Below, piece after piece: positions 1 through 64,000 of a stretch of DNA of 64,000 bases. Where the stretch lies: NCBI GenBank assembly GCA_965202985.1, contig CBDBCF010000001.1, forward strand, positions 576,001 to 640,000, read 5' to 3'. The stretch is from Longimicrobiales bacterium. GTDB taxonomy: Bacteria; Gemmatimonadota; Gemmatimonadetes; Longimicrobiales; Gaopeijiaceae. The notes under the pieces were generated by a model, which was not told the origin of the DNA, made no database searches, and worked only from the letters and a program-made list of their open reading frames with translations. A program made the position numbers and the translations under genes. Position 1 is the stretch's first letter; each line of letters begins with the position of its first letter.

Positions 1-1
1 G

Positions 2-256
2 GGGCCGACCCAGATCGGGGAACGGTGCTCGATTCCGAAGGAACTCCTCAAGATCGCCCTCTGGCGCACCGTGGAGGCCCTTCCCGAACTCCAGCGGACG
101 GTTGTTCTGCTGCGGGTTCGCGAGGGCATGACGATCGCCGAGATCGCCGAACGCATCGACCGGTCCCCCGGCACGGTCAAGGCCAGCCTCCACCGTGCGC
201 GCGCGACGCTGCGCGCTGAACTGGGGGAAGACTTCCAGCTTTCGGCTGGGACGTAA
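2..256 (+). CDS. ECF-type RNA polymerase sigma factor, C-terminal region 4.2 (5' truncated by window edge)
   Basis: Frame is open from position 2. ALWRTVEALPELQRTVVLLRVREGMTIAEIAERIDRSPGTVKASLHRARATLRAEL fits the sigma70 region 4.2 pattern (LPxxxRxxxxL...EG.s..EIA......GTVK..L.RAR..LR). Confidence 0.9.
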   Translation, partial: GPTQIGERCSIPKELLKIALWRTVEALPELQRTVVLLRVREGMTIAEIAERIDRSPGTVKASLHRARATLRAELGEDFQLSAGT

Positions 257-313
257 ACCAAAACTCCCCTTCGTCCCATCTACTGGGTAACCGTGGCGGG
301 AGACGATGGCTCC
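252..313 (+). promoter_or_regulatory. Conserved motif copy 1, putative ECF sigma promoter (GTAAAC-N18-CATCTA) plus conserved leader
   Basis: CGTAAACCAAAACTCCCCTTCGTCCCATCTA, with near-identical copies at 2739 and 11616. It overlaps the sigma-factor stop codon (254-256). Confidence 0.65.
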
Positions 314-353
314 CTCCTCGGCAGTTTACCCTCCCTAATCCAAGGAGTCACTT

Positions 354-575
354 ATGGAATCCATCAAGAAGCTGGGCGTTGTGCTGGCGCTGGCCGTGCT
401 GAGCCTCCTGGCCGCACCGACCATGCCCGCCGAGCCCCTCGGCAGCGCGGTCGAGACGGAGCTAGCGGCCGCCAACGACGTGTGGCGGGCTTACTACGTC
501 CAGCCCGGGGTCTTTCTCTGCATCCTTGCCGTCTGCTACGACGGTTGGTGCTGCGAGATAATACCGCCTGCCTAA
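354..575 (+). CDS. Small secreted Cys-rich peptide (signal peptide + AVETEL motif + C-x4-C-x4-CC core)
   Basis: AAGGAG RBS at 342-347; KK plus hydrophobic N-terminus; C-terminal FLCILAVCYDGWCCEII; degenerate paralog at 2837-3053. Confidence 0.8.
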   Translation: MESIKKLGVVLALAVLSLLAAPTMPAEPLGSAVETELAAANDVWRAYYVQPGVFLCILAVCYDGWCCEIIPPA

Positions 576-622
576 GGTCTCAACGACCTGGGATGGCGAA
601 GCCGTAGCGTCGCCCCGGCCGA

Positions 623-659
623 GGCCGGGCTCCGGACAAGATCGAGCCGGGGCCCGGCC
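623..659 (+). promoter_or_regulatory. GC-rich hairpin between the peptide gene and the propeller gene
   Basis: GGCCGGGCTCCGG (623-635) pairs with CCGGGGCCCGGCC (647-659). A homologous hairpin lies at 13266-13308. Confidence 0.5.
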
Positions 660-691
660 AAGTCGACTCACTAGACGGTGGAGCGTAAGTT

Positions 692-1735
692 ATGTTGACG
701 AACCGGAGTCTCCAGGACCCGTTGCTGTCGATGTTGGTGCTCGTCGTTGCTTCATCCGCATGCGTAGACGACGCCCGCCACCCCCGGCCAGCGTCGTTTC
801 CATTCTCGCCCGACGCCGCCGTCGCCGAATTCTCGGACATGTTCGAGGTCGTGGACTCGCTGGTCTTGGAGGAAAACGACAGCACGTTGGTGGGCCTGCC
901 GATCGTTAGCTTCGACGGTGCCCACTTCGTGACGGCGGACATGTACTCGCATCAAGTACGTGTCTATACGAAGAGAGGGGAACTCGTCTCGTCGACAGGA
1001 AGTCGAGGAGAGGGCCCCGGGCAGTTTCGTAGTCCGGTATCGGCCCGGCGAACACGGGAAGGCGGTATTCTCGTGACCGACCCCGGGACGTGGCGATCAA
1101 CGCATTACAGATCCGATGCTTTGCGAAATCCCGAGGTCACTCCGCTTCCGGCGTCGATCGTGACGTTTGATCAGATTGATCTGGGCGACGAGCGTACCCT
1201 GTTGCTCGGGCCGAACCTCACCACATCACTTGACAGCGTCGGGCGCACTCTCCACATTTGGAATGCCAATTCCGCAGAGATTGACGTCAGCTTTTTCTCC
1301 AACCCGTTTCCACAGCACTTGGCAGAGGCCGCGGCATTTTATGCCACCGTAGAGGCAGAGGTCGCCGAGGACACGATATGGGCAGCGGCGGCACTTTCGG
1401 ACAGTGTGTATGCATTTGACCTGGACGGCGCTCAGATCAAGGCGATTCCGTTGCCGTTGAGCGAACAGGCTAGCTCGATGGAGCTTCTCTGGGTCATCAA
1501 CGCCATGTACCTCCTTCACGACGGCGACATCGCAATATGGCTAAGTTGGACAACGGCGCCCCAGACGCAGGAGGTGACGCACTACCTTGCGATCGTGGAC
1601 CGCCACGGCGAACCGACGGCCTTGCTTCGCGATACGCCCAAACTGTACGTCGTGGCAGACGACCTGTTCTACTTCCAGAATCCGAACCACCTCGAGCCCA
1701 CGCAGTGGATCGCGGCACGTCGGAGGAATTCATAA
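692..1735 (+). CDS. 6-bladed beta-propeller lipoprotein (paralog A1)
   Basis: Lipobox-like VASSAC; GSRGEGPGQF motif typical of DUF5128/NHL-like propellers; strong similarity to the ORFs at 3217 and 13370. Confidence 0.85.
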   Translation: MLTNRSLQDPLLSMLVLVVASSACVDDARHPRPASFPFSPDAAVAEFSDMFEVVDSLVLEENDSTLVGLPIVSFDGAHFVTADMYSHQVRVYTKRGELVSSTGSRGEGPGQFRSPVSARRTREGGILVTDPGTWRSTHYRSDALRNPEVTPLPASIVTFDQIDLGDERTLLLGPNLTTSLDSVGRTLHIWNANSAEIDVSFFSNPFPQHLAEAAAFYATVEAEVAEDTIWAAAALSDSVYAFDLDGAQIKAIPLPLSEQASSMELLWVINAMYLLHDGDIAIWLSWTTAPQTQEVTHYLAIVDRHGEPTALLRDTPKLYVVADDLFYFQNPNHLEPTQWIAARRRNS

Positions 1736-2272
1736 GTGACGACGGCCACTCGGCGATTTGCCAGGTTGGTCGCCCACGGGGTCGGGGCGATTTCCGTGGC
1801 GGTGGCATCCATGGCTGGGTGTAGGGCCGACTCGGAAAGAACGTTGCCGCTGACCGTCGGCGATTCTGCACCCTCTATCGGACTTTCTGATTCCATCCCG
1901 GGGCTGATCTGGGTGTTCCGCAAAGAGTCCTGCCTGGGATGCGGCTTGGGGTCTGCGGCATCGGAGATGGCGCTGGTCAGCCGCCGACTCAGTGGTCGCG
2001 TGGAAATTCTTGCGGTGGCCGTAGGCGCCGAGACGAACGCGGACCGCAGGTTGGTGGAGGCATTCCTGCAACGCCGCCGGGTCCGCACGACCGTCGTACC
2101 GATCAGCGCCCGGAGCCACGCCAGCATCTTTGGGAATGCGCCGATTCCGTCCCTGTACCTGACTCATGAGGGGCGGGTCCAGATGGTGCTGGACTTGGGC
2201 CACGAAGAGGCGCTGGATAGCCAGTTCGTCCGCTTGGACAGCGTCCTGGATATCCTGCTTCCACGGCCCTAG
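1736..2272 (+). CDS. Thioredoxin-fold (TlpA/redoxin-like) lipoprotein with CxxC
   Basis: Lipobox SMAGC; VGDSAP; beta strand followed by CLGC; VEILAVAV strand; IPSLYL cis-Pro-loop-like motif. Starts immediately after the propeller stop codon. Confidence 0.7.
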   Translation: MTTATRRFARLVAHGVGAISVAVASMAGCRADSERTLPLTVGDSAPSIGLSDSIPGLIWVFRKESCLGCGLGSAASEMALVSRRLSGRVEILAVAVGAETNADRRLVEAFLQRRRVRTTVVPISARSHASIFGNAPIPSLYLTHEGRVQMVLDLGHEEALDSQFVRLDSVLDILLPRP

Positions 2273-2508
2273 CCCGGACTAGGAACGTGTAGTCCATAGC
2301 CGATCGGTGGGGGACGCCGAGATGAACACCGGGCGATTTTGGGCGTCGGAGGGCGTACAACGGCAGTGAGAGGCTGGATCCGAGCGAAAAATAGGGCGCG
2401 TAGGCCGTGCGGATCGCCCGCTTCTCCCCAATTTGCCCACCACTACACCTTCCAGACAAAGGGCGCGGGCTTATGCCCTACGGGCTCCTAGCCCGGATCT
2501 CTCACAAG

Positions 2509-2545
<37 letters not shown>

Positions 2546-2738
2546 TTCCGGGACGACCGGGACCCAAGCCGCGTCTAGCCGACTTGGGCGTTCTCGAGCC
2601 GGTTCAGCGTTGGCCTTGACCGCCAGGACGGCGCATCCCTTGCGCAGGGCGGGAGCGTCGTCAACACCTGCGACGCACAGCCGGGACTCGCGGGCGGCAC
2701 GGCACAGGCACGGTTGGCTCGGGCCCCGAACTGGCTCC

Positions 2739-2798
2739 CGTAAACCAAATCGACCTTCGTCCCATCTATTGGGCAACCGTGGCGGGGACGATGGCTCC
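2739..2798 (+). promoter_or_regulatory. Conserved motif copy 2, putative ECF promoter (GTAAAC-N17-CATCTA) plus leader
   Basis: CGTAAACCAAATCGACCTTCGTCCCATCTATTGGGCAACCGTGGCGGGGACGATGGCTCC aligns with 252-313. Confidence 0.65.
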
Positions 2799-2836
2799 GG
2801 TCTCGGTTCCAACCTTCCTCAACACAAGGAGGACAC

Positions 2837-3053
2837 AAGAACACCATCAAGAAGCTAGCAGTCGGGCTGGTCCTGGCCGTAGCGTGCCTCCTGGCCGCTC
2901 CCGCCGTGCCCGTCGAGCCCATCAGCGACGCGGTGGAGACGGAGCTGGAGGCCAGCAGCCGGCGGTACCAGGCCCAACAGTTCTCGGACGTCATTAGTCT
3001 GCCACCCCAAGCCGTGCTCGGGTGGACTGTGTTGCGAGATCTCGCCCTTCTAG
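2837..3053 (+). pseudogene. Degenerate paralog of the 354-575 Cys-rich peptide (AAG in place of the start codon; frameshift near 2996)
   Basis: AAGGAGG RBS at 2826. Reads (K)NTIKKLAVGLVLAVACLLAAPAVPVEPISDAVETELEASSRRYQAQQFSDVI, then in the +1 frame VCHPKPCSGGLCCEISPF*. Confidence 0.8.
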
Positions 3054-3216
3054 GCTAGGATAAGAGTCCTTAGCAACGGGCGAAACACGCAGCACGCCAG
3101 AACCACTTTGGGGGGCTCGTCCTTCGACGCGCTTTTGCCAGGCAACGAGGGGCGGGCCTCCCAAGAGCTCGCTCATGCAAGTAAATCTCTCACAAACCAA
3201 CACTAGGACACATTCC

Positions 3217-4254
3217 ATGTGCCGTCGCGCCTCTGGTTTCGCTTCCGTCTTCGTCTTGGCGATTATCCACGCCGCATGCGGCGGGACCGCTCCATCCGAG
3301 CTTCCCGCTTCGTATCCGTTTGCTCCCGACGCCGGACCGCTCTCGGCGTTCTCAGACGTCTTCGAGGTCGTGGATTCCCTAGAGCTCGAGGAAAACGACA
3401 GCGTGGTCGTTGCTACGCCCGTGATCAGCTTCGACGGAGACCGCTTCCTCATGGCTGACGTGTACTCCTTCCAGGTCCGTGAGTACGCTGTAGACGGCTC
3501 GCTCCTGTTCGCCGCGGGACGGAGGGGCAGTGGACCGGGCGAGTACCTTGCCCCGATGCGTGCCAGCCGTGCCCTGGACGGTGGGATTCTGGTTATCGAC
3601 GGGCCCGCCATGCGATCCACCTACTACCCTCCCAGCGCTCCGCGCGACCCTAGGACCGAGGAGCTGCCGTTCTTTGCCTACAAGCAGATCGAACTGAGCA
3701 TGGACCGGCGGCTTGTGGCCGGAAGCGCGCTATCGCACACGCCGGGGCAGCCGACGCCCATGTTGCACATATGGAACGTTCGCACCGGGGATTTGGAACG
3801 AAGCTTCCTGACCGACCCCTTTCCAAAGCATCTCGAGTCCATAGCCATGTCGAAAGCAGCCGTGGACGTGATGGTGCGCAGGGACACGATCTGGGCTGTT
3901 TCCGCGTTGTCGGACAGTGTCCATGCCTTCGGGATGGACGGCTCCAGGATTGGCACTATTCCTTTACCGCTTGTTCACCTCTCGGATCAGGAGCGGCCCA
4001 ATTTGATCTGGGACATCACGCAACTGCATCTCCTCGGAGAGGACGAAATCTTGGTCGAGCTGGGCTATGGCGATCGAACAACGGGAGACTTCAAGAAGTA
4101 CGTCGCAATTGTAGATCGCAAGGGCAACCCGAGAGCCATGCTTTCCGACACCCCAACGCTACGTGTGGTAGCGGACGACCTGTTTTACTTCCAGAACCCG
4201 GGCCACTTGGAGCCGAATCGATGGGTCGTGGCTCGACGAAAGGACCAGTCGTGA
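3217..4254 (+). CDS. 6-bladed beta-propeller lipoprotein (paralog A2)
   Basis: Lipobox IHAAC; GRRGSGPGEY; shares DTIWAxSALSDSV and DTPxLxVVADDLFYFQNP with A1/A3. The start could instead be 3175. Confidence 0.85.
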   Translation: MCRRASGFASVFVLAIIHAACGGTAPSELPASYPFAPDAGPLSAFSDVFEVVDSLELEENDSVVVATPVISFDGDRFLMADVYSFQVREYAVDGSLLFAAGRRGSGPGEYLAPMRASRALDGGILVIDGPAMRSTYYPPSAPRDPRTEELPFFAYKQIELSMDRRLVAGSALSHTPGQPTPMLHIWNVRTGDLERSFLTDPFPKHLESIAMSKAAVDVMVRRDTIWAVSALSDSVHAFGMDGSRIGTIPLPLVHLSDQERPNLIWDITQLHLLGEDEILVELGYGDRTTGDFKKYVAIVDRKGNPRAMLSDTPTLRVVADDLFYFQNPGHLEPNRWVVARRKDQS

Positions 4255-5380
4255 CGACCCTGCTCCTGGTCGTCCCGTTGGCTTCCGTCGTCGCGGGCGG
4301 CGAGCCGGTCCGGGCACAGCAGTCCGTCGGACCCGCTTTGATCTTGGAAGACAGCGTGGTTCTCCAGGAGACACGGGACGCGTACGTCGGTCAGCCGGTT
4401 GAGATGTTTCTGGGCAACGACGGCTCGCTGTTCGTCGTCGACGGGTTCTCGAACAGCGTGGTGCGCTTCGACCAATCGGGGCGGCTGGTCGGTACCTACG
4501 GACGGCAGGGCCAAGGCCCGGGCGAGTTTTCCTACATCGGCTTCGGCGGGTTCGCCCAAGAGATCCTGGGAGTCGTCGACGGTCGGCCTCCGCGGCAGGA
4601 AATCGAGTTCTTCGACGTGGAGTCCGGCCGCCACTTGGGGAGGGCCGCGACGTCCGACATGGTGACGGCCGTGACAGCCCACGGGGGGAAGCTCTGGGTG
4701 GGAGGCGTGAATACCGACGAATGGAAGGGCTTGGGGGTCAAGCCCCTCCGTGCCCTGCCGGGCGGCGAGATTCGCTGGACCGCGTCCCGATTCCCAAGCC
4801 GTACTCGGAGAGCCAACTGCTTCTGTGGATTGGCGGAAGCGCTCGGTTGCATGCCGGCAACGCGGACCTCCTTGTCGGATACATGGCAAGTCCGTTTCTA
4901 ATGCGCGTCGACCCCAAAGGAGACGTGCTCGACACGATACCGCTCATAGCCGGTAAGCGCCGCGGCGTGCCCGCCGAAGACAAGCTGCTCGACATGGCGA
5001 ACAGCCATCAGGCCGGCAAAACGACCTACGAAGAGATATTCAGCGCTTGGTCGTCGCTGATGAACCTGTCCAGAAACGACGGCTTCGTCTTCACCGTTCA
5101 CCAGGACAGCGAGCTGCACGGCCAGCAGGTTGCCGGCAAGCTCTACGTGAGCAGCCTGCGCGAAGACGGCACGAAACAGTGTCCCGACACGCCGGTGCCC
5201 ACCTCGGACGTGGGGCGGCCCGTCGCGGCGTTTCGGGGTGCCAACCTCTTCGTCCTGGACCAGCGGATCGACGCCGGCGAGCCAGATCGCGCTCAGACCG
5301 TCGTGCGAAGGTTCACGGTCGATCCCACCGAGTGCACGGGCGAAGTCAGGGGCGGCGAGCGGGCTCGACGAGCAGGTTGA
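4251..5380 (+). pseudogene. Secreted 6-bladed beta-propeller, second type, split by a -1 frameshift near 4770
   Basis: GTGA overlap with the upstream stop; signal peptide ...PVRA-QQ; GRQGQGPGEF. Coding-like sequence continues in ORF 4721-5380. The frameshift may be a sequencing error. Confidence 0.7.
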
Positions 5381-5403
5381 CGACCAGCCGCACCATCCGG
5401 TCC
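5345..5403. repeat. 59-bp direct repeat, copy 1 (duplicate of the fic gene 3' end)
   Basis: 58/59 identical to 6759-6817. Confidence 0.9.
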
Positions 5404-5757
5404 ACCTCCGGCGGCAACGCGCGTTGGCGTCGCAGGGAACTTGACCGACCGCTCATTGTCTGCCAACATCCCGAGGTTCAACCATGCGTGCACTCTCGAC
5501 TACGGATTCACAATGGGAGCCTCGAACACTCGCGCTCATGACGTCGCGACTCGCACCTCCGTCACCGGAGGCATGGCGGCCGACGGGGTCCTTGCGGCGC
5601 CGGTCGTTGGTGGAATGCGCGACGAGAGCCGAATGTGCGTCTGGGCGGCGAGCGAGGTAAAGGCGGGGCGTCGTCGGCAGTCGACTGAACATGAGCAGTC
5701 GGAATCTGGTCGAAGAGCGGCACGACAAAGGGCCTGCGCACACGTAGGCGGGAGCCC

Positions 5758-6690
5758 ATGACTTCGCTCTATGACGACAGCTTGGCTCGGCCGTACTACA
5801 CGAAGGTGGCGCACGAGAAGGTGGACAGGGCGAACTTCGAGGATAAAGATGAGGTCATATTCTCTTTACTGGGGATAGGACTGGCCGCTATCGTGGGTGC
5901 GGCAACGCTTAAGGGACTGAATCCTGTTGTGTCCTTGGTTATCTTGTCTCCGTTTGCTTTGCTTACGGGGCTGGCGATCCGTCGCAGAGTGCGTAATCGT
6001 CTCAGCACCGAGCGGGATCGACGCATTGACCGCATTGTCCGCGATGGCGTCGCGGCGTATCAGGCCGGAGACGAGGACGCCGTGTCTGCGGTGCACGATT
6101 TTACCCTTCGGTTGTTGCGCAGGCGGGTGGAAGAGCAACGGAAGCAGACCCTGGGACCCTCGTCGGAGTGGGAGCTTGCGCGTGCACCGCTAGCGACGGC
6201 GCTGGACGACGTGGAGGTCGAGGTCGCCTACTGGGACGAGCGGATTCGGGAAGAGCCGAACAGCGAGCTGGCTTCGCTTCAGCTCCAGACGGCCCGCAAG
6301 CTGGAGGCCAAGCTGCGTTCGGCGCTGGGCAAGGTAGACGGCCGGGCTGAGGTGCTGCGCCAGTTCTACCACCGTTGCGAGGCCAAGCTCGCCGTCATGG
6401 ACCGCAGCAACACCGACCTGACGAAGGTCAAGCGACTGGAGGAGCTGTCGGTAAGGGCCGATTCGGCTATTGCGCACGCCCAGGGAACCGTCGAAGCACT
6501 GGCCCAGCACTTCCTGACGGAGGCGCAAAACATCGCCAGCGCGCTGGGAAGTGCGGACCATTCTCAGTTGAGTATGCTGGCCGGGGCCGCGCCCGTCGAC
6601 AACATCGAGTTCCTGGCCGACAAGATCCACGAGAGGTCGGAACGCAATCGGAGTACTATCCGGCAACTGGAGAAGGCGCTGGACGAATAG
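5758..6690 (+). CDS. Hypothetical membrane-anchored coiled-coil protein
   Basis: 310-aa ORF with GGGAG RBS; two N-terminal hydrophobic segments followed by a long charged helical region. Confidence 0.75.
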   Translation: MTSLYDDSLARPYYTKVAHEKVDRANFEDKDEVIFSLLGIGLAAIVGAATLKGLNPVVSLVILSPFALLTGLAIRRRVRNRLSTERDRRIDRIVRDGVAAYQAGDEDAVSAVHDFTLRLLRRRVEEQRKQTLGPSSEWELARAPLATALDDVEVEVAYWDERIREEPNSELASLQLQTARKLEAKLRSALGKVDGRAEVLRQFYHRCEAKLAVMDRSNTDLTKVKRLEELSVRADSAIAHAQGTVEALAQHFLTEAQNIASALGSADHSQLSMLAGAAPVDNIEFLADKIHERSERNRSTIRQLEKALDE

Positions 6691-6758
6691 CGACGCGCGT
6701 CCGACGAACAGCGAAGCGTCCCCGCGGGTCCGAACGGCGGGCGAGGCGAAAGCGAAGC

Positions 6759-6817
6759 GTCAGGGGCGGCGGGCGGGCTCGACGAGCAGGTTGACGACCA
6801 GCCGCACCATCCGGTCC
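6759..6817. repeat. 59-bp direct repeat, copy 2
   Basis: 58/59 identical to 5345-5403; contains the stop codon and last codons of the Fic gene. Confidence 0.9.
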
Positions 6818-7299
6818 TTCTCGGCGGGCGCACTCTCGGCGACGAGCAGGGTGAGCGTCGTCAACGCTTGCGGCGTGATGTCGCGCCCGATGCCCTCCTG
6901 CTTCAAGTAGATCAGGAAGAGAAGCGAGGCGATGCGCTTGTTGCCGTCGCTGAAGGGATGGTCCTTTACCACGAAGTAGAGAAGGTGGGCCGCCTTCTCC
7001 TCTCGCGAACGATACAGCGGCTCGCCGAACATCGTCTGCTCGATGGCGCCCAGGATGCCGGCAAGCGCATCGTTCCGCGCCCTGCCGAAGAGCGGCGACG
7101 CCTCGCCCCTCGCGATCAGCTCCCGTTTGAGTTCGGCGACGGCGCGGTTGGCGGCGTCGGGCGTGAGGACCTTGCGCGACGGGCATGCGTCGCTGGGGAC
7201 TTCGAGTTCGCCCTCGTCGTACTTGGCGAGCAGACGCCACGTCTCGGCGTAGTCGGCGATGAGCCCCGCCGACGTGGAATCGGTCGCCCCTTCGCTCAC
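6760..7299 (-). CDS. Fic/Doc family protein
   Basis: HPFSDGNKRIA motif; LYRSREEKAAHLLYFVVKDH; GTG start overlaps the PIN gene stop. Confidence 0.9.
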   Translation of the reverse strand: MSEGATDSTSAGLIADYAETWRLLAKYDEGELEVPSDACPSRKVLTPDAANRAVAELKRELIARGEASPLFGRARNDALAGILGAIEQTMFGEPLYRSREEKAAHLLYFVVKDHPFSDGNKRIASLLFLIYLKQEGIGRDITPQALTTLTLLVAESAPAEKDRMVRLVVNLLVEPARRP

Positions 7300-7688
7300 T
7301 TGCCCACGACTTCCACGGTCACGCCGCGCAGCTTGAGGCCGGTCCAGCGGGGGTCGGCGGTCAGCGCGGGCAGGTCCAGCCGCCGAGCCGTGGCCAGACA
7401 GGCCCATGCGCCCATGGTCAAGCCCAGTCGCCGGGTCTTCCGCTCGTAGGCGCCCGCCAGCAGCGCGGTCTCGGCGTCCAGGGGCACGGTCTCGATGCCC
7501 AGCTCCGTCACCACGTCGGCCACTTCCCCCGCCGTCCAGCCGTCCCTCCGGAGAAAGCCGGCGACTTCGGCGACGTTCACCGTGGAGATCGACGCCCCCC
7601 GCTTGAGCGCCTCCTCGACCCGTCCGGCGCCCGGCTCGTCAAAGACGGCAGTCAAGAGGGCCGAAGCGTCCAACACGAAGCGGCCCAT
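7296..7688 (-). CDS. vapC: VapC-family PIN-domain toxin
   Basis: FVLDASALL...EPG...ISTVNVAEV...ACLATA...LTAD. Confidence 0.9.
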   Translation of the reverse strand: MGRFVLDASALLTAVFDEPGAGRVEEALKRGASISTVNVAEVAGFLRRDGWTAGEVADVVTELGIETVPLDAETALLAGAYERKTRRLGLTMGAWACLATARRLDLPALTADPRWTGLKLRGVTVEVVGK

Positions 7689-7690
7689 CG

Positions 7691-8029
7691 CTACTCCTTC
7701 TCGGCGTCGCCGCCACGACCGGCGATGAAGGCTTCCACGGCGTTCCCGGAGGGTCGTCCGGCGGTCGCCCGCTTGCGCATGGCGATGCCCCGCAGTCGGT
7801 CGAGGGCCGCGTCCACCGTTCGCAGCCGGATCGAGTCGCCCTGGAGGCTGGCCACCAACTCCGTCCGGCCCCGGATGCCCAGCGCCCGGCGAAACTTGGC
7901 GGGCACCACCAGCCGCCCGGCCTTGTCGACGACCACCTGCTCGGTGTCGGCCAAGCGGCCCGGCCGCTTTTCGCCATTCGGCGGCCGATCTGCCATTGAC
8001 ACGGGTTCCTGCCGTTCTTGGTCGTTCAT
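7691..8029 (-). CDS. AbrB/MazE/SpoVT-type antitoxin
   Basis: VVVDKAGRLVVPAKFRRALGI; lies directly upstream of the PIN gene; start uncertain. Confidence 0.85.
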   Translation of the reverse strand: MNDQERQEPVSMADRPPNGEKRPGRLADTEQVVVDKAGRLVVPAKFRRALGIRGRTELVASLQGDSIRLRTVDAALDRLRGIAMRKRATAGRPSGNAVEAFIAGRGGDAEKE

Positions 8030-8062
8030 GCCATGTCTCCGTATGTGTACCATGGTGAGGAA

Positions 8063-8092
8063 ATCATACCACATTCTTGCCAATATGCCCAA
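8063..8092 (-). promoter_or_regulatory. Possible sigma70 promoter of the TA operon
   Basis: Minus strand TTGGGC-N18-TATGAT with a TGn extension, in an AT-rich patch. Confidence 0.35.
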
Positions 8093-8171
8093 GGCGGTCA
8101 AGATTGCCATTCAAGATCGTCCTCCCGTTCCCCACGCAAGCACCACGACGCCCATCGTGAAGGAAGCAGAC

Positions 8172-8687
8172 ATGCGGTACCCCATCGGCCTGTTCTCCCC
8201 GCCCGATCCCGTGACTCCGGCGCACGTCGACGCCTGGATTGCCGAGATCGAGGTCCTGCCCACCGACCTTCGGCGTACCGTGGCTCCCCTGACGGACCAG
8301 CAGCTCGACACGCCGTATCGCCCGTCCGGGTGGACCGTTCGGCAGGTCGTCCACCACCTGGCGGACAGCCACATGAACAGCTGCGTCCGGTTCAAGTGGG
8401 CGCTCACCGAGGACCGGCCCACGATCAAGACCTACGACGAGCAGGGTTGGGCGGAGATGCCCGACTACCGGGGGCCGATCGCCGTCTCCCTCGACTTGCT
8501 GGACGCCCTCCACCGCCGCTGGGCGAGGTTGCTGCGGGGGCTGGACGGGTCCCAGCTGCGGCGCGAGTTCGTGCATCCCGACACCGGCCCCGCGGTTCTG
8601 GCGGAGACGGTCGGCGTCTATGCATGGCACGGGCGGCATCACCTTGCGCACATCGAACGGCTCATGGAGCGCGAGGGCTGGCGGTAG
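8172..8687 (+). CDS. YfiT/DinB-family metal-dependent thiol transferase/hydrolase
   Basis: MRYPIG...LDTPYRPSGWTVRQVVHHLADSHMN...YAWHGRHHLAHI. Confidence 0.9.
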   Translation: MRYPIGLFSPPDPVTPAHVDAWIAEIEVLPTDLRRTVAPLTDQQLDTPYRPSGWTVRQVVHHLADSHMNSCVRFKWALTEDRPTIKTYDEQGWAEMPDYRGPIAVSLDLLDALHRRWARLLRGLDGSQLRREFVHPDTGPAVLAETVGVYAWHGRHHLAHIERLMEREGWR

Positions 8688-9660
8688 GCCGCGCCTCCGC
8701 TTCGGTCCAATACCCGATGATCTTGTAGACCAGCTTCGCGACCAGGAAGTCGGGCGCGACAAGGCCCGGAATGGGCGCATGCTCCACTACGTCCGCACCG
8801 ACGACCCGACGCTCCGCGAAGACGCGCCGCAGGAACGTGGTGGCTTGGCGCCAAGTGCCGCCGCCGGGCTCGGGCGTGCCCGTCGACGGAACCAGCGACG
8901 GATCGAAGAAGTCCACGTCGAAGGTGAGGTAGACCGGATCGCCCAGCGCTTCCAGCGCCCGGTCCATCCAGCCGTCGTCTTCCGCCATGGCTTCGCCCGT
9001 GAACGCGGTCACGTTGTCCCGCTCCTGCGCGACCCTCCACTCTTCTGCGCCGATCCCCCGGACGCCCACCGAGACCAAATCAACCACGTCGACCACGCGG
9101 CCCATGGCGCAGGCGTGCGAATAGGGGCTGCCGTCGAAGGCGTCCCGCAGGTCCAGGTGGGCGTCCATCTGGAGGACGGCGAGGCGGCCGTCGCAGCGAG
9201 CCGCGTGGGCCAGGATCGCCGGGGCCGACACCGAGTGTTCGCCGCCGAGCATGATCACGCGCCGACCTGCGGCGGCGTCCAGGACGAGGCCGAACGCGCG
9301 TTCCAGCTCCGCCATGGCTCGGTCCGCCGCGCCCCGTTCCAGCTCCAGCGCCGGGAAGGTGTAGACGCCCTCCTCCGACGGGTCGCGGCCCAGCTCCTGG
9401 TCGTACAGCTCCACGTAGCGGGATGCGTCGATGATCGCCTGGGGGCCGCGGCGCGTGTCCGTGCCCCAGCTGGCGGTGGCTTCATAGGGCACCGGCAGGA
9501 GCCACGTGCCCGCCTCGCCGTGGGTCGCCTTGGCCCCGTCCATCCCCAAGAAGACGCGCGGGAGTTCCCACGGAAGCATGGACAAGCCCGACGGCAACTC
9601 GTGGATCGTGCCCTTCCCGGACCGGCTCGCGGTCTCCGGGTCTCTTCGGTTCGGCGTCAT
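8662..9660 (-). CDS. speB: Agmatinase (ureohydrolase family)
   Basis: LGGEHS, DAHLDLRD, SHAC, DVDFFDPS..PSTGTPEPGG; GGAGG RBS before the ATG at 9660. Confidence 0.9.
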   Translation of the reverse strand: MTPNRRDPETASRSGKGTIHELPSGLSMLPWELPRVFLGMDGAKATHGEAGTWLLPVPYEATASWGTDTRRGPQAIIDASRYVELYDQELGRDPSEEGVYTFPALELERGAADRAMAELERAFGLVLDAAAGRRVIMLGGEHSVSAPAILAHAARCDGRLAVLQMDAHLDLRDAFDGSPYSHACAMGRVVDVVDLVSVGVRGIGAEEWRVAQERDNVTAFTGEAMAEDDGWMDRALEALGDPVYLTFDVDFFDPSLVPSTGTPEPGGGTWRQATTFLRRVFAERRVVGADVVEHAPIPGLVAPDFLVAKLVYKIIGYWTEAEARPTASPRAP

Positions 9661-9785
9661 CGCAAAGCGTCCTCCGGCCAACTTGCCTTCTTTGCCCAGT
9701 CAATGGATTCTGGAAGGAAGGCGGCCGCCGGCCAACCGGCAAGCCGCCGAACGTCCGTGAGCCCAATCGCCCGCCGGAGTTCGCC

Positions 9786-11543
9786 GTGGCCATAGACGCA
9801 TCGCAGTTCTGGAGCCAGGTCCGACTCGGCGAAGACTCGGAACTCGAGTTCAAGGAGGTCCGGTTCAGGGGCGCTCGCCTGTCGTCGCCGAAGCGACCTG
9901 CCATTGCCGACGAGCTGGCAGCGCTGGCCAATTCGCAGGGCGGTCGTCTGGTCTTCGGCGTCACCGACAAGCGCCAAGTCCAGTTGCTGGACCCGGAAAA
10001 GCTGGACGCGGTCGCCGACTTCGTGACCGAACTCTGCGCCGACAGCATCGACCCGCCGCTGGACTTCAGCCTTCACCGAGTTCCGACGCCCGAGCAGCCC
10101 GACCACGGGGTGCTGGTCGTGGAGGTACCGGCGCGGCGCGCCGTGCATCGTTCGCCGGGCGGGTTTTTCCGCCGACGGGGAGCCAGCAAGCGGCTCATGG
10201 CGTCTGCCGAGATCCGGCGGCTTCGGGCGAACGGCCGCTTGAGCGTCAAGTCCGCGGATACCCAGGTGGTGGCTGGCACCGGTGTCGCCGCTCTGGATCC
10301 CAGCCTTTGGCGCCGGTACGCCAGTTCGCGGTCGGGGGACGACGACGAGATCGCGTTGAGCAAGCTCAAGTTCGTCAAGGAGGACGCCCAAGGGGTGGTC
10401 CGAGCGACGGTGGGAGGCGTGCTCTTGGCCAGCCGGGACCCCCGCGAATGGCTGCCGGGCGCCTTCATTCATGCGGTCTGCTACGACGACGACCGCATGG
10501 ACGGGGATCGCTAGCTGGATGCGCAGGACATCACCGGACCGCTCGACCAGCAGATTCGGGACGCGGTGCGGTTCGTCGCGCGCAACCGCCGCGTCGCCGC
10601 CCGCAAGGAACCTGCGCGTCGCGACGTGCCCGCGCCGTCTTCGAAGCCATTGTCAACGCCCTGGTCCACCGCGACTACGCCGTTTCCGGCTCCAAGACGC
10701 CTCTTCATGTTCGACGACCGGCTGGAGCTCTACTCTCCCGGCAACCTTGGCAACTCCATGAGCGTGGAGGACTTGCGAACGAGTCAGTTCACGCGCAACG
10801 AGCTGCTGGCGTCGCGGTTGGGCCAGTGTCCGGTCGGCGAGGTGGCGGGCGCCGGCAGTCGGCTGTACTTCATCGAGCGACGGGGCGAGGGAGTCGGCGT
10901 GATCGAAGACGAGACGTTTGCGCTCGCCGGGCGCAAGCCTCTCTTCGAGGTCGTCGGCGACCGGGAGCTGAAGCTGGTCCTGCCGTCAGCCAGTCCGCCC
11001 GTGCCGGACGGCGTCAGTGCCCCGGTCGCCGTCGTCCATGCCGACACGGGCCAACCCCTCCGAGACATCCACGTCCTCATGGTCTACCCCAACAAGACCT
11101 TCCGCGAGGCGCGCACCGACGCCTTCGGCCACGCCGACTTCGAGCTCTACGCCAAGCTCCCCATGACCGTGTTCTGCGCGGCCCATGGCTTCGCTGCCCA
11201 AGTCGTGTCGGATTGGCGGCCTGGGGACGGCGCCGAGCCAGCGTCCGAGGTGCAAATGCGTCCAGTCCCCGACGGCGGTTCCGTGATCTTTCCCGACCGG
11301 ACCGGCCACGTGCCAGGGCTGCGTGGCAGGTTGAACCCCATCCGCGACAGCCTCGATCGCCTGTACGTCTACGCCGACAACGTCGCAGTCAACACCGGCG
11401 TCCCCCAGCCGGTTCACTTCCAGCTCGACGAGCCCCTCGATATGACCGACGCCCACGGGGCCACGGTCACCGTCCGGTTCCGCGAGGTGATCGGCGCATC
11501 CAGCGTGTTGGATTATGCCCTCGGGCTGTCGTCCGTCCGGTAA
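9786..11543 (+). pseudogene. AlbA_2/Schlafen-like domain + HATPase_c_4 protein with an extra C-terminal beta domain; disrupted
   Basis: GEDSELEFKE...ELAALANSQGGRLVFGVTD; TAG at 10512-10514; EAIVNALVHRDY lies in another frame (~10630-10700); RLFMFDDRLELYSPG and RNELLA resume in ORF 10566-11543. Confidence 0.85.
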
Positions 11544-11615
11544 CGCCCGGGGCAGCGAATGCGCCCTCTTTTGTGAGAGGCCGTGCGTGGTCCATCGGAC
11601 GCACTTCATTGCCCA

Positions 11616-11675
11616 CGTAAACCAAATCGCCCCTTCGTCCCATCTACATGGTACCGCGGCGAGAGACATTGGGCC
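11616..11675 (+). promoter_or_regulatory. Conserved motif copy 3, putative ECF promoter (GTAAAC-N18-CATCTA)
   Basis: CGTAAACCAAATCGCCCCTTCGTCCCATCTA; the downstream leader is more diverged than in copies 1 and 2. Confidence 0.65.
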
Positions 11676-11826
11676 GATCAGCCATCAGTCAGGGGGTTGG
11701 CGAACGGCTTCGGATATTGCGGAAGGACATGCGCTCGTGTACCTTGAAAACACATGTCGCCGGACCGGGGGCCGCTTCGGGCTGCCCGGAAAGCGATCAG
11801 CCCTGCAAGATGGAGGTGACCAAGCG

Positions 11827-12135
11827 ATGCTGGATCGGATAACGAGGAAACTGCTGCTGGGCGTCGCGCTTCTTCCTATCGCGGTAGCTTGCGACGGAAG
11901 CGGGGTAACGTCAGCCCAGGTCTCGACGCCCGAGGAGTTTGAGGCGCACCTGATCGATGAGGGGGCGACTCCCGTCGTGGCACGACTCATTCGACACGCC
12001 ATCGAACTCGAGGACGGCGAGGTGCTTCGCTTTGGGCCCACAGGCTCGCTAGCCGATACCGACCGGGTGTTGCGAAGGTACAGCCTGCCGGACGGGATGG
12101 AGGCTGTCGTCGTTCCTAAAGGAGGGGACAGATGA
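11827..12135 (+). CDS. Small hypothetical lipoprotein
   Basis: GGAGGT RBS; MLDRITRKLLLGVALLPIAVAC lipobox. Confidence 0.7.
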   Translation: MLDRITRKLLLGVALLPIAVACDGSGVTSAQVSTPEEFEAHLIDEGATPVVARLIRHAIELEDGEVLRFGPTGSLADTDRVLRRYSLPDGMEAVVVPKGGDR

Positions 12136-12397
12136 GCCGCAAGGGACTACCCTTTTTCCTGCGACGGCTCTGCTGCTGGTTCACGGAGCAGTATCTGTGT
12201 CAGGTCAGGACGAGCACCCGGAACCTGACTGCTCGACAGACGAGGACAAGCCAAGTCGGTGGAAGCCGTGGACTTGGGATAACTGGGACGACTTCAAGGA
12301 CTGCATACTAGACGAGATGCGGGAAGGCTGTCGCCGGGGATCTATCCACGAGGTGCACGATCAGACGCACTTCCACTGTACTGAGGACGCTTCATGA
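12132..12397 (+). pseudogene. Small secreted 4-Cys protein, frameshifted near 12160
   Basis: GGAGGGG RBS and ATGA overlap; MSRKGLPFF/ATALLLVHGAVSVSG-QDEHPEPDC...WDDFKDCILDEMREGCRRG...HFHC. Confidence 0.6.
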
Positions 12398-12654
12398 ACA
12401 CATCTAAGGGGGTTGCGAGGGCCTTGGTTCTTGGGAGCTTGGTCCTAATTTTCTTCCCAGTGCCCGAAGAAGCGCGCCCTCAGTCGGAGTCGGAGGGGTG
12501 CTCTCTGCACTGGACGGAGGAGACGGACGACGAAGACTGGAAGGAGTTTCTGGGAGTGCGCCGATAGGAGTACGAGAGGTGTGACCGCCAGGGCGAGCTG
12601 TCGATGACAAGACACGGCGACCACTACGACCTGCATTTCAAGGGCAGTTGCTAG
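12394..12654 (+). pseudogene. Small secreted Cys-containing protein with an internal TAG at 12565 (or two compensating indels)
   Basis: ATGA overlap; MNTSKGVARALVLGSLVLIFFPVPEEARPQSESEGCSLHW...DWKEFL..; in-frame continuation EYERCDRQGELSMTRHGDHYDLHFKGSC*. Confidence 0.55.
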
Positions 12655-12663
12655 GAGGGCGAA

Positions 12664-12918
12664 ATGGCAATAGTGCCGGATCGCGCCGAGCGTTTTCGGA
12701 CCGCGCTGGTCTGCGGTTGGGTTGGGTGGCTTCTGGCCTACGCCTATACCCTGTGGCAGTGCTGGGCTTGTGGCGTGGGGAGCGAAAGACTGCTGGTCGC
12801 CGTGGCCAGTCCTTTTTCCGTTGCGATGGCGACTGCGGGAGCGTTGCTCGGCTGGATCGCGACGGCGGTTCGCCAGCGTAAGGCGCGAAAATCCGTTTCG
12901 GGGCGGCCCGAGGCCTAA
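12664..12918 (+). CDS. Small two-TM membrane protein
   Basis: GGAGGG RBS; two hydrophobic helices and a basic C-terminal tail. Confidence 0.6.
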   Translation: MAIVPDRAERFRTALVCGWVGWLLAYAYTLWQCWACGVGSERLLVAVASPFSVAMATAGALLGWIATAVRQRKARKSVSGRPEA

Positions 12919-13007
12919 GGTTCCGGTAGCTCGGACCGGATCGGGAGCCGACGAGGCCGCAGGTTCGGCGTCCCCAGGCCGAGCCGAACCACGGACTTGG
13001 CCCGACC

Positions 13008-13088
13008 AAGGTCTACGTGGACCACCTGCAGAACGGCCACGGCCGCCTGATCGCGGCGTCGTACTGCGTGCGCCCCCTTCCCGGTGCC
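13008..13088 (+). pseudogene. Short fragment resembling the LigD polymerase (primase-like) domain C-terminus
   Basis: KVYVDHLQNGHGRLIAASYCVRPLPGA resembles the LigD Pol motif (K.Y.DYLQN..G....APYSVR..PGA). Confidence 0.6.
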
Positions 13089-13265
13089 GACCCGATCCAC
13101 ACCCAGATCACGCCCATCGTGCACCTGGGCAAGGCCTACCTGGAGGAAAACCGGCGTAGGGTCATTCTCCTTCCCAGGCAAGCCGTTGCCCCTCGGCAGA
13201 CGCTAGGGTAAGGTGGGCGTAAGTTAGCCTGACATCTAAGCTAGGAACGGCGGGCCGCACGGCCA

Positions 13266-13308
13266 GGCCGGGCTCCGGCGTCGGTGCAGATCGAGCCGCG
13301 GCCCGGCC
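13266..13308 (+). promoter_or_regulatory. GC-rich hairpin homologous to 623-659
   Basis: GGCCGGGCTCCGG...AGATCGAGCCGCGGCCCGGCC upstream of propeller A3. Confidence 0.5.
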
Positions 13309-13369
13309 ATTCACTTTGCGAACGAATCGGAGCCACAAAATGCTAGCCTTTCGCGCAAAACCCCTAACC

Positions 13370-14410
13370 ATGCGCGCACACATCCTTTCCCGGCTGGTCG
13401 TCGCAGTGCTGGCAACGTTCGTCGTTCAGGCGGCGTGCGGGGACGCCTCCAGCCGGCCGGCGGCATCGTATCCTTTCGCGGCCGACGCGGATCGGGCCGT
13501 CGCCGACTTCGCCGAAGTCTTTCGAGTCGTGGACACGCTTGTCATGGCGGAGAACGACAGCGTCGTGATCGGGAGTCCGCTCGTCCGCTTCGACGGCGAG
13601 GACTTTGTAATGGCGGACCTCTTCTCTGCACAGGTCCGTTTGTATACCCGACGCGGCGAACTGCTGTGGGCACGGGGACAGCACGGCGACGGACCCGGCG
13701 AGTTTCTTTCTCCGGTGTCGGCCCGCCGAACAACCGACGGACGGGTGGTCGTGGCAGACATTTCGGCCACGAGGGCAACCTACTTCGAGCCCACATTGGA
13801 CCTTGAACCTGCGACAGCAGATGTCCCGTTCCTGACCCTGGACTACATCGACGTGGGCAATGGACGGCGGTTGATCGTGGGCGAAGCGCTAGGCGCATCG
13901 GGCCGTCCCCAAAGCATGCTTCACTTGTGGGACGCCGCATCGCGCACCGTGGAACGCTCGTTCATGGCCGATCCGTTTCCGCCGGAGCTGGCCGCGGCTT
14001 GGGAGAACGTGCTGTACGTGGACGCCCAAGTCGCAAGGGACACGATCTGGGCCGTGTCGGCCCTTTCCGACAGCGTGTACGCGTTCCTGTTGGACGGCGC
14101 CTCGGCCGGTACGGTTCCCCTGCCGTTGAGCCCGCAACCGGAGACGGACGGGGACTTGGCCCCCCTTTGGCTGGCAGCGCACGTGCACATGCTCGACGAC
14201 GGCGACATCGCGGTTCAGCTCTACGACGTCGACATGGAAACGCAGGCGCGCACATGGCACTTGGCCGTGGTCGGGCGAGACGGAGCGCCGAAAGCACTGC
14301 TCCGCGACACGCCCAAGCTGTACGTGGTGGCGAACGACCTGTTCTACTTCCAGAGTCCAGACCACCTAGAACCGAACCGATGGATCGCGGCCCGTCGGAA
14401 GGGCGGCTGA
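13370..14410 (+). CDS. 6-bladed beta-propeller lipoprotein (paralog A3)
   Basis: Lipobox VQAAC; GQHGDGPGEF; ALLRDTPKLYVVA identical to A1. Confidence 0.85.
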   Translation: MRAHILSRLVVAVLATFVVQAACGDASSRPAASYPFAADADRAVADFAEVFRVVDTLVMAENDSVVIGSPLVRFDGEDFVMADLFSAQVRLYTRRGELLWARGQHGDGPGEFLSPVSARRTTDGRVVVADISATRATYFEPTLDLEPATADVPFLTLDYIDVGNGRRLIVGEALGASGRPQSMLHLWDAASRTVERSFMADPFPPELAAAWENVLYVDAQVARDTIWAVSALSDSVYAFLLDGASAGTVPLPLSPQPETDGDLAPLWLAAHVHMLDDGDIAVQLYDVDMETQARTWHLAVVGRDGAPKALLRDTPKLYVVANDLFYFQSPDHLEPNRWIAARRKGG

Positions 14411-14438
14411 CGGAAGCCGCCGCCGAGGGGGCCGTCGC

Positions 14439-14840
14439 CTACGAGGAGGAAGTTGCCCGGTTGCGACGCCGAACGCCGAGCGCCACGCAGGCGAACGATG
14501 CGATCCAACACCAGTACCCGATCAGCAGGTCGTCCACCGAGCCGCTGTCCGCCATTGCTCGTCCGGTCCAATAGAGGAAGTTGAACGCGGTCGCACCCGC
14601 CAGGGCCGGAAGCGCCCAACGCGCCCGCTTCGCAAAGGTGGCGACGGGCAAGAGCACGTTCGTGAGCGCGCTTGCGATGCTCCCGACTCTGGTCGTGTCG
14701 ATGAAGAGCGCGAGCACGAGGGCCTCCCAGCCTCGCGATATCCCAAACGAAGAGTCGGCCGGTAGCGCCAGCGAGACCCCGAACAGGAGCCACCCGACTG
14801 CGAGAAGGTAGGTCGAACGTCTGTCGCTGGCGTCGTCCAT
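14439..14840 (-). CDS. Hypothetical membrane protein
   Basis: GGAGG RBS; about four hydrophobic segments; C-terminal L.IGYW.W..S. Confidence 0.7.
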   Translation of the reverse strand: MDDASDRRSTYLLAVGWLLFGVSLALPADSSFGISRGWEALVLALFIDTTRVGSIASALTNVLLPVATFAKRARWALPALAGATAFNFLYWTGRAMADSGSVDDLLIGYWCWIASFACVALGVRRRNRATSSS

Positions 14841-14946
14841 GGTTCCTCCCGAGTCGTGCGTGATTCGCCCGGCCCCGCCCGATTCGCGTAGCTTACGGCC
14901 CGCCGCCAGCAGCTGGCAATAGAGGCCGTCCCCGTCCCATCCAGCC

Positions 14947-16041
14947 ATGGAATCGCCCGCACGCCATCAAACCGAGCCCGAGCCGCCGACCGACCGAGCG
15001 ACCACCAAGCGCCCGACCACGCCGGCGGCGGAAGAGATTCTGGGAGGCTACTTCCCCGTTCTGGACCACGGGTTCGTGGCGCTGTTGGACTACATGGGGG
15101 GCGACCAGGCCATCGAGCGCGCGGCTAGGGTCAGCTACGGCCACGGTACGCGCCACGTCTCCCGGACTCGGGGGCTCCTGCGATATCTGCGGCGGCACCT
15201 GCACACCACGCCGTCGGAGATGGTCGAGCTCAAGTTCCACTGCGCGATGCCCGTCTTCGTGGCGCGCCAGTGGATTCGTCACCGCACGGCCTCGGTGAAC
15301 GAGTACAGCGGCCGGTACTCGCTGATGCCGCTGCTGTTCTACCGTCCCGACGAGGAGCAGTTCGCGCTCCAGAGCACGGCCAACAAGCAGGGGCGCACGC
15401 AGCAGCCGCTGCCCGGCTTCGACCAGCACGGACTGGCGCCCGGCTCCGAACTCTACCAAGGCGCAATCGACCGCTGGAACGCGGCCCGCGAGCAAGCCGC
15501 CGAAGCTTATGGCTGGCTGGTGAAGGAAGACGTGGCCCGCGAGCTGGCCCGGATCGACCTGCCGCTGTCCACCTATACGCAGTGGTACTGGAAGATCGAC
15601 CTCCACAACCTGCTCCACTTCCTGACCCTGCGCGTGGACGCCCACGCCCAGTGGGAGATACGGGAGTACGCCCGCGTGATGGCGGGAATGGTCAAGCGGG
15701 TCGCTCCCCTGAGCTACGAGGCGTGGATCGACTACCAAGTGGCGGGGGCGCGTCTGTCGCGGGGAGAACTCGAGGCTTTGTCGCGGTTGGTGTCGGTGCA
15801 AGAGGACGGGGTTGCGGCGCGGGGGGATGGAACGCCAGGCGAAGACGACTGCGCCGGGGCCGCGCGCCTTTCCGACGACGACTTGGAGGGATTGGGCCTG
15901 TCGCCCCGCGAGGTGCGGGAGCTCAAGGCCAAGCTGGCGCCGGGGCCGGTCCCCGAGTTCGACCTGGACTTGGCCGAAATGCGGGACGCCGGGGAGGTGG
16001 AGGCGGAAACGGCGGCGGCGGTGCCCGATGTCGACCGATAG
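14947..16041 (+). CDS. thyX: FAD-dependent thymidylate synthase
   Basis: AARVSY, H.TP.EMV, PVFVARQWIRHRTASVNEYSGRY (RHRx7S motif), LRVDAHAQWEIR. Confidence 0.97.
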   Translation: MESPARHQTEPEPPTDRATTKRPTTPAAEEILGGYFPVLDHGFVALLDYMGGDQAIERAARVSYGHGTRHVSRTRGLLRYLRRHLHTTPSEMVELKFHCAMPVFVARQWIRHRTASVNEYSGRYSLMPLLFYRPDEEQFALQSTANKQGRTQQPLPGFDQHGLAPGSELYQGAIDRWNAAREQAAEAYGWLVKEDVARELARIDLPLSTYTQWYWKIDLHNLLHFLTLRVDAHAQWEIREYARVMAGMVKRVAPLSYEAWIDYQVAGARLSRGELEALSRLVSVQEDGVAARGDGTPGEDDCAGAARLSDDDLEGLGLSPREVRELKAKLAPGPVPEFDLDLAEMRDAGEVEAETAAAVPDVDR

Positions 16042-16141
16042 CCGACGCTCGCGGGCGGGGTCGGGTCGGCGTCGGGCGGCCTCCGAGAGGCGGTGCGCGG
16101 CAGCAGGCGTTCGACGGACGGGACGGACGGCGACAGCAACG

Positions 16142-16774
16142 ATGGCGGGTGCGCTTCTGGGAGTCGCCAGCGCGGTGCTGGCGGGCTGGGCACCGGGAGC
16201 GAGCGCCCTGGCCGCCCAGGAGCACGAACTTCGTCAGTGGGACGTGTTGCGCGTCACCGGGGCGACGGTGCTTCGGGGCGGACCCGCGTCGCCGCCCAGG
16301 CTGCTCCCCGTCGCCTTGGAGGGCAGAGTGGCAGGGATGCGGGGCGATACGCTGCTCTTTGAGACGAAAGACGAGCCGATCTACTGGATCCCTTTGAGCG
16401 CGGGCCCGCCCCTGGTGGAGCGTCGCGCGCAGGTCACGGACAGGACCCGACTGACTCTGGTGTCGTCGGCGGTAGCGGGTGCGGCGGGCGCGACGTTTGC
16501 CTGGGGGCTCCACGACGGCTGCGGCGATCGGCCGCCCTCCCTGGCGAGCGCCTGCGACGAAAGGGAAAGCGGGAGCCGCGCGGCGTTGCGGGGCTTCGTT
16601 GCCGGGGTTGCGATCGGCGCGGCGGCGGGGCTCGTCTTGAGTCGCTTCGCCAAGCGATGGGGATGGGTGCCCGTGCCCGCCGACGCGATCCGCTACAGGC
16701 CTTGGCCGACTACGGACGACTCGGTTCGGCGCTCCGGCGGCGGTCTTCGTCCGCGGCTCGGGCCGCGTCGATGA
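16142..16774 (+). CDS. Hypothetical exported/membrane protein
   Basis: Signal-like N-terminus ending ALAA-Q and two Gly-rich TM segments; start uncertain; 3' end overlaps the next gene. Confidence 0.55.
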   Translation: MAGALLGVASAVLAGWAPGASALAAQEHELRQWDVLRVTGATVLRGGPASPPRLLPVALEGRVAGMRGDTLLFETKDEPIYWIPLSAGPPLVERRAQVTDRTRLTLVSSAVAGAAGATFAWGLHDGCGDRPPSLASACDERESGSRAALRGFVAGVAIGAAAGLVLSRFAKRWGWVPVPADAIRYRPWPTTDDSVRRSGGGLRPRLGPRR

Positions 16775-17150
16775 TCGCTTCCATGTGGGACAGGTACGCG
16801 TCCAGCGCGCGCCGGCCCTCGGATGTGAGTCGGTACCGCGTGACTGGCATTCGCTTGCCGCGTCGCTTGTCGCGGGACACGTAGCCGGCTTCCTCCAGCT
16901 TCCGAAGGTGGACCGACAGGTTGCCGTCGGTCAGGCCCAAGACGTTCTTCAGGTCCGAAAACGCCAGCGACTCCTCGGGAGCCAGTGCCGACGCGATTCC
17001 CAGCCGGACGCGCTGGTGAACCATGTTGTCCAGTTTTCCGGCGCTTCGGCCGGCTTGGCGCCGACGCCGTCCCTGTGCACCACCACCGGGTTCGCCGCTG
17101 CGTCCGTCCTGCGAACCGACGCGCGCCCGCGCACTGCTTCCCTCCGCCAC
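16710..17150 (-). CDS. Winged-helix (MarR/ArsR-like, HTH_34) transcriptional regulator
   Basis: LDNMVHQRVRLGIASAL...FSDLK..LGLTDGNLSVHLRKLEEAGYV...TRYRLTSEGRRAL. Confidence 0.9.
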   Translation of the reverse strand: MAEGSSARARVGSQDGRSGEPGGGAQGRRRRQAGRSAGKLDNMVHQRVRLGIASALAPEESLAFSDLKNVLGLTDGNLSVHLRKLEEAGYVSRDKRRGKRMPVTRYRLTSEGRRALDAYLSHMEAIIDAARAADEDRRRSAEPSRP

Positions 17151-17157
17151 CGCCCGT

Positions 17158-17751
17158 TCAGCTCCCGTACCTGCGCAGGACGAAGAGTCCGCCGGCCAGG
17201 TGGATGCCCCCGAACCCCATCGCCATGAAGTGGTCCCCCCACGCCGGACCCGCGGCCACGGCGGCGATTCCCGTCGCCATGAACGCCGCGCCCATGACGG
17301 GGATCGCGGGAACCGCCCACAGCCCTGCGGCCGACAGTCCCCCGCCGAACACCAACAGCCACATGGCCGGCAACAGCTCGGTTGCGCCGGCGGCATGCAG
17401 CGCGAACGTCAGCGCCCCGCCCGCGAAGACCGTCGGCCCCAGCCCCAGAACGAACCGGCGGCCGGCACCTCGGGCCAAAGGCTGCCCCGCCCTTCGAGCC
17501 TTGACGGCAATCGACGAGGCGCCGACCGCAAACGCCAGCGCCGCGGCCGCGAGCCAAGTCGCCAGCCAGGGGCCCGCACTCGGCTGGGAATGGGCCACGG
17601 GCGCGGCACCTGCGGCCACCGCGCTGACGCCGACGCCGCCCCAGCCCGAGAACGCCGTGAATCGGCTCGACCGGTCCATCGTCCGCCGGATGTAGGCCAG
17701 GTCGCTTGCGGCCTTGCCGTGAACCGCACGGACTTGCGTTGCGTCGGTCAT
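17158..17751 (-). CDS. Multi-pass membrane protein co-transcribed with the regulator
   Basis: DLAYIRRTMDRS N-terminus; about six TM helices; GFGGIHL near the C-terminus. Confidence 0.8.
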   Translation of the reverse strand: MTDATQVRAVHGKAASDLAYIRRTMDRSSRFTAFSGWGGVGVSAVAAGAAPVAHSQPSAGPWLATWLAAAALAFAVGASSIAVKARRAGQPLARGAGRRFVLGLGPTVFAGGALTFALHAAGATELLPAMWLLVFGGGLSAAGLWAVPAIPVMGAAFMATGIAAVAAGPAWGDHFMAMGFGGIHLAGGLFVLRRYGS

Positions 17752-17787
17752 GCGGCTCGTTCGCGGGTCATGCGGTCCGCTGGTCGG

Positions 17788-18747
17788 TCACGCCGCCCGC
17801 TCGTAGGTGTAGAGGAAGTTGGTGAAGCCTCGGTCGTAGTCCGACAGGCCGTTTTGACCGGTGAGCTTCATGCGGGCGTCGTAGACCTCCCTCATCGCGC
17901 GGGCCAGCGCTCCCCCCTTCCCCTCGGGCGGGCGCAGGCGGCGGAAGTCCTCCAGGACGCTGCCCTCCAGCGGGGTGGAGTCCAGCAGCTCGGCGTAGCG
18001 GTCGGGGTCGTCGCCGTCCAGCACGCGCAAGTTGCGGTAGACGCGCTCGGCCAAGGCCGCCCGCCGAAGACGCCCGTCGCGAGAACCGGCCAGAGCCAAG
18101 TAGGCCAGCGCCTGGGCCTCGAGCTCCTTCAGGTAGCCCTTCCTGTGGCAGAACTCGTGCGCCAGGATGTGGGGCTCGAAGACGCCCGTGTCGCGGAAGA
18201 CGGCCACATCGCCCGACAGGATGTCGCAGCTGCCCGAGGCGAAGGGCATGATCAGCCGCGCCAGCGTCATCTCGCGCACCGAGCTGCTGGTTTCGACCCG
18301 CTGCCCGGTGACCCCGGCCAAGTACGACGTGAGACGCTCGTTCACGTCGACGGCCAGCTCGGCGCGGGTGCGGCGGCTTCGCGGCGCGTCGTCGCGGTCG
18401 GAGGCGTCCTTGCGGTCGCGGGCATCCACGCCGTCGGGGTCCTCCACGGCCATGAGCGCTTCGGAGTAGCGAGCCACGTCGTCCAGCCGCCGGGACTCGG
18501 GCATCTCGTCCATGTGGCGCACGTCCGACCCGAAGGTCCGAAGGAAGTCGATCTTCTTGACGCCGCGCCGACTGGCCCAGTCGCCCAGCGCGCTGCCGGC
18601 GTAGGCGCCCAACGCCGCCGCCTGAATCAGCCGTCCGGGGAGGGTGGCGCCGATCAACAGCCGCGACGCGATGGGGGCGGCGAACACCAGATCGGCCAGC
18701 GCAATGGGCGAATAGGTCGCGCTGTTGGGGATGCGTATCGTCTCCAT
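17788..18747 (-). CDS. DUF3810-like HExxH metallopeptidase-family protein
   Basis: PHILAHEFCHRKGYLKELEAQALAYLA; GGAGG RBS. Confidence 0.7.
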   Translation of the reverse strand: METIRIPNSATYSPIALADLVFAAPIASRLLIGATLPGRLIQAAALGAYAGSALGDWASRRGVKKIDFLRTFGSDVRHMDEMPESRRLDDVARYSEALMAVEDPDGVDARDRKDASDRDDAPRSRRTRAELAVDVNERLTSYLAGVTGQRVETSSSVREMTLARLIMPFASGSCDILSGDVAVFRDTGVFEPHILAHEFCHRKGYLKELEAQALAYLALAGSRDGRLRRAALAERVYRNLRVLDGDDPDRYAELLDSTPLEGSVLEDFRRLRPPEGKGGALARAMREVYDARMKLTGQNGLSDYDRGFTNFLYTYERAA

Positions 18748-18896
18748 CTCCGCCTCCGTTGGGAGTCTCGCTCACATGGCGCGGGTTCGCGGCGACGACG
18801 CCCTCCTCGAGCGGACCGCGCTCCTTCGCCTGCGGACGCGCGCCATTATTGATAAGGTACGCCAACATTACCGCCGCAAGGGATGGAGGTTTCAAC

Positions 18897-20195
18897 TTGG
18901 AGACGCCGGAGTCCCCCGAAAGCGCTCCCGCGGACGAGCCGACACGCGCCGACGCGCCCAGGGACGCCCCCGCCAACCGAAGCGCGCCTGCGCCCTTGGC
19001 CGGCGTGCGCGTGGCCGACTTCTCCCAGAACTTGGCGGGTCCGTACGCGACGCAGATCCTGGGCGACCTGGGGGCGAACGTGGTCAAGGTGGAGCCGCCG
19101 GGGGGCGACCCGGCCAGGCGATGGGGTCCTCCGTTCTTGGCCGGCCAGAGCGCCCTGTTCCAGGCGGCCAACCGGAACAAGCGGAGCGTGGTGCTGGACC
19201 TGAAGACCTCCGCCGGGCGCGCCCAGGCCCAGGAGTTGGCGGCGGGGGCGGACGTGGTGGTCCAGGCGCTGCGCCTCGGCGTCGCGGCTCGGCTGGGGAT
19301 CGGATACGAATCGGTGCGGCGCGCCAACCCCGCGGTCGTCTACGTGTCGGTGACCTCTCACGGCCCGGACGGCCCGTTGAAGGACGACCCGGGCTACGAC
19401 CCGCTGATGCAGGCTCGTTCGGGCCTGATGTCGGTGACCGGCGAGGCGGGCGGCAAGCCCGTTCGCGTGGGCGCGTCGGTGGTGGATTTGGGGACGGGCA
19501 TGTGGATTGCGCTGGCCGTGACGAGCGCCTTGATGGAGCGGGCGCGCACCGGCCGGGGCCGCCATGTCGAGGCGTCGCTGCTGGACACGGCGCTGGCCTG
19601 GATGTCGTATCATCTCACGAGCTTCCTGGTCACGGGAGCCGACCCGCAGCCCCAGGGCACCGCCATCGCCATGATCGCGCCCTATCAGGCCTTCCCCTGC
19701 ACCGACGGAGAAGTCGTGATCGCCGCCGGCACCGACGCCATCTTCCGACGCCTGTGCACCGCGCTGGAGTTGGACCTGGCGTCGGACCCGCGCTACTCGG
19801 ACAACGCCGGCCGCGTGGCGCATCGGGAACCGCTGGCCGCCCGGCTGTCGGAGCGCACGAGGCGCCTTCCCGTGGCCGCGCTGCTGGACCTGTTGCGGGA
19901 GCACCGCGTGCCGGCGGCGCCGATCCACACCGTCGCGTCGGCCCTGGCGGACCCCCAGACGAAGGCGGCCGACATGCTGCGGCCGTGTCCCCATCCCTTG
20001 GCCGAGGACTACATGGACGTGCCCATGCCCCTGCGTTGGGACGGAAGCCGGGCGCCGCTTCGGCGCGTGCCGCCGGAGACGGGCCAGCATCAGGACGAGG
20101 TGTTCCCGGAAGGGGGCGGCGTCCGCTGGGGAAACGGGGACCGCCGGGAAGGCGGGCGCGTCGGCGTCCAGACGCCGGGAGATCGGCCGTGCTGA
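18897..20195 (+). CDS. CaiB/BaiF family III CoA-transferase
   Basis: PLAGVRVADFSQNLAGPYATQILGDLGANVVKVEPPGGDPAR; NRNKRS; GYDPLMQARSG. Confidence 0.95.
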   Translation: METPESPESAPADEPTRADAPRDAPANRSAPAPLAGVRVADFSQNLAGPYATQILGDLGANVVKVEPPGGDPARRWGPPFLAGQSALFQAANRNKRSVVLDLKTSAGRAQAQELAAGADVVVQALRLGVAARLGIGYESVRRANPAVVYVSVTSHGPDGPLKDDPGYDPLMQARSGLMSVTGEAGGKPVRVGASVVDLGTGMWIALAVTSALMERARTGRGRHVEASLLDTALAWMSYHLTSFLVTGADPQPQGTAIAMIAPYQAFPCTDGEVVIAAGTDAIFRRLCTALELDLASDPRYSDNAGRVAHREPLAARLSERTRRLPVAALLDLLREHRVPAAPIHTVASALADPQTKAADMLRPCPHPLAEDYMDVPMPLRWDGSRAPLRRVPPETGQHQDEVFPEGGGVRWGNGDRREGGRVGVQTPGDRPC

Positions 20196-21500
20196 CGCGG
20201 TTGCGCGCCAGGGGCTACAAGTCGCTTGGAGACGTGGAGACGACGTTCGAGCAGCTGTCCGTGCTGTTCGGCCCCAACGCCGCGGGCAAGAGCAACATCC
20301 TGGACGCGCTCCAGCTGCTGTCGAGGATCGCCACAAGCCGCACGCTGAAGGAAGCCTTCGACCCTCCGTACCGCGGAAAGCCCTTGGAGTCGTTCAGCTT
20401 CGGGAAGGGCGGCGTCAAGGAGCACCTGTCCAGAGAACAGTTGCGCTTCACCCTCGAGGCGGACATTCGCCTGTCCGATGCGGTGGTCGAGAGCGTCGAT
20501 CGGAGGATCCGGGAAATGCGGCATCCCGGACGCAAGGGCAACGGTGGCGAAGCTCGCGGAAGGCCGGCGGCGCTAGTCCGGGAGCGCAACCTTCGCTACC
20601 GCGTCGAAGTGGAGATGCTTCCCAGGTCGGGCGTCTTGAGGTTGGCCGACGAGTACTTGGCCGCACTGACCGACGACGGCAAACCGAAGGCGAATCGCAA
20701 ACCGTTCCTGGAACGCAAGGGCGACAAGCTTCACCTTCGCATCGAGAGACAGTCGCATCCGCGGTACTACGATCGCTTCTTGGATCACAGCATCTTGTCG
20801 ATGCCGCACTACCCGCCGCACTACCCCCATGTCGCGGCGGCGCGAAAAGAGCTCGAGAGCTGGATGTTCTTCTACTTCGAGCCGCGGGAACGTATGCGCG
20901 CCTCCAATCCAGTCAAGGAGGTGCGCCACATCGGACTCATGGGCGAGGAGCTCGCGACCTTCTTGAACACCGCAAAGGCCACGAACCCGAAGGGATTCAA
21001 AGGGATCGAGAAGTCGTTGCAGGTCCTTGTTCCGGGAATCGACGGCATCGAAGTGGACGTGAACGAACTGGGCGAGGTCGAACTCCGCCTGCGAGAGGGC
21101 GACGTTTCCGTGCCGGCCCGCGTAGTCTCCGAAGGCACGTTGCGATTGCTAGGGCTGCTTGCCTTGGGCGGGATCGACGAAGCGCCCTCCTTGGTGGGTT
21201 TCGAAGAGCCGGAGAACGGGGGTTCACCCGCGTCGAATTCGCCTGATCGCCGAGTTCCTGAGGACATGCATGCAGCTGAAGACGACTCAGTACATCGTCA
21301 CAACCCATTCGCCGATCCTTCCCGACCACCTGCCCAACCGCTCCCTTCTCGCCGTCCGCCGAGACAACGGCGAGACGCGCGCCGAACCGTTGGCCGCCTG
21401 GGGATCGCTGGCCCGCGGCCAAGCCATTGGCGAGGCTCTGTCCGACGAGCAGGAGCTTTCGATCTCCGAACGGATTATGAGAGGCGACTTCGGTGCATGA
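20189..21500 (+). CDS. ABC-type (AAA_21) ATPase, frameshifted at the G run 21218-21222
   Basis: GYKSL...GPNAAGKSN (Walker A); VSEGT; FEEPENG/VHP (Walker B/D-loop split by one extra G); VTTHSP. Confidence 0.85.
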
Positions 21501-22092
21501 GATCGCCCTGTTTGTGGAGGACGACGCTCACGAGCGCGTGGTGGGCGCCTTGGTGCGGCGAGTCGCCGAGGAGCAAGGGGTTCGGGTCTCGATCAACTGG
21601 CGAAGTACGCGAGGAGGACACGGCCGGGTCGCACGAGAGTTCAAGCAGTGCCTTCGTGGTCTGGAGCGGTCCGACGGTTCGGTTGCCAGCATGGTGGTGG
21701 TTGCAACCGATGCCAACTGCAAGCGACGCTCGCAGCGATCCAAGGAAATCAACGTGGACGCGCCAGTGCCGATCGTTCAGGCCATCCCCGATCCCCATGT
21801 CGAGCGCTGGTTGTTGCTTGACGGAGCGGCGTTCAAGGAGGTCTTTGGGGCAGGATGCCGCGCGCCGGACCGCAAGTGTCGACGCGACCGATACAAGGAG
21901 CTTCTTGTACAGGCAATCCACGCTGCCGGTACCCAGCCGTTGCTAGGAGGGATCGAGTACGCGGAGGACATTGTGAACAAGATGGATCTGGCTCGCGCGA
22001 GCCGCGCAGACCCGTCGTTGGATCAGTTCCTGCGCGACCTGCGGGCCGGACTCTCGCAACTCGCCCGCAGCCCCCTTTCGAAAGGCATATGA
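21493..22092 (+). CDS. DUF4276-like TOPRIM-related protein, partner of the ATPase
   Basis: IALFVEDDAHE...VVVATDAN...AIPDPHVERWLLLD; overlaps the ATPase stop. Confidence 0.7.
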   Translation: MHEIALFVEDDAHERVVGALVRRVAEEQGVRVSINWRSTRGGHGRVAREFKQCLRGLERSDGSVASMVVVATDANCKRRSQRSKEINVDAPVPIVQAIPDPHVERWLLLDGAAFKEVFGAGCRAPDRKCRRDRYKELLVQAIHAAGTQPLLGGIEYAEDIVNKMDLARASRADPSLDQFLRDLRAGLSQLARSPLSKGI

Positions 22093-22093
22093 C

Positions 22094-23503
22094 GTGACTC
22101 GAATCCCTGTTCTTCTCTTCCTTGCCGCCGCCCTGCACGCCTGCACGGCCGACGCCGAACCCGACCCGGATGCTCCTGTTCTCGTCGACGGCGGCACAGT
22201 CGTGGTCATGGACGACGCCGGGACGGTGCTGGAGGGGGGCGCGGTGATCGTGGAGGACTCGCGCATCGTCCGGCTGTTGACCGCCGACGAGCCCCGACCA
22301 TCGGGCGTTCAGGTGATCGACGCGACGGGCCACCTGGTGATCCCGGGCCTGGTGAACGTCCACGGCCACGCCGCCATGTCCCTCCTGCGGGGCTTGGCCG
22401 ACGACCTGCCCCTCATGACGTGGCTGGAAGAGCACATCTTCCCCGTGGAGGCGGAGCTGGTCGCCCCGGAGTTCGTGTACTGGGGCACCCTGCTGTCGGC
22501 GGTGGAGATGCTGCGCAGCGGAACCACCACCTTCGCGGACATGTACTACTTCCCAGACGACGTGGCGCGGGCCGTCGCCCTCGCCGGCATTCGAGCGGTC
22601 ACGGGACCGGGGATCATCGGCTTTCCCGCGCCCGACTTCGCCACGCCCGATGCTTCCTTGGAGTCGGCGCCCGCCTTCTTCGAGCGCTGGGCGGGCCATC
22701 CGCTGCTGACGCTCGGGGTGTCGGCGCACGCGCTGTACACGACGCCTCTGGACGCCGTGGAACAGGCGGTCCGCTTGGCCAACGAGCGCAGCGCCGTCTT
22801 CCAGATCCACACGGCGGAAGACGCAAGCGAGGACTCGGTGGCGCGGGCCGCCACGGGGATGGGCGTGGTGGAGGCGTTGGAGTCGGTCGGTGCGTTGCGG
22901 CCGGGGACGGTGCTGGCCCACGCGATCTACCTGTCGGACGCGGACATCGCGCGGGTGGCGGCCAGCGGCGCGGGGCTGGCGCACAACCCGCAGAGCAACA
23001 TGAAGCTGGGGATCCCGGACGCGGCGCCCGTGGCTGCGGCGCTGGCCGCCGGAGTGCCGGTGGGGCTGGGCACCGACGGCCCCGCCAGCAACAACGATCT
23101 GGACCTGTTCGACGAGATGGACGCGGCGGCCAAGCTGGCCAAGTTCGCGTCGGGCGACCCTTCGGTTCTGCCGGCGGAGACGGTCTTTCGCATGGCCACG
23201 GCGGGCGGCGCGCGGGTGCTGAACCTGCACGACCGGATCGGCTCGTTGGAGCCCGGCAAGCTGGCCGACATCGTGCTCGTGGACGCGGGCCGCCCCGGAC
23301 TGGTCCCCCTGTACCGCGTCTATTCGCACCTGGTCTACGCCGCGCGGGGAAGCGACGTGGCCACGGTCCTGGTCGGGGGGCGCGTGGTAGTCCGCGACGG
23401 CCGCGCGACCACCGTGGACGAAGCGCAGGTGACGGCGCGCGCCCGCGAGTTCGGCGGCAGGGTTCGCGAAGTCGTGGAGGCGGTGAGCGGAGGCGCTCGG
23501 TAG
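22094..23503 (+). CDS. Amidohydrolase, MTA/SAH deaminase (MtaD)-like, with lipoprotein-like N-terminus
   Basis: PGLVNVHGH, RGLADDLPLMTWL, EMLRSGTTTFADMY, HTAE, HNPQSNMKL, GLGTDGPASNNDLD. Confidence 0.88.
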   Translation: MTRIPVLLFLAAALHACTADAEPDPDAPVLVDGGTVVVMDDAGTVLEGGAVIVEDSRIVRLLTADEPRPSGVQVIDATGHLVIPGLVNVHGHAAMSLLRGLADDLPLMTWLEEHIFPVEAELVAPEFVYWGTLLSAVEMLRSGTTTFADMYYFPDDVARAVALAGIRAVTGPGIIGFPAPDFATPDASLESAPAFFERWAGHPLLTLGVSAHALYTTPLDAVEQAVRLANERSAVFQIHTAEDASEDSVARAATGMGVVEALESVGALRPGTVLAHAIYLSDADIARVAASGAGLAHNPQSNMKLGIPDAAPVAAALAAGVPVGLGTDGPASNNDLDLFDEMDAAAKLAKFASGDPSVLPAETVFRMATAGGARVLNLHDRIGSLEPGKLADIVLVDAGRPGLVPLYRVYSHLVYAARGSDVATVLVGGRVVVRDGRATTVDEAQVTARAREFGGRVREVVEAVSGGAR

Positions 23504-23585
23504 CGCCGGGTAAAACCCTACGGCGTCGTTCCTCGTATCTTCCGACGAGGGGTTCGGCGTTCCACCTTGCGGAAAGGAGACCCGC

Positions 23586-24650
23586 ATGTCCCGGAGGCGA
23601 TGGCTTCGCGGTCTGGCCGCGGTGGCTGCGCTGGTGCTGGACTTCTTGGTCCTGCGTCCGGCGGGCGATCCGGACCCGAGCGCGGGAACCGGCCTGCAGG
23701 TCTTTGCGCCGGGCGACTTCGCGGCGGCCATGGCCCTCCAGGAGCGCCACAACCAGGACCTGCTCGCATTGCCCGGCGTGGCGGGGACCGCCGTCGCCTT
23801 GGGGCTGGACGGCCGGCCGGTCGTCAAGGTGTACCTGACCGCGGCCGGCGTGGCGGGCTTGCCGGCAAGCCTGGACGGCCACGCGCTGGCGACCGAGGTC
23901 ACCGGAGCCTTCTACGCCCTGGGCGCCGCGCCTTCCGGCAACGAGGACGCCCCGGATCCCCGGCGGTCGTTCCCCCGCCCCGTTCCCATCGGCGTTTCCA
24001 CCGGACAAGTGGACGTGACCGCGGGCACGATCGGCGCCCGGGTCGTGTCGGGAACGCGCGTGTTCGCGCTGAGCAACAACCACGTCTACGCCAACAAGAA
24101 CGATGCGACCCTGGGCGACCGCATCCTTCAACCCGGACGGGTGGACGGAGGCGCGGACCCGGCGGACGCCATCGGCACCCTTCACGACTACGAGCCGATT
24201 CGGTTCTGCTCGCCGTTCCCGGTCTGCCCCGGCAACCGCATCGACGCGGCCGTCGCGGCGACCACGCCGGGGCAGCTGGGCAACGCCACGCCCGCGAACG
24301 GCTACGGCGTTCCCCGCACTGCAACGGCGACCGCCAAGCTGGGGATGGCGGTGCAGAAGTACGGGCGAACCACTGGTCACACCACCGGGCGCGTCGGCGG
24401 CTTGAACGCGACGATCAACGTCGGCTTCCGCGACGGCACCGCCCGCTTCACGGGCCAGATCGTCATTTCGCAGGCCGGCTTCTCGGGGCCGGGCGACTCG
24501 GGCTCGCTGATCGTGTCGGGCGGGTCCGGGGAGGACAGCCGCCGTCCCGTGGGGCTCCTGTTCGCCGGCAGCGAGACGAGCACCTTGGCCAACCCCATCG
24601 ACTGGGTGCTGGACCGCTTCGACGTTCAAGTGGACGGGGACGGGAGCTGA
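23586..24650 (+). CDS. Exported trypsin-like serine protease with N-terminal pro-domain
   Basis: Catalytic triad motifs LSNNHV, IDAAVA and GDSGS; KYGRTTGHTTG; VGLLFAG. Confidence 0.85.
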   Translation: MSRRRWLRGLAAVAALVLDFLVLRPAGDPDPSAGTGLQVFAPGDFAAAMALQERHNQDLLALPGVAGTAVALGLDGRPVVKVYLTAAGVAGLPASLDGHALATEVTGAFYALGAAPSGNEDAPDPRRSFPRPVPIGVSTGQVDVTAGTIGARVVSGTRVFALSNNHVYANKNDATLGDRILQPGRVDGGADPADAIGTLHDYEPIRFCSPFPVCPGNRIDAAVAATTPGQLGNATPANGYGVPRTATATAKLGMAVQKYGRTTGHTTGRVGGLNATINVGFRDGTARFTGQIVISQAGFSGPGDSGSLIVSGGSGEDSRRPVGLLFAGSETSTLANPIDWVLDRFDVQVDGDGS

Positions 24651-24655
24651 CCGGC

Positions 24656-24874
24656 GTGGACGCCTTCGACCGGGCGCTGGCCCAGGTCGCGCGCAAGGTG
24701 ATCAACCTGCCGGGCGTGGCGGGCACGGCCGCCGGCACGAGCGGGGGCAAGCCGTGCGTCGTCGTTTACCTGGAACGGGACGACGCCGGCCTGCGAAAGC
24801 GCATCCCCGCGTCCCACTCCGGCGTGCCCGTGGTCGTCGAGGTGACGGGGGCGTTCGGTTTGCGCTCGGGCTAG
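24656..24874 (+). CDS. Small protein homologous to the protease pro-domain
   Basis: INLPGVAGTAAG...KPCVVVYL...IPASHSGVPVVVEVTGAF versus protease LALPGVAGTAVA...RPVVKVYL...LPASLDGHALATEVTGAF. Confidence 0.8.
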   Translation: MDAFDRALAQVARKVINLPGVAGTAAGTSGGKPCVVVYLERDDAGLRKRIPASHSGVPVVVEVTGAFGLRSG

Positions 24875-24933
24875 CGCCAGCCTACGTTGCCCGGGGCGCT
24901 TGACGCCGCTCCCCGCCTCTAGGAGGACTCCCG

Positions 24934-26154
24934 ATGATCAACGCTTGCGGCAGGACAGACCGCCGGGCCGCGTTGGCCGTCACGTCCGTGGCGCTTGTCG
25001 GGCTCCTCGGCGGCTGCGCCGACGACGGGTCCTCCCCGGGCGCCGCCGCGGTCGTTCGGGACACACTGCCTTGGGGCGTCGAGCGCGTCGTCAGCTCTCC
25101 CGCCTTGGAACCGGACTGGATCCTCGTCGAAGAGGTGCGAGTCGGGGCCGTCGACGGCGAGGGCCCCGAGTCGTTTGCTTACATCAAGGGGCTGGCGGTG
25201 CTCGACGACGGCAGCACTGCCGTGCTGGATTCCCCGGCGGGAGAGGTGCGCGTCTTCGGCCCCGACGGCGCTCACTTGGCCACGCACGGCCGGGCTGGCG
25301 AGGGGCCCGGCGAGTTCCAGGACGCCAACGGGCTTATGCTGGCCCCGGACGGCCGGCTGTGGGTGCCCGACGAGCGAGCCGGACGCGTATCGGTCTTCGA
25401 TCCGATCGACGGCTTCGTCGAGTCCTTCCGCTTCGAGACCACCAGCATCGGATGGCTGTGGAGCGGCCGAATGGGCTCCGACGGGCGCGTCTTCAAGCCC
25501 GCCACGGAAGGGGAGAGCCCTGGGCGGCGGAACGTCCTTCGCGTCTACGACCAGACGATGACGGAGGTGGTGTCGATGCCGATGCCGGGCAACGCCGATT
25601 TCAGCTTGGATCAGCCTTCGGCCTTTTGCTGGTCGTCGTCCGGAGGCGCCATGGGTTGCATCGGCGTGCCGTGGTATCCGGTGTCGGTCCGGCACATCGA
25701 CCCGTCGGGCGCCGTCTGGACCACCGCCGGAGGCAGCCCCGCCTATCGGATCAGCAAGTGGACGCCCGGCGGGGACACTGCCCTCGTGGCCGTCGTGGAG
25801 CGGTCGCCTGTTTCCGTCACCACAACGGAACGGGACTCGGCGGAGGCGCTGGTCCGCGACAGGATGCCCGAAGGGGCGGAGTTCGATCTGTCCCGAATCC
25901 CCCAGGTCAAGCCGCTGGTGCGGGACATCTTCGTCACTTCCGAGGGGCACGTATGGGTGCAGACTCGCATGCCCGGCTTCGAGACCGCCTTCGACGTGCT
26001 CGCGGCGGACGGCGGCCTCATGGGCACGGCAACGTGGGATGCGCAGCTGGGGTCGAGGGTAGAGCCGGTCGTTCGGAGCAATTCGCTCTGGGCGGTGGTC
26101 GTGGACGAGCTGGGCGTGCAGTACGTGGTCCGAGCTCGGCTGGAGCCTGCATAG
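24934..26154 (+). CDS. 6-bladed beta-propeller (NHL-like) lipoprotein
   Basis: AGGAGG RBS; lipobox LLGGC; GRAGEGPGEF; C-terminal VVDELGVQYVVR. Confidence 0.85.
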   Translation: MINACGRTDRRAALAVTSVALVGLLGGCADDGSSPGAAAVVRDTLPWGVERVVSSPALEPDWILVEEVRVGAVDGEGPESFAYIKGLAVLDDGSTAVLDSPAGEVRVFGPDGAHLATHGRAGEGPGEFQDANGLMLAPDGRLWVPDERAGRVSVFDPIDGFVESFRFETTSIGWLWSGRMGSDGRVFKPATEGESPGRRNVLRVYDQTMTEVVSMPMPGNADFSLDQPSAFCWSSSGGAMGCIGVPWYPVSVRHIDPSGAVWTTAGGSPAYRISKWTPGGDTALVAVVERSPVSVTTTERDSAEALVRDRMPEGAEFDLSRIPQVKPLVRDIFVTSEGHVWVQTRMPGFETAFDVLAADGGLMGTATWDAQLGSRVEPVVRSNSLWAVVVDELGVQYVVRARLEPA

Positions 26155-26156
26155 CG

Positions 26157-27311
26157 ATGGCCGGACGCGCGGTTGGTCGTCGGACGTTCCTGGGGGGCGC
26201 GGCTGCAGCCGTGGGAGCGCTGGGCGTGGCGCCGGGAGGACTGCGGGCGGCGTTGGCGCGCTATGCTCCCGAGTCCCGCTTCTCGTCGCAGGACCCCGGC
26301 GACTACGACGCGATGGCCCGGCTGTCGTCCAACGAGAACCCCTACGGGCCGCTGCCCAAGGCCATGGAAGCCATGGAGCAGGCGTGGAAGTACGCCAACC
26401 GCTACCGGTACCCCGACGGCAACGTGCGGCAGGTCGTCGCGGACTATCTCGGGGTCGACTCGGAGAACGTCCTGTTGACCGCCGGTTCGGAAGAGGTGCT
26501 CAAGGCGGTCGGGAACGCGTTGCTGGGGACAGGCAAGAAGGTGGTGGGCGTCGAGCCTTCCTACGGGTCCGTGTACCGCTACGCCACGGGCATCCACGCG
26601 GACGCCGTCAAGCTGGCCCTGCTGGAGGACCACACCCAGGACGTCCCGGCCATGATTCGGGCCGTCGAGCGGCACCACCGCCAGGTCGGATTCGTCTACC
26701 TGTGCAACCCGAACAACCCTACGGGCGCCGTGGTGCCGGCGACCGAAGTGCGCCGGCTGCTGGACGCAATCCCCGACGACGTGCCGGTGCTGGTGGACGA
26801 AGCATACCACCACTTCGTGGAGGACCCGCGCTACGAGAGCGCCGTGCCCTACGTGAGGGAAGGCCGGAACGTGATCGTGGCCCGCACCTTCTCCAAGATC
26901 TACGGCATGGCGGGGATGCGGCTGGGGTACGCGGTTGCGGCGCCCGAGACGCTGGCGCGGATTCGCACCTTCAGCACGGGGACGATCAACACCCTGGTCA
27001 AGTGGGGCGGCGCCGCGTCGATTCAGGACGCGGAGGGGGAGGCGCGGGTTCGGGCCGAGACGTTGCGCCTGCGCAAGCGGAGCACCGAGCAGCTGGCCGG
27101 CTGGGGCTTCGAGGTGATCCCTTCCGAAACGAACTTCTTCATGGTGCGGACCGGGCGCCCGGTGCAAGAGGTGCGGGCTCGGTTCTGGGACGAAATGGTG
27201 GCCGTGGGCCGGCCCTTCCCGCCGATGCTGGACTGGTTGCGCGTGTCGGTGGGCACGGAAGAGGAGATGGACCGCTTCACCGCTGCTTTCAGGAAGATCT
27301 TCGCGGTCTGA
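26157..27311 (+). CDS. HisC-like class I/II PLP aminotransferase with twin-arginine signal
   Basis: GRRTFL signal; LSSNENPYGP, LCNPNNPTG, DEAY, RTFSKIYGMAGMRLGY, LRVSVG. Confidence 0.88.
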   Translation: MAGRAVGRRTFLGGAAAAVGALGVAPGGLRAALARYAPESRFSSQDPGDYDAMARLSSNENPYGPLPKAMEAMEQAWKYANRYRYPDGNVRQVVADYLGVDSENVLLTAGSEEVLKAVGNALLGTGKKVVGVEPSYGSVYRYATGIHADAVKLALLEDHTQDVPAMIRAVERHHRQVGFVYLCNPNNPTGAVVPATEVRRLLDAIPDDVPVLVDEAYHHFVEDPRYESAVPYVREGRNVIVARTFSKIYGMAGMRLGYAVAAPETLARIRTFSTGTINTLVKWGGAASIQDAEGEARVRAETLRLRKRSTEQLAGWGFEVIPSETNFFMVRTGRPVQEVRARFWDEMVAVGRPFPPMLDWLRVSVGTEEEMDRFTAAFRKIFAV

Positions 27312-27396
27312 ACGGGCTGCGCGAAGGGGAACTGCCCAGCCGGCGCGCACGCGGACGGCCTAGCCGGCGTGCAGGCGCGAGCGTCCGACCGGACCC

Positions 27397-30300
27397 TTGA
27401 GCGCGCGGCCACCGGGCGGAAGCGTTTCGGGCGATGTTCGCGCGGAGGACGTTCGCGCGGAGGAAGAGGCTGCCGCGGTCGCTCGGGGCGCCTTTGGCAT
27501 CGAGGGCGCGGCTTGGGCCCTTCCGGGCGAGTTCGACCTGAACTTCAAGGTTGCGGCGCCGGGGCGGACCATGGTGCTCAAGATCGCCCCGACGGCGCGG
27601 CATTTGGCCTTGGAGCTGGCCGCTGCTTGCGTTGCGCACGTCGGGCGCGCGCGCCTGTCCCGAAGCGTTCCGCGCCTAGTGCCGCCTGCCGGTCGCGCGC
27701 AGCGGTCGGGGGAAGGCGCCAAAGGCACCCCCGCCGATGCTGGGGCCAGGGGTGCGTCGCCCATCGTGGACGTGGCGTTTCGGGGCCAGCCTCACGTGGC
27801 GACGGCGTTCACATGGGTGGAAGGTATCCCGCTGGCGGAGCTGCGGCCTCGCAGCGCGGCGGTGCTGGAGGCGCTGGGCGCCTTTCTGGCCGAGCTTGGG
27901 CGTTCGTTGTCGGGGTTCGATCACCCCGCGTTGGATCGCCGGTTCCCGTGGCGGCTCGAGTCGGCGCGGCAGACGGTGGAGGCGCACGTGGATCTGCTGG
28001 CCCCCGAGGAAGCCGCGCTGGTTCGGGCGACGGCGGAGCGCGCGTGGCGGCGGGCGGGTCCAGCTGTCGGCGAGCTGCCGCGCGGCGTGATCCACAACGA
28101 CGCCAACGACTACAACGTGCTGATCCATCCGTCGTTGCCGGCGCCGCAGCTGTCGGGCGTCATCGACTTCGGCGACGTGGCGAAGGGCTGGCGAGTCGCG
28201 GACCCGGCGGTGGCCGCGGCCTACGCCATGACGGAGTTGCCGGACCCGTTGGAGGCGGCGTGCGCCGTGGCGCGCGGCTGCTCGGCGGAGCGGCGGCTGG
28301 ACGCGGCGGAGTGCCGGGCGTTCCTGCCGTTGGCCGCGCTGCGCCTCTGCCTGTCGGTGTGCATCCAGGCGCGGCAGATGCGGGAGCAACCCGAAAACGA
28401 CTACTTGGCCGTGAGCCAGGCGCCGGCGTGGGCGCTTCTGAGGCGGCTCTCGGGGATCGACTGGCGCTTGGCGGAGTTTCGGGTGCGCGGTGCGTGCGGC
28501 CTGGAGCCCAACCCGGCCCGCGGGACCGTGTCCAAGTGGATCGTCCGTGCCCGCCCCCGGTCGCCGATCATGTCGCCCCAGGTGCTGGCCCGGCCCTGCG
28601 TGCTGGACCTTTCGGCGGCAAGCCCGGACCTGCCGTACGCCGCCGAGGCCGCCTCCGTCGACGACGCGATCCGCTGGGTCGAAGAATCGATCTCGGCGGC
28701 CGACGCCACCGCTGGAATCGGGCGCTACGGCGAGGCGCGGCTTCTCTACGACGCCCTCGGCTTCAAGTCGCGCGGCAACGACGGCCCGGAAGCGCGAACG
28801 GTGCACCTGGGGCTGGACGTCTTCGCACCTGCCGGGTCCGAGGTTCGCGCCCCAATGAGCGGCACGGTCGTCTCGGTCGCGGACAACGGCCAGGAGCTCG
28901 ACTACGGTCCCACGGTGATTCTGCGCCACGTTGCCGAGTGCGGGGCCGGGTTCCACACGCTGTACGGCCACCTGGACCGCGCCACACTGGACCACTTGAC
29001 GCCAGGCGACGCGGTCTCGGCCGGCGACGTCGTGGGCTGGCTGGGCGACTTCACCGCGAACGGCGGATGGCCGCCCCACCTGCACTTCCAAGTCGTGGCC
29101 CTGGACCCGCTCTTCGACCCGGACGCGCGCGACTTTGCGGCGCCGACCCAGGCGGGTCGCTCCCCGCGCCCAGGCCGCAGCAACTTTCCGGGCGTCGCCA
29201 GACCCCGCTTGCGGGCGCTTTGGGAATCTGTCTCCCCCGATCCCACGGCCTTGGCCGGGCTGCCTGGGCACAGCTCGGAGGGCGACGACGGCGGAGGCGC
29301 TTCGGGCGCCCGGGACGCTGCCGACGACGACCCGGGGGCGTTCGGCGCGACACGGGACCCGAGCGCCGAGGCCCGTCGAATCCTGCGAACCCGGCACGCC
29401 CGCATGGCGCCGAACCTGGGCCTGTCGTACGACCGGCCCGTTCACGTGGTTCGCGGCGCGGGCACCTGCCTCTTCGACAGCGAGGGGCGGCGTTACCTGG
29501 ACACGGTCAACAACGTGGCCCACGTCGGGCACTCCAACCCCCGAGTCGCGCGGGCGATCGCCCGCCAGAGCCGAGTCCTGAACACCAATACGCGATACCT
29601 CCACGGCGAGATCGCGACGCTGGCCGAAGAGCTGACGGCCCGCTTCCCCGCCCCGCTCGAAGTGGTCTTTCTGGTGTGCTCGGGCAGCGAGGCCAACGAG
29701 CTGGCCCTTCGCTTGGCGCGTCGCCACACGGGCCGCGAGGGCGTGGTCGTGCTCGAAGGCGGGTACCACGGCAACACCGGCGGCCTGGTCGAGATCAGTC
29801 CGTACAAGTTCGACGGTCCGGGCGGGGGAGGGCGAAGCGCGCGCGTCGCCGTGGCCCCCATGCCCGATCCCTACCGGGGTCGGCACCGACGCGACCTGGC
29901 CGCCGGAACGCCGGACGCGGACCTGGGCGCTCGCTACGCCGAGGGGGTCGCACGGGCGCTGGCGGAGCTGTCGGCGCGCGGGCCGGGGGCGGCGGCGTTC
30001 GTGGCGGAGGGGATCCTGGGCTGCGGGGGACAGATCGAACCGCCCGTCGGGTACTTGCAGGCCGCCTACGCGCACACGCGTCGAGCGGGGGGCGTCTGCG
30101 TGGCGGACGAGGTGCAGACCGGCTTCGGGCGGGTGGGCGACGCCTTTTGGAGCTTCGAGCTTCAAGGGGTCGCGCCCGACATCGTCACGCTGGGCAAGCC
30201 CATGGGCAACGGCCACCCGGTTGCCGCCGTGGTGACCACTCGCGAGATCGCCGCCTCGTTCGACGACGGCATGGAGTACTTCAACACCTTCGGCGGCAAC

Positions 30301-30690
30301 CCCGTGTCGTGCGCGGCGGCCCGGGCCGTCCTGGCGGAGATCCGGGACCGGGAGCTGCAACGTAGCGCCCGGGAGGTCGGCGGCTTCCTCTTGGATCGCC
30401 TTCGCGGGCTGGCCGACCGCTTTCCGATCGTCGGGGACGTCCGGGGGCGCGGTCTGTTCCTGGGCGTCGAACTCGTTCGCGACCCGGAGTCCCGGACGCC
30501 GTTCCCCGAGGCCGCCGCCTACGTGGTGAACCGAATGCGCGCGCGCAGCGTCCTCACGAGCACCGACGGCCCCGACGCCAACGTGCTGAAGATCAAGCCG
30601 CCGATGGTCTTCTCGTTCGAAGACGCGGCACACCTGGCCGACGAGCTGGAGGTGGTCCTGAGCGAATCGGCGCTGCAGGCCGCCCCTTGA
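27397..30690 (+). CDS. Fusion: APH-type phosphotransferase + M23-like domain + class III aminotransferase (hydroxylysine kinase/phospho-lyase-like)
   Basis: IHNDANDYN and IDFGD; HLGLD, LYGHL, NGGWPPHLHFQ; NNVAHVGH, SGSEAN, DEVQTGFGR, GKPMGNG, NTFGGNP. Confidence 0.9.
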   Translation: MSARPPGGSVSGDVRAEDVRAEEEAAAVARGAFGIEGAAWALPGEFDLNFKVAAPGRTMVLKIAPTARHLALELAAACVAHVGRARLSRSVPRLVPPAGRAQRSGEGAKGTPADAGARGASPIVDVAFRGQPHVATAFTWVEGIPLAELRPRSAAVLEALGAFLAELGRSLSGFDHPALDRRFPWRLESARQTVEAHVDLLAPEEAALVRATAERAWRRAGPAVGELPRGVIHNDANDYNVLIHPSLPAPQLSGVIDFGDVAKGWRVADPAVAAAYAMTELPDPLEAACAVARGCSAERRLDAAECRAFLPLAALRLCLSVCIQARQMREQPENDYLAVSQAPAWALLRRLSGIDWRLAEFRVRGACGLEPNPARGTVSKWIVRARPRSPIMSPQVLARPCVLDLSAASPDLPYAAEAASVDDAIRWVEESISAADATAGIGRYGEARLLYDALGFKSRGNDGPEARTVHLGLDVFAPAGSEVRAPMSGTVVSVADNGQELDYGPTVILRHVAECGAGFHTLYGHLDRATLDHLTPGDAVSAGDVVGWLGDFTANGGWPPHLHFQVVALDPLFDPDARDFAAPTQAGRSPRPGRSNFPGVARPRLRALWESVSPDPTALAGLPGHSSEGDDGGGASGARDAADDDPGAFGATRDPSAEARRILRTRHARMAPNLGLSYDRPVHVVRGAGTCLFDSEGRRYLDTVNNVAHVGHSNPRVARAIARQSRVLNTNTRYLHGEIATLAEELTARFPAPLEVVFLVCSGSEANELALRLARRHTGREGVVVLEGGYHGNTGGLVEISPYKFDGPGGGGRSARVAVAPMPDPYRGRHRRDLAAGTPDADLGARYAEGVARALAELSARGPGAAAFVAEGILGCGGQIEPPVGYLQAAYAHTRRAGGVCVADEVQTGFGRVGDAFWSFELQGVAPDIVTLGKPMGNGHPVAAVVTTREIAASFDDGMEYFNTFGGNPVSCAAARAVLAEIRDRELQRSAREVGGFLLDRLRGLADRFPIVGDVRGRGLFLGVELVRDPESRTPFPEAAAYVVNRMRARSVLTSTDGPDANVLKIKPPMVFSFEDAAHLADELEVVLSESALQAAP

Positions 30691-30714
30691 CGCGGAGCGG
30701 GCGCGCCCTGCGGC

Positions 30715-31347
30715 CTACGGACTAAGGCGCCGGCGGATCCACCCCGAACCGTCTGCGGGGCGTTCGTACGCGAACCGGTCGTGGAGCCGATGGGGTCCTT
30801 CCTGCCAAAACTCCACGGCCTCCGGCTCTACGCGGAACCCGGACCAGTGAGGCGGACGGGGAACCGGCCCGTCTCCGAACTCCTGCTCGCGGGCGGCGAC
30901 GGCCGCCTCCAGGGCCCGGCGACTCTCGATCGGCCAGCTCTGTCGCGAAGCCCATGCGCCGATGCGGCTGCCCAGGGGACGACCGGCGTAGTAGGCGTCG
31001 GCCTCTTCGGAGGACACGGGCGACACGGGGCCGCGCACTCGGACTTGCCGGCCCTGACCGCTGGGCGGCTGCCAGTGAAAGGTCAGCCCGGCCCTGGCGT
31101 GCCGGCTCAGAGCGCAGGCCTTGTTCGACTTCAAATTGGTGTAGAAGACGAAGCCTCGGGCGTCGCAATGCCTGACCAGAACCATCCGGCCCTCCGGTGT
31201 CCGGTTCGGCCCCAAGGTGGACAAGCACGCCGCCTCCGCGAGCACGACGCCCGGGTCGGCCTGGGCTTCGGCGAACCAAAGGCGGAACTGCTCGACCGGA
31301 TCGTCGGAGAGATCGCCCGCCGACAACGCGCGCCAGCGACTGCCCAC
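30715..31347 (-). CDS. pdxH: Pyridoxine/pyridoxamine 5'-phosphate oxidase
   Basis: RMVL, GFVFYTN..S.K, RQVRV.G, SRIGAWASRQS, PRPPHWSGFR, EFWQ...RLHDR, RLSP. Confidence 0.95.
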   Translation of the reverse strand: MGSRWRALSAGDLSDDPVEQFRLWFAEAQADPGVVLAEAACLSTLGPNRTPEGRMVLVRHCDARGFVFYTNLKSNKACALSRHARAGLTFHWQPPSGQGRQVRVRGPVSPVSSEEADAYYAGRPLGSRIGAWASRQSWPIESRRALEAAVAAREQEFGDGPVPRPPHWSGFRVEPEAVEFWQEGPHRLHDRFAYERPADGSGWIRRRLSP

Positions 31348-31354
31348 TTGCGGT

Positions 31355-32749
31355 CTAGGCCCCCGTCCCCGCGGGGCTCGGCATCCCCATCTGGTGCGCC
31401 AGCGACTCTTCCAGCCCCGGGAACGCGAACTCGAACCCTGTGCTTCGGGACGCCTCCGGCAGCACGCGGGCGCCCTCCAACAGCAGCGTCGTTCCCATCT
31501 CGCCGAAGAGCCCCTTGACCGCCAGCGACGGCACGGGCACCAGCGTCGGACGCTTGAGCACCCGACCCAGAACCGTGGCGAACGTGGCGTTGGGCACGGG
31601 GTTCGGCGCCGTGGCGTTCATCGGCCCGCGCGCGGACGGCGTCGTCACGGCGTGGAAGATCAGCGCGACCAAGTCGTCGTGGTCGATCCAGCTCACGTAC
31701 TGGCGCCCCGATCCCAACCGACCGCCGACGCCCAGCTTGAACGGCAAAAGCATGGTTCCCAGAGCGCCCCCGGCGGGGCTGAGCACAAGTCCGGCGCGCA
31801 CGTTGACGACGCGAACCCCGGACCGCTTCGCCTTGTTCGCCTCCGCTTCCCACACTTGGCAGAGGTCCGGCAGGAAACCCTTGCCCGGCTTGGAGTCCTC
31901 GTCCACGCGCTCGGCCCCTCGATTGCCGTAGACGCCGATCGCCGAAGCCGACACCAGCACTTCCGGCGGGTCGCGCAGCACGTTCAGCGCTTCCACCAAG
32001 ACCCGCGTGCCGGCAACCCGGCTCTTCCATATCGCCTTCTTCTTCGCCGGTGTCCAGCGCCCGCCCGACAAGCTCTCCCCGGCCAAGTGCACGACGGCGT
32101 CCGCGCCCTCCAGCCGTTCGCCGTCGATGCGTCCCTCCATCGGGTCCCAGTGGACCTCGCCCTTGTCCGGGTCGGCCTTCCGACGCACGACGGGCAGGAC
32201 CGTGTGGCCGCCGGTTGCCAGAAAGTCGCACAAAGCCCGGCCCACGAACCCGCTGGCGCCGGTGACCGCGACGGTCAGCGACGGTCCCTTGTAGCCATGG
32301 TGCCGCCCCAGATCGTGAGCCAGTCGGCGGCTCCGGAAGGCGAACAGCCGCCCCAGCTCGCGCTCCACGACCGGGCCTGCGAAGATCGACGCGGCCGAGC
32401 CCAGCGGAGGCTCCCACTCGACGCGGTCCCGAAGCACCGTGCCCCCGTCCTCGGCAGCCTTGAAGTCGTGTGTGTGCGTCCACGAGGCGAATGGACCCGA
32501 CTCCTGTTCGTCCCGGAAGCGCTTGCCCGACTCGAACGCCGTGTGGCGCACCCTCCAGTTCAGCGTCATCGGCCCGCGACGGATGCGGACATGGACTCGC
32601 CCGCCGTCTTCGATGCCCCCGCTTCGGTCGGCCACGCGCGCATTCTCCCATGGCGGCAACAGGCGCTCCAGCGCGCGGGGCCGCATGTGCCAGGCAAACA
32701 CGTCGGCAACCGGGAACGGCAGGTGCTGTTCGTGGAGAAGTTCGGGCAT
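31355..32749 (-). CDS. TIGR01777-family epimerase/oxidoreductase with N-terminal SRPBCC domain
   Basis: VFAWH.RP.ALERL.PPW; TGASGFVG; VHLAGE; SASAIG.YG; GRLGSGRQYVSWI. Confidence 0.92.
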   Translation of the reverse strand: MPELLHEQHLPFPVADVFAWHMRPRALERLLPPWENARVADRSGGIEDGGRVHVRIRRGPMTLNWRVRHTAFESGKRFRDEQESGPFASWTHTHDFKAAEDGGTVLRDRVEWEPPLGSAASIFAGPVVERELGRLFAFRSRRLAHDLGRHHGYKGPSLTVAVTGASGFVGRALCDFLATGGHTVLPVVRRKADPDKGEVHWDPMEGRIDGERLEGADAVVHLAGESLSGGRWTPAKKKAIWKSRVAGTRVLVEALNVLRDPPEVLVSASAIGVYGNRGAERVDEDSKPGKGFLPDLCQVWEAEANKAKRSGVRVVNVRAGLVLSPAGGALGTMLLPFKLGVGGRLGSGRQYVSWIDHDDLVALIFHAVTTPSARGPMNATAPNPVPNATFATVLGRVLKRPTLVPVPSLAVKGLFGEMGTTLLLEGARVLPEASRSTGFEFAFPGLEESLAHQMGMPSPAGTGA

Positions 32750-32884
32750 AGGGGAAACGCGGTCGGGAAGTTCGCGGGCAAGCGGTTGTTCGCGGGCGAA
32801 GCGGCTCATTGCGCGAGCCAACCGGTTATCATCATTTGGAGCCGGTTGAACAGGCAAGGCCACCACGAGCAGGCAGGAAGAACA

Positions 32885-34750
32885 ATGACCAAACCACAGC
32901 GCCGTCGCCAATCCGTTTTCGTTCGCCGATCCGCTTTCGCCCGCCCACCCGTCTTTCGCCGGTCCGCTTTCGGCGCGCCAGCTTTCTTTGCGCTGACGGT
33001 GGCGGTTTCGACCATGGGAACGCCCATCGGCGGCGCCGACGCCCAGTCGTGGGCCGTCACCGGGGTTCGGGTCTTCGACGGCGAGGCCGTGCTGGAAGGG
33101 GCGACGGTGGTGGTCGTGGACGGGCGGATCGCGGTCGTGGACGCCGGGGCGCAGCCGCCCCAGGACGTGGAGACAATCGACGGCGCGGGGCGGACGCTGT
33201 TGCCCGGCTTTGTCGACGGCCACGCCCACTCCTACGACGACGCGCTCTACCGGTCGGCCGTCTTCGGCGCCACGACCGTGCTGGACATGTTCACCGAGCC
33301 GGCGTTCGCGACCGAGCAGCGACGGCAACAGGCGGAGGGCGAAGCCAACGATCGGGCCGACCTGCTGTCGGCGGGCATCCTGGCCACGGCGCCCGGCGGC
33401 CACGGCACCCAGTACGGCATGGAGATCCCCACGCTTTCGACCCCGGCCGAGGCCGCGGACTGGGTGGCGGCACGGGTCGCCGAAGGCTCCGACTTCATCA
33501 AGATCGTGGTCGAGGACGGCACGATCATCGACCTGCCGACGCCCACGCTGGACCTTCCCACCGTCCGGGCGCTGGCGGCCGCGGCTCGGGAGCACGGCAA
33601 GCTGGCGTTGGCCCACGCCACCACCATAGCCGGAGCGCGCCGGGCGCTGACCGCGGGCGTGGACGCGCTGGCCCACATCTTCGCGGACTCGGCGCCGCCG
33701 GCGGACTGGGTGGCCGACGCCGCGGCCCGAGGCATTTTCGTGGTTCCCACGCTGACGGTGCTGGAAAGCCTGGAGGGCACGCCGTCGGGCGCTTCCATGG
33801 CCGAAGACCCCCACATCGGTCCGCTGATGACCATCCGGGAGCGGTCGCAGGTCGCCGCTACCTACCCCCGGTCCGCCGCCGGCGGCTTCCGCTTGGCCAA
33901 CGCGGTCGAGGCCGTGCGGGCGCTTCACCAGGCCGGCGTGCCGATCCTGGCCGGAACCGACGCCCCCAACCCGGGCACCTCGCACGGCATCAGCATGCAC
34001 CGGGAGTTCGAGCTCCTGGTCTCCGCCGGACTGTCGCCGGCCGAAGCGCTGGCCGCGGCCACGTCGGTCCCCGCGGACGTCTTCGGGCTGGAGGACCGCG
34101 GACGGATCGCGACGGGCTTGCGGGCCGACCTGGTCTTGGTAGAGGGGAACCCGTTGGAGGACGTGACGCGGACCCGCGCCATCGTGGGCGTCTGGAAGGC
34201 GGGCCACGCCGTGGACCGGTCGAAGCCCGAAGAGGCGGTGGCCACGCTGGCCAGCCCCGGCCCCGTCGCCGACTTCGACGACGGTCAGGTCGCCGGCGCC
34301 TACGGATCGGGCTGGGAGAACTCGACCGACGACATCGTGGGCGGCACGTCCACCGTCGTCGTCCAGGCCGGAGACGAAGGCGCCGAGGGCACGGCCCACC
34401 ACCTGTCGGTCGCCGGGGAAGTCGGAAGCGGGTTCTCGTTCCCGTGGGCGGGAGCGATGTTCTACCCCGGCGCAACGCCGATGGCGCCCGTGGACCTGTC
34501 GGCGGCGTCGGAGCTCGCGTTCTGGGCCAAGGGCCAACCCGGCACGTACCGCGTCTTGCTCTTCTGCCAAGCCATGGGGCCCATGCCCACGCAGCAGACG
34601 TTTCAAGTCACCGGCGAATGGCAGCAGTTCGTTCTCGCGTTCGAAGACTTTCGGGGCCTGGACGCGTCGGGCCTGACGGGCATTTTATGGTCGGGCGGTC
34701 CCGCCCTGGGTCCATTCCAGTTCGAGATTGATCAGATTGAAATTCGGTAG
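32885..34750 (+). CDS. Exported amidohydrolase with C-terminal CIA30/CBM11-like domain
   Basis: LPGFVDGHAH, GSDFIKI, ILAGTDAPN, GRIATGLRADLVLV; C-terminal beta-sandwich with STD...GGTS and FWAKG. Confidence 0.88.
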   Translation: MTKPQRRRQSVFVRRSAFARPPVFRRSAFGAPAFFALTVAVSTMGTPIGGADAQSWAVTGVRVFDGEAVLEGATVVVVDGRIAVVDAGAQPPQDVETIDGAGRTLLPGFVDGHAHSYDDALYRSAVFGATTVLDMFTEPAFATEQRRQQAEGEANDRADLLSAGILATAPGGHGTQYGMEIPTLSTPAEAADWVAARVAEGSDFIKIVVEDGTIIDLPTPTLDLPTVRALAAAAREHGKLALAHATTIAGARRALTAGVDALAHIFADSAPPADWVADAAARGIFVVPTLTVLESLEGTPSGASMAEDPHIGPLMTIRERSQVAATYPRSAAGGFRLANAVEAVRALHQAGVPILAGTDAPNPGTSHGISMHREFELLVSAGLSPAEALAAATSVPADVFGLEDRGRIATGLRADLVLVEGNPLEDVTRTRAIVGVWKAGHAVDRSKPEEAVATLASPGPVADFDDGQVAGAYGSGWENSTDDIVGGTSTVVVQAGDEGAEGTAHHLSVAGEVGSGFSFPWAGAMFYPGATPMAPVDLSAASELAFWAKGQPGTYRVLLFCQAMGPMPTQQTFQVTGEWQQFVLAFEDFRGLDASGLTGILWSGGPALGPFQFEIDQIEIR

Positions 34751-34796
34751 CGCAACCGCGCGAAACACGGCGCAAGCCACGCAAAGGAGCAAAGCA

Positions 34797-37205
34797 GTGA
34801 TCGCAACGACAACGCACCGTCCGCGTCCGCGCGGACTCGCATGGGCCGCGGGACCGGCCCTGACCCTTGCCGCACTCTTGACCACGGCGACGCCGACGTC
34901 CGGCCAAGGCTACGGCACTTCGGCGGCCGTGGCGGGCGGCGACGCGCTGGTGGGCGAGTCCCTCAACGAGCGCGTGCCCGGCTACGTGTACGTCTACCGC
35001 GCCGGCGACGAGGGCTGGATGGAAGTTCAGCGCCTGCAGGCATCGGACGCCGCCCAGGCCGACCACTTCGGGCGCTCAATGGCGGTCGTGGACGGCGACT
35101 TGCTGGTGGGCGCCACGGTGGCGAACGACACCAGCGGCGCCGTCTACGTCTACAGGAAGAGCGACGACGGTCGCTGGGCCGAGGTCCAGAGGATCGCCGC
35201 CGAAGACGGAACCCGGGGCGACGCTTGGGGGCGGACCATGGCCAGCGGCGGCGGGCTCGTCCTGGTGTCGGCCTGGGGTCACGCGGACGATCGGGGCGCG
35301 GTCTACGTGCTGGCCAAGGACGAAGGCGGCGAGTGGGTTCACGAGGCCAAGCTCGCTGCCGGCGACGGCGCCCCCAACGACGCCTTCGGCACCTCGGTGG
35401 CCACCGACGGCGAGCACGCGCTCGTGGGAGTGCCGCAGGCCAACGGGCGGCGAGGGGCCGTCTACGTCTTCCAGCGCCAAGCCGGCGGCGCCTGGACCCA
35501 GACTGCCAAGCTGGAGATGGAGGACGCGAGCGGCAGCGGGTTCGGCATGTCGGTTGCGGTGCGCCACGGAATGGCCCTGGTGGGCGCCCCCGGCCACGAC
35601 GGGTTCGCCGGAGCCGTGTTCGGCTACGTCCTGGACGAAGCGTCCGGCGAGTGGCTTCCGAACGGAACGTACCGCGCCTTCGACGGCGAGCGGGCCACCC
35701 AGTTCGGCATGTCGCTGGCGCACGAGGGTTACGACGTGTGGATCGGCGCCCCTGGGGCCGGCGGCGGTGAAGGCCGCTACTACGTCATGTCGTGGAACGA
35801 CGACCAGGACGAGTGGGGCTCGCTTTCCAAGTTCGCCTTGGACGACTTGGCGCCGGGCGACGGCCTGGGCCGGGTGGTCGCGTTGGGTCCCGAGTTCAGC
35901 GTGGTCGGGTTGCCGGGAGACGACTTCAGGATGGGCTCCGCCTCCATCGTGACCAAGGGCGCCGACGGGTGGGGCGATGCGACTCGGACGATCAGCGAAG
36001 TCGCGGCGCTGGACGCCATCACCGGCAGCAACGTGGACTGCGACGACGGGACGGCGGGGGAGTTCGGCTGCACGGACGTGGACATCGTGTCGTTCCTGCC
36101 GGTGCAGGCGATCGGCGGCACGCGAGGGGTGGAGGTCAACGACGTGTGGGGCTGGACGGACCCGGTCACCGGAACGGAGTGGGCGCTGGTCGGACGCTAC
36201 GACGGCACGTCGTTCATCGACTTGAGCGACCCCGCCAACCCCGTGTACGCCGGCAACTTGCCCTTGACCGAAGGCGCCCGTCCCAACACGTGGCGCGACA
36301 TCAAGGTGTACGAAGACCACGCCTTCATCGTGGCCGACGGCTCCGGCGAGCACGGCATGCAGGTGTTCGACCTGACCCAGCTGCGCGAACCCCGGGACGG
36401 CCCGGAGACGTTCAAGGCGACGGCCCACTACGACCTTATCCAGAGCGCGCACAACATCGTGATCAACGAGGAGACGGGCTTCGCGTACGCGGTTGGCGCC
36501 AGCGGAGGCGGCGGCACGTGCGGCGGGGGGCTGCACATGATCGACGTTCGCGCGCCTACCGAACCCGTGTTCGCCGGGTGCTTCTCGGACCCGTCCACGG
36601 GCCGGCGAGGGACCGGTTACAGCCACGACGCCATGTGCATCGTGTACCGCGGCCCCGACCAGGAGCACCGGGGCAAGGAGATCTGCTTCGGGTCCAACGA
36701 GACGGCGCTGAGCATCGCCGACGTGTCCGACAAGGAGAACCCGGTGGCGCTGGCCATGGCGTCGTATCCGAACGCCGCCTACTCCCACCAGGGCTGGATC
36801 GACGAGGCCCACGAGTACTTCTACATGAACGACGAGCTGGACGAGCTGTCCGGCGGCGTCTCCAACACGCGCACGCTCGTCTGGGACGTGAAGGACTTGG
36901 ACGAGCCGGTGCTGGCCAAGGAACACGTGTCCGAGAACACGTCGTCGGACCACAACTTGTACATCCTGGGCGACTTGATGTACCAGTCCAACTACGTGAG
37001 CGGCCTGCGGATCCTGGACATCTCGGACCGCGAGAACCCCGAAGAGGTGGCGTTCTTCGACACGGTGCCGTGGACGCCCGACGCTCCTGGCTTCGACGGA
37101 TCGTGGAGCAACTACCCGTACTTCGAGAGCGGCGTCATCGTGGTTACGTCGGGCAAGGAAGGCGTCTTCGTGCTGCGCAAGGCGGACCGAAACCTGATTC
37201 CGTAG
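34797..37205 (+). CDS. Choice-of-anchor B family protein with N-terminal FG-GAP repeats
   Basis: AAAGGAG RBS; FG.SVA...VGAP...GAVYV repeats; NDVWGWTDP, WRDIKVY, SAHNIVINE, YSHDA, YSHQGW, DHNLY, WSNYPYF. Confidence 0.9.
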   Translation: MIATTTHRPRPRGLAWAAGPALTLAALLTTATPTSGQGYGTSAAVAGGDALVGESLNERVPGYVYVYRAGDEGWMEVQRLQASDAAQADHFGRSMAVVDGDLLVGATVANDTSGAVYVYRKSDDGRWAEVQRIAAEDGTRGDAWGRTMASGGGLVLVSAWGHADDRGAVYVLAKDEGGEWVHEAKLAAGDGAPNDAFGTSVATDGEHALVGVPQANGRRGAVYVFQRQAGGAWTQTAKLEMEDASGSGFGMSVAVRHGMALVGAPGHDGFAGAVFGYVLDEASGEWLPNGTYRAFDGERATQFGMSLAHEGYDVWIGAPGAGGGEGRYYVMSWNDDQDEWGSLSKFALDDLAPGDGLGRVVALGPEFSVVGLPGDDFRMGSASIVTKGADGWGDATRTISEVAALDAITGSNVDCDDGTAGEFGCTDVDIVSFLPVQAIGGTRGVEVNDVWGWTDPVTGTEWALVGRYDGTSFIDLSDPANPVYAGNLPLTEGARPNTWRDIKVYEDHAFIVADGSGEHGMQVFDLTQLREPRDGPETFKATAHYDLIQSAHNIVINEETGFAYAVGASGGGGTCGGGLHMIDVRAPTEPVFAGCFSDPSTGRRGTGYSHDAMCIVYRGPDQEHRGKEICFGSNETALSIADVSDKENPVALAMASYPNAAYSHQGWIDEAHEYFYMNDELDELSGGVSNTRTLVWDVKDLDEPVLAKEHVSENTSSDHNLYILGDLMYQSNYVSGLRILDISDRENPEEVAFFDTVPWTPDAPGFDGSWSNYPYFESGVIVVTSGKEGVFVLRKADRNLIP

Positions 37206-37347
37206 GACAAGAGATTGCGTCGGCGCGCCCGTCGGCCCAATGTTGGGTGCGGCGGGCGCGCCGTCGGGCAAGCTCGGGAGCCAAATGTGCAGCCCAGCCG
37301 CGTCAAATCCACGGCCCAATCTCACTTCGGAATTAGGACACGTCGCC

Positions 37348-39921
37348 ATGTCAGGACACGTCGCCACGCGCACAAGAAGCTTTCGCTCCCTCGCAAGCTG
37401 CTTCCGCTCCGTTCCCGGAACGCTCGGGATCGGCGTGGCTTCCGGCAGGGGCCGGTCGCCGCACTTGGCCGCCGCGCTTGCGGTCGCGGCCACGGGCTGG
37501 GCCGGCGCTCCGGCGTGCGCCAGTGCGCAGACGTCGGTGGTCGCGCGCGGTGTGGCCATTCCGGCGGCCGCGCCGGGGCTGGCAGCCTTCGCCTCCAGCG
37601 TCGTGGTGCAAGAGGGAACGGTCTACGTGGGCAAGCCAGGCGGCATCGGCTTCTTCCCCATGCCGCCCAACCGGCCCGGCGCGGTGCACGTCTTCGAGCG
37701 CTCGGACGGCGAGTGGACGGAGACGGCCGTGGTCGAGGCGCCGGGCGGAGACGTGGGTACCGGCTTCGGCGAGGGGCTGGACGTGCACGGAGACGTCATG
37801 GTCGTCGGGGCGCCCAGCGAGGGGAACGGGGCCGTGCACGTCTACCGCCGCGCGGACGGCCAGTGGAGCGCCGAAGCGCGCTTGACCTGGAGCGACGCCG
37901 TGTCCGGCGCACGGTTCGGCGCCGCCGTAGCCAGCGACGGCGGGAGCGTGTTCGCGGGGGCGCCGGGCGCCGACGGGGGCGCGGGCGCAGTGGTCGCGTT
38001 CGACCGCGACGCGGAGGGCCGGTGGCGCCAGGTCGCCACGTTCCCGGGCGAAGTGCCGGCGGGGCAGCTGGGCCTTGCGCTCGACATGGAAGGCGGTTTG
38101 GCGGCAGCGGGAGCGCCCGGCGGCGACCCGCCCCTGATTCCGAGCGGCGAGATGCCCGCGTTCCTTCCCGGCGCGGTCCACGTCTTCGCTCGGGACGAGT
38201 CCGGCGAGTGGACACGGGCGGCAACGTTGGAGCCCCCCGCCGCGACCCCGGCCGCCACGGGCCGAAGCGTGGCCGTGTCCGGCGGGCGCGTCTTCGCCGG
38301 GGCGCCGTTCGCAGCGCACGCGGCCGGGGCCGTGTACGAGTTCGCCCGCTCGGACGAAGGGCCGCCTTCCGACGCCGAGTGGACGCTGGTCCGCACGATC
38401 GAGGCCGACGAAGCCGCGTTCGGCACGCTCATGGGCATGTCCGTTTCCGCTTCCGGGAGCGACTTGGTGGCCGGCACGCCGTTGGCCGGCCAGGGGCTTG
38501 GCGGCGGGACGGCGTTCCGTCGGGACGCGGAAGGCGAGTGGCGGCAGGTCGCGTCGTTCGGCCCCGGCGGCCCCTTCGCGTTCTACGGAATGGCCGTAGC
38601 GGTGGGCGGCGACGTGGCCGTGGCGGGCGCGCCGGGCGCGGACTTCTTCGAGGGGACGGGGTTCCTCTTCCGGCGAACAGCGGAGGGGTGGGAGCCCGAG
38701 GGCTCGGTCATCGACGAGGCCGGCGGCCTGGAAGCCGTCACAGGCGAGGAGCGCGAGTGCCAGGACGGTTCGGCGGCCGCGTTCGACTGCGAGGAAGTGG
38801 ACTTGGTTTCGTTCGTGCCCGTGCGCGGCCTGGGCGGCGAACGGGGCGTGGTGGTCAACGACCTGTGGGGCTGGACAGATCCGGAGACGGGCAAGGAGTA
38901 CGCCGTGGTCGGGCGCAACAACGCCACCACCTTCGTGGACCTTAGCGACCCCGGCAATCCAATCTACCTGGGTGAGCTTCCCTTGACCGAAGGCGCCACG
39001 CCCAACATGTGGCGCGACATCAAGGTGTTTGCGGACCACGCCTTCATCGTGGCTGACCAAGCGGGCCCCCACGGCGTGCAGGTGTTCGACCTGACACGAC
39101 TCCGCGACGTGACCGCGCCTCCCGTCGTCTTCGAAGCCGACGCGCACTACGACGGCATCCACTCGGCGCACAACATCGTCGTCAACGAGGGCACGGGCTT
39201 CGCCTACGTGGTCGGCGCCTCCGGGGGCGGCGAAACTTGCGGCGGCGGCTTGCACATGATCGACGTGCGGGAGCCCAAGAACCCCACCTTCGCCGGCTGC
39301 TTCGCCGACGGGAACACCGGCAACGCGGGAACCGGGTACAGTCACGACGCCCAGTGCATCCGCTACCACGGCCCGGACCCGGACTACCAGGACCGGGAGA
39401 TCTGCCTGGGGGCCAACGAGAACGCCCTGTCGATCTCCGACGTGACCGACAAGGACGCCCCGGTCGCTCTCTCGACCGCCGAGTACCCCAATACGGGCTA
39501 CTTGCACCAGGGCTGGGTCACGGACGACCACCGCTACTTCTTCATGAACGACGAGATCGACGAGCTGGCGGGCAACGTGTCCCGCACCCGCACCTTGGTG
39601 TGGGACATCGCGGACTTGGAGGACCCGGTGCTGGTCAAGGAGCACTTCGGGAGCACGGGATCGTCCGACCACAACCTGTATGTGCGCGGCGACTACATGT
39701 ACCAGGCCAACTACGTGAGCGGCCTTCGCATCTTGGACATCTCGGAGCCCGAGGAGCCCAAGGAAGTAGGGTTCTTCGACACGGTGTCGGCCGGCGACGA
39801 CGTGCCGGGATTCGCAGGGGCTTGGAGCGTCTATCCGTACTTCGAGAGCGGGCTGATCATCGTGTCCAGCATGCGCGAAGGGCTGTTCGTGCTGCGCAAG
39901 AGGCCGCCCCCCGTGTCGTAG
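37348..39921 (+). CDS. Second choice-of-anchor B/FG-GAP protein (tandem paralog)
   Basis: Same motif set as the upstream gene; start uncertain (37240-37348). Confidence 0.9.
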   Translation: MSGHVATRTRSFRSLASCFRSVPGTLGIGVASGRGRSPHLAAALAVAATGWAGAPACASAQTSVVARGVAIPAAAPGLAAFASSVVVQEGTVYVGKPGGIGFFPMPPNRPGAVHVFERSDGEWTETAVVEAPGGDVGTGFGEGLDVHGDVMVVGAPSEGNGAVHVYRRADGQWSAEARLTWSDAVSGARFGAAVASDGGSVFAGAPGADGGAGAVVAFDRDAEGRWRQVATFPGEVPAGQLGLALDMEGGLAAAGAPGGDPPLIPSGEMPAFLPGAVHVFARDESGEWTRAATLEPPAATPAATGRSVAVSGGRVFAGAPFAAHAAGAVYEFARSDEGPPSDAEWTLVRTIEADEAAFGTLMGMSVSASGSDLVAGTPLAGQGLGGGTAFRRDAEGEWRQVASFGPGGPFAFYGMAVAVGGDVAVAGAPGADFFEGTGFLFRRTAEGWEPEGSVIDEAGGLEAVTGEERECQDGSAAAFDCEEVDLVSFVPVRGLGGERGVVVNDLWGWTDPETGKEYAVVGRNNATTFVDLSDPGNPIYLGELPLTEGATPNMWRDIKVFADHAFIVADQAGPHGVQVFDLTRLRDVTAPPVVFEADAHYDGIHSAHNIVVNEGTGFAYVVGASGGGETCGGGLHMIDVREPKNPTFAGCFADGNTGNAGTGYSHDAQCIRYHGPDPDYQDREICLGANENALSISDVTDKDAPVALSTAEYPNTGYLHQGWVTDDHRYFFMNDEIDELAGNVSRTRTLVWDIADLEDPVLVKEHFGSTGSSDHNLYVRGDYMYQANYVSGLRILDISEPEEPKEVGFFDTVSAGDDVPGFAGAWSVYPYFESGLIIVSSMREGLFVLRKRPPPVS

Positions 39922-39931
39922 CCAGGGCGGT

Positions 39932-40981
39932 TCAGTTCGTGTGTTCGCCCCCGAGCGGCATCGACATGGACCGCACCAAGCGGGTCGCAACTTCATCGAG
40001 GCTGTGCGCGCGCGCACCGTGAAGCTTGAACACGCTGACGGCCTTCGCCACTGAGACCGCCCATTCGAAGGGCTTGGTCGGGCCAAATTCGACCGCCGCC
40101 ACGCCGCGCAAGTACATCGCTTCCCGCACCATCTTCATCGCTTCGAAGCCCGAGACCGACTCGACGATGTCGCGCCCCTCGCGATCGGTTTCTTGGTGTT
40201 CCACGCGGTGGAGCGTCCCAAGCCACTTGGCGGACTGTACGGCCCGCGCTTCGGGCACGGCGTAGTGCTTGTCGGATCCATCCCTTTTCCGCACCCTCGA
40301 CTTGCTTCTGGCACCCGTGAGCGCCAAGGCGTCCGGGAGCAGCTTCAAGTTCGGAACGCCCCAAGCGAGCATGTGTCCTTTGGCCTGAGCGGCGCTCACG
40401 ATCACCATGTCGTCGGCAAAGAACGACAGACCGTTCGCGGCAAGGACGGCCGCCAACGTCGACTTGCCCGCTCCGCTCCGCCCGATCAGCGCGTGAACCT
40501 GCCCTCCGTGTTCGAGGGCGCTGGCGTGCAGCGGCAACAGGCCTCGCTGCAACGCCAAAGCAGCCCACGGATGGGCCCACAAGAACGCCCGGACATCCGC
40601 CTCCGGCACGCCCCAGTCTCCCCCGCTGATCTTGTAGCGGATCGACTCGCCTCCTTCGACCAAGAAGTCGACGCCGCTTCGAAAGCTGATCAAGAACTCC
40701 CCGGGCGCGAACTGGACTCGACATCGGTCCGTTCCCCAACTGAGAGGCGAGGGAACCGAGCCGCGTCGAATCGAAACGTCTGCGCCGTGGTCTCGCATCC
40801 AGGGATCGGCCCACGGACCCAAGTCGAAGTCGGCGGCAACCGTGAACGGGGTCGCCGGAGCGCGGGTTCCCGGCTCGATCACGGATTTTGGCTCCTCGGA
40901 ATCGCTAACGGGCCTGCTCCGATCCTGCCGATGCTCGACGCCGCCTAAGCCATGATGTCGGGCAACCTGTGTTCGCGGCAC
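39932..40981 (-). CDS. HPr-kinase-like P-loop kinase
   Basis: LQRGLLPLHASA...GRSGAGKSTLA...FFADD; start uncertain (GTG at 40882 possible). Confidence 0.8.
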   Translation of the reverse strand: MPRTQVARHHGLGGVEHRQDRSRPVSDSEEPKSVIEPGTRAPATPFTVAADFDLGPWADPWMRDHGADVSIRRGSVPSPLSWGTDRCRVQFAPGEFLISFRSGVDFLVEGGESIRYKISGGDWGVPEADVRAFLWAHPWAALALQRGLLPLHASALEHGGQVHALIGRSGAGKSTLAAVLAANGLSFFADDMVIVSAAQAKGHMLAWGVPNLKLLPDALALTGARSKSRVRKRDGSDKHYAVPEARAVQSAKWLGTLHRVEHQETDREGRDIVESVSGFEAMKMVREAMYLRGVAAVEFGPTKPFEWAVSVAKAVSVFKLHGARAHSLDEVATRLVRSMSMPLGGEHTN

Positions 40982-41019
40982 GAGTAGCTTCCTTGTTGGG
41001 TTCTAGCGAATTTGTTCCC

Positions 41020-41946
41020 ATGCGACGCCCGAAACAAGCCGGCCGGCCGCCGCCCGATCCCTCGCAAGCGGGCGTTCCCTTCACCGTCGACGCGGACCTG
41101 TGCTTGGGTTCGGCGGTGGCGTCCTGGGTCCGGTCCCACGGGGCCGACGTGACGGTCCGGCGCGGCGCGGTGCCCGAGGAGCTGGCGGAGGCGACCGTCC
41201 AGCGGGGCGCGTGGTCTTGCGCGGGTCGGCGGGTGCTGGTTCGACGCCGGGGAATTCGGTTCTTGGTCGAAAACGGCGAAACGATTCGCTATCAGACGGC
41301 GGCGGACGCCCCCGAGGCCAACATTCGCCTCTCCCTCTTCGGCTCGGCTTGGGCCGCCCTCCTGTTGCAACGCAACCTTCTGCCGCTCCACGCAAGCGCC
41401 GTATGCCGCGGTGCGGACGTGTACGCCTTCGCGGGCAAGTCCAGAGCGGGCAAGTCCACGCTGGCGGCCGCTCTTGCCGCCCGCGGGCTGGACTTCGTCA
41501 CCGACGATGTTCTGGTCTTGGACCCTTTGTTCGGGTCCGACACCCGGTGCTACGGGTGCACGGAGCTGAAGTTGTGGCCGGATGCGCTGGAGCTGACCCG
41601 GGCCTCCCGCCGGACGCTGATTCACGACCGAGCCGACAAGCTCTACGCCGTGCCAGCGACGCAGGCGCAGTGCCCGGCGGGGCGTCTCAGGGCGCTGTAT
41701 GTGCTTGCCGAGGAAGCTGGCGACCGGTCCTGCCGGATCGAACCCGTCACGGGATCCGAGTCGATCGACGTCTTGGCCCGCTCGCTGCACCGGCGTCGCT
41801 TGACCGCGGCGATCGTCGGACGGCGACGCTTGTACGAATGGCTCGCCCAGATGCGGAAGCACGTGAGGGTGTCCAGGTTTCGCCGGTCGCGGTTGATCTC
41901 CCGGTTCGACGAAGGGGTAGCTCATGTGGAGACCTTGCTCTCCTAG
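41020..41946 (+). CDS. HPr-kinase-like P-loop kinase (divergent paralog)
   Basis: LQRNLLPLHASA...GKSRAGKSTLA...FVTDD; LKLWPDA. Confidence 0.8.
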   Translation: MRRPKQAGRPPPDPSQAGVPFTVDADLCLGSAVASWVRSHGADVTVRRGAVPEELAEATVQRGAWSCAGRRVLVRRRGIRFLVENGETIRYQTAADAPEANIRLSLFGSAWAALLLQRNLLPLHASAVCRGADVYAFAGKSRAGKSTLAAALAARGLDFVTDDVLVLDPLFGSDTRCYGCTELKLWPDALELTRASRRTLIHDRADKLYAVPATQAQCPAGRLRALYVLAEEAGDRSCRIEPVTGSESIDVLARSLHRRRLTAAIVGRRRLYEWLAQMRKHVRVSRFRRSRLISRFDEGVAHVETLLS

Positions 41947-42815
41947 TCGGGCGATACTTGGGGCGCGAGGCCTTCCGGAAACTCGCGAGAGGCCACTGTC
42001 ACGGAACACCGGTAGACGCGGGATATGTTCGCGGCGGTCAGAACGCGAGCCGCGTCTCCCTGGGCGGCCGGAGCGCCGCTCTCCATGAGGAGGTGCCGAT
42101 CCCCGAATCGGGCCGCCAAGTTCAGGTGGTGGGTCACGGCCACCACAGCCACGCCGTCGCTTCGCGCCAAGTCGCGGAGCAGCCGGAAGACGGCCGTCTC
42201 GTAGCGCATGTCCAGGGCCGCCGTCGGCTCGTCCAGCAGCAGGATCGACGGCTCCTGGGCCAGCGCCCGCGCGATCCGCGTCCGCTGCCGTTCGCCGCCC
42301 GACAAGCTGCGGAAGTCCCGTTCCTCCAACCCTGCGACGCCGCAACGCTCCATGGCGCGGGCCACGGCCTCGCGGTCTTGCCTGCCTTCGCGGCGCCAAG
42401 GACCCAAGCTGGCGTAGCGTCCCATGGCCACCAAGCTCCGGGCCGTCACGGGAAACGGCACGTGTTCGTGCTGGGTCACGACCGCCATCCGGGCCGCCAG
42501 AGCCCGGCGCGGCCACCGGTCCAAGGGGCGGCCCGCAAATCGAACTTGACCCGACCGAGCGCGCGCTCCGCCCGCGAGGAGCCGCAGCAGCGTGGACTTG
42601 CCGGACCCGTTGGGGCCAAGCACGGTACTCACCGCGCCGGGTTCGGTCTCTAGCGAGATGCCGTCCACCGCGGGACGGGCCGCCCCCGGGTACCGGTAGA
42701 CGAGGGACCGAGCTTCCAGCAGGGGAGCGGCTTCGGCGGCGCGGGGGGACCCGGAGGCGCGGACGGCCTGGGACGCGGGGGGCGCGGGCTCGGAACTTGG
42801 AGCCGGACCGTTCAC
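41943..42815 (-). CDS. Iron-chelate/cobalamin ABC transporter ATPase
   Basis: GPNGSGKST, LSGGERQR, LLLDEPT, HHLNLAA. Confidence 0.92.
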   Translation of the reverse strand: MNGPAPSSEPAPPASQAVRASGSPRAAEAAPLLEARSLVYRYPGAARPAVDGISLETEPGAVSTVLGPNGSGKSTLLRLLAGGARARSGQVRFAGRPLDRWPRRALAARMAVVTQHEHVPFPVTARSLVAMGRYASLGPWRREGRQDREAVARAMERCGVAGLEERDFRSLSGGERQRTRIARALAQEPSILLLDEPTAALDMRYETAVFRLLRDLARSDGVAVVAVTHHLNLAARFGDRHLLMESGAPAAQGDAARVLTAANISRVYRCSVTVASREFPEGLAPQVSPD

Positions 42816-43801
42816 CGGGTGCTCCTTGCGAGCAGCACCGCGAAGAGCGGGACGCCCACCAAGGCGGTCACCACCCCCGTGGGAAGTTCCTGAGGCGCCG
42901 CGACCGTCCGTGCCGCCGTGTCGACAAGAACGAGGAACGTCCCTCCGGCCAGAAACGACGCCGGGAGAAGCACGCGGTGGCCTCCGCCCCACAACAGGCG
43001 AACGGCATGTGGGACGACGAGGCCCACGAAGCCGATGACCCCGGCCGCTGCGACGGAGGCGGCCACGGCCAGGGATGCGGCCACGTAGCCCGCCTGCTTG
43101 ACCGTTTCCACGCGCACGCCCAGGTAGGCGGCCGTTTCTTCGCCGACCGTCATCACGTCCAGCGGCCGAGCGAGCACGAAGGTCGCCCCCACCAACGGGA
43201 TCAGCACGACCGCCAAGGCGCCGACCTCGGCAGGACCGGCTCGCGCCAAGCTCCCCATCATCCAGAACATCGCCGAGCGGAAGGACTCGGCGTCGGCCAG
43301 GGTGAGCAGGAGCAGCACGACGGCGTTGAAGAACGCTCCCGCGATCACTCCGGCCAGCAGCAGTACGCGGGTATCCAGCACCGGACCCGCCGACATGGCC
43401 ACTCGCCGCACCGCGAACACGGCCAGCAACGCCCCTGCCACGGCGCCGCCCCCAACACCCCCGCGAAACGCCGCCAGTCCCAGGGCGAGAGCGGCCACCG
43501 AGCCGGCCGCGGCCCCGCCGGACACGCCCAGCACGTACGGGTCGGCCAAGGGATTGCGCAGCAAGGCCTGCAAGACGGCGCCCGCCACCGCCAGCGCGCC
43601 GCCCACTAGCAACCCCAGCACCACGCGGGGCGCCCGCAGCTCCAGCACGACGACGCGCTGGCGCTCGTCCCCGCCCCCCAACAGCACCTCCATGACCTGC
43701 CCCGGACCGATCGCCGCCGAACCGGCGTAGAGGCCGGCCAGCACCGCCCCGGCCGCCAGCACCGCAAGCAGCCCCAGGAGCCTGCCGGGGCTCGTCTTCA
43801 C
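42812..43801 (-). CDS. FecCD/BtuC-family permease
   Basis: LRAPR, QALLRNPLADPYVLGVSGGA, GEETAAYLGV, GVIGFVGLVVPH, ELPTG. Confidence 0.93.
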   Translation of the reverse strand: MKTSPGRLLGLLAVLAAGAVLAGLYAGSAAIGPGQVMEVLLGGGDERQRVVVLELRAPRVVLGLLVGGALAVAGAVLQALLRNPLADPYVLGVSGGAAAGSVAALALGLAAFRGGVGGGAVAGALLAVFAVRRVAMSAGPVLDTRVLLLAGVIAGAFFNAVVLLLLTLADAESFRSAMFWMMGSLARAGPAEVGALAVVLIPLVGATFVLARPLDVMTVGEETAAYLGVRVETVKQAGYVAASLAVAASVAAAGVIGFVGLVVPHAVRLLWGGGHRVLLPASFLAGGTFLVLVDTAARTVAAPQELPTGVVTALVGVPLFAVLLARSTR

Positions 43802-43862
43802 GATCCGGCCCGCGACCGCGATCTAGCCCCGGCCCGAACCCCGCCTGCGGTCCTCGTTCGGC

Positions 43863-44927
43863 TCATGGCCTGCTCGCACGGTCGCCGCCGTGAAAGAGCG
43901 CCGCCAGCAACCGCGCCGCTTCGCCCATTCGCGGACCCGGCCGGCCGAACAGCGAAGCATCCACCGTCGCGATGCGCCCCGCCTCCACCGCGGGCACGGC
44001 CTGCCAACCCGGCGAGGCAGCCAGCCGCTCCGCCGCGCGTTCCGCCGACCGCGCCGCTATCGCCGAAGGCGCCGGCAACTGGCCTTTCCGCGCCCGGCCG
44101 AGTCCCGCCACGGGGAGTCCCGCCACGGGGAGGATCACGTAGTCCGGATCCCGCCACACGACCTCCTCGAGGCTCACCATGGGCCAGGGCCCGTTCATGT
44201 CCGCAAACACGTTCGACACGCCGCCGGCCGCCAGCACCGAGTCCAGGAACGTCCCCGGCCCTGCGGTCATGGGCGGATCGCGCTGCACCACGTACGCCGC
44301 TTCCACCGGCGATCGGCCGGCCCAGGTCGCCCGGGCCGCCGCCAAGTCGTCTTCCACGGCCGCCACCAGCGAGTCGGCACGGTCGGGCGCCCCCGTCAGA
44401 CGTCCCAGGTTGCGAGTCAGCCGCCGAAAGTCCTCCATCGTCTGCACTCGAGCGCCGTACCAAGCCAGCCCCAGCGCATCCAGGCGACTCCCCAGCGACG
44501 CGCCGCTTCCCGCCGCGGGCCACACCACCACCAAGTCGGGGGTCAGCTCGGCCAGGAACTCCAAGCTGGGATCGATGCCGCCGCCCACCGAGGGGAGCGA
44601 CGCCAGTTCGGCCTGCTCGTCGTAGCGGGTTCGCGCAACCAAACGATCTCCTGCCCCCAGAGCCACCAGGGTCTCGGTGGCCGCCGGCACAAGCGACACG
44701 ATGCGGCTACGGGGAGGAGACGCCGAGTGGATGCGTCCCAGGTCGTCGGCCACCGCGTCCGGGCCTTCCGGTGCACCACCTCCGCGGGCGCACGCCGCGA
44801 GCAGCAGGCTCGCCCCGAGCAACAGCCCCGCGCAGCCGTCTCGAACCAGCCGCCCGCGCGCCGGAGGCCGCCTTCGGCGCCGGCGTTCGCGCAACCGGCC
44901 GGCTACAGCAGCGCGTTGGCGGTCCAT
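43863..44927 (-). CDS. Helical-backbone (BtuF-like) substrate-binding lipoprotein
   Basis: Lipobox LLAAC; DDLGR...RIVSLVPAATE; LTPDLVV; RPGPR; start uncertain. Confidence 0.85.
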   Translation of the reverse strand: MDRQRAAVAGRLRERRRRRRPPARGRLVRDGCAGLLLGASLLLAACARGGGAPEGPDAVADDLGRIHSASPPRSRIVSLVPAATETLVALGAGDRLVARTRYDEQAELASLPSVGGGIDPSLEFLAELTPDLVVVWPAAGSGASLGSRLDALGLAWYGARVQTMEDFRRLTRNLGRLTGAPDRADSLVAAVEDDLAAARATWAGRSPVEAAYVVQRDPPMTAGPGTFLDSVLAAGGVSNVFADMNGPWPMVSLEEVVWRDPDYVILPVAGLPVAGLGRARKGQLPAPSAIAARSAERAAERLAASPGWQAVPAVEAGRIATVDASLFGRPGPRMGEAARLLAALFHGGDRASRP

Positions 44928-46840
44928 GCCCCCGCGTACGCCAGGGCCAGCATGTAGGCGAATTGCAACGCGGGCCACCGCCAGCCGCCCGTCTCGCGAC
45001 GCACCACCGCCACCGTGGACATGCACTGGAGCGCGAAGACGAAGAACAGGAGCAACCCCACGGCCGACCCGAAGTCCAGGTCTCGTCGAAGAGCCGCCTG
45101 CAGCTCCATGTTCTCGTCGCCCGCGTTCTCCACGCCGTAGATCGTACCCAGCGTGCCCACGATGACTTCGCGGGCCGCCAAAGACGTGACCAGCCCGATC
45201 CCCACGCGCCAATCGAAGCCCAGGGGCTCGATCGCCGGCTCGATCACTTGGCCGATCCGTCCCAGGGCGCTGTCGCCGATCTCGGGCGCGCCGCCTTCGG
45301 GATCCCGCGGAACCTGGGTCAGCACCCAGAGCGCCACCGCCACCGCAAGGATGATCTTGCCCGCCCGACGCAGAAAGATGCGGGTCCGCTCCACGAGCCG
45401 CGCGGCGATGGAGCGCGCCGAGGGCAAGCGGTACGGGGGAAGCTCCATGACGAAAGGCGTGGGGCGGTCCCGGAGCAGGGTGCCCTTGAGGACCGCCGCC
45501 GTGATCACGGCCACGACCAGCCCCAAGGCGTAGAGCCCCAAGAGCACCGCGGCGCGGCGTCCCACGAAGGGGCCGAGCAGCGGGCCCGCCGGGATGAAGG
45601 CGGCGATGAGCAGCGCGTAGACGGGCAGCCGCGCGGAACAGGTCATGAACGGGGCCACGAAAACGGTGGCGATCCGGTCCCGCTCGTTCCCCACGGTCCG
45701 CGCCGCCATGACCGCCGGGACGGCGCAAGCGTAGGCCGACAGGAGAGGAAGAAAGGACTCGCCCTGCAGGCCCACGCGGTGCATGAGGCGGTCGGCGATG
45801 ACGGCGGCTCGCGCCATGTAGCCCGAGTCCTCCAGGATCGAGATGAAGAAGAACAGGACGAGGATCTGCGGAAGGAAGACGACCACCGAGCCGACGCCGG
45901 CCCACACGCCGTCCACCAGCAGCGAGCGGAACCAACTGTCGGGCAGGACGCCGGCCAAGTACTCTCCAGAGCCGGCGACCAGGGCCTCGGTCCCGTCCAT
46001 GAGGGGCACGGCCCAGGCGAAGATAGACTGAAAGACCAGCACGACCACCGCCAGGAAGGCCATCGGCCCCAGGATCGGGTGAAGAAGAAGCGCGTCCAGT
46101 CGGTGGGTGACCGGCGACGGACGAGGCGCGCGGAAGCCCGCCGACCGCCCGATCGTGCGTGCCCGCTGCCGCCGGTCGGCGAAGAGGTCCACCACGGGAA
46201 GGGAACGGCCGGCCGGGTCGGGGGCGCCGTTCGCGACAAGGGACGATGCGGTCGGGGCGACCACCGGACAGGCGGGGGCCTCCTGGCTCAGCATCGACAG
46301 GAATCGGCGGACGGGTTCCAGGGCCGGCGCGCTCCGGGCGTCGACCAGGGCCACGTTCACGCCGAGCTCCTGAGCCAGCGCCGAGGCCCGCAGCGCGCCG
46401 TCGCGACGCCCGAGTTCGTCGGCCATCGTCAGGACCACCAGCGTCGGCAGCCCCAGGGCCAGCACGGGTTCCGCCAGCATGAGGTGGGACTCCAAGCGCG
46501 TCGCGTCCAAGACCAGGATCACGGCGTCGGGCGCCGGCGCCCCTTCCATGCGTCCCAGGAGCACGTCTCGCGTCACTCGCTGGTCCATGCTGCGCGGCGA
46601 CAGGCCGTGGACGCCGGGCAGGTCCGTCACCTCGACCGATCCCGCGGGCAACAGGGCCGTTCCCGTGCGCTGCTCCACCGTCACGCCGGGGTAGTTGGCC
46701 ACGCGCTGGCGAAGCCCCGTCAGGCGGTTGAAGAGGGTGGACTTGCCCGAGTTCGGCGGGCCCACCAAGGCCACCCTGGGGAAACGGCCGTCCGGGGTCT
46801 GCCCGGAGCTGGCGGGCTTCGGCGCAGGGCTGTCGGACAT
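44903..46840 (-). CDS. feoB: Ferrous iron transporter B
   Basis: GPPNSGKS, VANYPGVTVE, DLPG, LEDSGYMARAA, PFMTCSARLP, FVMELPPY. Confidence 0.97.
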   Translation of the reverse strand: MSDSPAPKPASSGQTPDGRFPRVALVGPPNSGKSTLFNRLTGLRQRVANYPGVTVEQRTGTALLPAGSVEVTDLPGVHGLSPRSMDQRVTRDVLLGRMEGAPAPDAVILVLDATRLESHLMLAEPVLALGLPTLVVLTMADELGRRDGALRASALAQELGVNVALVDARSAPALEPVRRFLSMLSQEAPACPVVAPTASSLVANGAPDPAGRSLPVVDLFADRRQRARTIGRSAGFRAPRPSPVTHRLDALLLHPILGPMAFLAVVVLVFQSIFAWAVPLMDGTEALVAGSGEYLAGVLPDSWFRSLLVDGVWAGVGSVVVFLPQILVLFFFISILEDSGYMARAAVIADRLMHRVGLQGESFLPLLSAYACAVPAVMAARTVGNERDRIATVFVAPFMTCSARLPVYALLIAAFIPAGPLLGPFVGRRAAVLLGLYALGLVVAVITAAVLKGTLLRDRPTPFVMELPPYRLPSARSIAARLVERTRIFLRRAGKIILAVAVALWVLTQVPRDPEGGAPEIGDSALGRIGQVIEPAIEPLGFDWRVGIGLVTSLAAREVIVGTLGTIYGVENAGDENMELQAALRRDLDFGSAVGLLLFFVFALQCMSTVAVVRRETGGWRWPALQFAYMLALAYAGAWTANALL

Positions 46841-46893
46841 CGTGGCACCGCCGCCCGGATCGTGCGCGCCGGACGCCCTGCCGACGCCGGCGA

Positions 46894-47208
46894 TCAATTC
46901 GGGTCCAGGACCCCCGCCGCCTCCAGGCCGCTTCGTACGCACAGGCACGAAGCCGTCTCCTTCCGCAGGGCGACCAGCGCGCCGTCCACGCGGTAGACCG
47001 TCGGGTTCCCCGCGGGGGCGTGGCGCACCGGACAGAGCCGGCAACCGGGCACGATGCCCTTCTCCAGCAAGGGTTCCAGGTCGTCGCCGGCCAGGTCGAT
47101 CCGAACGAGAACGACCTCTTCCTTCAAGGGCACGTCGGCCAGCATGCGGTCGGCGCCCTTGGGGGCCGGGCCGCGATCGTTCGGAGCGTCGTCGCGTGGT
47201 TTGGTCAT
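46894..47208 (-). CDS. feoA: Ferrous iron transport protein A
   Basis: LLEKGIVPG...APAGNPTVYRVDGALVALRKETA; upstream of feoB. Confidence 0.92.
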   Translation of the reverse strand: MTKPRDDAPNDRGPAPKGADRMLADVPLKEEVVLVRIDLAGDDLEPLLEKGIVPGCRLCPVRHAPAGNPTVYRVDGALVALRKETASCLCVRSGLEAAGVLDPN

Positions 47209-47242
47209 GCTCCGTCCATGCTTCGGTTGCGTCGTCGGGACG

Positions 47243-47269
47243 CAATGAGATTGAGATTGATTCTCATTG
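47243..47269. promoter_or_regulatory. Fur-box-like palindrome upstream of feoA
   Basis: CAATGAGATTGAGATTGATTCTCATTG contains a 7-1-7 TGAGATT-G-ATTCTCA resembling TGATAATNATTATCA. Confidence 0.7.
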
Positions 47270-47297
47270 AACCAATACGGTAGTAGAGTAGGGAGTC

Positions 47298-47936
47298 ATG
47301 ACGCAAGAGGAAGCCCCGGATACCGCCGTCGCGTACCCCGTGCCCGCAGGCGTCGGCGAAGGCGAATCGACGGTGCGCCGAAGTCGGTTCGTGGCGCGGG
47401 TCGGCCGAGCCCGGAGTCGCAACCAGGCGCTCCAATTCGTCCAGGACGCCAAGGAGCGCCTGCCCGGCGCCACGCACTACTGCTGGGCGTTCAACTCGGG
47501 GCCGCCCGGCTCCGCCGTTCAGGTGGGAGCGAGCGACGCGGGCGAGCCGCCGGGCACGGCCGGGCGCTCCATGCTCGCCTACCTCCTCCGCTCGGGCGTG
47601 GGCGAGGTCGTGGCGGTGTGCGCACGGTACTACGGCGGAGTCAAGCTGGGAACGGGAGGGCTGGCCCGGGCCTACTCCGACAGCGCGAAGCAGGCTTTGG
47701 TGGCCTGCCCGAAGAAGACGAACGTCGAGCGCGTCCCGGTCCGGGTCGCGATTCCCTACGCCTCCGTGGACCGCGTGGAACGGTTGTGGGCCAAGTTGGG
47801 CGCAACCGTTCGGGAGAGGGAGTTCGGCGCCTTCGTTCGCTACGAGGTAGCTGTCCCGCGGGAACAGCGCCTGCGCATGGAAGAGGAGGTCGCCGGCGTC
47901 ACGGCGGGAACCGGACGAATCGAAGACCCGGCCTAG
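47298..47936 (+). CDS. yigZ: YigZ/IMPACT family protein
   Basis: RRSRF, ATHYCWA, SDAGEPPGTAG, RYYGGVKLGTGGLARAY. Confidence 0.93.
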   Translation: MTQEEAPDTAVAYPVPAGVGEGESTVRRSRFVARVGRARSRNQALQFVQDAKERLPGATHYCWAFNSGPPGSAVQVGASDAGEPPGTAGRSMLAYLLRSGVGEVVAVCARYYGGVKLGTGGLARAYSDSAKQALVACPKKTNVERVPVRVAIPYASVDRVERLWAKLGATVREREFGAFVRYEVAVPREQRLRMEEEVAGVTAGTGRIEDPA

Positions 47937-48062
47937 CTAAGGAGCAACGGCCCCAAGAGGAAACGGCTACGGGAAGGCGCTCGGCGTCCGTCTCGGGCGG
48001 CGTCCCCGGGGCGCGAGTCGCCCCCCGGGGATCTCTGGCGGAAGTGCGGGCCTACGGCAGGG

Positions 48063-48272
48063 TCAACCCAGCCGGACCACGTTTTCCGCGGCCGGTCCCT
48101 TGGCCCCGTCGACCACGTCGAACTCCACCCGCTCGCCTTCGGCCAGGCTCCTGAAGCCCTCCCCCTGGATGGCGGAGAAGTGGACGAAGCAGTCTTCGCC
48201 GTTGTCGGCCCGCGAGATGAAGCCGAACCCCTTCTGGTCGTTGAACCACTTGACGGTTCCTTCGGTGCGCAC
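48063..48272 (-). CDS. Cold-shock protein
   Basis: [43 protein letters not shown]. Confidence 0.97.
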
Positions 48273-48374
48273 GCTGTCTCTCCCTCTGGTGTTGCTAGGT
48301 TGGTCCGCCGGTGTCTGTCTTGGTCGCCGGCGTGTTCCGGCTTGCCCGTAGCCGGACGAATTTCAGCGGCCAGC

Positions 48375-48415
48375 AAAAAGACGGGCATCCCCCACGGTCG
48401 TTCGGGGCCCGTCTT
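48375..48415 (-). terminator. Hairpin with T tract (possible intrinsic terminator)
   Basis: Minus strand AAGACGGGC...GCCCGTC followed by TTTTT. Confidence 0.45.
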
Positions 48416-48516
48416 CTTCTGGGTGATCGCACTGGCCGCTGCGGACTCGCTCTTGAATGGTCGCTCAAGGTGAAGGTCGCATGACGCGCCGGTGGGGTCA
48501 ACCCGCCCGGGGCTCG

Positions 48517-49038
48517 TCAACCGGAGTCGCCCGAGCCTCTCGTCGTCCAACCCGAGTCGGGGTTGCACAGAAGGCTTGGCCGGTCGGGGTCTCGGCAGGC
48601 CGGCGCCTGGATCTCCAGCGTGTCGGAGACGACGTCCCCCGCGGTGGTGGCCCCGGACACGACCAGCCGGAAGTCGTAGGCCCTCGGAACGTTGCCCCAG
48701 ACGCGAGCCGTGTCCGGCTGCTCGAATCTGCGGCGTCCGGCCTTGCGCATGGAACGGGGGCACCAGAGGGGGTTGGCCGTCTCCGCCGCCAGCTCCCACG
48801 TCAGGACCACGTTCTGCCGAACCGCGGGCACGGCGCTGATCCGCACCCACAGGTTCTGGACCTCCACATCCAGCGTGTCCAGGACGATCTCCAAGCCGGC
48901 GGGGGGCGGATCGACTTCCAGGCTCGTCGGCAGTCCGGTCCCGCACGCGGACGGGGCGACGGTCGCGCCCGCCAATGCGCACAGGAACAAAGAGCGGCGC
49001 CGGGCCGCTCGCGTGGTGCTCCTCCGGGGTTCCCACAT
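48517..49038 (-). CDS. Hypothetical exported/lipoprotein
   Basis: AAGGAGG RBS; RRRSLFLCALAGATVAPSAC. Confidence 0.7.
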   Translation of the reverse strand: MWEPRRSTTRAARRRSLFLCALAGATVAPSACGTGLPTSLEVDPPPAGLEIVLDTLDVEVQNLWVRISAVPAVRQNVVLTWELAAETANPLWCPRSMRKAGRRRFEQPDTARVWGNVPRAYDFRLVVSGATTAGDVVSDTLEIQAPACRDPDRPSLLCNPDSGWTTRGSGDSG

Positions 49039-49090
49039 GGCGTCCTCCTTCGCTCGGTCTTCCCTCGGTGCAACGCGTTCCTGACAAGAT

Positions 49091-49110
49091 AATTTAGGCG
49101 TCCCTAAAAT
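49091..49110. promoter_or_regulatory. DtxR/MntR-like palindromic operator
   Basis: TTTAGG-CGTC-CCTAAA in an AT-rich patch about 50 bp upstream of the 49038 start. Confidence 0.5.
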
Positions 49111-49263
49111 GCAACGATTTTGTTTTTCAATCGTTACGAAAACGTCTTCTTGGAGATCGGAGTCGGTGCGACCAGAGTCCGCGCTACGTCACCGACACCT
49201 GCGAAGACTTGTCCTCGGAAAGCAGTCCGACGACGACCTGACTCGGCTTGGCGCGACGGGCGG

Positions 49264-50298
49264 TCAGACGGGGCCGTTCGCGGTCCGCGCCAGCAGCTTG
49301 TCGCCCGTGTCGCAGTCCACCACGGCGTCCGCCGCCTCGTCCACCAACTCCGATCCCGACGCCGCCAAGATGCGACGCAGCCGCTCCGCCGTCCCCGACC
49401 CGAACCGCCGCGCCGCCAGCCGAACCACCAGCGCCCGCTTCTCGGCCAACCCCTGTTCCAGCCCTTGTTCCAGCCCCTGCTCCAGCCCCTGCTCTCGACC
49501 TTCCCGCCGGAGCTCCTCCGCTGCTTCCGCCGCCTGCCAGGACATGCCGCCTCCCTCCCTTGGGTGTCTGATCCGCTCCACGATCCGCTCTCTCGTCGCC
49601 CGCGCCACGCCCATCGCCCGCGCCGCCTCCTCCGCCCACATCGCGTAGCCCTCCCGCACGCCCGCGTGCTCCGGACCGCCGTAGCGCGCAACCAGCGCTT
49701 CCGTCACCCGGCCCAGGTTCCGCCAGTCCCGAACCAGGTCCACCAGCCACCGCAGCAGCGTGCCGTCCGCCGGCAAGTCTTGCTCCGCAGCCGACCTCGA
49801 GTCAAGGACCTCGTACAGGTGCGCCGTCTGCCGCCGGGCGGCGCTCGCAGACCCCGGCGGCGCCAGCGCGGCCACGCTCGTCAGCGCTCGCCACGGCTTG
49901 GGACCGACGTGCAGCACCGACGACAGGACGGTGGGCGCGCCGCTGCCGTCGGGGTTTCTCCACTGCTCGCTGGCTTTGAGGAAGCGGTAGAGGTGGGCGA
50001 CGTACTCGAGGCTTCGGAAGAGCATGTCGTAGCGGACGGCGGACTGGTACTCGACGTGGAAGACGACGGCGCGGCGGCGGTGGCGGAAGGGGACCCACCA
50101 AGCGGCGTCGGCGCGGCGGAGCTTGGGGCCGGGGGAGACGTGCTCGGTGGGCAGTTCGCGGATCGAGTCGAGGTCGAGTTCGCGGTGCCAGCCGCGAGCC
50201 ATGAAGTCGCGGACCAATGACTGGGCGGCGAGGGGGTGGGCGAAGAACGACTTGAGGACCTCGTCGTGCCTGCGGGGGCGCTTGGGACGCTCCGTCAT
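49264..50298 (-). CDS. Rpn/YhgA-like recombination-promoting nuclease (putative transposase)
   Basis: HDEVLKSFF.HP, LDLDS...LPTEHV, RRAD..W, HVEYQS, VLHVG..PW; C-terminal GLEQ repeats. Confidence 0.9.
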   Translation of the reverse strand: MTERPKRPRRHDEVLKSFFAHPLAAQSLVRDFMARGWHRELDLDSIRELPTEHVSPGPKLRRADAAWWVPFRHRRRAVVFHVEYQSAVRYDMLFRSLEYVAHLYRFLKASEQWRNPDGSGAPTVLSSVLHVGPKPWRALTSVAALAPPGSASAARRQTAHLYEVLDSRSAAEQDLPADGTLLRWLVDLVRDWRNLGRVTEALVARYGGPEHAGVREGYAMWAEEAARAMGVARATRERIVERIRHPREGGGMSWQAAEAAEELRREGREQGLEQGLEQGLEQGLAEKRALVVRLAARRFGSGTAERLRRILAASGSELVDEAADAVVDCDTGDKLLARTANGPV

Positions 50299-50555
50299 GG
50301 GTTGCGGTCTCCGTTGGCGCGGGGAGTTGGCGGACGTTGGCGGACCGGCCTGCGAGGACCGGGCGAGTCCTGGACACGGAGCAAGATGGGACGAAATTGG
50401 GGCGTTTCCATGGCTGGATCGGCCCGTTTTTCGGCGACCTTCGCCGGACCGGAGGAGGCCGTGAAATGCCGTCCCTCCAGACGCTCTTGGTCAGCCCGAC
50501 GCGGCCTCGCACCGACCCATCCCTGCGGCGGGCCGTTGCGCTTGGCGGCTCGTCT

Positions 50556-51722
50556 TCAATCGTCAGGAAATGAACGCGGACACGGAGCGGAGTCGAAGTA
50601 GAGTTGATCCAGCAGGTAGCGTACGCGATGGCGCGCAGCGCAGCGCCGCAACATGTCGGCGGGAACGGACCAGGGCGCGCGGCCCAGTCGATAGTCGTCC
50701 ACGGCCCGATGCAATGCGCGCCGCTTGTCCGGCGCCAGGAGCCGCTTGACGTACCCTTGGGCGTGCTGCAGGACGTTGACGTGCCGTTCTCGCGTGGCGG
50801 GCGTGCTCATGGCGGCCAGAAACCCTGAGCCGTAACGGGCCGCCAGCTCGTCGTCGGGTAGGCGACCGGCACCGCCCAACAGTCTCCCCAGGCGACGAAC
50901 GGCGCCTTCGTCCCGAGCCCAGACCACGAACTTGTGGGCCGTGTGAAAGGCCACGAGACGAGACCGGAGTCTGGCGGCGCTCTCGGCGACGGGTCGGGAC
51001 GCGGAGGCGGAGGTCGTCGCGCTCTCGGCGGCAAGCCGGAACACCGCGCCTGCGGGTGCCGCGACGGTGGCCAGGGCGCGCCAGCGGTTGCGAGCAAAGA
51101 CCGTCTCCAGAAACGCCTTGGCGAGGGACGCGGTCTGCAGGTCCCCTTCCTCCGCCAAGGGCAGGTCGGGACATGCTCGCCGCAGTTCGAGGGCGAACAG
51201 TCCCGTGCCGCCGGACTGGCCCACCCATTCTTCGCCGCTCCGGCTTCGGCGGAAGACGCGCGCGCTTCCCAGCCCGCAAGACGGCGATCTGCTCTTCAAG
51301 ACGTAGCCGTCCAGCTCCAGGTCACCCAGAGCCCGTGTCCTTCGGCGGGCGTATCGCGTCATCCGCTCCGTATGGTCCCGGCCCGACGCCGGGTCCACCA
51401 TGCGGAGGCCGCCGTCCCGCTCCTCGAGTCGCACCGGCGGCCTGGGCACACCCATGCCGGCTTCCACCTCGGGGCAGACCCGGACCCACTGCGCCCACGG
51501 GCCCAGCGCGCGATCGAGCGCGGAGTCGCGCTTGTGACCGCCGTCGTAGCGAACCGCGTCGCCCAGCAGGCAGGCGGACACGCCGATCCGAACCGGGGCG
51601 TCCGGCGAGTACCAACGACGCCAGCCTCCGGGCCAGGGTTCCGACGCGGCCGACGGGGGAGGTGCACCCGACCCGGAAGCGCCGGCGGCACGGACACCGT
51701 CGCCGGACTGCCGGCGCGTCAC
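50556..51722 (-). CDS. DUF523 + DUF1722 (YbbK/YbgA-like) protein
   Basis: IGVSACLLGDAVRYDGGHK, VCPEVEAGMGVPR, LKSRSPSCG; FHTAHKF, HVNVLQHAQGY, YLLDQLY. Confidence 0.9.
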   Translation of the reverse strand: MTRRQSGDGVRAAGASGSGAPPPSAASEPWPGGWRRWYSPDAPVRIGVSACLLGDAVRYDGGHKRDSALDRALGPWAQWVRVCPEVEAGMGVPRPPVRLEERDGGLRMVDPASGRDHTERMTRYARRRTRALGDLELDGYVLKSRSPSCGLGSARVFRRSRSGEEWVGQSGGTGLFALELRRACPDLPLAEEGDLQTASLAKAFLETVFARNRWRALATVAAPAGAVFRLAAESATTSASASRPVAESAARLRSRLVAFHTAHKFVVWARDEGAVRRLGRLLGGAGRLPDDELAARYGSGFLAAMSTPATRERHVNVLQHAQGYVKRLLAPDKRRALHRAVDDYRLGRAPWSVPADMLRRCAARHRVRYLLDQLYFDSAPCPRSFPDD

Positions 51723-52342
51723 GGGAAGGCGGTCGTCGCCCAGAGCGCAACCGCCACGGCCAACGGCGTCGTCAGGTTGTCGTCGAGCTTCCACGGCGCC
51801 GCTTCCACGGCCGCCGCTAACCCGGCCGCCAGCAGCCCATGAGGCACGCCCGCCCAGGGAACGAGGACGCCGCAGCCGGCAACGAAGAACGTCGCGGTTC
51901 CTTCCCAGCTGCCCTTCCCCAGAGCCCGCCTGCCCCACAGCCGTCCGACCACGCTGGCAGCGGGGTCGGCGAGGGCGAGAACCAGAAGCGAGGGCACGAA
52001 GTGGGCGGGAGCGAGAAGCGACACGGCCAGTGCGCCCGCCAGGAACCAGGACGACGAGGCCGGGCCGCGCGCCTCCCTGGGAGACGCAAGAACCCGGAAC
52101 CAGCGAAAGAAGATCGCGTTGACCTCCGGAAATCGGAAGCGGAGCGCGTCGAGGGAGAAGGAAGCCGCTGTCGCCCCGGCGAGCGCCGCCCGCAGTCCGA
52201 ACGAGCCCGCTCCCGCGCAGTGCGCCGCCGCCGCTAGGCCGACCCCCGTCGCGGCGTGAAAGACGCGACGCCACGGCTGCACGCCGCCGGTCCGTTCCGC
52301 GAGAACCTCGGTCGGCGCCTGCTTGCGATCCCTTTCGTTCAC
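51719..52342 (-). CDS. Polyprenol/dolichol/phytol kinase-like membrane protein (CTP-dependent family)
   Basis: RRVFH, ADPAASVVG..WG, KGSWEG, DDNLTTP. Confidence 0.8.
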   Translation of the reverse strand: MNERDRKQAPTEVLAERTGGVQPWRRVFHAATGVGLAAAAHCAGAGSFGLRAALAGATAASFSLDALRFRFPEVNAIFFRWFRVLASPREARGPASSSWFLAGALAVSLLAPAHFVPSLLVLALADPAASVVGRLWGRRALGKGSWEGTATFFVAGCGVLVPWAGVPHGLLAAGLAAAVEAAPWKLDDNLTTPLAVAVALWATTAFP

Positions 52343-52434
52343 CGGGGTGACGTTGCCGGAGACGGGCGCCTGCTGCAACCCCACGCACGCGCCGGCCGGT
52401 CCGCTACTCGGGCCGGTCCGCGGCGGCAACTCGA

Positions 52435-52463
52435 CTGTTACAGAACCGGGAATCCGCCGTTAC
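52435..52463 (+). promoter_or_regulatory. Possible Pho-box-like direct repeats
   Basis: CTGTTAC (52435) and CCGTTAC (52457) lie on an 11-bp register upstream of the TonB receptor; the middle unit is degenerate. Confidence 0.35.
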
Positions 52464-52587
52464 CCATGCCCGGTACCGTCCGTTGCGCGCCGGGCGCAAG
52501 CCGCCGGGTCGCCGACGAAACCCCCCGCTTGCGGCGCTGGCCGTCGCGGGCACGCTCCGCCTAGAACAAAGGAACGAATTGAGGCCG

Positions 52588-55410
52588 ATGCGTCTTCCCG
52601 GAAAGCCCGGACTGCGGGCGCTGATCCCACTCGCGGCGGCGGTTGCCGCCTACCCCGTCCACGGCGCGGCCCAGACGGGCAAGATCGTGGGCCGCGTCCT
52701 CGACGCCGGAACCGCCCAGCGTATCGCGGGCGCCCAGGTGTACCTGGAAGACCAGTCTGCCGGCGGGCTGTCGGGGGTCGACGGACGGTTCGTGGTCCGC
52801 GACGTCCCGGCGGGCGAGCACGCCGTGGTGGTCCGGATGCTGGGGTACGCCACCAAGACGGTGACGGGCGTGACGGTGGAGGCGGACGGGTTCGCCACCG
52901 TGAACGTGTCGATCGAGTCGGCGGCGGTGAGCATCGAAGGGGTCACCGTGGAGGCCACCGTCGAAACCGGGTCCACGGCCGCCCTGCTCTCCGAGCGCCA
53001 GAGCCGGTCGTTCGTTGTGGACGCCATCGGCGCCGACCAGATCTCCAGATCCCCCGACGGCGACGCCGCGGCGGCCCTGAAGCGGGTGCCGGGGCTGTCG
53101 GTGGTGGACGGCAAGTTCGCCTACGTCCGGGGGCTGGGAGAGCGCTACAGCGCCACCACGCTCAACGGCGCCCCGTTGGCGTCGCCGATGCCGGACCGGA
53201 AGGTCGTGCCTCTGGACATCGTGCCGTCGGACCTGCTGGAGTCGATCGTCACGGTCAAGAGCTACTCGCCCGACCAGCCCGGCGACTACGCCGGCGGCTT
53301 GGTCGAGCTTCGCACGAAGGACTTTCCGGCTCGCAGAATTTTCTCGGTGTCGGCGTCCAGCAGCTTGAACACCGTGACAACCTTCGAGGACGGCCTGCGC
53401 TACGCCGGCGGCGGCTTGGACTTCCTGGGCTTCGACGACGGAACGCGGGCGCTTCCGGCCCTGATCCCGACGGACCAGCGGGTCATCTACTGCGGCGCGG
53501 GCTGCTTCTCGCGCGCGGATCTGGAGCGGTTCGGCGAGTCCTTCGGCGGCGACTGGGGCCCCACCTTCCGCAATCTGCCGCCGAACGGCTCGATCGGGCT
53601 GTCGTACGGTGACGATCTGGAGGTGTTCGGCCGGTCCTTCGGCGTGCTGGGGTCGCTGACGTACTCCAACGGCTTCGGGAGCCGGAGCAAGATCGTCGAG
53701 CGGGTGTTCTCCACGTCGGGCGTGGACGATCCGGAGGTCGACTACGAGGGCCAAGCCACGACGCGCTCGGTGTCGCTGGGCGGCCTGGCCAACCTGTCGT
53801 ACGAGCTCGGCCCCACCAGCCGCATCACGGCCAACTTGGTGTACAACCGGCTCATGGACGACGAGGCCCGCACTTACGAGGGCTTCAACCTCGACTCCAA
53901 CTCGAATCAGCGGAACCACCGCATCCGCTTCCTGGCCCAGACGTTGACCAACGCCCAGATCAAGGGCGAGCACCGCTTGACGTTCCTGGCGAACGCGAAG
54001 TTCGACTGGCGGGGCGCCTGGTCCCGCGCGCAGCGATATGAACCCAACACGCGCGACGTGCTCTACCGGGAAGAGGACGGCGAGTACCTGTTCGAGAACT
54101 TCGTGTCGTCGGGATCGGTTTTCCACCAGGACTTGGTGGACGACACCTACAGCGCCGCCGCCGACTTGGACCTTCCCTTCGCCTTGGGCGGGGGCGACCG
54201 GGGCGGGACGGTTTCCGTGGGCGGCTTCTTCAGCGCGAAGCGTCGGGACGCATTCACGCGCAGGTTCCGGTTTCTGCTGGTTTCCGGGGGGGACGTGGGT
54301 CGCCAAGTGCGGATGCGCGACCCCAACAACCTGTTCAACGCGCGAACGATCGGGAACGGCTTCGAGCTTCAAGAGGCCACCTTCCGGCCCGACAACTACG
54401 ACGCGTCTGAAGACGTGCGCGCGGGCTACGCCATGCTGGACGCCCAAGTCGTCGGACCGCTCAAGCTGATGGCCGGCGTTCGAGCCGAGTCGGCCGCGCA
54501 AGAGGTGGCGCCCCGCGACTTGTTCGACCCGAGGCTGCCGGCACTAGACAGGGCGGAGCTGGACGACCTGGACCTGTTGCCTGTCGTCGCGCTTACCCTT
54601 CGGCTTCGAGAAGGCATGAACGTGCGCATGGGCGCGTCCCGGACCTTGGCCCGGCCGCAGTTGCGGGAGCTGGCGCCATTCGCCTTCGCCGATTACGCGG
54701 GCGGCTACTTGACGGTGGGAAACCCGGAGCTGCGACGCTCGCGCATCTGGAACTTCGACGGCCGCTGGGAGACGTTCTTCGGCCACGGGGGCGTGTTGGC
54801 GGTCAGCGGCTTTCACAAGAGCTTCGAGGCCCCCATCGAGGTCGCCGTGCTGCCCAGCACCGAACTGCTCAAGACGTGGATCAACGGCGGTGCCGCCGTC
54901 AGCTACGGGGCGGAGTTGGAGTTTCGGTCCGATCTGGGCTTTCTGTCGTCGGAGCTGGAGGCGGTGTTGCTCAACAGCAACTTGACGCTGGTGCGCTCCG
55001 AAGTGGGCACGCCGGGCGTCATCCGGGCGTACGTGCCCGGAGAAGGCGGCGTCGACCTGCCAGTAGTGCCCAAGAACCGTGCGCTCCAAGGACAGTCGCC
55101 CTATGTGGTCAACGTGGGCCTTTCCTACGCTTCCCCGTCGGGCGGGTCGCGGGCCAGCGTGCTGTTCAACCGCTTCGGGCGCCGCATAGACGCCGTGGGC
55201 GGTCAAGCCACGCCCGACATCTTTGAAGAGGCCCGCAGCCAACTGGATGTCGTGCTGGAACGAAGGATCCGGGGCGGGGCCAGGATCAAGCTCTCGGCGA
55301 GCAGGCTGATCGGAAGCGTGGTCGAATTCACCCAAGGCGGGGGGCTGCTGCGCAGCTGGAACGCGGGCCGGACCCTCTCGTTGTCGGTCGGCTGGAACAC
55401 GGGGAACTGA
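52588..55410 (+). CDS. TonB-dependent receptor with N-terminal carboxypeptidase-regulatory-like domain
   Basis: Signal peptide; GKIVGRVLDA; plug LKRVPGLS..YVRGLGERY; GNPELR; LQGQSPY. Confidence 0.95.
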   Translation: MRLPGKPGLRALIPLAAAVAAYPVHGAAQTGKIVGRVLDAGTAQRIAGAQVYLEDQSAGGLSGVDGRFVVRDVPAGEHAVVVRMLGYATKTVTGVTVEADGFATVNVSIESAAVSIEGVTVEATVETGSTAALLSERQSRSFVVDAIGADQISRSPDGDAAAALKRVPGLSVVDGKFAYVRGLGERYSATTLNGAPLASPMPDRKVVPLDIVPSDLLESIVTVKSYSPDQPGDYAGGLVELRTKDFPARRIFSVSASSSLNTVTTFEDGLRYAGGGLDFLGFDDGTRALPALIPTDQRVIYCGAGCFSRADLERFGESFGGDWGPTFRNLPPNGSIGLSYGDDLEVFGRSFGVLGSLTYSNGFGSRSKIVERVFSTSGVDDPEVDYEGQATTRSVSLGGLANLSYELGPTSRITANLVYNRLMDDEARTYEGFNLDSNSNQRNHRIRFLAQTLTNAQIKGEHRLTFLANAKFDWRGAWSRAQRYEPNTRDVLYREEDGEYLFENFVSSGSVFHQDLVDDTYSAAADLDLPFALGGGDRGGTVSVGGFFSAKRRDAFTRRFRFLLVSGGDVGRQVRMRDPNNLFNARTIGNGFELQEATFRPDNYDASEDVRAGYAMLDAQVVGPLKLMAGVRAESAAQEVAPRDLFDPRLPALDRAELDDLDLLPVVALTLRLREGMNVRMGASRTLARPQLRELAPFAFADYAGGYLTVGNPELRRSRIWNFDGRWETFFGHGGVLAVSGFHKSFEAPIEVAVLPSTELLKTWINGGAAVSYGAELEFRSDLGFLSSELEAVLLNSNLTLVRSEVGTPGVIRAYVPGEGGVDLPVVPKNRALQGQSPYVVNVGLSYASPSGGSRASVLFNRFGRRIDAVGGQATPDIFEEARSQLDVVLERRIRGGARIKLSASRLIGSVVEFTQGGGLLRSWNAGRTLSLSVGWNTGN

Positions 55411-55414
55411 AAGC

Positions 55415-56980
55415 ATGCAAGCACACGTGCACATCGTCTGGAAGAACCGCGCGGTCGTCGGGCTGGTCGCGGCCGGCGCCGTCTCGGCAGGAGCCTGCGG
55501 CAGCCCCACGCAGACCGGAGACGCCCCCGCGGCACCCACGCACGTCCGGGCCACGGTCGGCGGCAACGACGTCACGCTCCGCTGGCGAGGCTCCGGCGAC
55601 TCCTACAAGGTGCTGCGCCAAGGCGGAGGCCATGGCTATGTCCAGATCGCCCAGGACGTGCCGTCCAGGTCGTACACGGACTCGGACGTTCGGGAGGGAA
55701 GCTACGGCTACCGCGTGGTCGCGGTCGTCAACGGCATCGAATCCAGCCCGTCGAACCCGGCCCCCGCGACCGTGGCCGACGCGAGTCGGTGGCGCCACCT
55801 GAGCGGGGAGATCAGCGGCGTCCGCACCCTGAACGCCGATTCCGTATACATCCTTCGCGGAATCGTGATCGTGAAGAACGGCGGCGAGCTGCGCATCCCC
55901 GCGGGGACGCTGCTCAAGGGCGACGTGGCCACGCAACCCACCGCGCTCGTCGTGCGGACCGGCGGCAAGCTCTACTCGGAGGGCGCCGCGGACGCGCCGG
56001 TGGTGTTCACCAGCTCGTCTCCCGAAGGCGAACGGCGCCCCGGCGACTGGGGCGGCATCGTGATCAACGGCCGGTCGCTCTGCAACTTTCCCAAGGAGCA
56101 GTGCGTGGGCGAGGGTTCGTCGGGCACGTACGGCGGCACGGACAAGGACGACGACAGCGGGCGGATCGTGTACACGCGCATCGAGTTCGCCGGCTTCGAG
56201 GTCTCGTTCGGCAACGAACTCAACGCCCTGACCCTGAACGGCGTGGGCGCGGGGACCGAGATCCATCACGTGCAGGCCAACGTGGGGCTGGACGACGGCA
56301 TCGAGTTCTTCGGGGGCACGGTGGACCTGAAGTACGCCTTGGTCACCAACGCCAGCGACGACAGCTTCGACTACTCCTCGGGCTGGCAGGGCCGGGGGCA
56401 GTTCTGGATTGCGCAACAGGACCCGAACGACGCCGACAACGGCTTCGAGGTGGACGGCAACGAGGACGACTACAACGCCACGCCGTACACGAACCCGCTT
56501 CTATACAATGTGACGCTCGTGGGGAACGGTCCGGGCGGCGACAGCGGCGACGAGTCCGACGTGGGTCTGCTTGTGCGCCGGGGCGCCGCTGGGAGGATCT
56601 ACAACACCGTGGTCGTGGGCTTCGGCGACCAAGGGCTGGACGTGGACAACGGCGAGACCTTGTCCAACGGCCTGGAGCTGCGGAACTCGGTTCTGGCCGA
56701 GAACAAGGCGCCGTTTTCCACCGACGACGACGGGATCGACGAAGCGGCGTTCTTCAACAACGCCGAATGGAACAATCGGGTGCTGGAGGGCAGCGCCATG
56801 CTGGCGGCCCCCTTCGACCGCGACGCGCCCGACTTCACGCCCTTGGCCGGTTCGCCGTTGCTGACGGGCGCGGCCACCCCGCCCGACGACGGCTTCTTCA
56901 CCGTCGTGGACTTCGTGGGCGCGGCGGCGCCGGGCGGCGACAAGTGGTGGATGGGCTGGACCTCGTTCGTCCGGAACTGA
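55415..56980 (+). CDS. Lipoprotein with FN3 domain and Asp-rich beta-helix-like domain
   Basis: Lipobox AGAC; APTHVRAT...LRW...YRVVAV; GDWGGI, DDSG.I.YTRIEFAG, DDGIEFFGGTV, DDSFD. Confidence 0.88.
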   Translation: MQAHVHIVWKNRAVVGLVAAGAVSAGACGSPTQTGDAPAAPTHVRATVGGNDVTLRWRGSGDSYKVLRQGGGHGYVQIAQDVPSRSYTDSDVREGSYGYRVVAVVNGIESSPSNPAPATVADASRWRHLSGEISGVRTLNADSVYILRGIVIVKNGGELRIPAGTLLKGDVATQPTALVVRTGGKLYSEGAADAPVVFTSSSPEGERRPGDWGGIVINGRSLCNFPKEQCVGEGSSGTYGGTDKDDDSGRIVYTRIEFAGFEVSFGNELNALTLNGVGAGTEIHHVQANVGLDDGIEFFGGTVDLKYALVTNASDDSFDYSSGWQGRGQFWIAQQDPNDADNGFEVDGNEDDYNATPYTNPLLYNVTLVGNGPGGDSGDESDVGLLVRRGAAGRIYNTVVVGFGDQGLDVDNGETLSNGLELRNSVLAENKAPFSTDDDGIDEAAFFNNAEWNNRVLEGSAMLAAPFDRDAPDFTPLAGSPLLTGAATPPDDGFFTVVDFVGAAAPGGDKWWMGWTSFVRN

Positions 56981-57522
56981 CGACGGCGCGAGCGACGGCG
57001 ACCGTCGCGGTGCTCTTGGGCGTCTGGGGGTGCGGCGTCGGGTCGGCCGGGGCGGATGCTCCGTTTCCCGGATCGGCGGCCAGCTTGGAGGCGCTTGGCA
57101 GGGGCGTCTTCGAGTCTTTCACGCGGAACGATCGCGAAGCGCTGGAGGCGTTTCGGCTCACCGAGGACGAGCACAACACAGTGGTGTGGCCCGAGCTGCC
57201 GGCCGCCCGGGCCGACGAGACGCCGTTTCCGCTGGACTTGGCGTGGCGCAACATTCAGCTTCGGAACGGGCGGGCGGTTCCGAGGGCGGCGGAGGCGTTG
57301 CGGCGAGCGGGAGCGGAGGCGTTCGAGGGCGCGGAGTGCCGGGGCGCCGCGCGGTCCTTCGAGACGTTCGTGGTCCACACGGACTGCCGCGTGCGCTTCC
57401 GGGCGACGGGAGGCGCGCGCTACGATATTCTTCTCTTCAAGGACGCGCTGGAGAGGAACGGAGGCTACAAGGTGTTTCGCTACTACGACGAGGACCCGGA
57501 GCGATTGCGGGACGAACCGTGA
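56977..57522 (+). CDS. Hypothetical lipoprotein
   Basis: Hydrophobic stretch plus VWGC, then protein-like sequence up to a GTGA overlap with the regulator; start uncertain (56977-57010). Confidence 0.6.
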   Translation: MTTARATATVAVLLGVWGCGVGSAGADAPFPGSAASLEALGRGVFESFTRNDREALEAFRLTEDEHNTVVWPELPAARADETPFPLDLAWRNIQLRNGRAVPRAAEALRRAGAEAFEGAECRGAARSFETFVVHTDCRVRFRATGGARYDILLFKDALERNGGYKVFRYYDEDPERLRDEP

Positions 57523-58256
57523 CGGCGTTGGCCGCCGGGTCCGCCGTCAAGCGGGTTCTGGTCGTCGAGGACGAGGACGACATCGCCGCCCTGGTGTCCT
57601 TCCAGCTTGCCCGGGAGGGCTACCACGTGGACACGGCACGAAGCGGGTCGGCGGCGTTGAGCGCGCTGCAACGGGGGACGCCCGACCTGGTCGTGCTGGA
57701 CCGGATGCTTCCCGGCGTGTCCGGCGACGACGTGCTGCGGGCGATCCGCGGCGATTCGGCCACGCGCGGGTTGCCTGTACTGGTGCTCAGCGCCAAGCGG
57801 GAGGACGAGGAACGGGTCGCCGGCCTGGAGCTGGGCGCCGACGACTATCTTACCAAGCCGTTCAGCCTCCGGGAGCTGGTGTTGCGGGTAGACGCCATCC
57901 TGCGGCGCTCCCGCAGCGAACTGCAGCACGCCAAAGGCGGTGGCCGCATCCTCCGGTCCGGACCCCTGAAGGTCGATCTCGGAGCGCTGCGCGTGACGCT
58001 GAATGGCGAAGAAGTGCAGCTTACGCCAACGGAGTTTCGCCTGCTCCGGACGCTCTTGGGGCGAATCGGCCGCACGCAAGGCCGTCGCCAGCTGCTAGTG
58101 GACGCTTGGCAGCTGGCTCCCCGCGCCGCCGACCGCATCCACACGCGCACCGTGGACATGCACGTCCGACGCCTGCGCGCCAAGCTTGGCCCCGCCGGCG
58201 ACCGGATCGAGACCGTGCGCGGCTTCGGGTACCGGTTCCGGCGGGACGGAGGGTAA
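57519..58256 (+). CDS. OmpR/PhoB-family response regulator (PhoB-like)
   Basis: VLVVEDE, DLVVLD.MLP, GADDYLTKPFS, LTPTEFRLL, RTVDMHVRRLRAKL, IETVRGFGY. Confidence 0.93.
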   Translation: MTALAAGSAVKRVLVVEDEDDIAALVSFQLAREGYHVDTARSGSAALSALQRGTPDLVVLDRMLPGVSGDDVLRAIRGDSATRGLPVLVLSAKREDEERVAGLELGADDYLTKPFSLRELVLRVDAILRRSRSELQHAKGGGRILRSGPLKVDLGALRVTLNGEEVQLTPTEFRLLRTLLGRIGRTQGRRQLLVDAWQLAPRAADRIHTRTVDMHVRRLRAKLGPAGDRIETVRGFGYRFRRDGG

Positions 58257-58421
58257 CGGGGGGCCGAAGCGCCCTTGGGGGGAGACGCGCGGCCCGCGCT
58301 TCCTGGCACCCTGTCCGAGCTTGCCCGCAATCCGTCCTCGTCTTATTGTCATGGCGGTCAGCGGCCAGCCACTTGCGCGCAGCGGGAATCGAAGTAGAAC
58401 ATCGGGGATGTTCGGTCGGGG

Positions 58422-58715
58422 TCAGGTGGCACGACCGGACATCCCCGCGCCCGCAGCCATTGGAACGGCGGGAACGCTCACGGGCACCAGCAGCTCCCCG
58501 TCCGAGCGTGCGGCCAGAGCTTGGAGTGCCGGGGGAAGCGGGTCTCCATGCTCCACGCGTGATTCCGCGATCTTGCGCGCGAGTCCTTGGGCGATCTCGG
58601 CCACTTCCACGACGCTGCAGCCCTCGGCAACCAGCCCGGGCACGTCGGGACTCGTCGCCAGGTAGCCGCCTTCCTGCAGCGGCTCCACGCGAAGACGAAT
58701 CGTCACCTCGTCCAC
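58422..58715 (-). CDS. HicB-like antitoxin domain protein
   Basis: EGGYLATSPDVPGLVAEG.SV.E...HGDPLP. Confidence 0.8.
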   Translation of the reverse strand: MDEVTIRLRVEPLQEGGYLATSPDVPGLVAEGCSVVEVAEIAQGLARKIAESRVEHGDPLPPALQALAARSDGELLVPVSVPAVPMAAGAGMSGRAT

Positions 58716-58720
58716 CAGTC

Positions 58721-59371
58721 CTACTCCAGCGGCGCCGTCTCGAGCTTGGAGACGTGGAGGTTCAGCCCGTGGTTGACGCGGAAGCCGTAGACGCCGTCCG
58801 AGGGGAAGTCCCCGCGGGGAAGGTCGGCCACCTCCTGGCCGTTCACTAGGAAGCGCACGGCTTGAGGGCCGGCCTCCAGGACCAGAACGTTCTTGATGGT
58901 GGCACCGCCTTCCTCGCGGTCGGCGAAGGACAAAACGGCGTCGTGGGCAGTCCACGGCAGCACGGTCGGCGCCTCCGGGCCTTCGCGCCGCTTGACGATG
59001 AACTCGCCGCCGTTGCGGATCAGGAAGTACGAGTACTCGATCTCGTCGCCGTCCATGGCTTGGCCGCCCACGAAGATGCCGAAGGCTTCCCGCCGTTCCC
59101 CGGGGTCGAAGAGAAACACCTCCATCTCCACGCGGAAGTTGCCCGACGCCTCCATCTCCGGCCCCCAGTAGACGGCCGGGGGGCCCGACGTGACGTGCCA
59201 GCCCGGGGGCATATCCACGAACATCTCGAGGTCGTCTTCCGAGCGATCCGGCGTGTCGAAGCGGACTTGCCAGCCTTCGGGCCGCTCCAGGTCCTGCGCG
59301 GCGACGGCCGAGGACGACGAGAACGCAACTAGGGCGAGAACGACGAGAACAGGACGGAACGCGACGCGCAC
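58721..59371 (-). CDS. Hypothetical secreted beta-sandwich protein
   Basis: AAGGAGG RBS; signal peptide ...VAA-Q; beta-rich body. Confidence 0.75.
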   Translation of the reverse strand: MRVAFRPVLVVLALVAFSSSSAVAAQDLERPEGWQVRFDTPDRSEDDLEMFVDMPPGWHVTSGPPAVYWGPEMEASGNFRVEMEVFLFDPGERREAFGIFVGGQAMDGDEIEYSYFLIRNGGEFIVKRREGPEAPTVLPWTAHDAVLSFADREEGGATIKNVLVLEAGPQAVRFLVNGQEVADLPRGDFPSDGVYGFRVNHGLNLHVSKLETAPLE

Positions 59372-59591
59372 CGGCAACCTCCTTGGTCGAGTGGACGGGT
59401 TCCCTGGCCGAAGCGACAACCGACAGTCGGCGGCGCGGGGCCCCGCAAAGGGTCGGGGAGTCGATCAAGATCGGGAACGAAGCGCTGCCTCGTCAAGCCA
59501 AGAGCGCGTCCGCGCGTCGCCGAGCCTCGCGGACCGCTCGAGGAGCCGGCCAGGGGCGCGCCGTCGCCATGTGGCCACGGCATCGCGCGCC

Positions 59592-60281
59592 TCACGCCTC
59601 GCAGAGCCTCTCGAACGCTGCCACGGCGATCCGCCCGCAGGCGGCTCGGACCGTGTCCCAGTCGTGCCAACGAGGGGCGAGTCCCTTGTACTCGGACAGC
59701 TTTGTCCCTTCAAGATCGAAGGGCATCGGGTTCGCCAGCTGCGCATGGAGCTGCTGCAACGGCGATTCTCCGTTCTCTTGGCGGTAGAGGTCGTCGAACG
59801 GCCGCAACCCGTCTGCGCACCGGCAATCCCCCATCCGGTCCGCCAGGGCCACGAAGTCCAGGTAGTCGCGGGTGGCGTTCCGCTTGAGGATCAGGACCGC
59901 CTTGATGCGAAGGATCTCCGCTTCCGTCGGGATGGTGATCCGTCCGCCGCTCGTGGTCAGCTGGGCGGTCTCGAGGGGTGCTTGCCTGATCATCTGGCGC
60001 ACGCCGGTCTCGATGCCGTCCAAGCTCCCCAAGATCATGACCGGGCGGGCCGTTCGGGCCGTCCTCCACCCGGCGACGGATTCCAAGTCGGCGAGAACTC
60101 GGTCGAAGCGGGACCGCAGGTCGGCGACAACGTGATCCGCGTCTTCCGACAGTCGATGCTTCCCGTAAACGGCCGCGGCGGTGCCTCCCACGAGAACGGC
60201 GCCGGGCACGAACCGCTGCAATCGGGCCGCCGCCGACAGGACCCGTTCCCAGTCAGGAAGCGCTTGCGTGCTCTCGGGCAT
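59592..60281 (-). CDS. AbiEii/DUF1814-like nucleotidyltransferase toxin
   Basis: LVGGTA, HRLSEDAD, K......RNATRDYLD. Confidence 0.8.
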   Translation of the reverse strand: MPESTQALPDWERVLSAAARLQRFVPGAVLVGGTAAAVYGKHRLSEDADHVVADLRSRFDRVLADLESVAGWRTARTARPVMILGSLDGIETGVRQMIRQAPLETAQLTTSGGRITIPTEAEILRIKAVLILKRNATRDYLDFVALADRMGDCRCADGLRPFDDLYRQENGESPLQQLHAQLANPMPFDLEGTKLSEYKGLAPRWHDWDTVRAACGRIAVAAFERLCEA

Positions 60282-60480
60282 AGAGCATCCAGAAGTGGTG
60301 GCGCTGGGCGTAGGGGTCGGCGATGCGGGCGGCGCAGACGCGCTCGATGCGGGACAGGACGGCGGGATCGTCCAGGGCGGCGCGACGCAGGTCCAGCCAG
60401 TCCTGCCAAGAGCCGCGGGCAACGATGTCGTCCACCGCGGCCAGCGTGAACCGCTCGTGGTTCAGGTGGCGGTGGCGCAC
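60253..60480 (-). CDS. Small upstream partner (putative antitoxin)
   Basis: 75-aa helical ORF overlapping the NTase start; AVDDIVARGSWQDW. Confidence 0.65.
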   Translation of the reverse strand: MRHRHLNHERFTLAAVDDIVARGSWQDWLDLRRAALDDPAVLSRIERVCAARIADPYAQRHHFWMLYAREHASAS

Positions 60481-60505
60481 CGGCGTCGGCCGAGACTGCG
60501 GCCCG

Positions 60506-63184
60506 TCAGCGGCCTCGGCTGCGCCCGCTCCCGCCGATGGGGTCGCCCGGCGGGAGCCGAAGCGACGGCGACGGCACCGTGTTTTCGATTCGGGCCTGCC
60601 AGCGGCGGATGTCGGCGTGGACCAAGCGTTCGTGGGCCGAGCGGTCCAGGCGGTCGCCCGCGATGCGGTTGCTTAGGCGCCCGGCCAGTCGGCCCAACCC
60701 CGAGTTCATGTTCTCGGTGAGCCCTTCCAGGCGGCCGGCCAGCCGGTCCAGCCGGTCCGACAGCACGGCGCGAACCTCGGGCGCGGTCGCCTCGGCGCTC
60801 GCCTGCTGCATCATCCGGTCCACCACGGCGCGCTGGATGGCGTGGAGCACCTGCAAACTGTACTCGTCGTCCGGCTTGTCGACGCCCCACGTCGCGTCGA
60901 CCAAGCGGTCGGTCACCTCTTCCAGGTTGGGGTAGCCCTCGTCCATGCTGCCGTAGACGACCAGGCGCGCCATGCGTTGCGGCTGCAGGATCTCGCCAAC
61001 CGTGAAGCGGGCCGCCGCGGCCGCCGCGCCCACGGGGTCGAAGAGCAGTCCGGTGTGGCCTTGGAAGACTTCGCCCTCCTGATGTCGGAACGCCGGCGGC
61101 GGGATCATCGCCGCGATCTCTTCGGGCAACGCCAGGAAGTCCACGGTCAGCGCCGACAAGATCGTCTCCAGCGCGTCCCGCTGCTCGTCGCCGTCGACGA
61201 TCGTCACCGGCGTCTGGCCGTCGCCGCGCACGGCGTAGCGATAGTCGGCCCCGCCCAGGCTCTGGGCCGCGGCGCGCAGCTGGAAGCGATGGTGCATGTA
61301 GAGCGGCAGCAGCACGTACTCCAAGTCGGACAGCGGCCTGCCGTGACGGACGACCTGTTCGCCGAACTTCTCCATGCCGATGTCGCGGACGCGGATCTCG
61401 TGCTTCAGGTGGTCAACCAAGTTGGCCCCATTGTCCCACACGCCGGCGTACGGATGGGCTGCGCCGATGAAGTTGTTGTTCGAGTGGGCCATGAACACCA
61501 GGCCGTCGCGGATGCCCTGCTCCACGATCTCTTCAAGCGCCGCCCGTTCGTCGGCGCCCGAGGGGAACTCGCGGTACAGCCAGTTGACGGACAGCTCGTC
61601 GTAGGTGCCGATCCGCTGCACGTAGGCGTTGGACAGGTCCAGCTCGCCGTCCACGATCTCGACCAGGGGCGCGGGATAGTCCATGACGCTTTCGCGCCCG
61701 AAGGTGCTGGCCAGGTAGTTGTGGGGGAAGCCCAGCGTGTGCCCCACCTCGTGGGCCGACAGTTGCCGAACCCGCGCCAACGCCATTTCCACGGCCTCTT
61801 CGCTGGACGCCTCGGGGCCGGCCATGGCCACCTCCGCCAAGTACTCGAAGGCGGGCATGGCCGAAAGGCCGCAAGCCGCCCCCGCAACCGCGTCGGGCGG
61901 AAATGCGTCCGACGGGAAGTGTCCCGAATGCGCGCCGTCCTGATGGTCCGCGCCGTCGCCGGCCGCGAAGTCGGCAACCATGCCCTGGCCGAGCAGGTAG
62001 TCCTGCCGGAGACGGAGGCTGCCCAAGTTCACCACGCCGCGAATGATCTCGCCGGTGCGCGGGTCCACGACCGAGTTGCCGTACGAATACCCGCGCGTTC
62101 GGCGGTGCGTCCAGTGGATCATGTTGTAGCGGATGTCCTGGGGGTCCACGCCGGCGGGAAGGACCTCGACCCGGAACGCGTCGACGAACCCCGCGGCCTC
62201 GAACGCGTCGACCCACCAGAGGGCGCCCTCCACCAGCGCGCTCCGGATGGGCTCCGGCGTTCCGGGGTCCACGTAGTAGACGATCGGCTCGACGGGCGCC
62301 GACGGTTCGGCTGTCGGGTCGCGCTTGACCAAGCGGTGGCGCGCGACCAGGCGAAGGCGCATGTCCTGGTCGATCGGCGTCGCATAGTCGAAGATCGTGG
62401 GACCGTTGACGCCGATGCGCGGGTCCGCGATCCGCGTGCGGTAGCCGTCGTCCGGCAACTGGATGAACGAGTGGTGCTGGCGCAGCGTCACGGCCTGCGG
62501 GTTGGCGGCCACGCCACGAACCAAGCCGCCGGGGTTGTCGCTGGCGAAGGTCAGGAGCGCCTCGACCTCGGTGTTCTCGGGAAAGGAGCGGGTCGCGGGC
62601 ATGTGAATGGCCGAACGGGACTTGTCGAGGCGGAACGTCCCCTGGCCTCGCTGCGCGATCTGACCGATCACGTTGCGGGCGTCGCGCACGAAGAAGGGCG
62701 TCGCATCCACCAGCACCCGGCCGTCCGATTCGGCCACGACGTCGAAGCCCCAGTAGACGGACGGCGCGAAGGCGTCGCGGACGGCCTGCACCTCGGTTGG
62801 GTTGTCGCTGCGTGCCTGGAACTGGTAGTTGGGCTGCATCAGGAGGAGCCGAGGACCGGCGCGTCGCGGTTCCAGAACGTAGGTTCCCCGCAGCTGGCCG
62901 CGGTCGATGCCCACGGGGTTGGACCCCAGGCCCGAGCCCATGGACACTTGGTAGAGGAACTCTCCGCCCTCCGGGTCCATCTCCCAGTAGAGGGCGCCCC
63001 GGGCCGCATCCCAGTACAGGTTGAAGAAGCCCTCCATGGCGGTGGCGGCCTCGATCTTCTCGGCGATCGTCGGCAGCGGCTCTTGGGCGGTCGACGGGGC
63101 GGGCGCGAACGCGCCGCAGGCGGCCGCGAGCAGGGACAGCGTCAGGACGCGGGCGGAAACGGCGAGGGAATCGAAGATGGACAT
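60506..63184 (-). CDS. Secreted zinc-dependent metalloprotease (DUF5117 + Met-zincin DUF4953-like)
   Basis: AHEVGHTLGFPHN, SVMDYP Met-turn, PIVYYVD, DPRTGEII. Confidence 0.92.
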   Translation of the reverse strand: MSIFDSLAVSARVLTLSLLAAACGAFAPAPSTAQEPLPTIAEKIEAATAMEGFFNLYWDAARGALYWEMDPEGGEFLYQVSMGSGLGSNPVGIDRGQLRGTYVLEPRRAGPRLLLMQPNYQFQARSDNPTEVQAVRDAFAPSVYWGFDVVAESDGRVLVDATPFFVRDARNVIGQIAQRGQGTFRLDKSRSAIHMPATRSFPENTEVEALLTFASDNPGGLVRGVAANPQAVTLRQHHSFIQLPDDGYRTRIADPRIGVNGPTIFDYATPIDQDMRLRLVARHRLVKRDPTAEPSAPVEPIVYYVDPGTPEPIRSALVEGALWWVDAFEAAGFVDAFRVEVLPAGVDPQDIRYNMIHWTHRRTRGYSYGNSVVDPRTGEIIRGVVNLGSLRLRQDYLLGQGMVADFAAGDGADHQDGAHSGHFPSDAFPPDAVAGAACGLSAMPAFEYLAEVAMAGPEASSEEAVEMALARVRQLSAHEVGHTLGFPHNYLASTFGRESVMDYPAPLVEIVDGELDLSNAYVQRIGTYDELSVNWLYREFPSGADERAALEEIVEQGIRDGLVFMAHSNNNFIGAAHPYAGVWDNGANLVDHLKHEIRVRDIGMEKFGEQVVRHGRPLSDLEYVLLPLYMHHRFQLRAAAQSLGGADYRYAVRGDGQTPVTIVDGDEQRDALETILSALTVDFLALPEEIAAMIPPPAFRHQEGEVFQGHTGLLFDPVGAAAAAARFTVGEILQPQRMARLVVYGSMDEGYPNLEEVTDRLVDATWGVDKPDDEYSLQVLHAIQRAVVDRMMQQASAEATAPEVRAVLSDRLDRLAGRLEGLTENMNSGLGRLAGRLSNRIAGDRLDRSAHERLVHADIRRWQARIENTVPSPSLRLPPGDPIGGSGRSRGR

Positions 63185-63339
63185 GCGTTCAACCTTTCGG
63201 ATGGACGGACCGTTTGGACGTAGCGGATGCGGCACAGGCGAACGACGCGCAGGACTCTGCGATGCGCGACGCGGGAAGAGATTGGAGATCGGGCGCGAAG
63301 CGCGCAAGGCGCGGGGCGGACGCAGGGGGCGCATCGGCC

Positions 63340-63999
63340 CTAATCGACGCCCACCAGGTCGCACTGCTTGCAGACCCACTGCAGGCCGGCGCCCAGGTTG
63401 TTCAGGTCGAGGGTCTCCAGTTCGGCCTTCACGTCGGCGCCGGGGGCGAACCGCTGGTCGTCCAGCATGTCGCTTTCGACCCAGAAGGTGTAGCTGAGGA
63501 ACTGTCCGCCCGAAGGCTGATGCACGGTGAGTCGTCCCCAGGCGCCGTGCCCCAGCGGCCCCAGCATGGCCTTGCCCAGGACACGGCCGAAGTCGGAGCC
63601 GCCCGTCACCTTGAACACCTTGTAGATGTTGCTCTTGCGCGCGACCTCCCGAACCTTGCCCTTCACTACGGCCTCGTCGGAAGCGCTCTCCGGCCGCACC
63701 GCCCGGATCGGGTTGTCCGGTGGGGCGATGGGACTCGGGCGGTTCGCCAACGGCGTGGGCATGCGGGCGCTGGCGCGTCCCTTCTCCAGCCATTCGCGCA
63801 GGTTGCGGGTCTCGATGGGCCGCAGCGGTCGGCCGTCGATGGTGCGCGTGGTGTGGCTCAGCAACGAGTCGAAGATGTCTTCCGGGGTCGGGGGCGGCAC
63901 TTTACTTGCCATGGCGTGGACGTGCGACCGCGCCAGGATGCGCCGAACGTCCTGCTCCGCGATGTGAATGCCCTCTCTGGCCAAGCTGTCCCTGCACCA
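63340..63999 (-). CDS. Hypothetical protein (5' truncated by window edge)
   Basis: Frame is open to the window end; protein-like composition; no family recognised. Confidence 0.6.
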   Translation of the reverse strand, partial: WCRDSLAREGIHIAEQDVRRILARSHVHAMASKVPPPTPEDIFDSLLSHTTRTIDGRPLRPIETRNLREWLEKGRASARMPTPLANRPSPIAPPDNPIRAVRPESASDEAVVKGKVREVARKSNIYKVFKVTGGSDFGRVLGKAMLGPLGHGAWGRLTVHQPSGGQFLSYTFWVESDMLDDQRFAPGADVKAELETLDLNNLGAGLQWVCKQCDLVGVD

Positions 64000-64000
64000 C

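Follow-up and report, generated by a model that had tools for sequence, protein, structure and literature searches.

A recurring gene trio for an exported four-cysteine peptide, a propeller lipoprotein and a thioredoxin-like lipoprotein in Gemmatimonadota

Organization of the locus

The window, a 64,000-nucleotide stretch of DNA from a sponge-associated bacterium of the Gemmatimonadota, contains decaying copies of a three-gene set that encodes a small exported peptide with four cysteines, a thioredoxin-like (Trx-like) lipoprotein and a propeller lipoprotein (Table 1). This trio recurs across the Gemmatimonadota, and a literature search found no paper on it.

A preliminary description of this DNA proposed three cassettes, each opening with the same promoter-like motif. 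The genes and all three copies of the motif were confirmed, but of the units only the first is intact, with peptide 1, a hairpin, A1 and the CxxC lipoprotein in the order proposed. Unit 2 retains its motif and A2, but its peptide gene is a pseudogene and its second propeller, B, is frameshifted and not a lipoprotein. Unit 3 is found ~6 kb further on, beyond unrelated genes (Fic, a VapBC-like pair, DinB, agmatinase and AlbA-ATPase); it has a motif, the orphan propeller A3 and a hairpin that shares 76% identity with the unit 1 hairpin, but its small genes belong to a different family, and both of its Cys proteins (c1 and c2) are frameshifted and show no homology to peptides 1 and 2, with no profile match better than E 0.99. 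The description had also noted the absence of a RiPP-modifying enzyme, and none was found among the 24 ORF references scanned at 1-16041 or the 28 scanned at 14.4-64 kb.

Table 1. Features of the locus, in window coordinates
Feature	Position	Strand	Remarks
ECF sigma, 3' half	2..256	+	188-aa gene, start ~310 nt before window; no adjoining anti-sigma gene seen
Motif 1, promoter-like, GTAAACC-N17-CATCTA	253..282	+	overlaps ECF stop codon
Peptide 1, 73 aa, intact	354..575	+	signal peptide, spacer, predicted beta-hairpin (45-57), Cx4Cx4CC
RNA hairpin 1, peptide 1/A1 gap	616..665	+	z -3.1; no U tail; not listed by terminator scan
A1, propeller lipoprotein, NHL/DUF5128-like, intact	692..1735	+	
CLGC thioredoxin-like lipoprotein (ResA/TlpA-like), intact	1736..2272	+	
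Motif 2	2740..2768	+	spacer 1 base shorter than in motifs 1 and 3; full spacing in run X3
Peptide 2 pseudogene	2837..3053	+	start codon lost, frameshift near 2994; allele of run X3 intact
RNA hairpin 2, peptide 2/A2 gap	3107..3164	+	z -3.9; sequence unrelated to hairpin 1
A2, propeller lipoprotein, intact	3175..4254	+	start possibly 3217
Propeller B, another subfamily	4251..5380	+	signal peptide, no lipobox; frameshift near 4772
Motif 3	11617..11646	+	
102-aa lipoprotein, separate small family	11827..12135	+	
c1, secreted 4-Cys protein	12132..12397	+	frameshift in signal-peptide region; intact relative P0004
c2, secreted Cys protein	12394..12654	+	break around 12554-12567; unbroken there in run X7
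84-aa membrane protein, two-helix, no family	12664..12918	+	
Hairpin homologous to hairpin 1	13266..13308	+	no peptide gene remaining 5' of hairpin
A3, orphan propeller lipoprotein, intact	13316..14410	+	start possibly 13370

Decay and allelic variation

The start codon of peptide 2, expected at 2837-2839, is missing, and beyond ~2994 the Cys tail is read in a different frame. The broken allele is also found in runs X2 (from the sample that also gave the best-matching run) and X4 (with two alleles at 2994), and run X9 shares the broken start codon, while an intact allele is present in run X3, from another study. Sequencing error is disfavoured as the source of the breaks, as X4 and X9 share the broken start; runs X1 and X2 match the window without gaps but are possibly its source. 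For B, c1 and c2, whose breaks appear in no run but the possible source, sequencing errors may nevertheless be involved. The break near 4772 is absent from runs X3, X7 and X8, and P0004 is an intact 88-aa form of c1. Housekeeping genes located by motif were mostly long open frames, with three short entries, and several, such as rpoB/rpoC, were not found by this route. No RNA run was listed as carrying this sequence.

Unit 1 also varies between runs. In X7, positions 300-596 are deleted, with motif 1 and A1 kept; in X3, peptide 1 is kept and positions 648-724 are deleted, including the first start codon of A1, which might be rescued by a later ATG at 731.

The ECF sigma factor and its candidate promoter motif

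Region 4 of the ECF sigma matches Pfam Sigma70_r4_2 (E 3.9e-18). The extended motif GTAAACC-N16/17-CATCTA has no copies in the 3.86-Mb genome other than the three in Table 1 when up to two substitutions are allowed, and of 61 genomes the same 2 have both the motif and the ECF gene, side by side in each case. This exact co-occurrence supports the link between them, and the ECF sigma probably reads the motif. Specificity is limited to the extended form; the looser AAC-N17-19-CATCTA shows no enrichment, with 17 matches against 26, 18 and 13 in controls. A sigma-70 scan reported nothing at the motif, and a terminator scan nothing at the hairpins. The main text of an ECF classification paper (PMC7826278) contains no occurrence of CATC, GTAAAC or Gemmatimon, and its figures or supplements may hold promoter logos.

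Only 3 of 21 peptide loci have an ECF gene nearby, so the ECF sigma is a local add-on outside the conserved module. The earlier proposal that the adjacent ECF controls the system therefore survives as a probable ECF-motif link in this lineage, but not as a property of the module. The same distribution bears on a role in signalling or kin recognition, in which a strain-specific peptide would be the ligand of a propeller receptor that feeds back to an ECF sigma. Although some loci do adjoin an ECF gene, their small number counts against this reading, as do the propeller's lack of an output domain and the lack of an anti-sigma or kinase gene as a constant neighbour (54/66 neighbour ORFs scanned), and we consider it improbable.

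A conserved module across the Gemmatimonadota

The trio consists of a peptide with a signal peptide, a beta-hairpin and a Cx3-4Cx4-6CC tail, an NHL-type propeller lipoprotein and a ResA/TlpA-like CxxC lipoprotein. In other Gemmatimonadota genomes, a peptide gene lies within 1.5 kb of the propeller gene at 23 of 29 loci, against a background of 47 in 5000 random 4-kb windows, and loci anchored on the Trx-like gene have a propeller gene adjacent to it in 30 of 30 cases. Six loci outside every alignment (L130-L135, two with one shared peptide) all have both a propeller and a Cys peptide. Peptide presence follows the Trx-like gene (24 of 25 loci that bear it, 0 of 4 that do not). The peptide, propeller and CxxC genes are thus a conserved module, in line with the modular system that the preliminary description had inferred. 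A scan of JGI metagenomes with the propeller alignment yielded 483 candidates, none of them confirmed. A MacB-like permease pair at genus-g52 loci is on the opposite strand and absent elsewhere, and was read as marking an insertion site.

At many loci a single propeller accompanies two or three dissimilar peptides (e.g. L033, L041), and close A-type propellers without a peptide are found in G001 and G003, as in the window, where an intact A2 stands beside a dead peptide gene and A3 has none. Up to three peptides per propeller, and the adjacency of propeller and Trx-like genes, would suit a maturation or escort system in which the propeller holds the hairpin while the Trx-like protein handles the cysteines, like a split Trx-NHL machine, the product being a folded periplasmic or surface mini-protein. 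The persistence and multiplication of intact propellers without peptide or Trx-like gene argue against this main rival explanation, which we regard, product included, as rather unlikely.

The four cysteines are invariant in an alignment of 50 peptides selected by that pattern. No conserved GG site is present in the alignment, and no C39 ABC transporter was found among 54/66 neighbour ORFs scanned or in the scanned window ORFs. No Pfam or NCBIfam model describes the family; NCBIfam gave no meaningful match, and neither peptide 1 (best 0.80, plant clusters) nor P0004 had a usable match in the ESM Atlas. A similarity to chi-conotoxin touched 1 of 50 peptides (E 0.15) and was taken as chance. By sequence, mature peptide 1 is acidic and hydrophobic. 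An AlphaFold model separate from the co-fold predicts the same hairpin (45-50/53-57) at a mean pLDDT of 57, and the peptide fold is uncertain.

The propeller and thioredoxin-like lipoproteins

With A1 as reference, A1-A3 are 47-50% identical. A1 matches PF17170 (DUF5128; 26 bits against a cut-off of 22.9, E 6.5e-6), as expected of a six-bladed NHL/DUF5128 propeller, and its best fold matches are 1q7f (E 2.4e-12, TM 0.60) and 4raa (TM 0.60). The genome contains 78 propeller-like ORFs.

ResA is the best solved match of the CLGC lipoprotein (E 2e-6), and the CxxC pair is invariant in 30 of 30 Trx sequences, with CLGC, CLTC and CLSC predominating. Proteins of the ResA/TlpA type are usually reductases, not oxidases, and DsbD-type donors are present in this genome. 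These features, together with the four invariant cysteines (in peptides chosen by that pattern), could fit a metal or redox buffer, in which the ResA-like protein keeps four thiols reduced and the peptide binds periplasmic Cu or Zn. We consider this very improbable: it leaves a hypervariable hairpin and pocket unexplained, no metal transporter gene is a constant neighbour (54/66 neighbour ORFs scanned), and the genome (92% complete) yielded no MNIO enzyme. MauE was also looked for and not found, and no modifying enzyme (MNIO, radical SAM, LanB or others) was seen in the window ORFs scanned or among 54/66 neighbour ORFs.

Predicted peptide-propeller contact and pocket variability

NHL domains bind ligands on their top face. 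In the co-fold, the peptide hairpin before the first Cys sits in the top pocket of the propeller with an ipSAE of 0.64, against 0.02 for the best of three controls; the comparison covered one cognate pair and these controls, with no non-cognate paralogue. Among solved pairs, 116 of 157 reach the ipSAE mark, compared with 2 of 215 mismatched ones, a calibration only roughly valid here (own alignments). The runs agree on at least 66% of contacts with a partner pLDDT of at least 42, and one of the three scored 0.13.

At the 26 contact positions, identities among A1-A3 are 12, 23 and 8%, compared with 51-53% in the rest of the protein and 40-54% for other loop or polar positions, and none of 2000 random surface-like position sets was as low. 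Co-fold and pocket variability together suggest that peptide and propeller are cognate partners, as had been proposed. None of the 26 positions is a conserved polar residue, which weakens an enzymatic reading; PAL-like or lactonase-like catalysis was rejected, there being no conserved metal-ligand set at the pocket. With framework identity removed, hairpin similarity and pocket identity give a partial r of 0.29 over 30 pairs, in which kin are not independent; variable ligand and variable pocket would also suit signalling. The Cys cluster lies outside the confident interface, as maturation might predict, and NHLRC2 fuses Trx and NHL domains around a joint cleft, but that cleft is conserved according to PMC6107167, whereas the pocket here is hypervariable.

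A working model and its significance

The reading we tentatively prefer, at somewhat under an even chance, is an antagonistic disulfide peptide with an immunity-like propeller that would bind it and protect the cell from it. The adjacent ECF sigma would, in this lineage, transcribe each unit from GTAAACC-N17-CATCTA, and the hairpin 3' of the peptide gene may raise peptide mRNA over propeller mRNA. The peptide, which has a Sec-type signal, would exit by Sec and lose its signal peptide, and the CLGC lipoprotein, given its fold by similarity, would set or reshuffle two disulfides. The top pocket, which diversifies fast, is predicted to bind the hydrophobic hairpin that precedes the first Cys. Competing bacteria would be the target of the peptide, and propellers that outlive it would be orphan immunity genes, an idea supported by A2, A3, the A1 of run X7 and the propellers of G001 and G003, all without a functional peptide.

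The bacteroidetocins provide a precedent for antagonism, as 4-Cys toxin peptides with their own thiol oxidoreductase. Several observations count against it: a single propeller beside two or three dissimilar peptides suits a shared chaperone equally, mature peptide 1 is unlike cationic lytic peptides, no gene for outer-membrane export recurs as a constant neighbour (54/66 neighbour ORFs scanned), run X3 keeps peptide 1 while losing the first A1 start codon, and ResA/TlpA proteins are usually reductases. The co-fold run at 0.13 and the uncertain peptide fold also weigh against the preferred reading.

On a broader scale, it is possible, though doubtful, that disulfide-stapled beta-hairpin peptides are matched to NHL propeller lipoproteins as keys to locks, in a phylum-wide polymorphic code through which Gemmatimonadota strains fight one another or recognize kin and gather orphan propellers as immunity genes. 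Few uncharacterised envelope proteins of these bacteria have expanded as much as the DUF5128-like propellers, and such a code would give a function to part of their very large expansions, to which the propeller-like ORFs of this genome belong. Antagonism, if true, would define a new class of bacterial disulfide peptides and a new kind of immunity protein. The analysis provides 50 aligned peptides, a predicted pocket and three natural paralogues whose pockets are nearly unrelated, so cognate and non-cognate binding can be tested with synthetic peptides and propellers made in E. coli.

Comparison with known systems

The best propeller fold matches are the NHL domains of Brat and TRIM71 and Bacteroides fragilis BF0058 (4raa), at 12-14% identity; those are RNA-binding or uncharacterised proteins. 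NVEALA proteins (PF14055) of Bacteroidota adjoin DUF5128 propellers and share with the trio peptides a signal peptide, a short Ala-rich motif that often ends in Gln, and a Cys tail. Membership fails by profile, so the NVEALA comparison drawn earlier stays an analogy: PF14055 matched none of 15 peptides in one comparison, none of 50 in another that admitted E up to 10, and nothing in a genome search, and the trio peptides come from a different phylum and have a fixed Cx3-4Cx4-6CC scaffold.

NHLRC2/SOQ1 resembles the trio in placing Trx-like and NHL propeller folds side by side; the trio differs from NHLRC2, as described in PMC6107167, in its separate lipoproteins, CLGC rather than CCINC and a variable rather than conserved pocket. 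NHLRC2 was absent from the 16 and 15 solved-structure matches.

The bacteroidetocins (class IIf bacteriocins) of a diderm bacterium likewise pair a small 4-Cys peptide with a dedicated thiol oxidoreductase gene, a class II bacteriocin trait to which the Trx-like gene corresponds here. According to PMC6671954 they have a GG leader, an ABC peptidase-transporter and no immunity protein, and the word 'propeller' does not occur in that paper, whereas the trio has a Sec-type signal, no transporter among the ORFs scanned, a propeller partner and a scaffold that ends in CC.

Conservation of the peptide, propeller and CxxC lipoprotein

The conserved unit is a trio, found across the phylum, of an exported four-Cys peptide, a propeller lipoprotein and a ResA/TlpA-like lipoprotein with a CxxC motif. 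A propeller profile, for which five candidates per genome were scored so that the count is a lower bound, matched at least 32 of 401 phylum genomes. Among 29 non-self propeller loci, 23 had a signal-bearing ORF ending Cx2-5Cx2-8CC no more than 1.5 kb away, and 25 had the CxxC protein; the peptide was present in 24 of these 25 (one by profile only) versus none of the four loci lacking it. As background, when 5000 stretches of 4 kb were drawn at random from the window's genome, 47 were positive by the same peptide filter, and when applied genome-wide this filter passed nine ORFs, seven of which adjoin a propeller while two are apparently spurious. A search anchored on the thioredoxin-like (Trx) lipoprotein matched 30 of 401 genomes, spanning five families, and the loci it returned contained a propeller in 30 of 30 cases, plus a peptide, which was detected by profile in 24 loci and as a Cys peptide under less strict filtering in the other six. 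Most of these loci had contributed to the alignments, and in the six that had not (L130-L135) both partners were always present; the trio locus counts include kin and are therefore not independent. The co-occurrence and synteny with CxxC genes that the preliminary description had put forward as a check are borne out by these results. A scan of 54 of 66 neighbour ORFs at 18 wider loci found no modifying enzyme, and housekeeping genes and transposases occur there.

Among 50 aligned peptides, Cys spacings are 3-4 and 4-6, and at least four aromatic or aliphatic residues occur among the 10 preceding the first Cys. A profile of 15 peptides retrieved 36 representatives at E <=0.001 among 1.84 billion; in a database relative (P0002, 84% identical to peptide 1) all four Cys are retained, and five residues between and just after them differ. 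The model of propeller A1 is an NHL-type propeller (pLDDT 86) that matches the Brat NHL fold (E 2.4e-12), with TRIM71 matched by sequence. The CxxC protein is similar to ResA (E 2e-6), and its motif is mostly CLGC (19 of 31 motifs). The window's genome (3.86 Mb, two contigs, 92% complete) encodes two DsbD-type proteins and one VKOR, and neither MauE nor MNIO was found in it.

In two genera (L085-L087, L099, L100, L012-L014) the trio occupies one chromosomal site, with a nuoN/phosphomannomutase region on one flank and a deacetylase and a MacB-like permease pair on the other. In addition, four other-pattern Cys peptides of the window's genome lie beside distant propellers (table), so the pairing reaches beyond the trio's subfamily.

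State of the three units

The window had been read as carrying three cassettes and holds one copy that is intact and two in decay, under a probable local ECF: the genes and three motif copies are present, but unit 1 alone is intact, with peptide 1, a hairpin, propeller lipoprotein A1 and the CLGC lipoprotein as described. In unit 2, A2 is intact, but peptide 2 has lost its initiation codon and its reading frame shifts near 2994, and propeller B, of another subfamily, is frameshifted near 4772. In unit 3, A3 is intact and has a copy of hairpin 1 before it; the unit also encodes a 102-aa lipoprotein, a small membrane protein and two Cys proteins, both of them frameshifted, and no unit-1-type peptide was found in it. 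Its lipoprotein and Cys proteins form a separate cassette; among 151 genomes, two others carry it clearly, and both belong to genus g59; a cassette of this type lies 3' of an ECF in G483 and 5' of a large secreted protein in G299.

Decay takes a different course in different strains, as seen in sequencing runs carrying the window's DNA. In run X3, peptide 2 is intact and motif 2 has its full spacing, and A1 and A3 have each lost their first codons to deletion. The broken peptide-2 start is common to runs X4 and X9, and X4 has two alleles at 2994. Run X7 lacks 300-596, which removes peptide 1 and leaves motif 1 and A1. Runs X1 and X2 agree with the window and are possibly its source.

The window's DNA is present in sponge and marine metagenomes from five studies. 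GC content is 62-64% in the three units versus 70% in the remaining window, so the units look like accessory DNA; six kb of unrelated genes separate units 2 and 3. Run X7 joins across the block between the Fic 3'-end duplicates, which suggests that this block is a recent insertion.

Features of the window and of other loci in its genome (contigs C1 and C2)
Feature	Position	Strand	Details
ECF sigma gene	ends at 256		188 aa
Promoter-like motif	253; 2740; 11617		
Non-coding repeat, MITE-like	2279-2542		217 nt; two further 97% copies in genome (C1:817614, C1:1449126); following ~33-G run breaks up run contigs
Fic gene 3' end, duplicated	5345-5415; 6759-6829		92%; flank the coiled-coil gene
Membrane-anchored coiled-coil protein	5758-6690		310 aa; no family
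AbrB/MazE-like and PIN pair (VapBC-like)	7296-8110	-	upstream of Fic gene
Schlafen/AlbA_2 and RecG-C ATPase gene	9786-11543		broken up over several frames; C-terminal carboxypeptidase-regulatory-like domain
Rearranged pieces of C2 ~372-375 kb region	12918-13088		at expected peptide-gene place before A3
Choice-of-anchor B / FG-GAP proteins	34677-39918		two in tandem
Cys-rich signal peptides, other patterns	C1:1124685; C1:1216488; C1:2556151; C2:895830		each adjoins a distant propeller
Second ECF cluster	L019 11100-17147 (C1 ~161-167 kb)		repeated GGAACGG-N-CATCTA sites upstream of propeller-B paralogue
ECF, 8-Cys secreted protein, membrane genes	L016 5864-10066 (C1 ~2.09 Mb)		then stop-interrupted A-type propeller, CxxC remnant

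The ECF sigma and its motif

The promoter-like motif reported earlier, GTAAACC-N16/17-CATCTA, is indeed present in three copies, with no other in the genome. Of 61 genomes, two contain the exact motif, and these two are also the ones with a close orthologue of the ECF; in the other genome (G003), the sole motif copy is divergent from, and ~150 nt away from, an ECF orthologue (51% identical), and runs directly into a propeller gene without a peptide. A 44% ECF paralogue in G003 adjoins GGAACC-N17-CATCTA sites, and another ECF of the window's genome has GGAACGG versions nearby. Given this co-occurrence and these ECF-adjacent variants, the ECF probably reads the GTAAACC-N16/17-CATCTA motif, and the sequences point to a likely ECF family with a common -10 and differing -35. 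The proposal that the ECF switches the whole system on fares less well: its link to the motif is probable, but an ECF is near just three of 21 peptide-bearing wider loci (by a profile from the window genome's ECFs, which distant ones may escape), and the remaining loci lack the motif. The ECF is probably a regulator of local reach under whose control several envelope genes have come.

Predicted peptide-propeller contact

Co-folding of A1 (residues 25-347) with peptide 1 (36-73) gave an ipSAE of 0.64 (runs 0.71, 0.13, 0.64) versus 0.02 for the best control; the mark used for such scores, roughly valid here, is reached by 116 of 157 solved pairs and two of 215 mismatched pairs. Contact agreement between runs was at least 66% and partner pLDDT at least 42, and the prediction supports binding of peptide 1 to A1. 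The structure model of peptide 1 itself is weak (pLDDT 57) and places a hairpin at residues 45-57; in the co-fold these residues contact 26 propeller positions. Identity at these positions is 12, 23 and 8% among A1-A3 versus 51-53% elsewhere and 40-54% at comparison positions (other coil or polar), and none of 2000 random surface-like position sets was as low. Conserved polar residues are absent from all 26 positions, which speaks in favour of a binding pocket and against an enzyme. Hairpin similarity tracks pocket identity after framework identity is removed (partial r 0.29, 30 pairs), a correlation that is exploratory because kin share both.

Proposed function

The most likely mechanism, proposed tentatively, is that the peptide would be exported, the Trx-like lipoprotein would aid its folding, and the cognate propeller would bind it and so protect the producer. 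This proposal is favoured because the pocket is variable, no output domain is present and propellers have repeatedly outlived peptides. The presence of several peptides per single propeller and the tight Trx-propeller linkage would also suit a propeller that acts as a chaperone shared by the peptides, an explanation that we regard as rather unlikely. Weaker than both are a signalling role, which is improbable, and metal or redox buffering, which is less probable still.

Comparison with known systems

The trio is real, so far undescribed and phylum-wide, and it comes with a ligand-pocket model that is open to test and a function that is proposed. No description of it was found in literature on NVEALA, DUF5128, Bacteroidales 6-bladed beta-propellers with peptides, NHL/thioredoxin/peptide sets or family accessions, coverage that excludes most subscription journals. 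The trio's neighbourhood resembles those of NVEALA peptides, to which the system had been likened; the likeness remains one of neighbourhood, since the peptides fail the NVEALA profile and fit no other Pfam or NCBIfam family compared.

NHLRC2 (PMC6107167) has folds in common with the trio, whereas its fusion and conserved cleft are not in the trio. The closest likeness in working, which we propose by analogy, may be to disulfide bacteriocins that come with a dedicated oxidoreductase (PMC6671954); compared with that system, the trio has neither the GG leader nor the transporter, and it has an added propeller.
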